Shown: piece by piece, positions 1-64,000 of the stretch
Layout: each line of letters opens with the position of its first letter
Numbering within the stretch: the first letter of the stretch is position 1
NCBI RefSeq assembly: GCF_000143415.4
Contig: NW_003314453.1
Coordinates: 20,902 to 84,901 of the forward strand
Reading direction: 5' to 3'
DNA: 64,000 nt
DNA from: Selaginella moellendorffii
Lineage: Eukaryota; Plantae; Lycopodiophyta
Program-made: the position numbers and the translations under genes
The notes under the pieces: model-generated
The model's database searches: none
The model's input: the letters and a program-made list of their open reading frames with translations, nothing else
Told to the model about the DNA's origin: nothing

Positions 1-287
1 GGAAACAATTTTCCAAAGATATTTGTCATCAAAATGTCTGCTTTCCATTGAAAAAAAATGCAAAGGAGAAGAACATGATAATGCATTGAGAGAAAAAAAT
101 AAAAGAAACAACCTTGTATTTCTTTCAGTTAGATTCACTGTTTGTTTCAGAGTTCAAGTAAAAAAGGTTACTCACGAAAAGAATAGCAGATTGTATAATT
201 TATGATGTTGAAGTACATCCACACTTTCATACTTCGCATTTATACTCTAATATAATATCTGCAGTCAAAAAAGTTATATGTGTATTA

Positions 288-450
288 ATACGAAATTATA
301 ATAGTGCATTAGTATTTGCATCAATAGGTGCAAACATTGAAGAGATTGCAGTAGGTGGCCCTTATTATTTTAAAATACATGGACAAGTTTATTATAATAT
401 TGGTTTATTCACAGTTATATATTTTAGATACTGCTCAAGCAGCAGAAATA
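288..450 (+). pseudogene. Helitron RepHel N-terminal region remnant
   Basis: Manual translation gives IRNYNSALVFASIGANIEEIAVGGPYYFKIHGQVYYNIG, then after a deletion/frameshift YSQLYILDTAQA. This matches the Helitron motifs IRxYNSAFAFxSxG, GPYxFKIHGQxYHxIG and YAQLYIxDT. Confidence 0.75.
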
Positions 451-3149
451 AGTATGGTAAATAAGTATTGAAATAATAAAATCAGCGATATGATTTGTGA
501 TTTTTCGAGAACATTTGCTTGTGCTTCATCAGCATTTCACTTAACAAGTTTTTGTCAACTCATCCATGATGTTTTGCATTTTATCTAACACTTATTTTGC
601 TTTTACTTTTGATTGTTGCCTACTTGACGGTTTGTTTGCATGGTTGGTTGTGTAGAATTTATTGTCTTTATCCATCTTCCTCTTGCCACTTTTTATGCTT
701 AGAAGCTTAATACATACATAGGTAAACTTCATGTTTATGTTAAGCATTAGTCCTTAATTCTTACCATCACATCTCACCATTGTGGAGTTATCATTCTCCA
801 TCTCTTCAAAAATTTGGAGAGGTATCGTTTGAATCAACCTAACTTCTTTTGAGCCATCCATCAAAACTCTTATTCAGTTTCTATATAATAGTTGTGCTAA
901 CAGTGCATATACACGTGACTTAGATAGAAAATAAAGAGATAGTTTGAATTCAAGTCTTGGCAATAATGAAGCTCCTACAAAGCACAGAACTCATATGCTC
1001 ACATTTCACACACTTAAGCATATCCATCGCCACCTTTTGATCATCTCTCCAAGTCCTCGTGAACTTTACAGGCACTAAGCAGTCACTAAGAAGTGAATGA
1101 CATTCTCTTGATGAACCTATCTGCATCTTGTATTAGTTTAGTTCTCTTGAGAAAGTCTGCCACAGTACGTGCTCGTGTGATAAGTCCACATTATCCACAT
1201 TCTCATTATCATCAGGATCATACAAGAGTGGAAGTGCCTGGAAATTTAGAAGCAGAGAAAACATTGTTCAAGTTATTACTTTCTGATCATCCCCAGAGGA
1301 AATAAGTGAAGAGTTAGGCAGCACACTGAGTACAAGAGTCACCACATCTGTGATCCATACGCCCCAAATAGTTGAGAACCGTATGGAACTGTTTGCAGGA
1401 CTTTCCCAGAGGCTGATTATTCAAAGCCAATGTTGTTGTTGTCCTTGTGTTCTCCACCACATCATATGCAGGAAAGACAAAGACAAATAGNNNNNNNNNN
1501 NNNNNNNNNNNNNNNNNNNNNNNNNNNNNNNNNNNNNNNNNNNNNNNNNNNNNNNNNNNNNNNNNNNNNNNNNNNNNNNNNNNNNNNNNNAACATGTTAT
1601 ATTGAAATCCCTAGCAATGGCACTACCACAGAGAATGCTACCGCCCCAACTCCATGCTCAAGCCCTGGAAGAATGCGTGAAGCCCTATCTTCCGCCTGCT
1701 ATGAGAGTTCTAAACAGCACGGGTGGGATTTTTTTTGGTGGGTTCCTCTTCGCAGTGAATGGATTCTCTTTAGTGAGTGTGCAGTTCCATGTGCTGATAT
1801 CAGTAGCACTAAAGAGGAGGAAAATTCTGTACTGGGACAGCGAGCATAACTGCGAGTGTGCGCTCATATTTACATGATTCTGACTCTGCGCAAGCGTGGA
1901 ATTTAAGTAAGCTTTTGTGAAAGTGACCGTGAGTGATATGGTGTAAGGTTTGTATTGCTTACTTGTTGCTTATTGCTTCAACAGGAATACCGGAGGAGAA
2001 GAGACATCTTGCGACAGGCCAACTATAGGCTCCATGGTTCATGTGGAGTACACAGCCTGATTATGTAGAGGAGCTGTTGATATAAATGTAGAGAAGCAAG
2101 GTGACTTTGAGCTTGAACTGAGAAGTGGGCTTGTACTTATCCTTCTCGACATATGTTACTGTTATGTGTGTTGGTCAGAGTGCTCACTTAGAGCAAAGAG
2201 GGAAAGACATTTGCTATTTTTTGTAGCCAGTCAAGGGTAGGAGACACCTTATATAAAATGTAGTATTACAACACAAATACAATTGAATCTGGCACCACTT
2301 CACTTAATTTGTCCTCAGACATGTGATGCTGATAGTAATTGGATTTGTACAGCACCGTGTCCCTGTAGAGAAACGCATGGTCATCATTACCACTTCTAGA
2401 GCTGCTGCTCTGGATCACTGCCACCACGTTGAAGCTCACCTTGCCACTCAGAAATGACTCCAAAGTGATAGAGCAAACCAGGACCTCATGAATCTCTGCT
2501 GCTCCTGGGTGATGACGGACCCTGTAAGATCTTCATCCCTGTCCCTTGTGAGATCTTCGTCCCTGTCCCTCGCACTGCCCTTCTCACCTGGCCGCTACGT
2601 ACATGTGACTGATCCCAAACTGGTGGAGGATTCTCATGGCCTTGAGATCTTCTCACTGGTGATGCTGCTGCTGCTACTGCTGTAATTCCGACTGCAAATC
2701 TCCTCTCTCTCTCCAGCCACTGCTGTCGTTGATCAGATAGCGATATGTAGTGGTGCTTAAATTTTGTATCCTGGATCCACACGAGAATGACGTGATAGCA
2801 AAGAGCAAGACTTACCTGTAGCATTAAGTCGACTCTACCATTGGGACTTCTAGATAGCCTTTCTGTCACCATACTGCCGTAAAAAACTGTAACAAAACAA
2901 TACCCCAACCGAAGAACTTCCTCTAGCTTTGATAGCAAAACTTAAAAAGCACTATGTTTACCTGTATCCCAAGATATTCACTGACGTTCTCCAAAAAGAA
3001 TAGATATCAGGTTCCACTCTGTAATCAAGACGAAAGGATAAATGTAAACACTGCTAACACGGCAGTATATTGATACCTGTAAGCGACATCATTTGCCTGC
3101 ATGCTGGCTTTTTTTCTTCAATGCCTTCATCTTCCCAGTACTCCTGACC

Positions 3150-3262
3150 TGTTCTTTTGCAAACACATTCAATTTACCATGGGCTGGTAGTGGGAATTGC
3201 AAGAGGTATTGGTATGTAACATCATCATCTAATCTGGGAATTAGTGCAGTTGTTGCCATGGT
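3150..3262 (-). pseudogene. F-box motif fragment (F-box/kelch type)
   Basis: ALIPRLDDDVTYQYLLQFPLPAHGKLNVFAK resembles LIPGLPDDVAxxCLLRxPxxxHxxLxxVCK. Confidence 0.5.
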
Positions 3263-5655
3263 TAAGGGACCTATTTGCCCTGAATTCAAGAGGCATGACA
3301 AACCTTCCTCTTGCTATAACAGTTCTTTGGCAATCAACATTAAGAAAGCTAAGGCAATGATCAGGTAGGCAGTTTTTCTTTGAGGTTAATAGTAAATGGA
3401 TTGATCCATGAAGTGTGCAATGGGTGGCGATCGTGATGGGATGACCAGGGTCTAGCACCACTTTACCTCTATTCAATGTATCTCTTGCATTCTTCTTGAT
3501 GCCCATACCCAAGAATCAGTAGCATGAGTTCAACACTTAAAATAGTTAAATTGACATTCTTTCAGCAGGCAAAGCCCTCAATGGTGATTAGAGCTTAATT
3601 TTCCATTTCTTATGTAGAGTGTTATGCATGTCCCATCATCATGAAGCTATTATCTACAAGTTTCTCAAGTTATATTTCATCTAGCCCGACTTGGGCTCCA
3701 GATGTTTTCCTTTGGAGGCTGCATCTCCTCTGGGATTCATAGCAGTCTTGAAGCTCTCTGAGGATTCTGGGACTTCAAATGGAAGGCAAGCACACTGCCT
3801 TTGCCACTGTCACTGTCTATTATACATGATGACCAGTTTCAGAGACTATGGCTAAGTCTCTGGACATGAGATGTAGGATAAGTTCCTAAGTGGTGATCAT
3901 TGAAAATGTGGTCACTGGTACACAAGTGACTGAAAAGCTGAAAAGAAGTAAACTCTGATCAACAGGCTATATGTAATGATTCTTGTGCACATAACGCATT
4001 TCAGCTTCTAAAGATGGTGATTTTCTTTTATGCACGTAAGAATGTTGCTTACAAACGATGAACTTGTAGCTTCTTGAATTCTTCTTTTATAATTTAAGTG
4101 TATTATTTGAGTGTGAGGTTGAGGAAGGCCGACAAAGTTTCTGGTTGGTGTCTCAGCATTTATTTTAATAGCTCCATTCATTCCATGTAATTTATTTTTT
4201 GCTTTTTTGTGTATGCCCAAACACAAATGGTTCAGGTAATAGTTTCCATGACATGGAATAAATTTTAAGTTTGTCTTGTAGAAATCTCACATCACTTTAT
4301 GTTCCATGTGACAGTTTTGATTCCTGTTGGCATGGAGGCTCAATGCTTTGCTTAGCCGGATGCAGCTCCACACGTGATGAAGTACGCTCCAAAGCTGTCC
4401 TCGGATTTTCAGGACCAGGTCTGGACCTCGCTTTGTGATCTGGTACGTTTGTTTGCAAGAAAAAATCAGGTTTGTATACAAACAATAATTTATCGAATGT
4501 TACCTCTTTCCGTTGAATCCACAACTATTTTCTTTGGCATTATTTGTGAGTCTCAGTACCTCCAATCGCATCATTGTTGACAATGTGGAAGCATCTAAAA
4601 GCAAAATAAAAAACGTTTATCCAGTTTAGAAAAGACAAAATCATAAGAAAAGAAGAGGAGGCTGACCTGGTCTGCAGTGTAATCACCATTGTGTCACAGA
4701 AGTACAATTAAAGTGTAATCTTCCATTGTGTCCCAACTGTAGGAGTACAATTGACGACTCAAGCGTGAGAAAAACCAGTTGATTACAGCCTCAATGCATC
4801 AAAGTAAACAATCTGGAAGAATTATCAAATTAGGAATACATACACACAAAGACTCATCTCTCACATTCACATCAATTGGGAGTGCCATCGCTCTCAATTC
4901 CATCCAAATAGCAATCTTCACATACTTCCTCCATTGAATCAGCAGTCTTGAAAGCTCCAGGACTACAAGTTCTCTGGAAAAGAATACTAAGATCACCAAG
5001 AAGAACACATTATGTTACCAAGAGTTAGAAGAAGAAACCACGAGGGACTACATGAAAAAACCAGTCCACAACTCCAGTCTGCAATTCGTGGAACTGCTCA
5101 AGTTTTCTTCCTTGGACATTGTGCCTTAAAATGTCATGCTCTTGGCTATGGCAAGCACTGATCCCATTTGAGGTGTTTGACAAGATGCCCTGAGCATGGT
5201 ACTGCAGCAGATGCTGATGGATTGGATGGATCTGCGCCAGGGCAATGGTAAGAGTAAGGGCGTAGCCACCAGGATCCTCTGGGGCTCAAGAGCAAATCCC
5301 TGCAAATTGTGGTGACTACTGGCAGCCATCTGCTGGACAAGCTGCAATGCTGCTGGGAGAAAATATGATCAACTCAAGAACACGAAAAGAGGGATTCGTT
5401 TTATCAATGCTGCAATACTTTCTGGGAAGATATCTCAACAACCAACAGAGCTTGTGCACAACATATCACAAAACCAAACTGGGATGCTGAGCGAAAAATG
5501 CGTACCTTATGGCCAAAAACATGCCAAGCTTTCGCTGCTGGGCTTGATACATAAGGAAAGATAAAATAGCAGCCCAGAAAAAGAGAATTTGCTTATACCA
5601 GGATAAAAAATAAACAAGGTCGGGCCCTGAATCAATCCAGGGCACATGATTCCAA

Positions 5656-5657
<2 letters not shown>

Positions 5658-5690
<33 letters not shown>
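5658..5690. repeat. (GA)n microsatellite, about 16 units
   Basis: Read directly from the sequence. Confidence 0.95.
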
Positions 5691-5692
<2 letters not shown>

Positions 5693-5876
5693 TTCCCGCT
5701 ACCAACGCTCGTCGCTTTCCTCCCTGCCCTAAAAGCCATTTGAAATTTTTTATGATCCCAAAAGTCACAACTTTCCATTATTTAATCTCAACCGTTAGAT
5801 TTTGGGATATGCCCAGAATAAGTGTCCCCAGTATATGCTATTATTATACCGGCTCTTTCGTTTAAATATATGAGTA

Positions 5877-5902
5877 CTAGCAGGGACCCCAGCTCCGCTG
5901 GG
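5877..5902 (-). terminator. Helitron 3' terminal hairpin plus CTAG
   Basis: CCCAGCGGAGCTGGG-GTCCCTG-CTAG-T on the minus strand is the canonical Helitron 3' signature. Confidence 0.85.
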
Positions 5903-8900
5903 AGATATAGCATACCCAAGATAAATACATCTTCTTTTCTAATTTTACAGTGTTGATTCTAATTATAAAGTATAAAAGATATTTTAATTATTCATTATTA
6001 TAGTAGTATGTTACATCTGTAGTAAATTTAAAGTATGTTAGATCTGTTCCATTGGGAGATATAGCACACCCAAGATAAATACATCTTCCTTTCTAATTTT
6101 ACAATGTTAGAAATTTTGATTGTATCCAAGGTTCAATTTATCTTAATTTTGCTATATTAATCTTAAAAGAAATGCAAAATAATGCAATTAGATAATAATG
6201 CAAGTTTTGGANNNNNNNNNNNNNNNNNNNNNNNNNNNNNNNNNNNNNNNNNNNNNNNNNNNNNNNNNNNNNNNNNNNNNNNNNNNNNNNNNNNNNNNNN
6301 NNNNNNNNNNNTTTGAATTCTTTTATTGCCTTTATAAAAAGGTACACAACGCTAAACACACCTACAAGATTGATGCCATGCTTTAAAAGCAATTGAGTTT
6401 CACAAAACCAAAGAATTATATACTGCCAAAAAATAATAGGTTAGTTTGGGGAAATTATATTTTTGATTACATACTAAGCATTCAAAACTTTATATAGATA
6501 TTACTTATCACTATGATTTATATTAATTTTAAGATAAATGTTGTTGAAAACTCTACTCTTGAAGACTAAATATGATGTAGAAAAGTAATTATACATATAA
6601 ATATACTTATAAATAAAAATAAAAACATTTTCTAAATTTCTCAAGTATGTGCATGTTTTTGATATTTATATGATCAATAATTTCTCTAAATAGCAAAAAT
6701 AATATAGTTTAAAATATAATAACTCATTTATATTTCACAAAAATAGCACACTTTTATTTTATTTCTTGCATTAAATATTCCACTATCTTGTTTTTTAACT
6801 AAAAAATCTATCCTCTAAATATTAACTGTTTTTATAATATTAAAATTTGCTATCAGTAATTCTTATATATTTGTCATCTTGTAAAACCAATCTATAACAC
6901 TTTCATTCTATTGCCACTATCTACATCCATTGGAGTTCTGAATGTGGGAATATGTTGATATTATAAGTGGACTTAGCATATATATCAAAAGCATGTAGTT
7001 GATTTTCTAGACTTTGACTTAAAATATAAGACTAAAATACATAATTAGATTATAATACTATGGAATTAAATTTAGAAAGAATCATGATAAAAACTCTTAG
7101 GGATTTCCTTCATAGTAGGCTTAGTTTAATTCTGATTTGGAGAGAAGCCATAATTGATTTATTCTAGAATGGAATTCTTGTTAAATAAAGAATATCACTG
7201 TTGATTACAATTAGTTACACAACACTACCAGTAAAACAATTCAGTAAGAAATGTTAGCAATAAACATAGAAAATAACATTATTATATTCATAAGAATATC
7301 TAAACATGTTAGCACAGCATTTTATTTAGGATAAGAGCTTTTAACCCATTTCTAATCCATCAAAAATGAATGTCCAAAAATTGTAACAGTAACTTACAAA
7401 AAAGTAGTGAAGCTAAAGTACACTAAGAAATGCCAAAAGTTTTATAGAAAACCTTATTACTATAAATAACTCTTCAAGAGTGTAATTACAAAAGGTATAT
7501 TTTTTTAATTTTTAAATGAATGCGCATAGAAGAAAAGAAATTTGCAATAAAAATCCATGAATCTTTGTTTGGATTAAGGTTTTTTATGAAAAAAAATTAG
7601 GGTTTGTGAATTCTTCATGGTTGTATTAACCATCACATTACACTAAGAGTACAATATATCATACTTTAATTTTCTCATTTAATTTAAATATACAGATAAG
7701 TGAAGTAAAATTCACTAACTTTTCATGCTTATAAATACATTTATGGAGAACATAAAATTACTCATAAAAGTTTTTCAAGCTGGAGTTTGTTAATTCTTGA
7801 AGTGTTATTACAATTAGATAGTGAATCTGACTAATACATTAGTGACACTTAATAATATAAAGAAATTTCTAATTATTTTGATACACAATTGTATACTCAT
7901 GTTGATTAGATGTAATTACTTTTAATTTTACCTGATTTCTTTTTCCTTTATTTCTTCATCTTAGAAATGCATATAGAAACCCTTATTATTATAAATCAAT
8001 AATAAGTTGATAATATTATATCACTTTTTTATTATTATCATGGTATTATAAAATAGTTCTTATTATTGACTTATTGATATCAACATTATATCATGCTCAT
8101 TGAATAGCCACTGCTTGATAAGAATTAACACCCTTTCAGCTGTTGAATCTGTGATAATAACAAATACAACTCAAAAACAAAATCAATCTATGCTATCAAA
8201 GTTTTACTCAAGGAACTTCATGTGCTTGGATGTACCAGCAAGGACTCCTTAGCTTATGGAACTGCAGAGGTAGCTCAAGTTTTTCTTTCATCTCCAAGAA
8301 GAAGCTAACAAAGCTTTTGCTTGTAGTTTCTTAAGTCTTCAAGAGTAGTGTTTTCTAAAAAAAACTAATGATATTTTTGAGATATTTTTTAGAACTGCAT
8401 GTTTGGAATATATACATCACCAAAGATTTGTCTAAATAGCAAAAAATAAATTACATCAATATAAATACTAATATATTTTTCATAAGATTAGCAACATTCT
8501 TTATTCTTTCTTGCTTCAAATGCCACATCCATTATATGTTTTTTTCTCTAAAATCCTTCTTTAGGCCAACTATCAACGTCTTATTTTTCAATATTCAAAA
8601 TTCACTATTCTGTAATGGCTTACTACAAGGTCTTAGCTTGGACTATAATGTGTTAGCTTGGACTATTGAAATAGGAGATAGGATACCATTATTTGAATTT
8701 ACAATGTTAGTTTGTGCAGCAGTGGATTGTAACACATTTGTTAAGGACCATTTGATAGTAAGATTGAAATGGTGACCTTTGTGGCCCGAACTCATGTTTC
8801 TATGCTCCCTGCCACCACAAGCCATTCTAAGGAAGCTCCTGAATCTAGTGTCAGGAAATGCAACTGATGTTAGATCTCTTCCTCTTGCAAGGATATGTGT

Positions 8901-9749
8901 CTGTCTGGGTATTCGCAAAGGTGATGATCCAATTCTATTCTTCTTCCACATTTTGTTTTGGGTGATTCATTTATCTGATTCATTTCATTGTTTGAGAGTG
9001 AAGTGGCAAGAGACTGACATTTTTTATGAAATCTCTGCTTGTGTCATTCTGACCTTGTAAGCATTGTTTTGTAGTCAAGCAAAGCCACAAATGCTACAAC
9101 AGGCAGTACAATGTACTACTATTTAACTATTTATTAGAACAAGAAAATATCATACTACATCTTACAGTTTCTCATTCCCTAGACATTCCTCAGACACTGC
9201 TTATAGAATTCCAGAAGCTGTAACTTGACTACCATAAAACATGAAAGAAGCAGCGAAAAAGTACCATTCATATTTTAAAGGTTTTTTTCTTGCTATTGAA
9301 AGATATCAAGAGGAGGTTAACACTTCAGAGCCTCACAAGCACCTCATAAATTGTCATTAAAGAGATGATGTTCAGTTCTATGGTTCTTTAAGAATATCTG
9401 CCAGTTTGACTCTGTCTTGAACNNNNNNNNNNNNNNNNNNNNNNNNNNNNNNNNNNNNNNNNNNNNNNNNNNNNNNNNNNNNNNNNNNNNNNNNNNNNNN
9501 NNNNNNNNNNNNNNNNNNNNNNNNNNNNNNNNNNNNNNNNNNNNNNNNNNNNNNNNNNNNNNNNNNNNNNNNNNNNNNNNNNNNNNNNNNNNNNNNNNNN
9601 NNNNNNNNNNNNNNNNNNNNNNNNNNNNNNNNNNNNNNNNNNNNNNNNNNNNNNNNNNNNNNNNNNNNNNNNNNNNNNNNNNNNNNNNNNNNNNNNNNNN
9701 NNNNNNNNNNNNNNNNNNNNNNNNNNNNNNNNNNNNNNNNNNNNNNNNA

Positions 9750-10650
9750 TGATGACATGAGCCGCTGAATTGTGACCAGCGTTCATGTACATGTTGAGCA
9801 TGTCTATGATATGAGCGTCTTCCAGTGCCTCTTTTTATGTCATCCAGCTGATCCATGAGCAACGAAAGAATGCTTGTTTCCTGTGGCTTTCCAGAAGTGC
9901 TGGTTGATCACGTCCTGGATAAGCTTGATGAGCTTTTGCCTCGGCCTGAAAATGGGAAAACGTCACAAAGCTATGTACAACGCATATGGCTTTGTTGTAT
10001 GCTGAGGAAGTTGATGGGGAGAGCCTGAATGCCTTGGTTGACAATGTAGTACAAGGAGAAAGTCTCTTCCATGTCGAGACTGGAGTCTTTCCCATATAAA
10101 ATGTAGAGGACAGTTAGAAACGTGAACTGTCATACCAGAAAAAACCAGTGTCAACAAGAAAACTAAGACAATTGCTTACCGGTAAGAAGAACGATCTTAT
10201 CCTGCATAGACCACCTTGCAAGGCACGCTTTTATGTTGTTGACGATGAGGGGCACATACTGCTTGAGAGCTTTGGGATTGTTCACAGCAGGCTTGGAGCT
10301 TCAAGTGGCTCTTTCACAGCAGTGCTCTCCGGCCATCCTGTTTCAAAACTGTCTTTACAAATTTGCATGCTGCCATAACAGAAACGCCTTGTAAAACCCA
10401 CTCGATTGTACCTGAAACCAAGAAAAAGCAACAGCTAAACAAGCGAAAGAAAGTACAAGATCACTCAACTTTGCAATGTAGTCGGTTTTCCAGACTTGAA
10501 GCCTCTGAGAAAAGCAGACACGTTGCCAAAGATCCCAGTAGAAGTGGAGGCTGTCCTGGTTTGAGCACCGTCTCATGGTACCACTTGTTGAGAAAACTCG
10601 AGAATGTCAGCAAGGCAGTGACTGCCACGCTGCTGTGGATTCCCAGTGAA
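9750..10650 (-). pseudogene. CYP88: Cytochrome P450 CYP88 family (ent-kaurenoic acid oxidase-like), 5' half, frameshifted
   Basis: Colinear peptides: LNKWYHETVLKPGQPPL, FGNVSAFLRGFKSGKP, GFYKAFL, DSFETGWPEST, PAVNNPKALKQYVPLIVNNIKACLARWS, FTFLTVLYIL, NQGIQALPINF..AYNKA, RQKLIKLIQDVIN and I-helix LEDAHIIDMLNMYMNAGHNSAAHVI (compare KAO IIDxLxMYLNAGHESSGH). Short introns are retained. The fragment runs into an N gap. Confidence 0.85.
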
Positions 10651-12007
10651 CAGCCTGGGATTTACTTAGCTGGCTATCTGGACAACTTGGAGGAGGAAGA
10701 ACCCCTAAATGGTATGGCATTGGCACTCAGCTATGGCATCTGATCGATTGAGCGGCTGGTCACGTATATTAGTGGCTACAGTGATGATAACTTGTGCACA
10801 AAGCTGCTGCATTGCCAGGGCGCTCTTTGCTGGGAAATTTCAAGCAAACACTGGATATTTCAATCGGCTCCAAAATTGTAAAACAGCTATACAACACAAA
10901 ATTTTAGGATTTTATCCCACACAGATCACTGCAAGAATACTGCAACCATAAACTCTTTGCCTTTCAATTCTGTAATGAGAGAAAATCTACAACAGAACAA
11001 CATGGCATTAGTGTTAAAAAAAAAGATCTAAAGCGAGGGACAATGTAATCAAATTCTAAGGTTTTGCTTCTTGATCCAGTGAGCACCTGATGATGTGGGC
11101 AACAACTTGTCTAGCATCCGGCTGTACGGCTTATGCTTGCCAGGCTTGTGAAGGATTAGCGAGCAGCATCTCTTGCCAATCAGCAAGAATTGGGTATTGC
11201 AGCCTCTTCGCACTCTCCTTGCTGCTTGCATGGATGCTGCATGACCTCCAGTGAGAAAATCCCATGTAAGTTCTTGTGATTTGCGACAACACCTACTTTT
11301 TTTCGCTTGTGGCGGGGATCAATCACTTCTCACCTGGCAAGGATTTTTTTTTTGGCACACAAGCTGTTCTATGCATGAGCTTTACATGAAGGGAAAGCAA
11401 TCACAAGGACTCTTGGCATCATGGCAACTGAATGATCAAGCTCTTATCGTCTGGTCTGGTCTCACTGTGCTTTGCCTCATCCTTCTTCCCAATGACACTG
11501 TGGATGCTGATGGTAAATCTAATGCTTTTCTCTTGGATTTATAACCATAGTTTCTTCCGTCTTCTGGCCGGAACACTCTCGANNNNNNNNNNNNNNNNNN
11601 NNNNNNNNNNNNNNNNNNNNNNNNNNNNNNNNNNNNNNNNNNNNNNNNNNNNNNNNNNNNNNNNNNNNNNNNNNNNNNNNNNNNNNNNNNNNNNNNNNNN
11701 NNNNNNNNNNNNNNNNNNNNNNNNNNNNNNNNNNNNNNNNNNNNNNNNNNNNNNNNNNNNNNNNNNNNNNNNNNNNNNNNNNNNNNNNNNNNNNNNNNNN
11801 NNNNNNNNNNNNNNNNNNNNNNNNNNNNNNNNNNNNNNNNNNNNNNNNNNNNNNNNNNNNNNNNNNNNNNNNNNNNNNNNNNNNNNNNNNNNNNNNNNNN
11901 NNNNNNNNNNNNNNNNNNNNNNNNNNNNNNNNNNNNNNNNNNNNNNNNNNNNNNNNNNNNNNNNNNNNNNNNNNNNNNNNNNNNNNNNNNNNNNNNNNNC
12001 ATTGTAC

Positions 12008-12265
12008 AGGTTTGATGCTGTCTACCACATTCTTTTCAAGTGCTCCAAGTGAAAGTTGTTGGAGTTTTCGAATCTTTATGGCTACATGCGACAGATATAC
12101 CAGCTTCCTACACATCTGTTCAAGTTGTGATTGCTAGTAATGTCTTGTTCTTTTTTGTTAGATTCCAGGAGTGTCGTCCACTTGCAACCTCCCGAGCATA
12201 ATGGATGGCTACTATGGGGCCTTGTTCCCTCTCAACCCATGAGGTATCCAACCAGCCATTCACTC
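12008..12265 (+). pseudogene. Glutathionyl-hydroquinone reductase (GHR/YqjG-type GST) C-terminal fragment
   Basis: RFDAVYHILFKCSK*KLLEFSNLYGYMRQIYQ [intron] IPGVSSTCNLPSIMDGYYGALFPLNP*GIQPAI; two in-frame stops. Confidence 0.8.
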
Positions 12266-12649
12266 TAGTATGGAACCAAAAGTTTGTACAACCAATAATG
12301 CTTAGAAAGAAAGTTGATATGAACTCTCAGAAAAAATTCTCTAACTATGTAACAAGTCTACTTGAAGCTCTTATCTTGAAAAGAAAATTTAGTTCCTTCT
12401 AGAATATATGTTTTTTATTTTTTATTGTTTATGTAATATATTTATTTTGAATTACATTTTCTTTTGTCCTTTAGCTCAATTTATAATTTTCTTACAAGAA
12501 ACATCAACAAACTTACAAGATTACAGTCATGCATACTTTATTAAATGTAGTGTTACCTTTTTGTTCTGCTAAACAGTGCATAGAAGCTAATAACATGCAA
12601 TCTGTGATTTCTAGACAAACTTTTATTTATAAATTTCCTCATTCCACTC

Positions 12650-13900
12650 ACAGCATTCTGTGTTGAAGAGAGCATCGAGACTTCTTGCTCATTGGGTATT
12701 AACGCAGTCACCGACTTAGTATTCTAACAAAATCCCACAGTCAAGAGTTCTCCAAACTTTCGAAACACCACAACACTTACAAAGAATGGAATTTCATTTG
12801 TGTGAACACTATTAGAAATCCACGATAAAACCTGCAAAAATACTCTTTCTTATAGCAAAAAAGAGAGAAGAAAAGAGAAAGAAGTCTAAGTGAAACCAAC
12901 CAACCTCCGAGATTTCATTTGCACCACTGTATGGAGCAATAAGCATCAAGGCTAAATCTTGCTCCTCATCATCCAAATGCCACCAGGTATTGATTCTCTT
13001 CACCACCGGCTTTTGACAGTTTGGATCTCTTCTAAAATGTATCATCAAAATCCTTGCCACGTCTTGCTCTTGGTACTGCCTCCACCCACAAGTCTCATGG
13101 ACGGGTTCAGAACCGAGGCAGTAATAGCAAAATTTCTGCACAAAAACGAGGATTAATTAACCAGAGAGCTATATAAGTATCCACCTTTTGCATTTTGTTG
13201 TCAAGCCATGATAGGCTCAAACGCTTGTCTTTGTATGCAGTGGCAGCAGCAAAATTGTGGCTATCAATGTCTTCACTTACGAGCTCATCTTGCACGATCC
13301 TCATCGTCTAATATGAGAAACTCGTCAGCTAGAAACAATAGGAAAGAAAAATCTTACACTGCGGAGTTGATCAAGCTGAAAACCAGGCCTTCCAGCAACC
13401 ACATTGCAGTACCATGTTTCTACATCTTTTCCAGCTGCGGAGAAGTCTGCGGGATCACATCCAAGTTTGGAACCGTGATGCTTTGCAGCTGAGGAAGAAA
13501 TAAAAGCAGGCACATCAAATTGCAATTCAAAAGATAGCAAAAGGAGGAAGAGCCTACGTAGTACTTACCATATATTCTTCCACAGTTTCCATGAAGGAGT
13601 CACGGGTCAATTTACCTGCAAAGGGAAAGAAATCATCTCAAAGCTGCCGAAAAGAAGATTCTTACCATAAACAATTATGGGCTGGACACCTGGGTCTTTG
13701 ATGAAAACTACTGCCGGTGCCAACTCTAATCCAAGCCTGCTTCACACGCAAAAGCATGAATCAATTCACGTGATTATCACTAAAACTACCGGCTTTTCCA
13801 AATCGAGCCTCCCTCTTGCCTCCACAAAACACATCCGAAAGACGTCAACTCGGAGTACTTCTTGGCCGCTTCTCTTACAAATGGAAGTGCATGCTCTCCT
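12650..13900 (-). pseudogene. DnaJ/thioredoxin-like ER protein (DNAJC16-like), internal multi-exon fragment
   Basis: Exons APAVVFIKDPGVQPIIVY, GKLTRDSFMETVEEY, LGCDPADFSAAGKDVETWYCNVVAGRP, AAATAYKDKRLSLSWLDNKMQK, KFCYYCLGSEPVHETCG..DVARILMIHFRRD and DLALMLIAPYSGANEISEV match the plant DNAJC16-type C-terminal region as I recall it. No J domain is present. Confidence 0.7.
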
Positions 13901-14573
13901 GTGTCAGAAAAAAGAATAACTTTCACCTAAAAAGAAGTGCAAAAGAGAGAGATTTTGATTAGCATCGTAGGATTTTGTTTATGTTACTATACCAGCACCT
14001 TATGCGGTCCAGATTTTTGAATGAACTTGGGTATCTGTGTGACTTTAGTCAGTACTTGTTTTAGAATTTAGTGAAAATTGTGGCTACCAAGTTCTGAGAA
14101 GAATAATAACGAATGCGAGGAAGATTGAGAAGCAGCGTTGCTGTCCCGTAAATTCATGAAGCCTTGTTCCGCTTTTCCTGACGAACACTGTAGGTACTCC
14201 AAAGCGCTCAGCTACGATTCTATACTGGACTAATCAGGCATTTTAATTTCCTACACCCCAGTGGCTTGGCAACAAGAGATGGAATCCCTGAAGAAAAAAA
14301 TGAAAGAAAATGAAAGAAAATAGGAGGTTTACGTGTTTACCATGGCGTCTGATCCACCTCTTTCCTGCCAAGAGCTTTGCGAGTTGAACTTCTCCTAGTT
14401 CGACTCTCAAAAGATTAACTTGGCCTTCGAGAACTTCCGCTGGAACCACGAACAGCATGGCTGGAAAAAACACGAACATGCAAAGCATTACCCAGCCTTT
14501 CCCACACTGGTGAGATCACAAACTTGGAAACGCAAATGAATTCGCGAGTTTAAAACCAGCACAATGTATGTAC

Positions 14574-15150
14574 CTGTGTCCAGAATATAAACGTCGTTTA
14601 GATAGGCATTACCAGCATCCTCGCCACCCATGACAACGAAACAGTTCTTATAAAAAGAGCAGGTATGGCTATCCTGAGGAATAGGCGAGACTCCAGTGGT
14701 AGAAATCTTCTTCCAGACAAAAGTATCTACAGGAAAAAAAAAGTTTAGAAGAAAACAAGGAAAGATAACAGGATATTACTCGTGTTCAAAACATGGAGGT
14801 CATTGTAGTACTACTCCTCTGAGGGATCGCTGGATTTCCCACATCCCCCAAACACAAACAGGTTGTCACCGATGAGAGACGCGCTATGTCCTTCTCTCGG
14901 AGCAGGAACATCACCAAAAACGTCAGGTTTCCCCCAGGTGTTGGTAGCTGCATCAGGTGATAAGAACAAGAAAAAAACAATCGATAGAACTCGGAGCTTA
15001 CCAGTATCCAAAACAAAGAGATCGTTGAGCGGGCTGGTTCCATCGGTACCACCAAACACATAGAGCTTAGACTTGACGGCCGTTGAGCTGTGGCTGTCTC
15101 GAGGAGAAGGGTGCGTTCCTTTCATCACAGGCTTGCTCCAGGTGTACGTC
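14574..15150 (-). pseudogene. Kelch-repeat protein fragment (3 exons, 3 kelch blades)
   Basis: TYTWSKPVMKGTHPSPRDSHSSTAVKSKLYVFGGTDGTSPLNDLFVLDT / TNTWGKPDVFGDVPAPREGHSASLIGDNLFVFGGCGKSSDPSEE*YYNDLHVLNT / FVWKKISTTGVSPIPQDSHTCSFYKNCFVVMGGEDAGNAYLNDVYILDT. Short introns; one in-frame stop. Confidence 0.88.
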
Positions 15151-16517
15151 CCTGCGCAATCCCACCAGAAGAGTGAAGAACCGATGACAACGTGAATCCC
15201 CTCGTAATCCAATCTGCAAAGCATACATAAGCAAAGCATTCCCTCCCAGTCGATGGAGCGGTTGCAAATCTAGAATTGAAACAGTGCCTCCCATATTGCC
15301 ATCTTGGCCGTCTATATCAATCTTCACAGATTTGGATAGTCGGATTAATAGTATCTACCATAAGTAAAATTGAATATTCTAAAAATGGAATATGTGACGC
15401 CGATGCCAAAATAGCAACTTTAAATAAAGAGTTTGACTAGCAAAGACCCCAGCTCCGCTGGGAGATATAGCATACCCAAGATCTTCTTTTCTAATTTTAC
15501 AATGTTAAAAATTTTGATTATATACAAGTTCAAATGATATTATATCAATTGTTATAAGATATAATTTCTTTCTCTTGATATCAATTGTTTAAATGCAAAA
15601 GACTGGCATTCTGGCCATGCACAGCTCTACATGACTCAATGCCATACAACTCCATACCATTGGGATGCCTTTGAAGGAAGACATCACTCGAGCTCTTTAG
15701 TCAACTTTGCTCCTGGTTTCAGCAAGACACAGGTGGCCTTGCATCCACAAACAATGAGCTCCTCCTGTACAAGTGCCTCTTTATGGGGCAAAACCGTCAC
15801 AAAAAATGAATAAAAGCATTTCAACCCTTTTACCATGTGTTTTAATCTAGGCAGTCATTTGAAAGTGATCAAATAGTAACTACCCAAGTCCTCCAAGTGA
15901 GAATGGAATTGAGAGATAACATATAATAAGTAAAGAAAACATTCTTAATCAGCAAATCAGCAAACATGACAACAGATGATGTACCTGCTGACAAATCTTG
16001 CAGATGGTGTCCTCTTTTTTGTTGCACCAGTGCTACACATGCGTTTGATGAGCATACTACCAAACACAAAAGAGAGAAAAAAAATGAGGAAGAGCCAGAA
16101 AATTGTTTAGAACTCTCAGACCACATATTATAGAAAATTATAAGATTATTAAGATCTAGAAAATTTCAGTTCAATCATAAAATTAAAATTAAATTATTAA
16201 ACACAGCAACTATCTAAAGGAGAACATGATTATCAACAAACATAGATTATAAGACATATTAATATATTTTATAAACATAGATCTAGCACTTAAATAATAA
16301 TATTGTTATATTTTTTTATGGTACTATAATTAATAGAGTATAATAACATTATCACTGCTAGATTATACATATTAATCTATATATGTGGTCTTAGAACTCT
16401 CAGACTAAGTATTTCAGTCTTCAAGATTAGCATTTTCTATAACATCCATCTTACATTATGTAAATATCATATAATAGTGTATTACAGAGTTCAGTAGTTA
16501 TAACAGAATCCATAATC

Positions 16518-16900
16518 TTAGCAGAGACCCCAGCTCCACTGGGAGATATAACATACCCAAGATAATTAATTCTTCTTTTCTAATTTTACAATATTAGAAA
16601 ATTTTATTATATATAAAGTTAAATTTATCTAAAATTTTCTAGTATTCATCTCCAAAGAAATGTACAATAATGTAAATAAATAATAATGCATGTTGGGGAA
16701 GTAAAATCATTTTTTATCGTCATTAAATTTGAATTTGATGTTTTTATTGTCTTTATTTAAAAATGCACAACCCTAAATACATCTACAGGATTTCTGTTAT
16801 GCTTTAAAAGCAATTAAATTTTCACAAAACCAAAGAATCATAGACTACCAAAAAATAATAGATTAGTTTAGAGAAATTATAATTTTAATTGCATACTGAG
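16518..16900 (-). repeat. Internal degenerate copy of the Helitron 3' end and subterminal block
   Basis: TTAGCAGAGACCCCAGCTCCACTGGGAGATATAACATACCCAAG followed by about 350 bp similar to 6053-6480 and 18687-19000. Confidence 0.8.
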
Positions 16901-17069
16901 TTAAATTCTTTTTATGTGAACTATAATGATGCCTCTAACATTCATACTTTACTAAATAAAAATAGAATTTCTATTATATGTCTGGTTTAACATTTTAAAA
17001 CATACATAAATAAATCTATCTAGCTTGCTACCACGTTTTGTTTTATTTGAGAAAACTCTGGAATTTCAA

Positions 17070-17321
17070 CATTTTGGGAGGTCATCCTACTCTAACCCTA
17101 AGATATTAAACCCCCTGAGTATCCTAATACCCTTAACCAATTGGAATAAAATGTGCACTTTTATTTAAAAATCCTTTCCCTTTATATTTAATTTTCTATA
17201 TATCATCTTTCAAATTATTCTTTTTTGTTGCATATAATCCACCATACTTCTTTTGTAAATTTACACCCTCATGAATGAAAGCTTATAACCATCACTCTCC
17301 TAAGACCCGTGCTCTCTTGCC
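17070..17321 (-). mobile_element. Degraded Cassandra LTR plus part of the internal domain, inside Helitron H3
   Basis: Similar to the reverse complement of the 34006-34994 unit (GGGAGGTCATCC..CCCTTAACCAATTGG..GTGCAC..ATCCACCATACTTC..CACCCTCATGAATG). Confidence 0.7.
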
Positions 17322-19051
17322 ATAGCAAGGATCCCAGCTCTGCTGGGAATGTATCTTGGTTGGCGAATTTACTATTTTAAATGCATACAAGGTTAATTTG
17401 TCAAGAATTTACTACCATCTATATTCATTGTATCGTGCATTTGTTATATCATTATGATTTATTAGTTGGTGGAACTGAAGATGGTTTGGAATATTTATCA
17501 TCTGGATGTCATGCCATAAGAGATAGCAATGAGTAGTTTATTTCAATGATAGACAATTATTAGTTTGTCTATACATTTTATATATTTCATAGAGCAGTTT
17601 TAAGTCATTTTAAGACTGTAGTGTGGAGTCAATTAAATATAAGTATGTAGCATCAAGTGTTTTTAATTTTCATTTTGCTGTTAATTGTGTCAAAGTTTTT
17701 GCTTTAGTTGTGCATGTATAAAGGACCTAAGGTTGTATTTCTTGTTTACCTTTCTCCTTATATACTAAGAGGTTTATGTTCTTATATGATAGATAAACAA
17801 CCTTTTGGGCTCCTCTGTGCTGTTGTAGAAATAATACTTACAATGACAAATCATGAAAGATAAGGAAACATAAAATAAAATATCAAAGCACTGTTTTACC
17901 ATCAAAGATAGAAAAACTATTTCAAGAAAATTTTACATAAGAGAAACCTTATAGATCTTCTTAAACTAATATTCTCTTTTATCTTCATCCAAAGATAATA
18001 ATTGCATTATAAAATGTTTGTATTAAGACAAACATGCAATAATGCTTCATGATAAATCTATGCATTCATGTCTATTATATGACATGGCATTTAATATGGT
18101 ATAAGATGTCTCATACATATACAAATATCAAATCCATATCTTAATAATATCTAAAAAATTAGCAAAGTCTTTTATATTTTTAATCAGTCTTGCTCATAAT
18201 CTTACTTAAATCTACCAGCAGCTTTACATGAGTTTTATCTAGTCTCAATATTGACGAAATGATTTATTTCTATAGTTAAAATATATGGTTTACATAAGTC
18301 TTTTGATCTTGCTCTAGATTTCTTCTGCATTTGTATTATCTCAATCCCTATCAAAACATAAGGAAAATATCATAATGATAACATACATAGTTAAACATAA
18401 TATAATCTTTATATTAAAAATCCCTTCTACAATTCACTCTATCACTTACACACATCATAACATAACAAATATAACTCATAACATTATATCACATTTAAAA
18501 TTCTCTTTGTTGAGTGAAGTCTTCTATTCTAGTCTTGTACTGTATTTTCTATTGTATCTACTATATACCATCTTTGCACAACAAAATTATGTTTAATTTT
18601 AATAATATAGTATTGAATCAATAAAATACTCTTTGTTCTGTAAAGGTTTTGTTATATAGAACAATGAGTATGCTGAAATATTTTCAGGGAGATATATCAT
18701 ACCCAAGATAAATAGATCTTCTTTTTTAATTTTCCAATGTTAAAATTTTTGATTGTATGCAAGGTTAAATTTATCTTAATTTTGCAACTATTCATCTCCA
18801 GAGAAATGGAAAATAATGCAATTAGATAATAATACAAATGTTTGGGAAGATAAGATCATATTTTAATCATCACTAAATTCGAAATTGAATTCTTCTATTG
18901 CCTTTATAAAAAAGTACAAAAACCTAAACACATTTACAAGATTGCTGCCATGATTTAAAATAAATTAAATGTTCATAAAAAAAAAGAATTGTATACTACC
19001 GTCCAAAGAGAATATGCTCGCTCACTCTCTAGCACCATCAACCTTTTACCT

Positions 19052-19617
19052 TTAGGATGGAGAATGCTTGTCTATAAACTCCTGGGAGAAGGTCCATAGC
19101 TTGTGAGCGAGCTCGGGATCTCTGCCATAAGCGCTACAGTTGGATTTGTTGGAATCCACGAAGTATTGCCCAGTGACGTCCTTGAGGCTTGGATGTAAAG
19201 CCACGTATCACGTTGTAGCAGCGCCCTGAGAGATCGATCACATATTAGTCACAAAAAACTTCCAGATTATTGGGAGAATTCTTCTTACCTATGGCACATT
19301 TTTTCAAAGGAAGCTGGAGAAGAACTTGAGAACCCCTGCATGAAGATCAAAGTTCCATAAGTAACCAAAAACAATGACAAGGCAAAGAGACAAACTCATT
19401 ATGTAGAATGTGTACCGCATCAAAGGTGTCATTATAAACCCTGGATGAACATGTCAACTCCTTCGGCTTAATCAGCGAAAGAGAAAGCATTGACGAAAGA
19501 GAAAGGTGGGAGAGATTACAAAGCATTAGACGAATACCTTGAATCTCATTGCCAGTTCTTTGGCGTGGAAGATGTTTGCGAGCTTGGATTGACTGTATGC
19601 TCTAGTGTCGGAGTACC
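19052..19617 (-). pseudogene. Short-chain dehydrogenase (Tic32-like), 3' exons
   Basis: YSDTRAYSQSKLANIFHAKELAMRFK (YxxxK motif), VHPGFIMTPLMRY, GAATT*YVALHPSLKDVTGQYFVDSN..RDPELAHKLWTFSQEFI; contains stops. Confidence 0.88.
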
Positions 19618-19671
19618 TTTTGGAAGAAAAAAGGAAGAATGTAAGCTCACGAGAAAAGAGAACTGTTTGGT

Positions 19672-19829
19672 GTACTAATGACGAGATTCCCAGGTGCCTT
19701 GACAGTTTCACCACCTGCTTAAGCAGCCATTGACAAGCTGTCCTTTCCACCTTCTATTGCGACCTCAAGCTCGATCATAGTGTCGTGAAAAGCAACAGCA
19801 TATGTGCTCCTTCGGAATCAAGCTCAACC
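19672..19829 (-). pseudogene. PUR4: Phosphoribosylformylglycinamidine (FGAM) synthase fragment
   Basis: LDSEGAHM..AVAFHDTMIELEVAIEGGKDSLSMAA*AGGETVKAPGNLVIST contains the PurL signature GGKDSLSM and the plant KAPGNLVIS motif. Confidence 0.85.
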
Positions 19830-20779
19830 TGCAAAGTCAAACATATCATAAGGTGAAATATCCTTGACAAAAAAAAAAGTTCTGGCTGAGCTGCAGGATG
19901 CTCATCAATGCTCTGGTATCAATTTATATTCCAGCAGAGCTGGAGTCTTTGCTATAATAGTACTGCACGATAGGAATAAAGCGGGTAGGTAGAGAACAAA
20001 AATAAGTGCCCATTCCATAGCCAGGAAAAAAAGCTATTTTGATTCACTAAGATCAAGGTAGAGTTCAGTATAGTACTTTTTTCTTTTATAATTACAGAAT
20101 TTTTTAAACTCTTACAGATTTGAAAACTCATGGCCTCTGTTGTGGCAAGAAACTGTGCTGTTGGGATCCAAGGCAGTCCTCCTACAAACACCAGATAAAG
20201 TAATAATAGCACTAATAATAAATATTCACCTATAGCCAGCAAAGAAGTAATGGACGACAATGAAGATTTGAAGCTTGGCAAGCTCGTCGGACCCATATCT
20301 CGTTACCCATTATACTTTTAGCATTGACCATTGAGCGTCATATACCAAAAGAAGGAAAACAAGAAGAAAAAGAAGGGCAGAACATCGTGAAGAAGAAGAA
20401 AAAGCAAAAATCTTAAGAAACAGAACAAAGTGAAAGCTTGGAAATGGAATAGAAAATGCGGCCTACAGACATATGTCCTTTCAGAACCTTTCTTTAGTTG
20501 GCTGAATTTTCCTATTTCTTGTGCAGAGGTTCAACTTTGTCAAACTATGAGCGCTAGCTTCCCTGGATTTGGATGATGTCAAAGGATTTCTTAAGCATGG
20601 AAACACTCATTAGAGGCAGCAGACACGGTTTGTGACGGCTTAACCTGGACTATAAGAGCCTTGTATCAGTGACCCACTTCATCACGGAACGACTCTCATC
20701 TTCAGATCATCGATTACTGCCAAGAAAATTCGAGGAGGAAGAAGACATGCCAAGCTGCAATACCTGAGGATGGGAAGTT

Positions 20780-21350
20780 GGAGAGGGAACATTTTGGTTT
20801 TGCTTCTGCTGTCTCTGAGCTAGTGTTTTGGATCATGATGAGAGTGGAGGATACAAGAATGGCTACCACAGTTACTCGAGATCCTGTCCTCAAGCCAAGA
20901 GAATCATCAGGGACACTGTGAGCAAGCACACCGATTGGGACAGGACGATACCAGCAGGAGTTCTTTGCTTGCACTTCCACAACTGTTTCATCGACAGGAG
21001 TAGCTTTGCAAGATTTAAATTCTTGTCTTCTAACTTTGCTGTTCTTCAGGACTGTGATGGATCGGTTCTTCTCGACTGATGGAAGTAAAGTGTAAAAGTT
21101 GTCCCTTCCAAGCCTCATGTCCGCCAAGAGCTTCATTTTTGTCCTGGTGTTGTCTCCTGCGCTGACACTCTTGCCATAGCTGCCAGAGATTCAACCGTCA
21201 TGGTAAGTTTAGCATCTTTTATCAAGTTCTAAGATGGAGAGAAAAGTATTACCAAGTCCCAACTGGATGCTACGACGGAAGAGTTTCCATCCAGGAAAAC
21301 AGCAACACCTTACAATCTCCGTTTGGGGATGCATCAGCTCTCATTAAAAA
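20780..21350 (+). pseudogene. Class III peroxidase, 5' fragment
   Basis: YSRSCPQAKRIIRDTVSKH..DRTIPAGVLCLHFHNCFI, DCDGSVLLD, CPGVVSCADTLAIAARDSTV, YQVPTGCYDGRVS. The catalytic RLHFHDCF motif is mutated and there is an internal deletion. Confidence 0.9.
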
Positions 21351-22095
21351 CACTGGATATTTCAATTGGCTCCAAAACTGTAAAACAATTGTAAATCACA
21401 AAATTTGTGAACCAGCCAGTTCTCGCCTCTATAGGATGATCCTTTTGACAGCAGAATAGTACGCAATGGCCAACTCAATCCAAGGCACTGGAATTTGAAG
21501 ACATTGCAGCCAATTCTTGGAGATCTTCCCCATCTACAAGAACAAACAATGGAGGCTGAAGTGGAATCCAGTGAAGTTTACCTTCCATGTACCAACTTAT
21601 AGCATGGCAGGAGAGTCCCGCAGCCAAGTCGTGGTGTAGGCGTACTTCATCATGAGATTGAGCAGTGGCCGCTCCATCACCTGCTCTTGATTCGACACAA
21701 ACACATCCAGCCGAAACCAGAGTCACTCGTGGGACTCGATGTCTGTGACACAGGAACGCCACCTGTTTACTCCTCCCATTTTCTCCTTGGCCTCGTTCTG
21801 GATGAAGGCCCGGTCCTCGAGGATGGCAGCATGCTCTTTTTGCAGCGATGCTCCTCTCGCCCCATGTTTGCCCCAATCTGCCCGATCGCCCTAAAAAATT
21901 TCACTTGATTTGGAACGTCATTAAAATCACATTGAAGCGTTGCCACCCCTTTGGCACTTGATCTATGCCATTTATTTCAAGTTTTTGAATTTCAACCGTT
22001 AGATTATAAGTATATTCAGAAATAATATTCTAAAAATGGAATAAAAGACGCCGGATGCCATATGCCAATAGCACGTTTAAATAAGGGAGTATGAT

Positions 22096-22643
22096 TGCTT
22101 TTCTTGGACTCATAATACTATTGTATTTTATAACTCATTTCCCTTACGTGTCCTTCCCACTTGGTCATCTGGACTAATATTATTTATTCAAATCACTAAT
22201 TTGAAATAGGAACACTGTTCTTTAACCCACCAAAGAGCTTGTTCTTGATTATCAGCCATGGAATCACCTAATGATCCTATATAGATAGCTTAATAGGTTT
22301 ATCAATAGGCACTAGGTTCATTGAACCTCTAAATTGTTGACCATGACTTTGGGGCCATCCCCCACACTTGGTAGTGTGCCTAACCTAGCCTTTCTAACCA
22401 AAAGGTTTATAACAACTAAGATTAGGTGTCACCATCTCATTCACCACATCTTTGGTGTCACTTACACCAAAGTGTTCAAGTTAAATATATCAACCTTTCA
22501 CACTAAGCAACCTAACTATGCATCACAACTCCAGGGCATCCCCCCATTTGGTAGTGTGCCCAAGCCAGCCTCCTTACTGAGAGTCCATGACCATTGAAAA
22601 ATGAGTGTTCTCATATTCCAAACTTTCCCTACACCCTAGTGAG
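22096..22643 (-). mobile_element. Family L internal-region fragment
   Basis: Colinear with 55665-56216 of the intact copy. Confidence 0.75.
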
Positions 22644-22644
22644 T

Positions 22645-22730
22645 ATAAGCTCTTGGATTTTGGACTTTCCGGGAAGTCACCCAACCCAATACTATTCAAA
22701 CCCAAGGACGTTTAACCTCAACTATCCCAA
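22645..22730 (-). mobile_element. Truncated Cassandra LTR (5S-like half)
   Basis: GGACTTTCCGGGAAGTCACCCAACCCAATACTATTCAAACCCAAGGACGTTTAACC is the reverse complement of the 5S-like LTR segment. Confidence 0.8.
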
Positions 22731-23959
22731 CAGCAAGGAAACAACTCTAGAAAAAGTTGACGGTGATCACACTATGTGAGAAATGCACCAATTTAAATGA
22801 GTTAAGGTACCCTCTTTGTCTAACACAGATGCGCTACCAACTCAGACACCTTCTGGCTGTCACCGACAAATAAATGACTAATGGAGTTAGCCACCTTTGT
22901 TGCTTTGGGTGTCACCTAGCTTACAAAAGTGTGATATACCCCTACCTATAGGGATATAGAGAGAGAAGATAGAAGCCTCAACCCTCTTGAGCAAAAAAAC
23001 CAAATATATTGGTAAGGTTTAGATAAACTACTCCAACGCCATCTACTCTCCTGAAGATTGCTTCTTTCTTAAGAAACCCTCACCAAAGTTTAGCCCGAAA
23101 GAGAAAAACAAGTACCCTAGTCTTGATCTTTCAACATTTTCCCTGTAAGTAAGTTAGAAAGAGCTCGGCCCTATCTACCCTCTATTTCAAAAATTTGGGA
23201 AGAAAACACCTTAATATCCCGAGAGATCCAATAAAACATAGCATAGAACACCAATATTATGGAAAAACATCTACATGTCACCAATCTAGATTGATACCAA
23301 GGCACCATTAGTATTCTCAGAAAGCCTAGGACCAAAAGCACTTCCAAAAACAAATGGAATCCAAAACAAGGCTTGGAGAAGTATAAATTCCTACTACAAA
23401 GATGCCCCTATCTAGTTGGAGAAGAAAATCCTTTTACATACCATAAATTTGCCTAAATCTAGCCCCAAGAATCACCACTACTTGTAGATCTAGGCTAAAT
23501 TTACAAACCCAAAGGCACTACTTTGAGAAATTGAGCTGAGAATCTAGGCGAGAAAGTGAAAACCTCAAAATGTTCACTAAACTAAGCCAACAAACATTAT
23601 ATCTCCTCAAATATTGCACAACTTGATGAGTGCCATACCTTGCTGGAAATAGGATTTCAAGACCTATTCAATGCGCCCAAGATCAAGAAAAACTGCTGCA
23701 TGACAAACAAGAAATTGCTCCTCAAAGCTGCGACTGAAATGAAAAAAGAGAAATTGTGCCATATAAAGAAATACACATTCACGTTGGGTTCCCCATTTGT
23801 TAGGGGAAGGAGAGGTGCCTCCTTAAATGCTCACTCAAACACAAGAAATGCTCCAATGCTCTTCACAAATGCCCCTCCTTTGCCCTTATGGGGCAAGGGT
23901 TTTCCCAGAATCAGAATATTCCCTCTCACTCTCACATTTTCTAATTGGCCATGCCCTAA

Positions 23960-26900
23960 CAAGTGTTGGGGGTGTACTTAAAGGATGAATTGGTGTTCTT
24001 ATTATATGGAAGGATAGTTCTAAAGGGCAAAAATAGCTTACATGGAACAAAGAATGATCAAGTGTCAGAGTAACATTTGCAAAAGATGGTCCTTATGAAT
24101 TAGTCCAAACATGTTTTTGCTAATTTTTTAGGACCATTCTTTGACTCCACTAAGTCATCTAGCTTTTAAACTTTGTTAATCCGACGACACATAAGGTTTT
24201 AGCCTCAAAAATATTTTAGAGGTGCCACCATACTTGAATACCACTTTTTGTATTTATGTCCTAGGTGTATTGTATCCTAAGAAGGATTTAGAGGATCATG
24301 AGATCTAAGTATGAGAATAATGAGTATTTCATTGATGCCAGGATATGCCATACTAAAGTTATGGAAAGGTGTTCATGGAAGAAAGGAACTTTGGCAAGGA
24401 GTTGTGTGTGAACATTGTGTTGCATTGCTAACCAATAGTTGGCATAAGAAATGACTACTATTGTCTTACCAAAACTTAGACACAAATGGGAAGTGTCATG
24501 AAGGTAGGCTTATAAAACCAATAGTGTGGAAACACAAAATGTTTTAAGGGTGATTCTTTGAGTTCAAGTTGGTTGGTTCATGAGAACCCCTTGCTAAAAG
24601 AATTGTAATGAAAACAGGATTGGCATAGCTTAAGCTGTAATATATGCAATTCAAGTGTGTTGATCCAAATATTGATGGAGGTGTTGAAACACTAGCAATG
24701 AATTGTAGGATTTGATAATTATGAGGTAACTAAGCAAAATGTGTGGTATAATTAATTAGATTGGTGGAAGCTAACATCTCAAGATTTCTTATTAGGGTAA
24801 GGAGGTTACATATATCGCTTGGGGGATAAATTATTTATATTGCAATCTAGTAAGTCAATGTTGTAAAAGGAAATGCTCATTATCAAAGAAGTTTATCTTG
24901 GGACACCTAAACACTCTAAAACACTTAGAAGGTTGTGTTTGGTATTATAAGGGTATTAAGTAAGGCCCACGGGACTAAATCCCTTATAGTAGTCTATAGC
25001 ATAGTCATGTGTCTTTGGAGGGCAAAAAATAATGGATAGGAAATGCTATCTAATATCCAAAATTGCAAAGACAAAGCTAAAAGGATTTTAATCAGGCTAG
25101 TGACAAGTATACAGAGGCTTGTCAATGGGTATATAGTAGTAATGTTAATCCCAGTGTATTGAGGAACCACTCCCTAAGAAATAGAGTATAGTCATCCTTA
25201 AGAATATTTACTAAGTCATAGTAGTGTAAGTGACTAAATTTTCCATTCTACTTTATTCACTTAACCACACCTCTAAGCACTTGGAGGAGTCTCACTCACA
25301 ACCTCTATAAATCTTATTTTGGACTTGAGGCTTGTTAGCCCCGAGAATGGTATCCACGCCACTCAACTTTTGCACTTGGTCCAAGTGTTCCATGTGTTAA
25401 ATCCCATGATCGACACTCAAAGGTACCATTGACATATCAGCCCATTACGCTAAAGCCATGCCCATTCACCTTTGTTATATTGGTGGTTTAACACCACCTG
25501 CATCACAGTCCCATCTCTCAAAGACTGGGCCATTCGTCCATGAGTGATCACCCTAGATCCACTCTTTAGCATCCTTAGGATGCCCACAAACACGGGGAAT
25601 AGCCTTCCCCAATATCCTTTTTACAGTCCCTACCAAGTCTGTTTTCTATCCATAGCCGTATTCGCCAATACTGCCACTGGGTCAAGGCTCACAAGCCCAA
25701 CCACTAAGTCCCATTATCCTCTAGGACTTCCTCACCATGTGACTGTATCCTTAGTCACTACACTAGAGGACTGTTCCTCTTCCTTTCCACAGTTTGAGAC
25801 TTTGGGACAACATTTCTGAACACTATGGCCCTACACAAACCTCATGGGTACTCTTCCCACCTTCTACCTTTGGGTGCTCTAGCCATGGGGCTAGAGCGAG
25901 GTTTTGTTGAGCCACACTAGGTATCTAAGTAGGTAGTGCTACCATGCTTGGACTGGGAGCATCGACTATTCGATCTCCCGAGGGAACTAGAGTCGGCTCT
26001 TGAACACTTCACACCAAGCTACCCCGCTCGGACTTGGTCTCAGTCTTGGACTCGGTTCCATCTTGGACTCCATCTCAGACTCCATCTCAGGTCCATCTCG
26101 GACTCCATCTCAAACTCCATCTCAGACTCCATCTCAGGTCCATCTCAGACTCCTTCTCGAGTCCATCTCAAACTCCATCTCGAGTCCATCTCAGACTCCT
26201 TCTTGGGTCCATCTCAGACTCCATCTCGGGTCCATCTCAAACTCCATCTCGGATCCATCTTGGACTCTATTTCGGACTCCATCTTGGGTCCACCTCAGAC
26301 TCCATCTTGGGTCCATCTTAGACTCCATCTTGAACTCCATCTCGGACTCCATCTTGGGTCCATCTGGGGTCCATCTCGAACTCCATCTCGGGTCCATCTC
26401 GGACTCCATCACAGGTCAATCTCGAACTCCATCTCAGACTTCATCTTGGACTCCATCTCGAGTCCATCTCAAACTCCTTCTTGGGTCTGTCTCGGGTCCA
26501 TCTTGACACTTGTACGTATCATGTGTTGGTCCTCTTGTGTCCCTTTTCTAGAGACTCATTTACTACTTGCTTCATGCTTGTTTGTTGAGCAATTCGTTGG
26601 GAGGTCCACTCCTACTCTCGACTTTTCAAGGTTGAGTTTTTAATCCAACTATGTTACGCTCATTTGGCTTCCGCCTCAGCCACTACCACGTGGCACCCTT
26701 TCAGCTTCTCTTTAGGGCTTAGGGATTTTGTGTCTCACAGATAAAAAGTGCAAAGCTAGCCTCTTGGTATGAAGGAGAATATCTGAAGTGAATGTATAAG
26801 GCCAATAACAAGTTGTAAAGAGATAGAATTAAAGCATAGTAATCGAAGGGCATAATTAAAGGTGGTTATGCAAATTAAGAGTGTAGAATCAAGTGGGTGC

Positions 26901-27370
26901 TCAAAGGTGTTGTTATTAGCAATTTTGGTGCCATATTATTATGGAACCTTGGTTAGAAGGGTTAGCTTGGGCACACCACCAAGTATGGGGATGTCCCCAG
27001 GTCATGGTCAACAACTTAAAAGTCTGGGAGACCTAGTACCTTTTAGTAGACATGTTAACATGTCAATATTAGATCACTAAGTGATCCTATGGCTAAATAA
27101 AGATAAATTCTTTATTAAGTTAAAGAATAAATTTCCTAGTTCAAAGCGTTGATTTGAACTGTTGGTGTGACTTGGTCAAGGTGACCAAATGGGAAAGACA
27201 CCCATGGTACCTATGCAAACACTGAAGTAGGTAAATTGTTTATAGAAGCTATGTGCTTTGGTGTAAGTCAAAAGTAAGACAAATTGAAGCCATGTGCTTT
27301 GGTGTAAGACAAAAGTAAGAAAAATTGGAGCTGAAGGTGTGCCATGTGGCAGTAGCCATGGTGGAAGTCC
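23960..27370 (+). mobile_element. Old family L internal region, interrupted by an inverted solo LTR
   Basis: 23960-25224 is colinear with 38100-39280; the sequence resumes at 26740 with deletions. Confidence 0.7.
25225..26739 (-). mobile_element. Family L solo LTR containing the satellite
   Basis: TGTAAGTGACTAA...GTGTCTCACA, colinear with 53219-54748. The flanks AGTAG/GATAA are only a degenerate match to the expected GATAG target. Confidence 0.85.
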
Positions 27371-29224
27371 AACAAGCATAAGATGTCTAGACTAAAAGCT
27401 CGAACTCAAAGAGTCGATAGCTAGTATGGAACTCCTAAAGAAGCACTTTAGAAATGAGCATAAAATAATTGATGTGTCGATGTCCAAGTCTCCCCCTTGA
27501 GCCAAATGTAAAATAGAGTTTGTGGGGTGCCATTGCCAGCAAATCTCACTAAAACACAAGAGCCACTTGGTCCTCCACTCCTCTAATTGACTTGGTTTCA
27601 CTTGCTCTTTTAGGATGGCATAATGAAGATACACCACTGCAAGAGTGAGTCTCCATCACAATGCCACCACCAAATGACAGTGATTCTGTGCCTCCCAAAG
27701 GGCTTGCACACCTGTAGCTCTTCAGATAAACTAGCACTTATGGCCCATCACCTCCCATATCAACATGCCAACTTCAGCCCCTATCTTATCCCACTGTATC
27801 ACATGCTCTATCCATGATGATCTTGAGACTGAATATGTCTCTATGCTAGACTAGTGGCTAGACCTTGTGCTCCTTCAAACCAGTGGAGAACATCCCCACT
27901 CCAAGCCTCAAACTCCAAAACATCTCCTAATTCTTGTGTCACCTTGAGGATCTATCACTATACCTATCTCACCATATTACATTCTCATAGAATATGCTGC
28001 ACTATCTCTTGTTCACCACACTCGCACCACTGGCATGCATCCTCTTGGAACTGCTACCCCACCACTAGTAACTTGTTGTTCACTGCCAACCAAGAGGTGG
28101 CCTTGAAAGAATATTCAACAAAGTCTACATTCAATAGAATCAAGAAACATACACATCAGTCCACTCTAGAATCATCATCCACTACAGGAAGTTAATAGAA
28201 AACCAAGATAAAACCAAACTCTATATACATGGATACTCATCTTTGAACTTTCCTAGATCTCCAACATCTATCTAGATAATAAAGACATTTGCCAAAGAGA
28301 AGAAAAACAACACCACCTTCAATACGAAGTACAATGAATCTAACTTCTAACCTTTCCATTACAACAAATCAAAGAAATCATCATATGACAATTCTTCAAC
28401 AAATCTTTTACACCCACTGGCACAGCTATACACAAATTACAAGACAAAGTAATACAAAGAGGAACTTGGGCAAAAGAATGCTGGATGCTGTAACTATTAG
28501 CTAAAGAAATCTGCTAGAATCTATATCTCGACACATAGACTACGATTGAAGATAAAAGAATACAAGAATCAAGAATCTGGAAACCTATTTCAACAAAAAT
28601 CTTGAGGACAACAACACTTAGAATACAACTACTACTTAGCTTAGATTTTTCAAATATTACTATTATCTAGAGAATGCAGACGCTCAAAGTGACTATATGC
28701 AAGATATTATACAATATAATTAGAGGTAAGTCACAATTACTTTACAACAACTTAACACAACAAGGACTTGTAAAAAGAGTAGCCATAGTATGCACCCTTG
28801 TTTGATCCCAAAGTTGGTGAATAACAACCTTATTGATGATTGATCAACTTTACTGAGTTGAGTACGACATAGCAACACAAATACCAACACAGAAGATCGT
28901 GTTAGTCTACACCACACAATTCTATAGCTACATAACATTTCTTCGAGAAAAACACAACAAAAAAAAGACAACAACAACAAATCCAACAAAATAAATTCAG
29001 GAAAGCAAATTCAAGAAAACAATAGCTTGAGAAAATTCTAGCACAACAAGCACAAACCCGACTCACTCAAGATGCAAGAATGAGATCAACAACAAAAAAA
29101 TCAAGAAAGTAAAAGACAACTCTAGCAACCTTCAACACTAAAGAAATAATAGAAAACTCAACCTCAAGAAGAAATCCTTGACATGATATTCAACAGCTAC
29201 GACAAAACAAACCAAGCAACAAAA

Positions 29225-30325
29225 GTAGTCTGAGACCAAGTCCGAGAACAAACCAAGCAATACAAGTAGTCACGAGACTAAGACTTAGTCCGAGTCCAAG
29301 TCCAAGTTCAAGACTGAGTCCGAGTCTAAGTCCAAGTTCGAGTCCGAGTCCGAATACTAATACAGATTGTTGGGTGAAAGCTCAAAGCGATCATCCCCCA
29401 GCCCCCAAGCGGGTGGGGGTGGGGGGGTGGGGGCTGTAGGGGGTTCCAAAAGTATAGTAGGGAGAGTGTGGGGGTTGGACTCCAGTAGAACTAGTTTCAA
29501 TAGGAAAGGCCAATGTGGTTCAAGGCTATAGTAAATATGGACAGACAAGTGGGGTAACTTGGTGAAGTGTTCAAGGGCCAACTTGAACTCCTCCAGGAGA
29601 TCGAATGGTCAATGCTTTCAATCTAGTGTGGGTGGCACTACCTACATGGATACATTGTATGGCTCATCAAAACCTCACTCTAGCCCCATAGCTAGGGCAC
29701 CCAAAGGCAGAAGGTGGGGAGAGTACCCATGAGGCTCATGTAGAGTCATGGTGTTTCGAAATGTCATCCCAAAATCCTAGACTGTGGAAAGGAAAAGGAG
29801 TAGTCCATTTGTGTAGTGACTAAGAATATGGTTATATGGTGAGGAAGTCCTAGAGGTCAGTGGGACTTAGTGGCCGGGCCTTTGGGCCTTGATCCAGTGG
29901 CAGTGTTGATGAGTACGGTTGTGGATGGGGATTTGGTGAGAACTGAAGAAGGGAAATTTGGAAGGAGTGCTCCCCATATCTCTGGGCATTTTAAGGTGCT
30001 AAGGTGTGGTCAAGGGATGACTACTTATTGATAGAGGACCTAGTCTTTGAGAGATGGGATTGTGATGTAGGTATTCTTGGACTACTAATATGATAAGGGT
30101 GAATGGGCATGGCCTTAGTTTAACAGGCTGATATGTTAGTGGTACCTTGGGGTGTCAGTCATAGGATTGGACATGTGGAGCACTTGGACCAAGTGCAAAA
30201 ACTAAGTGGCCTAGATGCCATTCATGGGGCTATTATATGCCCAAGTCAAAAATAGGATTTATGGAAGTTGTAAGTGAGACTGCTCTAAATGATCAAAGGT
30301 GTGGTGGGAAAAATTAGTTGCTTAT
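29225..30325 (+). mobile_element. Family L partial LTR (degraded)
   Basis: GTCCGA/GTCCAA repeats followed by the LTR body, colinear with 36600-37598. Confidence 0.8.
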
Positions 30326-30369
30326 GCCTTCATCAGTTCATGGGGCGCTTATGCTTATCTATGAATGCC

Positions 30370-32094
30370 TTTTGGTCTTTTTAATGCACTGTTTACTTCC
30401 CAAAGACTTCATCAAAGATTATGCAAAGATTGCAAAACCCCTCATCGAGCTTTTCAAGAAAAATCACGTCTATGACTAGACTCAAGACTGTCAACAAGCA
30501 TTCAACATGCTCAAGAATTCGTTAACAAGAGCTCCAATACTCACCCAACCAAACTAGGACAAAGACTTCACCATACAAGTTGACACCATTGATTATGTCA
30601 TTGGAGCAATACTTTATCAATAATAACTAGACCTCAAAGATTGACCAATTTACTATGCTAGCTGAACACTCAACTCAGTTAAGATGAACTACACCACCAC
30701 CAATCTCCTGAGTTTGGACTTCTCGGGAGGTCACCCAGCCTAGTACTATTCAAACTCAAGAATGCTTAACCCCAAATATCCCAAACCCTTAACCAATTGA
30801 CACTTTTGTTCATGGGCCCTTTCCTTTTATATTTAAACCCCTATGGATTGTCTCTTGAGTCATTCTTTTGGTTCTTTATAGAATAGTTTACGCACCACAA
30901 AATTTTGACACTACCTACTCGGCACTAAAGTCAAAATCATGATGGACCATAAAGCACTTCTACACTTCCTCAACAAGACCATCCTCACCAATAGAATTGC
31001 CTGATGTTCCTAGTACTTCAAGAGTACAACTTTGAGATAATTTATAAACCTGACAAACAACATGAACAAGCCAACCACCTCAACTGCATTATAACTGGCG
31101 AATAACCAAAACACAATATGGATGACTTTCCTGACTCTAAGATACTTCACATCCACACATCACTAACATAGATGGATGACATTTACTACCATCTCACAAC
31201 AGCAACAATACCAAGTCAATACTCCTCTGATCACCATAAGAAATTTGTTTTGAGGACAAGACCATATTCAGTCATGGGAGGAAAACTATATAAGAAAGGA
31301 CGAGACAAAGTACTACAAAGATAATTCACAAAAGAAATTATAGCTAGAAATTTTTTGCAAGTAAGACTTTGGTGGCCAACACTTTCACACAACTCAGCAA
31401 AATTTTGTCGAGAATGTGATATTTGTCAATGAACCAAGTATGTGTTAAAGAAACAAACTCAAGAGCTTCATCCAACAACACCATTGGAACCATTTCAATG
31501 ATGAGGACTCAACTTCATTGGACCACTCATAACAAGTTCCAGATGAAACAAGCACATCCTTATAGTGACTAACTACATTACAAAATGGGCCAAAGCTCAA
31601 CCAATGAAAATTGCAATAGCAAAGAACACAGTAAAGTTCAATCATCACAAAATACCCACGGATCGAAGAACACACTTCATCAATGAAACAATTAAGATTC
31701 TAACTCAAAAATTCATAATCAAGCATAAGGCTTCAACACTATACTACCCTCAAGGTAATAATCAAGTAGAGTTTACAAATAAGAACCTCAAGAACATCCT
31801 CAAAAGAATTGTGAATACAAATTAGAAAGACTAGGATGATTGCAGCCACGACGCCCTATGGGCATATCAAACCGCATATAAGGTCTCAACAAACTCAACA
31901 CCATTCAAGCTCTCCTATGGCTTAGAAGCCTTGACACTACTAGAGTATATTGTTCCTGTAATACACTACAATGTCAACCAAGAAGCATTAGTGAAGAAAA
32001 GATTAGCAATACTAAAAAAGCTTGACAAAGAAAGACTACAAGCAATTTGGACACTTGAAGCTATTCAAGATTGGAGAAAAGCCAACCATGACAG
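30370..32094 (+). pseudogene. Ty3/Gypsy (non-chromovirus, Athila/Tat-like) RT connection, RNase H and integrase, decayed
   Basis: FIKDYAKIAKPLIELFKK..CQQAFNMLKNSLTRAPILTQP..DYVIGAIL, NYTTT, WWPTL..CRECDICQ, GLNFIGPL, NYITKWAKA, TDRRTHFIN, YYPQGNNQVEFTNK, ALWAYQTAYK..TPFKLSYG; many stops. Confidence 0.88.
30702..30879 (-). mobile_element. Cassandra solo LTR inserted in the Gypsy RNase H
   Basis: 5S-like segment GGACTTCTCGGGAGGTCACCCAGCCTAGTACTATTC interrupts NYTTT..KFxHYL; ends are eroded. Confidence 0.85.
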
Positions 32095-34005
32095 TGTGAG
32101 ACACAAATCCCTAAGCCCCAAAGTGGAATAGAAAGGGTGCCACATGGTAATGGTCAAAGTGGAAGTCCAATAAATGTAACATGTTTTGACTAAAGGCTCC
32201 GACTTCAAAAGTCAAGAGTGGGAGTGGAATTTCAAATGAATTGCTTAAGGGATGAGCATGTAGCAATGACCAAGGATATAGTTGTGTGATGAGGAAGTTT
32301 TAAACGTCAATAGAACTTAGTGGTCAGGCCTTTGAGCCCAGACCTAGTGGTGGTGTTGGCAAGCACTGCTAGGGACAAAGAAGGATTTGGTGGGGTCTAA
32401 AGAAAGGATATTTGGGAAGGGTGTTACCTATGTCTCCGAGTATCTTAAGGATGCTAAAGTGTGGTCATAGGATGACCACTCATGAACGGATGATTTAGTC
32501 TTTAGGTGATGGGACTGTGGTGTAGGTGGTCTTGGACTATTTGTGTGATAAAGGGGAATGAACATAGCCTTAGCATAACAGGCAAATATGTTGATAGTAC
32601 CTTTGGGTGCCTATTGTGGGATCAAGCACATAAAGCACTTAGACCAAATGCTATGGCAAAGTGGCATAGAGGCCATTCACAAGGCTAGTAAGTCCTTAAG
32701 TCGGGAATAGGGCTTATGGAGGTTATAAGCGAGACACCTCCAAGTGGTTGAAGGTATGGTTAAGTGACTAAAGTAAAATGGAAAATTTAGTCACTTACAA
32801 TTTAGTATCTGAGTTGTTCCTTACTCCAACTTTTATTGGTGGTCGAGTATTTCACTAGTTGTATTGGCATCAGAAAGTCCGGGCCTATCCTCGAGGAGTA
32901 GCATGTAGAGATGGCATAACTCTCCACTTTAATTTATATGTGAATATATAGGCAATATGATGGGGTTAATAAGGGAATAACTTTAGGATTTTGGGAATAG
33001 TATAAGGTTTTCCTTAAAGAGTTGAGGATGTGATCCAAATGAGCATTTGACTTAGTAAACTTGTTAACATGGTTGTGATAAACAACTATAGTTAGGATTA
33101 TAGGGATGAAGACTTTAAGACTATAAAGGAGTTATAGGATTATCCTCATATAGTTGAGGATGGTGCTTATTTGAGACAAGAATAAGAATGAATTTGAGAT
33201 GAGAATTAATGATCAAATATAGAAGAGGACATAAATCTTTGAAATGATAGCCAAGGTTATATTTAATAAATGCTGGAACAACCCAAGGAGTTAGGAGGTG
33301 TGCTTAGAGGATGAATTGGTATTTTCATCATATAAATAGATAGTCCTAAAGGGCAAAGGTAGTCTATATGGAATAAAGAATAATCAAGTGTTGGAGTAAA
33401 ACTTGCAAAGATGGTCTTTGTGAGTAAGACATGAATATAAAAAGTGGTATTCTAGCGAGCTAGCACCTCAAAAGTAGTCATAAGGCTAAGACTTTACGAG
33501 TCATCAAATTTGCAAAGTTCAAAAGCTAGATGACTCAAGTGGAGTCAAGAGTGTGATGACCCAAATAATGATGTAACTATGAAAATATTAATAATGAGTT
33601 GTAAGACTTGATAACTATGAGACAACTAAGTAAAAGATGCAACATAATTGACTGGATTGGTAAAAGTTAACTCCCCAAAACTTATTATTAGGATAAAGAG
33701 GTTAAATATATCCCTTGGGGGGATAAATTGTTTATGTTATCATATAATAAGTCAATGTTGTAAAGGAAAATACTTATTGTTAAAGAAAGCTATCATTGGG
33801 ACACCTAAATATTTTAAAACACCAAGAAGTGGTGTTTGGTAACATGAGAGCATTAGATAAGGCCCAAGGGACTAAATCTTTAGCGAATAATAGATAGTAG
33901 GTGCTATCTAATAGAAGTCCATCTATCTGAATTGGACAAAACCAAAAGGGATTTTGACAAGGCTAGTGAAAGGGATATAAAAGCCCATGAGTAGCAATAT
34001 TAATC

Positions 34006-34994
34006 TGTAAGCAACCAAAGGGAACGACTTAAGAGATGGTCCATAAGGTTCAAATATAGAGGGAAAGGGCCCATGAACAAGAGTGCACCCCCTTTTCCAA
34101 ACGGTTAAGGGTCTTGGGATACTTGGGGTTAAACGTCCTTGGGTTAGAATAGTACTGAGTTGGGTGACCTCCCGGGAAGTCCAAACTCAAAAGCTTACAT
34201 TTGGTATCGGAGCGGTCTTAGGTCCGACTCTATTGGTTGGCTAGGATAATCACACCACATGTTGATTAACATCTGGCTGGTCCAGTTTGCTCCCGCTGGG
34301 CTCGACTCGAGGGGTAGGGTGTCAAGAGAGCAGGGCTCTCGGGAGAGTTGTGGCTCTCAGCTTCCATTCACGAGGGCGTGAACTTGCAGGGAAGCGTGGT
34401 AGATTGTAAGCAACCAAAGGGAACGACTTGAGAAACGGTCCATAAGGTTCAAATATAGAGGGAAAGGGCCCATGAACAAGAGTGCACCCCCTTTTCCAAA
34501 CGGTTAAGGGTCTTGGGATACTTGGGGTTAAACGTCCTTGGGTTAGAATAGTACTGGGCTGGGTGACCTCTCGGGAAGTCCAAACTCAAGAGCTTACATT
34601 TGGTATCAGAGCGGTCTCGGGTCCGACTCTGTTGGTTGGCTAGGATAATCACACCACATGTTGATTGACATCTGGCTGGTCCAGTTTGCTCCCGCTGGGC
34701 TCGACTCGAGGGGTAGGGTGTCAAGAGAGCGGGGCTCTCGGGAGAGTTGCGGCTTTCAGCTTCCGTTCACGAGGGTGTGAACTTGCAGGGAAGCGTGGTG
34801 GATTGTAAGTAACCAAAGGGAACAACTTGAGAGACGGTCTATGAGGTTCAAAAGAGGGAAAGGGCCCATGAACAAGAGTGCACCCCTTTTTCCAAATGGT
34901 TAAGGGTCTTGGGATACTTGGGGTTAAACGTCCTTGGGTTAGAATAGTGCTGGGTTGGGTGACCTCCCGGGAAGTCCAAACTCAGGAGCTTACA
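34006..34994 (+). mobile_element. Cassandra TRIM, tandem LTR-int-LTR-int-LTR array
   Basis: LTRs 34006-34199, 34405-34598 and 34804-34994 (TGTAAG...CTTACA), period 399 bp. Met-i PBS TGGTATCRGAGC after LTR1 and LTR2; purine-rich GGGAAGCGTGGTGGAT before LTRs; TSD TAATC on both sides; 5S rRNA-like segment in each LTR. Confidence 0.95.
34127..34182 (+). promoter_or_regulatory. 5S rRNA-derived internal Pol III promoter region (A box, IE, C box) in the Cassandra LTR
   Basis: GGTTAAACGTCCTTGGGTTAGAATAGTACTGAGTTGGGTGACCTCCCGGGAAGTCC compared with plant 5S AGTTAAGCGTGCTTGGGCGAGAGTAGTACTAGGATGGGTGACCTCCTGGGAAGTCC. Confidence 0.9.
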
Positions 34995-37900
34995 TAATCC
35001 TAGTATGTGGGATACAAGGTGAGCATATCCAGATTTAGGAACCACTCCCTAGATTATCAAGTTCTTCATCCTTGAGAATACTTGCTAAAGTATGATAAAA
35101 AGTATCCTCCTAATTTGGAGGAGAGCAACCAAAGGAAACGTATGAGGCCAAAAGAAACTAGTAAAGGGTTAGAACCAAAATATAATAATCAAAGGGTATA
35201 ACCGAGAGTGGTTATGAAAGTTGGGAGTGGAGAATCAAGTGGGTGCTCAAAGGTATTGCTACTAGCAATCATGATGTTATAGAGAGTCTAAAGCATGGAA
35301 TTATCCATGTTAAATTATATAGCAATAAAAAAGCTTGTGAAAGGAGAGACATTAACAAGCTAAGGGATAAATCCCTTTCATATTCCCAAAGACAATTTTA
35401 GGTAGGTTGACACCTAGAAAAACAAATGTAAATGATTCATGGGATTAGGTGAAATTAAAGTGGCACAACAGAAGTAAGGTCTTAAAGCTTGCCATAGGTG
35501 AGGCTATCANNNNNNNNNNNNNNNNNNNNNNNNNNNNNNNNNNNNNNNNNNNNNNNNNNNNNNNNNNNNNNNNNNNNNNNNNNNNNNNNNNNNNNNNNNN
35601 NNNNNNNNNNNNNNNNNNNNNNNNNNNNNNNNNNNNNNNNNNNNNNNNNNNNNNNNNNNNNNNNNNNNNNNNNNNNNNNNNNNNNNNNNNNNNNNNNNNN
35701 NNNNNNNNNNNNNNNNNNNNNNNNNNNNNNNNNNNNNNNNNNNNNNNNNNNNNNNNNNNNNNNNNNNNNNNNNNNNNNNNNNNNNNNNNNNNNNNNNNNN
35801 NNNNNNNNNNNNNNNNNNNNNNNNNNNNNNNNNNNNNNNNNNNNNNNNNNNNNNNNNNNNNNNNNNNNNNNNNNNNNNNNNNNNNNNNNNNNNNNNNNNN
35901 NNNNNNNNNNNNNNNNNNNNNNNNNNNNNNNNNNNNNNNNNNNNNNNNNNNNNNNNNNNNNNNNNNNNNNNNNNNNNNNNNNNNNNNNNNNNNNNNNNNN
36001 NNNNNNNNNNNNNNNNNNNNNNNNNNNNNNNNNNNNNNNNNNNNNNNNNNNNNNNNNNNNNNNNNNNNNNNNNNNNNNNNNNNNNNNNNNNNNNNNNNNN
36101 NNNNNNNNNNNNNNNNNNNNNNNNNNNNNNNNNNNNNNNNNNNNNNNNNNNNNNNNNNNNNNNNNNNNNNNNNNNNNNNNNNNNNNNNNNNNNNNNNNNN
36201 NNNNNNNNNNNNNNNNNNNNNNNNNNNNNNNNNNNNNNNNNNNNNNNNNNNNNNNNNNNNNNNNNNNAGATGGACCGAGACGGAGTCTGAGATGGAGTCT
36301 GAGATGGACCGAGACGGAGTCCGAGATGGAGTCCCAGATGGACCCGAGATGGAGTCCGAGATGGAGTCCGAAGTGGAGTCCGAGATGGACCGAGACGGAG
36401 TCCGAGATGGACCCGAGATGGAATCCGAAATGAAGTCCGAGAAGGACCCGAGATGAAGTCCGAGGTCGAGACCAAGACCGGGACCAAGATCGAGACCGAG
36501 ACCGAGACCAAGACCGAGACCGAGACCGGGACCGAGACCGAGACCGAGACCGGGACCGAGACTGAGACCGAGACCGGGACCGAGACCGAGACCGAGGCAG
36601 AGGCCAAGAGCGAGCCCGAGTCCGAGTCCGAGTCCGAGTCCAAGTCCGAGTCCGAGTCCGAGTCTGAGTTCGAGTCTAAGAGGGTGAAAGCCCAAAGCGT
36701 TCGTCTCCCAGACCCTGGGGGGTTTGGTGAGCTCCAAAAGTATAGTAAGGGGGAGGACTATAGTGGAGCCAGTTTGGCCAGGAAAGGCCAGTTTGGCCCA
36801 GGAAGGCCAGACCCAATGTTGGGTGATGAACTGACCATTGGGAAGTCCAAGACTAGAGTGAATACGGACCGACAAGCGGGGTAGCTTGGTGAAGTGTTCA
36901 AGAGCCGGCTCTAGTTCCCCCGGGAGATCGATTGGCCGATGCTCCCAGTCCAAGTGTGGGTGGCACTACCTACTTGGATACCAAGCGTGGCTCAATGGAA
37001 CCTCGCTCTAACTCCATGGCTAGAGCACCCAAGGGCGGAAGGTAGGGAAAGTACCTAGGTGGCTCGCGTAAGGCCACAGTGTTCCGAAATGTCGTCCCAA
37101 AGGCCCAGACTATGGAAAGGAAGAGGAGCAGTCCTCTGGGGTGTGACCAAGGACATGGTCGTGTGGTGATGAAGTCAAAAAGGGACTTAGTGGGGATTGA
37201 CAGAGGGATATTGGGGAAGGCTATTCCCTTTGTCGGTGGGCATCCTAAGGATGCTAAGGAGTGGATCTGGGATGACCACTTATGGATGGTTGGCCCAGTC
37301 TTGGAGAGACAAGATTGTGTTGCAAGTGGTATTAGACTACCAGTGCAGCAAAGGTGATTGGGCATGGCCTTAGCATAACAGGCTGCTATTTCGGTGGTAC
37401 CTTTGAGTGTCGGTCATGGGATCGGACACATGGAGCACTTGGACCAGGTGCAAGGGTTGAGTGGCATGGATGCCATTCTTGGGGCTAGCAAGTCCCAAGT
37501 CCTGAATTGGACTTATGGAGGTTGTGAATGAGACTCCTCCAAATGGTCAGAGGTGTGGTGAAGTGACTAATGTAGAATGGAAAAATTAGTCGCTTACAAC
37601 TTGGTATCGGAGCTGTTCCTTTGTCCGACTTTTATTGGTGCTCAAGTATATCACCATTGATGTTGGCATCGGAAGGTCCTAGGAGTGGGCTTATCCTTGA
37701 GGAGTAGCATGTCGAGAGGACATGGCTCTCCACTCAAGTTCATGCGTGAACTTCGGCACAATGTGGTGGATAAAAAAGGGGCCAATAATGGAACGACTTT
37801 GGGATCTTGGGAACAGTATAAGGTTTCCTCAGAGAGCTGAGGATGTGATCCAAATGAGTGTTTGACGCAACAAACGGGCTAACGTAGTTGTGATAAACAA

Positions 37901-40900
37901 CTATAGTTGGGATCACGGGAAAGATAAAGACTCCAAAGCAATAAAGGAGTCACAAGATTATCCTCATATAGTTGAGGTTGGTGCTCATGAATGTGAGACC
38001 AGAAGTAATGACTGTGGGAGGTCAAATACGGAAGAGGGCTCAAGTCCTTGAAATGGTAGCCGGGGCTACCTTTAATAAATGCTGGAACAACCCAAGGAGT
38101 TGGGGGGTGTACTTAGAGATGAGTTGGTATTCTCATCACATGGACAAGTAGTCCTAAGGGGCAAAGGTTGCCCCAGAGAACAAAATCAATTGTCAGAGTA
38201 ACACTTGTGAAAATAGTCCTTGTGAGTGAAGACATGAATGCAAGAAGTGTATTCCAGTGAGCTAGTGCCCGACAAGTAGGACCTTACGGGTCTGTGGATT
38301 AACCAAGTCCAAAACTGCTGGATGACTCAAGTAGAGTCAAGGAATGGTCCTAAAGGACTGATGGAAGCATTTGTACTGAAGTGTGTGGTACCCCACGAAG
38401 GATGGGGGGGATCATAGGATCCAAGGATGAGAATAGAGGGTATCTCATCGATGGCAAAATGTGCCATGCTAAAGTCGTGGGAAGGGTGTTCCCAAAAAGA
38501 AAACAACTTTGAAACAAAGTTGTGTGTGACCTCTATGGTGCAGTGCTAACAGATGGTTGGCATGAGAAAGAGTGGTATTGGTCTTGGCAAAGACTTAGAC
38601 ACAAAGAAGAAGTGTCATAGAGGTAGGCTCGTGAAGCCGATGGTGTGGAGACACCAAATGTGCCAAGGTGTGATACCTTGAGGCTATGTTGCTGGGTTCA
38701 TGAGAACCCTTTGCCAAAGGAATCCCAATGGAAATAGGAATGGCATAGCCTAAGCTGCAGAGCATGCAGTTGGAGTGTGGTGACCCAGATAATGATGGAG
38801 GTGTGGAAGCACCAGCAATGAGTTGTAGGACTTGACAACTATGAGGCAACTAAGCAAGAGGTGCAAAATAATTGGTTAAACAGGTAGAAGGTAACTACCC
38901 AAGCCTTCTTAATGGCATAAAGAAATTGGATATACCCTTATGGGGGATAAGTTGCTTATGTTGCGATATAGTAAGTCAATGTCATGAAAGGAAATACTCA
39001 TTGTCAAGGAAGCCGTCATTGGGACACTTGAACACTTTAGAACACCAGGAGGTGGTGTTTGATGTCGGGAGGGCAATAGATAAGGCCCAAGGGACTAAGT
39101 CCCTAGCGAATGATGGATAGAAGGTGCTATCCAAATGTCCAAGGTGGCAGAGACAGGAGAAGACTGTCTACTCGAATTGGACAAAGCTAAAAATGGAATT
39201 TTGGCAAGGCTAGCGATGGGCATGTAAAGGCCCATAAGCAACAACGTAATCTCGGTGTGTGGGATTATAGGGTGAGCATNNNNNNNNNNNNNNNNNNNNN
39301 NNNNNNNNNNNNNNNNNNNNNNNNNNNNNNNNNNNNNNNNNNNNNNNNNNNNNNNNNNNNNNNNNNNNNNNNNNNNNNNNNNNNNNNNNNNNNNNNNNNN
39401 NNNNNNNNNNNNNNNNNNNNNNNNNNNNNNNNNNNNNNNNNNNNNNNNNNNNNNNNNNNNNNNNNNNNNNNNNNNNNNNNNNNNNNNNNNNNNNNNNNNN
39501 NNNNNNNTCGCCCATTGAACTTTGCACTGCAAGTGTGGGGGATGCCCTAGGGTCATGGTGAATAACTTAAAAGTCTAGAAGATTTAGTACCTATTGGCAA
39601 ATTTATTAAGGTGTCAAGGCGAGATCATTAGGTGATTCTATGACTAAACAAGGATAATATCCTTGCTAAGTTAAAGAATAAGATTCTTGGTTCAAAGTGT
39701 TGATTTGAACTATTAATTATGGTATAAATTGGTCGAGGTGACCAAGTGGAAAGCATAGCTAAGGGAGATGAACTGTGTCAAATATGGTGAGTCCAAGAGA
39801 GTAGTCCCTAAGAAAGACCCATGAGAGGGTCACAAAGTTGAGCTATAAAGAATTATTAGGGGTGAACACCCGTAAACTTAGCAAAGCAAAGTTTTTGTTA
39901 TGGAACTAAAAGAATATTTTGAGGATGGAGGTAGTGACTGTATGTTGCTTGATACAACAATCATAGGAGCAAAAGACTAGTGGTCAAGATTCGGCCATGG
40001 AAATCATTGAAAGGAAATATATTTTCAAGGATGGATTCTTAAATGCTCCAATTTAGCGAAAGTGAAAGCTCCAAAGGAAGGAGTGGCAAGGTAGCCAAAT
40101 GATAGAGCTATAGACAACTCTAGCACAAATTTCTAACTATGAGAACAAGCCAAAGGGCATGCCATGTGTCAATGTGGCACACATTGAAAACCATAAAACT
40201 TAGAACAAACCAAAGCACATACCACGTGTCAATGTGACACATTGAAAACTGTAATGAATACATGGAACTTAGTGCTAAGTGTGGCATGAAATAGAAAAGA
40301 AAATGATGGTGCCCTCAAGGAAAGAACTTCCTAGGATGGAGAAGTGGAATTTGCACCATATGTGCAATGCAAGGTGTCAGAGACACCCAAGAAATTGACT
40401 TGAGAAGTCAAAATAAAAGCTCAAAAATGCAATAGTTATGTTGATAGAAATTGAGACTACTTGAGAATGAGTAGTGGGATTAAGATAGAGAAAGTATCTC
40501 TAACAGGTTTACTAAGGATTAAACTAATGAAGGGAGAGAACTATTACAAGTGGTCGAATGAGTCTTTAAGTTGGAGAGACTATACTCCTTAGAGGATAGA
40601 AAAGGCATGGTGAGCTTTTGGTATCAAACCATCGACGAATATTAGTTTGGGGCTAAGGATGGAAAGGGTAATGCATGCTAATGTTACTTTATAAAATGGT
40701 TTATCATTCAATAAGGACATCAAACTTCATCTATGGGTGGTGGAGTTGTGAGACATAAATCCCTAAGCCCCAAAGTAGAGTAGAAAGGGTGCCACATGGT
40801 AATGGTCGAAGTGGAAGTCCAACAAGTGTAATATGTTTGGACCAAAGGCTCCAACTTCGAAAGTTGAGAGTGGGAGTGGAACTCCAAACAATGTGCTTCA

Positions 40901-42323
40901 GGGATGAGTATGAAACAATCAATGAATGAGTCTCTAAAAAGGGACATAAGAAGGACTGACATATGGCAAGTATCATGACACATGGAAGTGTCAGAAATGA
41001 GTCCAAAAAGGAGTCTATGAAGGACTCCAAGATGGAGTCTGATATGGACCCAAGATGGAGTTTGAGATAGACCAAAAATGGAGTCCAAGATGGACCTAAG
41101 ATGGAGTCTGAGATGGACCCGAGATGGAGTCTGATATGAACCTGAGATGGAGTCCAAGATAGAGTCTGACACGGCCCCAAGATGGAGTCTGAGGTCGAGT
41201 CCGAGATGGACCCAAGATGGAGTCTAAGGTTGAGATTGAGACCGAGACTGAGACCAAGACCGAGACCGAGTCTGAGATCGAGTCCGAGTCTGAGTCCCAG
41301 TTTGAGTCTGAGTCCAAGTCTAAGACCAAGGTTGAAAGCCTAAAGCGATCATTTCTCAGACCCTAGGGGGTTTGGTGAGCTCCAAAAGTATAGTAGGGGG
41401 AGGACTCTAATGGAGCTAGTTTGGCTAGGAAATGCTAGTCTGACCAAGAAAGGTTATACCCATATGTTGGGTGATGACATATCCACTAAGGAATCCAAGG
41501 TTAGAGGGAATATGGATAAATAAATGGGGTAGTTTGGTAAAGTGTTCAAGAGCCGCTTTAGCTCCCCCGAGAGATTGAATGGTTGATACTCCCAATCCAA
41601 GTGTGGGTGGCACTACCTACTTGGATACCTGGCATGGCTCATCAAAACCTCACTCTAGCCATATGGCTAGGGCACTAGTGGAAGTTGGGGAAAGTACCCA
41701 CGAGGCTATCATAGGGCCACAGTGTTTCGAAATGTCGTTCCAAGGTCCTATTGTGAAAAGGAAGAGGAGGAGTACTCTTGTGTAGACACCAAGGATATGG
41801 TCATGTGATGAGGAAGTCCTAAAGGTCAATGGGACTTAGTGGTCGGGCCTTCGGACCCAGACCTAGTGGCAATGTTGGCAAACACTGCCAGAGACAAAGA
41901 GGGACTTGGCAAGGACTAAAGAAAGGATATTGGAGAAAGGTTCTCCAATGTTCCCCATGTCTCCAGGCATCTTAAGGATGTTAAGGTGTGGTCATGGGAT
42001 GACCATTCATGGACAGATGGTCCAGTCTTTGGGAGATGGGACTGTGGTGTAGGTGGTCTTGGACTATCTGTGTGATAAAGAGGAATGGACATAGCTTTAG
42101 CATAACAGACGGATATGTCAATGGTACCTTTGGGTGTCTGTCATGGGCTAAGCACATAGAGCACTTGGACCAAGTGCTTTGGCAGTGGCATAGAGGCCAT
42201 TCACAGGGCTAGTAAATCCCTAAGTCAGGAATAGGACTTATAGAGGTTGTAAGCAAGACACCTTCAAGTGGTTGAAGGTATGGTTAAGTCATTAAGGTAG
42301 AATAAAAAATTTAGTCATTTACA

Positions 42324-42545
42324 AACATAAAGAGAAGACTAAAGAAAAGTGAAGAATTCAAAATCAATGATCAAGTACTTTGATGTCGAGGAAATATCAA
42401 GAAAATTGTCTCTAAAGTAAAGTCAAGATGAGGACTATTCCTCATCCAAGAATTCAAAGCTCCAGGAATAGTAGCTATCACAACACTTGATGGTGAGCAT
42501 CTCCAAACTATCAACCTCAACAAACTCAAGAAATACCAATCATAC
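42324..42545 (+). pseudogene. Continuation of the split Gypsy integrase (C-terminal GPY/F region)
   Basis: EFKINDQVL*..KVKSR*GLFLIQEF..GIVAITTLDG..TINLNKLKKY picks up where 32094 stops. Confidence 0.75.
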
Positions 42546-45175
42546 GACTCAAACATCATCAATAGCGATCTTGAAAGAAATGAATGTTTCAACTTTGAAG
42601 TTCAAGAATGAAACATCAAGAACCAATTCAAGCATGAAGATCAAGAAATTAAGGCTATGAAGACTCAACCTCAAGAATTCAACACATTCAAGGTTTACAA
42701 AGTTCAAGCTCAAGAACTCAGCACAATGAAGAAACATGAAACTCAGGCTAGAAAATCCAACATAAAAAAGATTTTGAAGAATCAAACACAAGAAAGCAAC
42801 ATGAAGAAAACCAACGACTTGAAAAACTTCGACCAAAAACAAGACTTAGAGACCAATGAATCTCTCAACACTCATCAACAAACATGCCAAAGACCACTCC
42901 AGGGTAAAGGGTAAAACCCTAACCCTAGCATCTGTGGCTGTATCTCCAAGCATCAAGATCAAAATCTGCAGCACTGAGATCAAGCAATAAGGAAGCAACA
43001 CAGCATAGCAACACACCCTCTCACAAATGAATTTATCTTTGAACCAACAGTAGTGAGTCCAAAGAGCACAAATCTTCTCTTCCCATGCAATCCAGCATGG
43101 AAGAGGATGAGGGCACTTGACGACTGGCTATGCAAGGTCAGCCTCTACGTGTTCTCCACATCATGGAGAAAGAGTCTAAAATCAACATTGCCAAGAAGAT
43201 GCTTCCAGCTTTTCGAGAAGAGATGGTGTGCGCCCAAGAGCACAAATATATCTTCATTGCAGGCTACATCACATAAGCTTCCCAATTGGCAGAAAGCAAG
43301 TCTTATTTGTGTCGCAAATAAAAGGGATGCCACTAGGATGCATCAAGATCTTCAAGAATTACATCTTTGGAAGCTCACTTCACGTCACTGATGAATCGAA
43401 GCCAAGGCTCAAGTTCCTCATCTCAACTCTCAAGATGTCCAAGTCAAGTAGCTCTGCCAGCAAAGTTATTGCAATCCTCTATGACGACTTGTAACACAAA
43501 ATCGAAGTTGGACATCATAGGTTACCTCCTTCAAAAACTCATCAAGGAAATCCACTTGGCTACAAAAATGATCCATAATGGTCAGAAATGTGAAACTCTT
43601 GCACTCCTCTATGTTGCTAGTTCATGCCAAGAAAGAAGGGCCACCATCCCCACCCATAAAATTGTCAGTTGACGACAACGCGATGCTACAGCACTGTGAG
43701 CACCATAGCAGAGAGCATCCAAACCAGGAATGACACTGGGAGGCAAAGCAAGAGTGACAACATCAGCCAGAGCTTCGGCCACATCGGCTGCTCAGCTGGG
43801 TGTTCCTCCAATTCGTTGATGAAGTCCAACACCTCTAGCCAATGCCACAAATGCCAATCCTGGCAGACTTTGCATGGTAGTTCTATGATAAACAAATGAG
43901 TGTTTTTCTATGTGACGGAGTGTAGGCTATAATCAATGCTGTCATCTTTCAACCCTTGAATGCATAGCTCAACAAGATCTAGAGCAATATCCAGCAACTT
44001 AAAAGGAGCGTTCAAGGTATGTCCTTCCAAGGGACAGTATGTGCAAAGATACAGTGCATCAAATATCAGTTTGCTAAAAAAAACATGAAGCTCTATAGCA
44101 AGATCTGCACTCTCAAGGCAAAGTAGCATACAATAATGGAAGATGACAATGAGAGTGAGTACGACAAGAAGAATGATGATGATGAGTTCCACCAGTGACT
44201 CAAGAAGTTCAAGGTTGAACTCATAGGAAATCCAACATTAACAAAGCCAACCGATGTGATGGAGCAGTAGGAGCCTTGAGGAGAAGCTCCATTTGGTCAT
44301 GGGAGAGTGAAGCACAGTTGATTAACCATGCATTTGAGCATTTTTCTGACAATTAGAGTTACAACCTTGACACTCAAGGCTACAATCTTGTCAGTCAAGA
44401 TTAAGGAAGAAGTGGCAATTGCCACCATATAGGAGTAGTCAAAGGGAGAGTTTGCACTTAATCTCTATCCCTTATCTTTATTGTATTCTTGCCTATCACC
44501 AATGCACATCCATTTGCTCAAAATTTGGAGTATTTTAGTGATATTAAGTTTATCCTTACTCACTACCTCTCACATGAGCCTTCTTGAGGATCAAAAGTCT
44601 CAAATTAGTTTCTAAGTGATTCATGTGTTTGGTAGCATGTTCCAAGGCCAGAAATACAATACCAACATAAGAACAATGACATCAAAAGCTCTCTAATTTA
44701 TTGCAACCACAGGAGCAAACTGTAATAACAAGTTCTTCATCAAATTCTCTCTCATATCTGTAACAAAACTGCACACAACCAAATATCAAGGATTTACAAG
44801 TTTTCAGAGTCCAAAAAAATAGTCTCTATGGAAGGACCTATAAGAGGGTGGCAAGGTTGGGCCATGGATAGAGCTCATAGCAAAATATGCTAAAGAGTTA
44901 CTAGGGGTGAACACCCTTTATACTTGGCAAGCAAAGGGTGTTGCATAGCAAAGCTTTTGCCATGCATCCAAAAGGATACCTTAAAGGTAGAGGTAGTCAT
45001 CCTATATTGCTTAGCGCAACAATTAAAGGATAGAACCAAAATACTAATGATCGAGAATAGGCTTTGGAAATTGTTAGAAGAAATCTAATGACAAGTTAGG
45101 CAAGGAACTACTATGTGGGGGATGCTAACCAATTGTTGAAAAGGAAATATATTTTCAAAGATAAAATTCCCAAAT

Positions 45176-48100
45176 TGACACGAACCACAGGAATATTCGG
45201 AGAATATTCCATGGCCTGTGGGATTTAAGGCCGTTGGGAGGTTGGCCTAGGGTTCGCTCTCTTGTTCGTTTCATTGGTATCGGAGTAGCATGTTCTTTTG
45301 GGGATGGCGGGTGAGCAAGACATTGATCCTGATGAGTATGGCATTAGTGATGATAGCCATGACGATGCAGAAGAGACTCTTGATGATGTCATTGTGCGGC
45401 AAGGATGCCAGATTTCTAAGGTTCAGAGTGACATAAAGGAGGTTAAGGATTCTGTCAATCTCATTAAGGATTTCTTGCTTCGCATGAACCCTCAAGGGTT
45501 GAATCAATCTCATATCCGTGATTACCATTGGTACGTCAAGCATGCCAAGGATTATGGTATCGTGGAATGGAAATCATCACCGGATGTTTGTGATAGTCAA
45601 GAGGTTGATTCTTGGTTGGAATTGTGGGAAAGTTGTTGGTCTCACAATCCTTGTGAGGATAAGGTGAAGATAGATTTCTTTGTGACGAAGCTTACGGGCC
45701 ATGCTTCTTCATGGTGGAAGAACTACATCAAAGCTAATCTGAAGCCAACTTCTTGAACTGATTTGACAAAGGTTTTCCGCACTTCGTTTGTCAAGAAGTT
45801 TGAAGAAGTTGATCTTGTGAATCAGTTGTTAAAGATTCGGTAGGGGACTTTGTCTTTGGATGCGTATGCCTGCAAGTTCCGTGATCTTTGCCTTAGTCTC
45901 ACAAGCACCTATAATGAGCTGCTAAAGGTGCAATGTTTCATCAAAGGATTGAGCTCGGTGGATGTGTAGTAGAAGGTCAAGAAGGATTTTCTAGCAACAT
46001 TGACTGATGCTATCACTAAGGCTCAAATCTTTTCTCCCAAACCGTCGGTCAACTCAGTCAACACTGGTCAAAAGGATGGTCTTCGGGGTGGTCAATGTGA
46101 TGACCAACCCACCAATACTTCATCTTCAAGGAAGAAACGGCCATTGTTTCATCATAGCTCGAAGAGTGGAGATGGCAATGAGGCAAAAAGACATCGGTTA
46201 GACCAACGAGAGAAGGACAAGGTGGAGGGCAATTGTTTTCGTTGTCACAAGGCTAGACATCATGGCAAGGATTGTCCTCTTATGAAGGGATCAAAGAATG
46301 TTAAGGTGAATGTGGTGGAATCCATCGTGGATACAGCTTAGGCATCTGCTGTGGTGGCTCTTCCACACCCTGTGGCAAAAATTCAAGAATCTAAGTCTCG
46401 AGTTCATATTAACTCTATAGAGATTAATGGTTCTATGCGCAATCAACTAGTGAAGGCCAAGGGGGACATTCAAGGACATGCTGTTAGTATTCTTTTCAAT
46501 CCAGGTGCTACACACAACTTTTTGAGCTCCAAGGTGGTGAAGAAACTTGGTTTGCCTGTGGAAAAGAGTTCAGTAATTTATGAGGTGGTTATGGCAGATG
46601 GACATAGCACTCGTGTTTATGGTGAATGGGCTCCGAGTGTTCCTTTGACGGTTCAGGGGATTCTCGACCATCCTTCGTTCCAGGTTATGGATCTTGGTCG
46701 CGCAGACGTTATTCTTGGGAAGGAATGGTTTTATGACAGGAAGCCAGGGATCGATTGGGAGCGTAATGTTCTACGTATCGAAGTTGGTGGCACTATAAAA
46801 GAGATTTTCGGGACAGACAATAGTGATACTCCATTGATTAACGCTTTGGAGTTGGTAACATGCTCGCATGAGATAGCTAGGTCTTTTGTGGTGTACCCGT
46901 TTCTTTCTAATTTGATCATGACTGATTTGGAGTATGTTTGTGAGCATGAGGCACAGGTGGATTCCATTCAGGAGGAGTTCTGTGACGTATTTCCGAATGA
47001 GTTACTTGTTGGTTTGCCTCCAGAACGTGGAATTCAGCATGAGATTGACTTGGTTCCTGGAGCTACTCCTTTTCAGCGACAACCGACTCATACTAGTCCC
47101 GCTGAAGATGAGGAGATTAATAGGCAGTTTGCTGAATACCTTCAGAAAGGGTGATTACGGATCAGCAAGTCTCCTTGGGCTGCTCTAGTGGTGATGGTAA
47201 AAAAGAAAGATGGTACATGGCGTCTTTGCATAAACTACAAGCAATTGAATGATAAGACAGTGAAGAATATGTTCCCGATCCCTCGTATTGATGATTTGCT
47301 TGATCATCTTCGTGGTGCTCGATATTTTTCGAAGATTGATTTAAGGCAAGGATATCATTAGATTTGTGTCAAGCCAGAGGATGTTCCGAAAACTGCATTT
47401 CGGACAAGGACAGGTCACTACGAGTTTTTAGTGATGCCATTTGGTTTGACAAATGCTCCTGCAACTTTTCAGAGATTGATGAATCAAGTTCTACAACCTT
47501 ACTTGGGAAAGTTTGCAATTGATTATTTTGATGATATCCTAGTATTCAGCTCTTCCGTGGAGGAATATAAGATGCATGTGCAAAGTGTTTTACAACTTTT
47601 GAGGGATAAGAAGCTCTACTTCAAGTTATCCAAGTGCAAGTTTTTTTTAGAGGAGATTGGATATCTCGGGCATTTGATTTCGGTACATGGAGTGAGCTGA
47701 TCCCGCAAAGATTCAAGCCGTGGTTGATTGGCCTATACCTTCAATAGTGCATGTTCTCCATAGTTTCCTTGGTATGGCTGGAGTTTTTTGACGATTTGTG
47801 AAGGACTTTTCAGGGATAGCAACCCCTTTAACTGATCTTCTCCAGAATACGTCAAAACATGCTACTATTCATGGTTGGGATGAGAAGGGTGAAGTGGCAT
47901 TTCAACGTTTGAAGCAGTGTTGTATCTCTGCTCCGGTGTTGAAGATTTTTGATCCTAAAAAGCCTCTTGTGGTCGAGACAGATGCAAGTGACATTGCTAT
48001 TGGAGCTGTATTGCTTCAAGTTGGGCATCCTCTTGCGTACATGAGCCATAAGTTTGATGCCACACAGCGGAATTGGCCTACTCGAGACAAGGAGTTGTAT

Positions 48101-50193
48101 GCTGTGATTGCTGCTGTGAAGGAATGGCAACATTATCTATATGGATCGGACTTCCATGTGGATTCAGACCATCAATCTCTCCAATATTTCAGTCGACAAA
48201 AGGATCTTCGAGGCCGTCTTGCTCGTTGGCAAGAGTTCCTGCAAGAAATGTCTGTTAAGATCCAGTACAAGCATGGAGGTGACAATAAGGTGGCTGATGC
48301 GTTATCCAGGATGGTAAATTCTATCTCGTTTGTGAAGCTATCCAGCGATCTCTTGGATGAGCTTAAGGAGTTTGCTAACTTTGACTCCTTCATCACTAAT
48401 ATTCACACGAAAGTTTTGTTAAGGGACGCCTCTATGGATTTGAAGGGTGACAAGTTTGCATCATTTGAAATACGAGATGGAATTCTGGTGAAGAAGGGAT
48501 GTGTAGTAGTTCCTCGTGTTGACAAACACATCAAACGGATTTTGGTTGAGTGTCATAATGTGCCAAGTGCTGGGCATTCAGGGGTATTGAGAACGTATAT
48601 GTTGGTGAAGAGGCATTTCTTTTGGCCTGGGATGAAGTCAGATGTTGAGAAGTATGTATATGGTTGTTTGACCTGCTAGGCGGTCAAAGTTGATCATCAG
48701 AAGCTCACTAGCCTCTATCATCCTTTACGTCTACCCGAGAATAAATGGGATAGCATCTCGATAGACTTTATCACTGGTTTGCCCAAAACCTTTCGAGGAA
48801 ATGATGCTATTTAGGTTGTTGTGGATCATTTGACGAAGATGGCTCACTTCTTCCTTGTGAAGACAACGATAAAAGCTTCTGAACTTGCTCAGTTGTTTGT
48901 AGACCGATTATTCAGTCTCTATGGTTTGCCAGGTGACATTGTGAGTGATCGGGATCCTAAGTTCACATCCAAGTTTTGGCAAATGGTCTTTGAAAAACTA
49001 GAGACTAAACTGAGCATGAGTAGTGGTGAGCATCCACAATCTGATGGGCAGACAGAGCGCATGAATCAGCAATTAGAGGATATGCTACAGTCTTTTGTGG
49101 GAAACTTGACTCGACAGGGAGTATGGGAGAGATACTTGCCTTTGCTTCAGTTTGCTCACAATAGCGCTCATCAATCAGCTATTGGCATGTCTCCTTTTAT
49201 GGCGATGTATGGCTATGAGCCTAGGTCTCTTGTGAGTTTGAATTTGGCTTTGGTTCAGGTTCCTCATGCTTGTGATTTCCTGGAGGATATGCAAGACAAG
49301 GTTGAGTTGGCAAAATTGAATATGAGGCAAGCTCAAGAACGAGACAAAAGATTGGCTGATGAGCATCGTCGTCATCAAGAGTACAAAGTTGGTGACAAGG
49401 TTTTCCTTAAGCTGTCGAATACACAACCGTCTCTAAAAGGAGGTGGCAGTGCTAAGTTGTCTCCATAGTATTGTGGGCCTTGGACAATTTTACAGCGTGT
49501 GGGGGATCTTGCATACACTTTGGACTTGCCAGTTAGTTCGAAGATTCATCCAACGTTCCATGTGAGCAAGCTTAAAGCGTGTTTGCACTCTGGTGATATT
49601 GTGGATCAGTCCATCATCCAGGTTCTAGAAATTGATGCAGAGAAGGCTGGTCCGGCCAATATTCTTACTCAAAGATTGGTAAAAATATGCTGGAAAACAA
49701 CTAAGGAGTTGTTAATTCAATGGAATGGTTATTCCATGGATGAAGCTACATGGGAAACTGAGGATGATGTGAAAAGAGTGTTTCCGAGTTTTGGTTATGA
49801 CTTGGATGACATTCCTGAGGAAGGGGAGAATTGAGTTCTATAACCGTATTGCTATATGATTTGAGCCATTTGTTCTATTCTCATTCTCTTGTTTCCATGA
49901 TCGTATTGTCATGTGAGAAAGCCGTATTGCTTTCTTTCTTTCGTGGCCGTTTGTCGCGACGTTGGTGTTGCCGTTTGCACATCTTTTCTCCATGGCCGTA
50001 TTGCCCTGGACTTCCTTCATGTGAGGCTCGTTTAGCTTCTTGAAGATGCCGTATGTGGCTGGGTCATGAGGGAGGGGAGAATGACACGAACTATGGGAAT
50101 ATTCCAAGAATATTCCATGGCCTGTGGGATTTAAGGCCGTAACGCCTTAAGGGTTGGGAGGTTGGCCTAGGGTTTGCTCTCTTGTTCGTTTCA
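45176..50193 (+). mobile_element. Complete Ty3/Gypsy chromovirus (5018 bp) with very short LTRs
   Basis: LTRs 45176-45273 (98 bp) and 50082-50193 (112 bp), TG...CA. TSD CAAAT/CAAAT. PBS TGGTATCGGAG at 45275; PPT GAGGGAGGGGAGAA at 50068-50081. Confidence 0.95.
45304..49834 (+). pseudogene. gag-pol polyprotein (gag, zinc knuckle, protease, RT, RNase H, integrase, chromodomain), inactivated
   Basis: CFRCHKARHHGKDC; LFNPGATHNF; MPFGLTNAPATFQ..YFDDILVFS; ETDASDIAIGAVL; HSGVLRT..CLTC; SDRDPKFTSKFW..HPQSDGQTER; YCGPW; ELLIQWNGYSMDEATWE. About 10 stops and one frameshift near 47698. Confidence 0.95.
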
Positions 50194-50282
50194 CAAATGC
50201 TCGAATTTGGCAAAGGTGAAAGCTCCTAAAGATAGAGCAGCAAGGTAGTTAAATGATAAGGCTATAGACAGCCTTAGCACAA

Positions 50283-50477
50283 TGTAAGCTCTTGAATTTA
50301 GACTTCCCAGAAGGTCACCCAGCCTATTACTATTCAAACCCAAAGACGTTTAACCCCAAATATCCTAAAACCTTTAACCAATTGGAAAAGAGGCTGCACT
50401 CTTGTTCATGTGCCCTTTCCTTCTATATTTGAACCCCTATGAATTGTTTTTCGAGTTGTTCCCTTTGGTTGCTTACA
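50283..50477 (-). mobile_element. Cassandra solo LTR
   Basis: TGTAAG...GCTTACA, 195 bp, with TSD CACAA at 50278-50282 and 50478-50482. Confidence 0.92.
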
Positions 50478-51277
50478 CACAAATTATAGATAAGTGGGAC
50501 TTATTTCCTTGGGTGGCACAAAATAAAAAAGAAGATGATGATACCCTTAAGTAAAGAACTTTTAAGGATGGGGAAGTTACGTTTGCATAACCTATGCAAT
50601 AGGTGTTAAACACATCTAACAAATTGACTTGAGATATCAATACTAAAGTTTCAAAGTGTGATGGTTATGTTAGTAGAGGCCAAGTGATCCTTTAATGTTG
50701 AACTATTGACAACTAATAGTTTGGTGCAAAGGAAGAGAAGCAATCCTTTTTTGTAAGGACTAAGAATAAAGTTACATGGTGATGAAGTCCCAGAGGTCAA
50801 TGGGACTTAGTGGTTGAGCCTTTGAGCCCTAACCCAGTGGCGATGTTAGTGAGCACAACTATGAATGAAGAGGGACTTGGTGGGGACTAAAGAAGGGATA
50901 TTGGGGAAAGGTGTTCCCTATATTTCCAAACATCCTAATGATGCTAAGGTATAGTCATGGTATAACCACTTATGGACGGATGGCCACGAAAATAGTGAGT
51001 CCCCAAGTCAAAAATAAGACTTATGGAGGTTGTGAATGTAACTCCTCTAAGTGGGTCAAGGTATAGTTAAATGACTAAAGTAGAATGAAAAAATTAATTG
51101 CTTATANNNNNNNNNNNNNNNNNNNNNNNNNNNNNNNNNNNNNNNNNNNNNNNNNNNNNNNNNNNNNNNNNNNNNNNNNNNNNNNNNNNNNNNNNNNNNN
51201 NNNNNNNNNNNNNNNNNNNNNNNNNNNNNNNNNNNNNNNNNNNNNNNNNNNNNNNNNNNNNNNNNNNNNNNNNNNNN

Positions 51278-52980
51278 ACATTGGTAGTCCAACACCACCT
51301 ATATCACAGTCCCATCTCCCAAAGACTGGGCCATTTGTCCATGAGTGATTATTCTAAATCCACTCTTTAGCATCCTTAGGATACCCATAAATATAGGGAA
51401 CAACCTTCCCTAATATCCCTTTTTCAGTCTCCACCAAGTCCCTTTCCATCCACAACTGTGTTCACCAACACTTCCATTGAGTTAAGGCTCAAAGGCCCAA
51501 CCACTACATCCTATTGACCTCTAGGACTTCCTTGCCACATGCCTACATCCTTGGTCACCACATAAAAGAATTGCTCCTCTTCCTTTCTATAGTCTGGGAC
51601 TTTAGGATAATATTTTGAAATATTGTGGCCCTCAGTGAGCATCGTGGGTATTCTCCCCATCTTCTGCCTTTGGGTGCCCTAGCCATATGGCTAGAGTGAA
51701 GTTTCAATGAGCCACACCAGGTATCCAAGTAGGTAGTGCCACCCACACTTAGACTAGAAGTATCGACCATTTCGATCTCTCAAGGGAGCTAGAGCTTAAA
51801 CACTTCACCAAGCTACTCTACTTGTTTGTCTATAATCATTCTAACCTTGGACTCTTTAGTAAATATATCATCACCCAACACATGGGTATAGCCTTCCTTG
51901 GTCATACTAGCCTTTCCTAGCCAAATTGGCTCCACTAAAGTCTTCCCTTTACTATACTTTTAGAGCTCACCAAACCCCCTAGGGTCTGGGAGACGAACAG
52001 TTTGGGCTTTCACCCTCAAACTCAGGCTTGGACTCAGACTCAGACTTGAATTTGAACTTGGACTCAGACTTGGACTCAGACTTGGACTCAAACTCGGACT
52101 TGGTCTTAGTCTTAGACTCGGTCTTGAACTCGGCCTCAGACTTAGACTCGGTCTTGGTCTTGGTCTCGGTCTTGGCCTCAGCCTCAACCTCAAACTCCAT
52201 CTCGGGTGCATCTCGGACTCCATCTTGGACTCCATTTCAGGTCCATATTGGGTCCATTTTGAGTCCATATCAAACTCTATCTTGGACTCCTTCTCAGACT
52301 CTTTTTCGGACTCATTCTTGACACTTTCATGTGTCACGACACTTGCCATGTGTTAGTCCTTCTTTTGTCCCTTTTTTAGTGACTCATTCACCAATTGCTT
52401 CATACTCATCTCTCAAGCACTTTGTTTAGAGTTCCACTCCCACCCTTGACTTTCCAAGTCAGAGTTTTTGGTCCAAACATATTACGTTTATTGGACTTCT
52501 ACTTTGGCCACTACCATGTGGCACCCTTTTCTGCTCCACTTTGGAGCTTAAGATTTTTGTTTCACAACTCCACCACCTATAAACAAAGTTCGATGTCCTC
52601 ATCAAACGATAAACCATTTTATAAAGTAACCCCATCATGGATTACCATTTTTCGCTCTAATTTTTTGCTCTTATCCTTTGATTATTGCACCAAATAACAT
52701 AAGATCACTACTTCCATCCTTGAGGTATCCTTTTGGTTTCATGGCAAAGGCTTTTCTTTGCTAAGTTTAGAGGGTGTTCATTCCTAGTAAGTCTTTTTAG
52801 CATTTCTTGCTATAGACTCTATCCACAGCCCAACTTTATGACCTTCCTATAAGTGTTTTCTAGAGACTATCTTCTTGGACTCATTATGCTATCACATTGA
52901 CACAGCTCATTTCTTTTAGGTGTCCTTCCCATTTCGTTATCTTGGCCAAGTCACACCATTACTAACAGTTTAAATCAATA
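51278..52980 (-). mobile_element. Family L 3' LTR (to 52566), PPT and deleted internal region; old copy
   Basis: Colinear with 53470-55770 with deletions; ACTCCACCACC follows ...TTTCACA. Confidence 0.85.
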
Positions 52981-54223
52981 ACTAAACATGCATATAACAA
53001 TATTACCAGATGGTGCAATCCAACTAATCCTACACATGTTGCTTCAGATCAGAAAAGTCTCTGCATATGCAACTTGAGTCAAAAATTCTGACAAAAGTTG
53101 GATAGGAATCACTGAGACAATTCCTCTGATACCGAATGTATTGCACCTAAATTTGGAGCCAAACCCCAAGCCCATTGCTCTATGAAATGAGGGTCCGATA
53201 CAATCCCACGAGCACCAGTGTAAGCGACTAATTTTTCCATTCTACTTTAGTCACTTAACCACACCTTCGACCACTTGGAGGAGTCTCACTCACAACCTCC
53301 TTAAGTCCAATTCAGGACTTGGGACTTGCTAGCCCCAAGAATGGCATCCATGCCACTCAACACTTGCACCTGGTCCAAGTGCTCCATGTGTCCGGTCCCA
53401 AGACCGACACCCAAAGGTACCACTGACATCTCGGCCCGTTATGCTAAGGCCATGCCCATTCACCTTTGCTGCACTAGTGGTCCAATACCACTTGCATCAC
53501 CATCCCGTCTCTCCAAGACTGGGCTATCGGTCCACGAGTGGTCATCCTAGATCCACTCCTTAGCATCCTTAGGATGCCCACAGACCTGGGGAATCGCCTT
53601 CCCCAAAGTCCCTTTGTCAATTCCTACCAAGTCCCTTTTTGCCCCTGGCCGTGTTTGCCAACACTGCCACTGGATCGAGGCCCACAGGCCCGACCACTAA
53701 GTCCCATGGTCCTCTGGGACTTCCTCACCACACGACTGTGTCCTTGGTCACTACCCCAGAGGACTGCTCCCCTTCCTTTCCACAATCTAGGCCTTTGGGA
53801 CAACATTTCGGAACACCGTGGCCTTACGCGAGCCACCTGGGTACTCTCCCCGCCTTTCGCCTTTAGGTGCTCTAGCCATGGGCTTAGAGCGAGGTTCCGT
53901 TGAGCCACACCTGGTATCCAAGTAGGTAGTGCCACCCACACTTGGACTGGGAGCATCGGCCAGTCGATCTCCCGGGGGAACTAGAGCCGGCTCTTGAACA
54001 CTTCACCAAGCTACCCCGCTTGTCGGTCCGTGTTCACTCTAGTCTTGGACTTCCCAGTGGGCATCTCATCACCCAACACTGGGTCCGGCCTTCCTGGGCC
54101 AAACTGGCCTTTCCTGGCCAAACTGGCTCCACTGCAGTCCTCCCCCTACTATACTTTTGGAGCTCACCAAACCCCCCAGGGTCTGGGAGACGAACGCTTT
54201 GGGCTTTCACCCTCTCAGGCTCC

Positions 54224-54516
54224 GGACTCGGACTCGGACTCGGACTCGGACTCGGACTCGGACTCGGGCTCGGGCTCGGTCTCGGGCTCGGCCTCGGTCT
54301 CGGTCTCGGTCCCGATCTCGGTCTCGGTCTCGGTCTCGGTCCCGGTCTCGGTCTCGACTTCGGACTCCATCTCGGACTCCATCTCGGACTCCATCTCGGA
54401 CTCCATCTCGGGTCCATCTCGGGTCCATCTCGGACTCCATCTCGAACTCCATCTCGGGTCCATCTCGGACTCCATCTCGGACTCCATCTCGGACTCCATC
54501 TCTAGTCCATCTCGGA
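54224..54516. repeat. LTR-internal satellite: (GGACTC)n, (GGTCTC)n, then GGACTCCATCTC/GGGTCCATCTC units
   Basis: Read directly. Homologous arrays at 26030-26505, 36268-36680, 41000-41330, 52020-52320 and 59808-60378. Confidence 0.95.
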
Positions 54517-56599
54517 CACTCCCATGTGTCATGTGTTGGTCCTTTTGGGTCTCTTTTTGGAGCCTTGCCTTTTGCTCGCTTCGTGCTCGTTCCTCGAGCA
54601 CTTCGTTGGGAGTTCCACTCCCGCTCTTGACTTTTCAAGTCGGAGCTTTTGGTCCAAACGTGTTACGCTCGTTTGGCTCTCGCTTCGGCCACTACCATGT
54701 GGCGCCCTTCCGGCTCCACTTTGGGGCCTAGGGATTTTGTGTCTCACAACTCCACCACCCATAGACGAAGTTCGATGTCCTCATCGAACGGTAAACCCTT
54801 TCATAAAGTAACACCCACATGTGTTACCATTTCCATCTTTGGCACCTAGCCAATCTTTGTCTATGGTTTGACATCAAAGGCTCACCATGCCTTTTGCATA
54901 TCCTCTAAGGAGGGTAGTCTCTCCAACTTAGAGACTGATTGGACCACGTATAGTGGTTCTCTCCTTTTATTGGTTTCTTTTTCTTTTTTCCTAAACCTCT
55001 TAGAGACCTTTCTCTAAGTCAATCCCACTACTCCTTCTCGAGTAGTTTCAATTTCCATCGCTATAACCTTTGCACTTTGGAACTTTGAATTTTTACTTCT
55101 TGGAGTCGATTTCCTAGGTGTCTCCGACACCTTGCCTTGCACCTTTTGTGCAACTCCACTTCCCATCCTAGGAAGTTCTCTACTCGAGGGCACCATCATC
55201 CTCTCTTCTATTTCGTGCCAAAGTTCCAGTTATCATGCTTTGTGCTAGGGCTGTTCATGGCCCTATCATTTGGCTACCTTACCGCTCCCTCCCTTGGAGC
55301 TTCCACTTTTGCCAAATTGGAGCATTTCGGAATCCCTCCTTGGAAACACACTTCCTTTCCCGCAACTCGTTAGCGTCCAACACATTAGTGTTCCTCGCCT
55401 AACTTTGTCACTTGGATTCCTTCCAATGGATTCCACGGCCCTATCTTGGCCACTCATCTTTTGCTCCTATCCGTTGATTGTTGCACCAAGCAACATCGAA
55501 TCTCTACCTCCCTCCTTGAGGTATTGTTTCTTTTCCATAGCAAAGACTCTTCTTTGCCAAGTCCGGAGGATGTTCACCCCTAGTACGTCTCTTTAGCATC
55601 TTCTGCTATGGGCTCTATCCACGGCCCAACTTCGTGACCCTCCCATGGGTCTTTTATAGAGACTACTTTCCTCGGACTCACTATGCTATCGCACGGACAT
55701 AGTTTAATTCCCTTAGGTGCTCTTCCCACTTGGTTATCACGACCAAGCCACACCACCTTAAACAGTTCAATTTCAACATTTTGAACCAGGAACTTCATTC
55801 CTTAGCCAACCAAGGACCATGTCCTTATCTGGCCATAAGATCACCTAGTGATCTCACCTTGGCACCTTAACAGAGTTGCCAAGAGGTACTTGGTCTTCTA
55901 GACCTCCAAGTTGTTGACTATAACCCCGGGGGCATCCCCCACACTTGGCGGTGCACCCAAGCTAGCCCTTACGGCCAAGGGTTCATAGCAACTGAGATTA
56001 GGTGTCCCCATCTCACTCACCACGACCTTGGTGCCACTTGCACCAAAGTGTTCAAGTTAGATATGCTGAGCTTTCACACTAAGCAATCTAACCGTGCATC
56101 ACGACTCCGAGGCATCCCTCGCTTGGCGGTGTGCCCAAACCAGTCTCCCCACTGAGAGTCCATGACCACCGAAATATGAGTGTCCTCATATTCCAAACCA
56201 TCACCACGCCCTAGTGATTTGGGACTCGAACCCAAGCACTAGAGGGTCGGGACTCGAACCCAACCTCCGTATATGCATCTACGGACGGCATCACACTAGA
56301 TGCCTGGCGTGACTCCCCACGCCGGTGCACCAACCTATTTTTAAAGCGCGCTACAGATCACAGCTTAGGAACCTAGTTCCTCCACACTGCCAAGTCCTCT
56401 CACTTGACATGTCTATGATCATGCATGGACTCCTCCATGCTCGGCCCCATGGCCCACCCCTTTTGAAGTTATCACCTTCAACTAGGGTCTTTGTTCCCCC
56501 GACGTGCCAATTTCACTTGGCAAGTCCTCCGACCATTGTAACATGGTTCCTGCATAAGCGTGAAAGTCCTTGACCATCGACTTTCGTTCAAAGCCCTCT

Positions 56600-58625
56600 C
56601 TTTGAACACTCGGGAACTACTTCCCTAACCTTGATAACCTTGCCTCATGGCAAGCTTCAAGACCACGCTTCTGCTGCGCCACTCTGATTTCGCGTGTTCC
56701 ATGAACCATTTACACTTGGCCTTTCTAGGTACTACGCTACCTAGAATCGTCTTTGGGAACCTTGAAGGAACTCTGTCCCTCAGCTTGCTAAGGCCTCCCC
56801 TTTCGCAAGCTTTATAGTTGCCATATAGTCTAACATGGACAATTCCATATTTTAGACTCTCCATGGCATCACGGTTGCTAGCAACAACATCCTCGAGCAC
56901 CCTCTTGCTTCTCCACTCCCAACTTTCATAACCACTGTTGGATATGTCCTTTGATTTCTATGGTTCAGTTCCATCCCAATACTACTTGCCTTTGGCTTCA
57001 CACCTTTCCTTCGGTCATTCTCCTCCAGACCAGGAGGATAGCTTTGCACTTTCTATCATGCCTTAGCAAGTATTCTTAGGGATGAACCTACCCAATAGCC
57101 CAGGGAGTGGTTCCTCAATCCGGGTATGCTCAGCTTATAATCCCACACACTGGGATTACATTTGTTGCTTATGGGCCGTTACATGCCCATCACTAGCCTT
57201 GCCAAAATTCCATTTTTGGCTTTGTCCAACTTGGGTAGACAGTCCTCTCCTGTCTCCGCAACCTTGGACATTTGGATAGCACCTTCTATCCATCATTCGC
57301 TAGGGACTTAGTCCCTTGGGCTTTATCCATTGCCCTCGCGATATCAAACACCACCTTCTGGTGTTCTAGAGTGTTCGGGTGTCCCAATGATGGCTTTCTT
57401 GACAATGAGTATTTCCTTTTATGACATTGACTTACTATATCGCAACATAAGAAACTTATCCCCCGTAAGGGTATATCCGACTTCCCTATACTAGAAGTCT
57501 TGGGTAGCTACCTTCTACCCGTTTAATCAGTTATTTTGCACCTCTTGCTTAGTTGCCTCATAGTTGTCAAGTCCTACAACTCATTGCTTGGTGCTTTCAC
57601 ACCTCCATCACTATCTGGGTCACCACACTCCAACTGCATGCTCTGCAGCTTAGGCTATGCCATTCCTATTTCCATTGGGATTCCTTTGGCAAGGGGTTCT
57701 CATGAACCCACCAACATAGCCTCAAGGTATCACACCTTGGCACATTTGGTGTCTCCACACCATCGGCTCCACGAGCCTACCTCTATGACATTTCCCCTTC
57801 GTGTCTAAGTCTTTGCCAAGACCAACACCGCTCTTTCTCATGCCAACCATCCGTTAGCACTGCACCATAGAGGTCACACACAACTTTATGTCAAAGTTGT
57901 TTTCTTCTGGGAACACCTTTCCCATAACTTTAGCATGGCACATTGCCATCGATGAGATACTCTCTGTTCTCATCCTTGGATCCTATGATCCCCCCCCATC
58001 CTTTGTGGGGTACAACGCACCTCAGTCCAAATGCTTCTATCCGTCCTTTTAGGACCATCCCTTGACTCTACTTGAGTCGTCTAGCAGTTTTGGACTTGGT
58101 TAATCCACCAACCCGTAAGGTCTTACTTGTGAGGCACTAGCTCACTGGAATACACTTCTTGCATTCCGGTCCTACTCAAAAGGACTATTTTCACAAGTGT
58201 TACTCCGACACTTGATTTTGTTCTCTGGGGGCAACCTTTGCCCCTTAGGACTGCTTGTCCATGTGATGAGAATACCAACTCATCCACTTAATACACCCCC
58301 AACTCCTTGGGTTGTTCCAGCATTTATTAGAGGTAGCCCCGGCTACCATTTCAAGGACTTGAGTCCTCTTCCGTATTTGACCTTCCACGGTCATTACCTT
58401 TGGTCTCACATTCATGAGCACCAACCTCAACTATATGAGGATAATCTTGTGACTCCTTTATTGTTTTGGAGTCTCTATCTTTCCCGTGATCCCAACTTTA
58501 GTTGTTTACCACAACAACCTAAGCCAATTTGCTGAGACAAATGCTCATCCGGATCACATCCTCAACTCAATGAGGAAAACCTTGCACTGTTCCCAAGATC
58601 CCAAAGTCGTTCCATTATTGGCCCT
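56600..58625 (+). pseudogene. Heavily decayed Ty1/Copia gag-protease-integrase relic, antisense to family L
   Basis: Ordered, frame-broken remnants: SW(x)SFKTTLL (gag), EWFLNPG (WxLDSG protease), DLLYRNIRNLS, CQSCFLLG..PFP, LD..LWG, FWTWLIH, GHYL..IHEH, PQQ..AE..HILNSMRKTLHCSQDPK. The order and spacing fit Copia. Confidence 0.55.
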
Positions 58626-59807
58626 TTTCTATCCACCACTCGTCTACAAGTTCACACATGAATTGTAATGGAGAGCCATGTCTTCCAGACTTGCTACTCC
58701 TCAAGGATAGGCCCACTCCTCGGACCTTCCGATGCCAACACTAGTGGTGATATACTTGAGCACCAATAAAAGTCGGACTAAGGAACAGCTCTGATACCAA
58801 ATTGTAAGCGACTAATTTTTCCATTCTACTTTAGTCACTTAACCACACCTTCGACCACTTGGAGGAGTCTCACTCACAACCTCCTTAAGTCCAATTCAGG
58901 ACTTGGGACTTGCTAGCCCCAAGAATGGCATCCATGCCACTCAACACTTGCACCTGGTCCAAGTGCTCCATGTGTCCGGTCCCAAGACCGACACCCAAAG
59001 GTACCACTGACATCTCGGCCCGTTACGCTAAGGCCATGCCCATTCACCTTTGCTGCACTAGTGGTCCAATACCACTTGCATCACCATCCCGTCTCTCCAA
59101 GATTGGGCTATCGGTCCACGAGTGGTCATCCTAGATCCACTCCTTAGCATCCTTAGGATGCCCACAGACCTGGGGAATCGCCTTCCCCAAAGTCCCTTTG
59201 TCAATTCCTACCAAGTCCCTTTTTGCCCCTGGCCGTGTTTGCCAACACTGCCACTGGATCGAGGCCCACAGGCCCGACCACTAAGTCCCATGGTCCTCTG
59301 GGACTTCCTCACCACACGACTGTGTCCTTGGTCACTACCCCAGAGGACTGCTCCCCTTCCTTTCCACAATCTAGGCCTTTGGGACAACATTTCGGAACAC
59401 CGTGGCCTTACGCGAGCCACCTGGGTACTCTCCCCGCCTTTCGCCTTTAGGTGCTCTAGCCATGGGCTTAGAGCGAGGTTCCGTTGAGCCACACTTGGTA
59501 TCCAAGTAGGTAGTGCCACCCACACTTGGACTGGGAGCATCGGCCAGTCGATCTCCCGGGGGAACTAGAGCCGGCTCTTGAACACTTCACCAAGCTACCC
59601 CGCTTGTCGGTCCATGTTCACTCTAGTCTTGGACTTCCCAGTGGGCATCTCATCACCCAACACTGGGTCCGGCCTTCCTGGGCCAAACTGGCCTTTCCTG
59701 GCCAAACTGGCTCCACTGCAGTCCTCCCCCTACTATACTTTTGGAGCTCACCAAACCCCCCAGGGTCTGGGAGACGAACGCTTTGGGCTTTCACCCTCTC
59801 AGGCTCC

Positions 59808-60378
59808 GGACTCGGACTCGGACTCGGACTCGGACTCGGACTCGGACTCGGGCTCGGGCTCGGTCTCAGGCTCGGCCTCGGTCTCGGTCTCGGTCCCGAT
59901 CTCGGTCTCGGTCTCGGTCTCGGTCCCGGTCTCGGTCTCGACTTCGGACTCCATCTCGGACTCCATCTCGGACTCCATCTCGGACTCCATCTCGGGTCCA
60001 TCTCGGGTCCATCTCGGACTCCATCTCGAACTCCATCTCGGGTCCATCTCGGACTCCATCTCGGACTCCATTTCGGGTCCATCTCGGGTCCACCTCGGAC
60101 TCCACCTCGGACTCCATCTCGGACTCCATCTCAGGTCCATCTCGGACTCCACTTCGGACTCCAGCTCGGGTCCATCTCGGGTCCACCTCAGACTCCATCT
60201 CGGACTCCACTTCGGACTCCAACTCGGGTCCATCTCGGGTCCACCTCGGACTCCACTTCGGACTCCAGCTCGGGTCCATCTCGGGTCCACCTCGGACTCC
60301 ATCTCAGACTCCATCTCGGACTCCATCTCGGGTCCATCTCGGACTCCATCTCGGACTCCATCTCTAGTCCATCTCGGA
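59808..60378. repeat. Expanded satellite in the 5' LTR
   Basis: 278 bp longer than the array in the sister LTR; the LTR offset shifts from 5584 to 5862 across it. Confidence 0.95.
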
Positions 60379-60619
60379 CACTCCCATGTGTCATGTGTTG
60401 GTCCTTTTGGGTCTCTTTTTGGAGCCTTGCCTTTTGCTCGCTTCGTGCTCGTTCCTCGAGCACTTCGTTGGGAGTTCCACTCCCGCTCTTGACTTTTCAA
60501 GTCGGAGCTTTTGGTCCAAACGTGTTACGCTCGTTTGGCTCTCGCTTCGGCCACTACCATGTGGCGCCCTTCCGGCTCCACTTTGGGGCCTAGGGATTTT
60601 GTGTCTCACAACCAGCTCC

Positions 60620-61665
60620 CTGATCTCACCTAAACACCTTAACAGATTTGCCAAGGAATCTTATTCTTTAACCAAACAAAAACCTTGTCCTTATTTAGCC
60701 ACACTTAGTGATCTCACCTTGACACCTTAACAGATTTGCCAATAGATACTAAATCTTCCAGATTTTTAAGTTGTTGACCATGACCTTGGGGGCATCCCCC
60801 AGGGTCATGTAATCTCCTGAGTTTGGACTTCTTGGGAGGTCACCTATCCCAGTACTATTCACACTCAAGGATGCTTAACCCCAAATATCCTAAGACCCTT
60901 AACCGATTGGAAAAGGGGGTGCACTTTTATTCATGAGCCTTTTCCCTCTATATTTAAACCCCATAGATCGTCTCTTAAGTCGTTCCCTTTGGTTGCTTAC
61001 ACCACACTTGTCAGTGCGCACAAGCTAGCCCTTCTAAGCAAGGGTCCATAGCAATTAAGATTGGGTGTCCCCATCTCATTCACTACATCTTTGGTGCCAT
61101 TTACACCAAAGTATTCAAGTTAAATATGTTAAGCTTTCACACTAAAAAATTTAACATGCATCATGACTCTAGGGCATCCCTCACTTGGTGGTGTGCCCAA
61201 GCCAATCTCCTCACTGAGAGTCCATAACCACCATAAAATAAGTGTTCTTATATTCCAAACTATCACCACACCCTAGTGAGTTGGGATTTGAACACAAACA
61301 CTAGAGGGTTGGGACTTGAACCCAACCTTCGTATATGCATTTATAGATAGCATCATATTTGGCGTGACTCCTCATGCCGGTCCACCAACTTATACTTAAA
61401 ACACGCTATAGATCATAGTTTAGTAACATAGTTCCTTTGAACTACCAAGTCTTCTCACTTGACAAGTCTATGATTATGCATGGACTTTTCCATGTTTGGC
61501 CCCATGGGCCACCCTTTTTTGAAGTCAACACATTCAATTAAGATTTTTATTCCCCCCAACTTGCCAATCTCGCTTAGCAAGTCACCCGACTAGCATAACA
61601 TAGTTTCGTGTGTAAGCGTGAAAGTCCTTAACCACTGACTTTCATTCAAAGCCATCGCTTGAACA
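60620..61665 (-). mobile_element. Old family L internal fragment
   Basis: Colinear with 55790-56615. Confidence 0.8.
60808..61001 (-). mobile_element. Cassandra solo LTR
   Basis: TGTAATCTCC...GGTTGCTTACA, 194 bp, with the 5S-like segment; no clean 5-bp TSD. Confidence 0.9.
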
Positions 61666-61669
61666 CTTG

Positions 61670-64000
61670 GGGACAGGGCTGGGTAGTTTTTGAGCTGAGA
61701 TCAAGTCAATGAAAGTCAATGAGCTGGTTTCTCCAACATCTACAACCAAATTACAATAAGCAAGGTCATTAGAAATCAAGTTCTTACTCTCTTGGACGTC
61801 CTCACTATGGAGTTGCTTTTGTACATTTTGAGCAGTAAGGGCTGGATGAGCAGTAGCAGTAGGATAAGATGGGGCAAAAGAGTTTTCAGCTGGGTTCTCC
61901 ACTTGTTCGTCTTCAGTCTGCTCAATATGAATCTCGTCCCTGTCCTGAAGCATCTCCACTCCCTCCAAAAGTGCCTCTACAATAAAGTAGAAACATAAGT
62001 TATTGCTAGGAAGTTTTACTCATCAAACTTGGATGACACTCAAGATAGAGATCAAGCTCAAAAGGTGACGATGGCATTTGCCTCCACAACTCCAAATACC
62101 ATGGACAAAGTTTTTGCTCCCACGCAGTGGGATAATGGAACTTTGGCTCATACATGCCAAACTTCTTCCCATCAATTAAGAGCTTGAGAAAAACACTTGC
62201 TGTATACATTGGAACACTTGGGCAATGATTTAAATACCTACAAAAGAGCCATGATTAAATAAGTAAGTCAATTTCTTGCAATATACCTATATGCCATGCA
62301 GTGCGAGAAAAATGGTTAGCTCAACTAGTTCTTGAAATCCATGGAGCTTGAGCTGCCATTAGAAAGCCATCCATCCCCAAGCTCTTGAAGGGAAGCTTGG
62401 ACATATTCTGGAAGTGTTATGCCAATGTGGGCACTAGTAAGGAACTTCATATCCCATACTTGAAGTAGCTCCTTAGCAATTGCAATACTCTGAGTGATAT
62501 AAAGCTTCTCCTTCATCAAGCTTGCTCTCTAGCCTCTTGTCATTGTTACGATGCCAAGTGTTGAAGAGCTCCAAGCCAGAGGTTTGTTCGTTGAAGGAAA
62601 GCTTGCTTTTTGCAATGTTATAGATCAATTCTTTAAGTGCCTTACCATTTCCTATAAGGATAAGGATTTCAAAGTGGAATAAGAAAGATAAAAGACACTA
62701 ACTTACTGCCACAAAAGCATATCTCTACAATGCAATCCAGCCAATCTTTATCATGTCGGATGTCTATAATAGCAAGTAGCTTCTTCACCTTTGATTTCTT
62801 CAAGTTCAAAATGCACTGCTCAATTTGTCATAGTTCGAGGTTCTTTTACCCCTCATTCGTCACTTGCGTAATTTTCAAATATGAGTTTTGCTCCACCTTG
62901 ACAATTGGTTAAAAGGAAAATTTGTGAGTAGAAAACACAAGTTCATGCAAGAAAAGGATACCTTTGCCCAAACCGCGACCAAAAAGTCCATAGGCACCTA
63001 ATACCAAGTAAGAAACTTTTGGCCTTTATGTGCTACAAGCTTTGCTTGAACTGCTTCCATAACCTCACAACTATACAATATTTAGATTTCTTCGAGAGAA
63101 AGCATGCCAACATATCAAAGGTGCTTGATATCATGGACCAAGGTATGTGCTTGGAAAGCAAACTGATTAAGCCTATATCATAGTTGGTGAGACTAGTAAG
63201 GGATTCTTAAATATTGATCTTGTGATATACCAAGTTGAGCCTCACAACTTGGTTTCGATCCTTTGGCTCCTTAAGGGTCACTGGAACACAAATATGTCAC
63301 TCACCATCATTCTAGAACTTCTCTTGGATACACCTCCAAAATGCTAGCCATTGGTGGTTTCCATCAATAATGAAGAACATCTGGCCTACAAAGGCTTGTG
63401 TCTCCTTGTGGCATGCCATCAAAGTATCAAACTCTTGAGATTTCCTTTGCTATATCTGATCCTAAATCTATTTGATCTCGTGAGTAACCATGTCTATGCA
63501 ATTTATTCTGGGGAATGATGACAACATAATAAATGATCCAGTAGTGTACCCAAATCCAATCTCTGTGAAAGAGGTATAAATAGCCATGTAACATAGACTA
63601 AGCGCACCCAATGACTTTGCTTAAGATGGCAAAGTGGAATTTGAAGATGTTGGGATCCTTTCCAAGCCATTTCACTGAACACCCTGCTAATAGTTTGTTC
63701 TTGAGCCTAGATAATAGTCTCGTGTACTCACTCATTCAAGATCATGTAAGCCTCTAGCATAGTTACCACTTCATTTTTGTGACATTCAGGAGCAACAGCA
63801 TGTTTGCCATTTTCACCACCAAGATCTGCCCCACCACCTATAGCACCAGATGCCTCATTTCTACCACCAAGTTCTGCCCCACCACCTATGGCATTAGGTG
63901 TCTCATTTCCACCACCACCAGCAACTTCTCCTGTGCTAAAGATAGGTTCTACATTTCCACACTCTCTAGAACCATCTGGCTCCTACATGTTGACACTTGG
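61670..64000 (-). pseudogene. Decayed multi-exon gene with a ParB/Sulfiredoxin-like motif
   Basis: LQIPLCHLKQSHWVR..FTEIGFGY..VTHEIK*I*DQI*QRKSQEFD..FVGQMFFIIDGNHQWLAFWRCI. GT-AG introns at 62652-62706 and 62238-62286. Many stops that look like C>T or G>A changes. Confidence 0.55.
63815..63910. repeat. 48-bp tandem duplication (Gly-rich on the minus strand)
   Basis: ACCACCAAGATCTGCCCCACCACCTATAGCACCAGATGCCTCATTTCT followed by a diverged second copy. Confidence 0.85.

What the first reader, a model, noticed from the sequence alone, without database searches (positions are those of the whole stretch)
58631..58802. A 7.4-kb non-coding LTR element carries a complete Cassandra-like internal domain right after its PBS
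Seen: the ~170 nt after the family L PBS (also at 37599-37771 and, decayed, at 32800-32965) align end to end with the 205-nt Cassandra internal domain (34599-34803). Colinear anchors are TGGTATCRGAGC, GTCCGACT, TTGGT, CACCA, CATC, GGTCC, TGGGC, GAGGRGTAG, GGCTCTC, a TTCA..TGAAC stem-loop and the PPT-like GTGGTGGAT. Both families' LTRs also end in GCTTACA, and their PPTs are similar. Established: Cassandra is a non-autonomous TRIM that depends on proteins supplied in trans. Inference: family L is a giant relative of Cassandra that kept the priming/packaging module but has unrelated, 5S-free LTRs and about 4 kb of cargo. The two would then parasitise the same helper through a shared RNA module.
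Basis: partly seen in the sequence, partly recalled or inferred. Interest (0 to 1): 0.85.

Follow-up and report, generated by a model that had tools for sequence, protein, structure and literature searches.

The report
Cassandra interior reused in a LARD
In the spikemoss Selaginella moellendorffii, a 7.4-kb gene-less retrotransposon and a tiny 5S-carrying "Cassandra-like" retrotransposon share one diverged stretch of about 170 bases running from the primer site to the second-strand primer site, so the two parasites are related and probably depend on the same still-unknown helper.

Summary
The 172 nt after the PBS of element L (58631-58802, minus strand) align end to end with the 205-nt interior of the 5S-bearing TRIM (34599-34803). 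Identity is 62% overall and 58% without the PBS (z = 10.4; 0 of 1000 dinucleotide shuffles reach the score).

L is a complete, young LARD: 7,392 bp, TSD CTGGT, LTRs about 99% alike, and no coding signal. The two families also share LTR tips (TGTRAG...GCTTACA) and an unusual GTGGTGGA primer tract. Their LTR bodies are unrelated, and L has no 5S.

The stretch is not generic to Met-primed elements. Two tRNA-iMet-primed chromovirus families from the same genome lack it.

Three points are new here:
- L carries the terminal hairpin plus GTGGTGGA tract twice, once at the end of the shared stretch and once at its working PPT, flanking about 3.9 kb of cargo.
- The homology probably continues about 30 nt into what is Cassandra's LTR start.
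- Comparative support for five helices is modest.

Neither a packaging function nor a shared helper is shown, and no helper was found. Within L the stretch is no better conserved than its flanks, and its folding energies are unremarkable. The scan already noted this homology on other DNA of this genome (s1-395610).

The parts
53219..60610 (-). Element L copy 1: a complete non-coding LTR retrotransposon (LARD), 7,392 bp, flanked by the TSD CTGGT (60611-60615 and 53214-53218)
   Evidence: LTR pair 99.15% identical, termini, TSD; no coding signal
58803..60610 (-). L 5' LTR (TGTGAG...GCTTACA), 1,808 nt, containing a 12-nt tandem repeat block
58788..58799 (-). L primer-binding site TGGTATCAGAGC, preceded by the spacer ATT (58800-58802)
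   Evidence: complementary to the tRNA-iMet 3' end as printed in PMC5846777
58631..58802 (-). The shared stretch (the finding): homologous end to end to the Cassandra-like interior
58631..58663 (-). Copy 1 of the terminal hairpin (TTCA..TGAA) plus the GTGGTGGAT tract, at the end of the shared stretch. This is not L's working PPT
58599..58630 (-). About 30 nt that probably match the first 30 nt of the Cassandra LTR (shared GGAACGACTT), with TGTAAG changed to AGAAAA
   Evidence: anchored test p 0.003-0.05; the unanchored test was not significant
54749..54789 (-). Copy 2 of the hairpin (GTTCGATG..CATCGAAC) plus the working PPT GGGTGGTGGAGT, abutting the 3' LTR
   Evidence: z 3.2 against the Cassandra interior end; no null window reaches it
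53219..54748 (-). L 3' LTR, 1,530 nt
34006..34994 (+). Cassandra-like 5S TRIM in the arrangement LTR-interior-LTR-interior-LTR, with TSD TAATC. It is inserted in the interior of old L copy 3
34200..34404 (+). Cassandra-like interior 1 (PBS TGGTATCGGAGC ... GTGGTAGAT)
34599..34803 (+). Cassandra-like interior 2 (PBS TGGTATCAGAGC ... GTGGTGGAT)
37599..37771 (+). The shared stretch in L copy 2 (87% identical to copy 1)
32800..32966 (+). The shared stretch in old L copy 3 (78% identical to copy 1)
45176..50193 (+). Negative control: a broken chromovirus with LTRs of about 100 nt (TGACAC..GTTTCA), TSD CAAAT, PBS TGGTATCGGAG and gag starting 20 nt later. It lacks the shared stretch
52974..53213 (-). 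Negative control: a fragment of chromovirus M (LTR end, PBS-like CGGTATCAGAGG at 53123-53134, then leader) with an unrelated leader. It lies embedded in the older L copy that hosts L1

Best explanation
L (a LARD) and the Selaginella 5S-bearing TRIM carry two diverged copies of one ancestral cis-acting stretch. In order it consists of:
- the LTR tip GCTTACA;
- a 2-3 nt spacer;
- the tRNA-iMet primer-binding site;
- about 150 nt of leader;
- a small hairpin;
- the unusual primer tract GTGGTGGA;
- an LTR start TGTRAG.

The LTR bodies around this stretch were exchanged or replaced: 5S-derived in the TRIM, and 1.5-1.8 kb with a TATA-like block in L.

In the TRIM the stretch is the whole interior. 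In L about 3.9 kb of non-coding cargo sits between two copies of the stretch's last 35-45 nt (hairpin plus GTGGTGGA). A deletion or a reverse-transcriptase jump between those two repeats would turn an L-like element into a TRIM-like one, and the reverse event would go the other way.

Shown: the homology, its specificity, the shared tips and primer tract, and the duplicated end.

Inferred: the stretch is kept because it holds what the proteins of a helper need (primer placement, second-strand priming, integrase ends, perhaps packaging), so both families depend on one class of helper. That helper should itself have a GTGGTGGA tract and TGTRAG..CTTACA tips.
For: - Homology without the PBS: z = 10.4, 0 of 1000 shuffles reach the score; reciprocal nhmmer hits.
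- A nine-copy alignment from three loci is colinear, with only four Cassandra-specific insertions.
- A covariance model built from both families scores all nine training copies at 101-124 bits, as expected by construction. Elsewhere in 106 kb nothing scores above 13 bits. The two chromovirus M leaders reach only 11-13 bits through their PBS, and the short-LTR chromovirus is not reported.
- The motifs GGTGGATGTRAG and CTTACA-spacer-PBS occur only in L and Cassandra copies across the sequence held. The two chromoviruses have ordinary polypurine tracts and different tips.
- L's working PPT region is itself homologous to the end of the Cassandra interior, with a hairpin whose inner pairs differ but still pair.
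- Five helices in the first 128 columns: 90.4% of cells are paired against 36-47% when partners are slid, and two pairs flip on both sides between the families.
- Both families look recently mobile: L LTRs are 99% alike and Cassandra LTRs 96-97%.
- Contigs of two runs that are guessed to be RNA, and 6 true RNA reads, cross from the LTR end through the PBS into the stretch.
- Precedent: TRIM interiors that match only the interior ends of a larger element with unrelated LTRs (PMC10886601), and TRIMs derived by deletion between duplicated internal sequences (PMC4717578).
Against: - No autonomous element with the stretch was found, so 'same helper' is untested.
- Among L copies the stretch (78-87% identical) is no better conserved than its neighbours. 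The last 170 nt of the LTR are the best conserved part.
- Folding energies are ordinary (z = -0.9 and -0.6).
- The helices were derived from the same alignment on which they were counted. They rest on essentially one between-family divergence plus decay mutations, so the covariation is weak evidence.
- L1's own minimum-energy fold prefers a different long-range helix that Cassandra keeps poorly.
- The extension into the Cassandra LTR start is only modestly supported.
Confidence: 0.55

Rival explanations
1. Recombinational capture rather than descent. One family acquired the stretch from the other's RNA by reverse-transcriptase template switching at or near the shared PBS and PPT, while both RNAs sat in one particle. 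On this view L's first hairpin-GTGGTGGAT copy, plus the roughly 30 nt that resemble the Cassandra LTR start, would be a relic of a former interior/3'-LTR junction of a TRIM (or of a three-LTR tandem TRIM).
For: - The homology probably runs about 30 nt past GTGGTGGAT into the Cassandra LTR start, with TGTAAG decayed to AGAAAA.
- The hairpin-PPT unit is duplicated in L.
- Three-LTR tandem TRIMs are present here.
- The older L copy that hosts L1 carries a 247-nt piece of chromovirus M (LTR end, PBS, leader) inside its interior. This shows that L-family interiors do pick up pieces of other elements.
- Unchecked earlier notes of this scan report Cassandra-LARD and Cassandra-chromovirus chimeras joined at the PBS.
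Against: - At 58-62% identity the event would be old, and its direction cannot be read.
- The 30-nt extension is weakly supported.
- This rival explains the history, not the present function, and is compatible with a shared helper.
Confidence: 0.25
2. Neutral relic. The two families share ancestry in this region, but the roughly 150 nt between the PBS and the primer tract have no function of their own. Only the PBS, the PPT and the LTR tips matter, and the rest is residual similarity.
For: - There is no conservation peak over the stretch within L.
- Folding energies are ordinary.
- Angiosperm Cassandra interiors are only 69-75 bp long (PMC4079214), so a long interior is not required for a 5S TRIM.
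Against: - About 60% identity persists along the whole length, while the LTR bodies have lost all similarity.
- Paired positions are kept across families at 90%.
- The 18-nt Cassandra-specific insertion falls in the loop of a conserved GAGAG..CTCTC hairpin.
Confidence: 0.15
3. A generic leader of all tRNA-iMet-primed LTR elements of this genome, or similarity by chance.
For: All four families use the same primer, and the PBS itself contributes 12 identical bases.
Against: - The significance holds without the PBS.
- The short-LTR chromovirus (three copies) and chromovirus M (three copies, with a 190-nt leader) show no similarity beyond the PBS.
Confidence: 0.03

Closest known systems
Cassandra TRIMs (5S-carrying terminal-repeat retrotransposons in miniature; Kalendar et al. 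2008, 2020, PMC7215508)
   Same: A unit of under 1 kb, 5S-like sequence in the LTRs, tRNA-iMet PBS, 5-bp TSD and LTR-interior-LTR tandem arrays.
   Different: The 5S match lies just under Rfam's cut-off and lacks model positions of about 21-58. The interior is 205 nt, against 69-75 bp in pear. Orthology with fern and angiosperm Cassandra was not tested.
LARDs (large retrotransposon derivatives, e.g. Sukkula)
   Same: L has long LTRs, a PBS, a PPT, a TSD and a conserved non-coding interior of about 4 kb with no gag-pol trace.
   Different: L begins its interior with a complete TRIM-type interior and carries the hairpin-PPT unit twice. I found no paper describing this in my searches.
Helenus LTR-1_PTrit / Copia-9_PGr and SMART / FRetro64 (TRIM interior matches only the interior ends of a larger element; PMC10886601, PMC3281118)
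   Same: The whole interior of the small element corresponds to the 5' leader plus the PPT end of a larger element, while the LTRs are unrelated.
   Different: There the larger element is autonomous and so is a candidate helper. Here it is itself gene-less, so the pair points to a third, unseen partner.
OsajRetroS10 / OsajLTRA10 in rice (Gao et al. 2016, PMC4717578)
   Same: A duplicated internal sequence flanks the segment whose loss turns the large element into the TRIM. L's two hairpin-GTGGTGGA copies flank its cargo in the same way.
   Different: In rice the LTRs are 97% identical and the large element encodes proteins. Here the LTRs are unrelated and no deletion derivative of L was observed.
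BARE-2/BARE-1 and Dasheng/RIRE2 type partnerships
   Same: A non-autonomous element keeps the cis signals of a helper (named).
   Different: Those pairs share LTRs with a known autonomous partner. No such partner is known here.

Membership tests
Cassandra (5S TRIM) | Small element with two short LTRs and a short non-coding interior | tested here: met
   LTRs of 193-194 nt and an interior of 205 nt; one LTR-interior-LTR unit is about 593 nt
Cassandra (5S TRIM) | 5S rRNA-derived sequence with Pol III promoter boxes in each LTR | tested here: inconclusive
   RF00001 matches in all three LTRs at 31.4-36 bits, against a cut-off of 38 (E 2e-5 to 4e-4). Model positions of about 21-58 are replaced by 6 nt, while the box C region is well kept. 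There is no match at the gathering threshold
Cassandra (5S TRIM) | tRNA-iMet PBS, a PPT and a 5-bp TSD | tested here: met
   TGGTATCAGAGC or TGGTATCGGAGC; GGGAAGCGTGGTGGAT next to the LTR; TSD TAATC
Cassandra (5S TRIM) | Transcription from the 5S Pol III promoter | not testable with these tools
Cassandra (5S TRIM) | Sequence relationship to Cassandra of ferns and seed plants | not tested
   No Cassandra sequence from another plant was available. The PNAS 2008 paper is not held
LARD | Intact LTR retrotransposon structure (LTR pair, PBS, PPT, TSD) | tested here: met
LARD | Large interior without any gag/pol coding capacity, conserved among copies | tested here: met
   - The interior is 4,054 nt and its longest open stretch is 110 aa.
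- Ten open stretches gave no Pfam hit at E<=1.
- tblastx against two chromoviruses gave no hit in L's interior, while the chromovirus-versus-chromovirus control was strongly positive.
- Interiors of other L copies are 73-91% alike
Helper-sharing pair of non-autonomous elements | Same primer, similar LTR tips and primer tract, and a homologous leader | tested here: met
Helper-sharing pair of non-autonomous elements | An autonomous element carrying the same cis signals | tested here: not met
   - The two chromovirus families sampled lack the stretch, the GTGGTGGA tract and the tips.
- Protein-based routes to further Selaginella elements gave nothing.
- Only 106 kb of the genome could be read

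The most novel reading that the evidence does not exclude
The 5S TRIM and LARD L are two size-forms of one non-autonomous lineage. They interconvert by gain or loss of the segment between the two hairpin-GTGGTGGA repeats, and they swap LTR bodies freely. The roughly 170-nt stretch is the complete and sufficient set of cis signals read by a single helper with an unusual non-polypurine primer tract. If so, the helper of Cassandra-type elements, for which the literature has 'no indication' (PMC10886601), could be found simply by searching this genome for gag-pol preceded by the stretch.
Probability: 0.3. Interest if true: 0.7.

Novelty: new variant of a known kind. Interest (0 to 1): 0.45.

Why it matters
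The element that mobilises Cassandra-type TRIMs is unknown. A 2024 survey states that there is no indication of it (PMC10886601). A second, much larger non-autonomous family carrying the same PBS-to-PPT stretch, the same LTR tips and the same odd primer tract gives a concrete sequence signature to search for in autonomous elements. It also gives a minimal RNA to test in packaging or mobilisation assays. The duplicated hairpin-PPT unit offers a simple route by which TRIMs and LARDs could turn into each other. The limits are real: one species, no helper found, and no evidence yet that the stretch is functional.

Tried and rejected
- **Proteins to reach more L copies or an autonomous L.** An ORF in the L LTR found nothing in the protein collection.
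- **Chromovirus M PR-RT as query.** No Selaginella protein appeared among the best 120 hits. The first search gave only two, so the helper search by protein failed.
- **Ghost gag-pol in L.** Pfam on ten open stretches, and tblastn and tblastx against both chromoviruses, gave nothing in the interior.
- **Checking the middle of plant tRNA-iMet in papers.** Only its first 19 and last 19 nt could be confirmed.
- **Thermodynamic stability of the stretch.** Not different from shuffles.
- **A conservation peak over the stretch within L.** Absent.
- **Unanchored local alignment of the L post-stretch sequence with the Cassandra LTR.** Not significant. Only the anchored test is.
- **LTR body similarity between L and Cassandra.** None.
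- **Reads laid on 57600-59750.** Loose ends marked the LTR boundary at 58803 but gave no well-supported second context for the stretch. Depth over the stretch equals that of the L interior, so no abundant further family with an L-like stretch (80% or more) is evident. A rare helper is not excluded.
- **Earlier-findings look-ups by sequence and by helper words.** These gave nothing further.

Full report
**What is there**

The window is a nest of plant LTR retrotransposons. The best protein matches of a chromovirus in it are Selaginella moellendorffii proteins at 80-89% identity, and two loci of that assembly could be fetched.

At 34006-34994 lies a tandem LTR-interior-LTR-interior-LTR element.
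- LTRs are 193-194 nt (TGTAAG...GCTTACA) and interiors 205 nt; the TSD is TAATC.
- Each LTR gives a 5S rRNA match of 31-36 bits. This is just under Rfam's 38-bit threshold, and the match has an internal gap.
- It is therefore a Cassandra-like 5S TRIM. Short three-LTR arrays of this kind are described for Cassandra (PMC7215508).

At 53219-60610 on the minus strand lies element L.
- LTRs run TGTGAG...GCTTACA and the TSD is CTGGT.
- The LTR pair is 99.15% identical apart from the copy number of a 12-nt tandem repeat (1,808 against 1,530 nt).
- The PBS is TGGTATCAGAGC at 58799-58788, and the primer tract GGGTGGTGGAGT abuts the 3' LTR.
- The 4,054-nt interior has no open stretch above 110 aa, no Pfam hit at E<=1 for ten stretches, and no translated similarity to two chromoviruses.
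- L has no 5S or tRNA match at E<=1.
- L is a LARD. Two older copies lie at 36268-42323 and from about 32095, and the latter hosts the Cassandra insertion.

The 172 nt after L's LTR align end to end with the Cassandra interior.
- 105 of 170 columns are identical, or 58% once the PBS is left out.
- Without the PBS the score is 10.4 standard deviations above 1000 dinucleotide shuffles, and none reach it.
- nhmmer finds each family with the other.
- With extra copies from L001 and L002 (two L and two more full Cassandra interiors), nine sequences align colinearly. There are only four Cassandra-specific insertions, of 4, 7, 18 and 4 nt.
- The LTR bodies show no similarity.

**It is specific**

Two other families primed by the same tRNA were available.
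- A broken chromovirus with LTRs of about 100 nt (45176-50193; TGACAC..GTTTCA; purine tract GAGGGAGGGGAGAA) starts gag 20 nt after its PBS.
- Chromovirus M is full length in L002:1-7220. Its LTRs are about 910 nt (TGTCGC..GCTACA), its tract is AAGGGGGGGAGAG, and it encodes gag-PR-RT-RH-INT-chromodomain. It has a 190-nt leader of unrelated sequence.
- A covariance model of the first 119 positions scores all nine L and Cassandra copies (its own training set) at 101-124 bits. The M leaders reach only 11-13 bits (E about 0.5-1, i.e. the PBS alone), and the short-LTR chromovirus is not reported.
- The junction motifs GGTGGATGTRAG and CTTACA-spacer-PBS occur only in L and Cassandra across the 106 kb held.

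**New anatomy**

- L's working PPT region (54789-54749) is also homologous to the end of the Cassandra interior (anchored z 3.2, no null window as high). It folds into a hairpin, GTTCGATG..CATCGAAC. Its outer pairs match Cassandra's GTTCAC..GTGAAC, and its inner pairs differ yet still pair.
- L therefore carries the unit 'hairpin plus GTGGTGGA' twice, at 58663-58631 and at 54789-54749, flanking about 3.9 kb of cargo.
- The 30 nt after the first copy resemble the first 30 nt of the Cassandra LTR. They share GGAACGACTT, and AGAAAA stands where Cassandra has TGTAAG. An anchored test gives p 0.003-0.05 for most copy pairs, but an unanchored test is not significant.
- The first copy therefore looks like a disused interior/LTR junction.
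- A deletion or template jump between the two repeats would yield a TRIM-type interior. Rice OsajRetroS10 is reported to derive from OsajLTRA10 across a duplicated 25-bp internal sequence (PMC4717578).

**Structure**

RNAalifold on the nine copies gives the following:
- a hairpin pairing the 3' half of the PBS with the GTCCGACT anchor;
- a TTGGT..CACCA hairpin;
- a long-range helix GACATC..GTGTC enclosing two small stems;
- a GAGAG..CTCTC hairpin, whose loop holds the 18-nt Cassandra insertion;
- the TTCA..TGAA hairpin.

For the five helices in columns 1-128, 90.4% of cells are paired against 36-47% with slid partners. The covariation score is 0.339 against at most 0.093, and no shuffle reaches it. 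Two pairs flip on both sides between the families.

This is modest evidence. The structure was derived from the same alignment, and there is essentially one deep divergence. Several 'compensatory' changes in decayed copies are G-to-A/C-to-T transitions. Folding energies are ordinary, and L1's own best fold uses a different long helix.

**Function and helper**

- Within L the stretch is not better conserved than its flanks. The last 170 nt of the LTR are the best kept.
- L is very abundant in a DNA run: 78,236 contig pieces were laid.
- Contigs of two runs guessed to be RNA cross the LTR end, the PBS and the stretch nearly without mismatch. A true RNA-seq run gave only 6 reads. Four first mates lie on the + strand and two on the - strand; the + strand ones would fit L-sense RNA in a usual stranded library.
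- No autonomous element with the stretch was found, and protein routes to more Selaginella elements failed.
- The two chromoviruses differ from L and Cassandra in tips and primer tract. This argues against them as helpers, although M is the nearer of the two (GCTACA end, TT spacer).
- Two side observations link L to chromovirus M. Their LTRs share a 70-nt block with a TATA-like motif (E about 1e-9). The older L copy that hosts L1 contains a 247-nt M fragment (LTR end, PBS, leader) inside its interior. This fragment could be a scar of copying between two RNAs, though DNA-level repair could also produce it.

**Comparison with what is known**

- The literature held has no helper for Cassandra (PMC10886601).
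- It does describe TRIMs whose interior matches only the interior ends of a larger element with unrelated LTRs (Helenus/Copia-9_PGr, SMART/FRetro64).
- The present pair is of that kind, except that the larger partner is itself gene-less.
- Earlier notes of this scan had already reported the same Cassandra-LARD homology on other DNA of this genome (s1-395610). They also reported PBS-joined chimeras with LARDs and chromoviruses. I treated them as leads. The homology I re-tested independently; the chimeras I did not see.

**Verdict**

This is a new variant of a known kind and of moderate interest.

Noticed in passing
window 52974-53213 and 60611-60653 (minus strand), around the L1 insertion: The older L-family copy that hosts L1 carries a 247-nt piece of chromovirus M inside its interior: the last ~85 nt of the LTR, the PBS-like CGGTATCAGAGG and ~165 nt of leader. 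A 35-nt local duplication precedes it. This may be a scar of recombination between L and chromovirus RNAs.
   Followed up: partly
window 59728-59796 (and the matching place in the 3' LTR); L002 minus strand, M LTR positions 554-628: The L LTR and the chromovirus M LTR share a 70-nt block (about 73-76% identical, E about 1e-9) ending in CCAAA(A/T)GTATAGTAGGG, a TATA-like motif. The rest of the LTRs is unrelated.
   Followed up: partly
window 34785-34801 (also 34386-34402): The purine-rich tract before the Cassandra LTR (GCAGGGAAGCGTGGTGG) matches nt 12-29 of plant initiator tRNA-Met in the sense orientation, 17 of 18 (z 6.7). L matches less well.
   Followed up: partly
window 58803-60610 versus 53219-54748: The two LTRs of one young element differ by 278 nt in a 12-nt tandem repeat block although they are otherwise 99% identical. 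The repeat number therefore changed during or soon after insertion, or the assembly collapsed it.
   Followed up: no
window 50281-50477, 60807-61002, 30702-30873, 22646-22730, 17087-17345: Further Cassandra-like solo LTRs and fragments, most inside other elements. One interrupts a decayed Gypsy RT/RNase H at 30308-31000. The copy at 17087-17345 keeps half an interior and is strongly AT-shifted.
   Followed up: partly
window 45176-50193; L001 8725-11535; L002 8536-11377: A chromovirus family with LTRs of only about 100 nt and gag starting 20 nt after the PBS. It may be the Gypsy-type partner (SmoLTRA4) that Gao et al. 2016 report for another Selaginella TRIM; this was not checked.
   Followed up: no
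L002 17788-18901 (minus strand): A second Cassandra-like tandem array, with an internally deleted unit, is inserted in the gag-pol of a chromovirus M copy. A full-length M with 96-98% identical LTRs lies at L002:1-7220.
   Followed up: partly
window 56174-56345: An earlier first-stage note calls this part of L's interior a tRNA-like module with Pol III B boxes. ARAGORN found no tRNA in the window, and Rfam at E<=1 found no tRNA or 5S match in L.
   Followed up: partly
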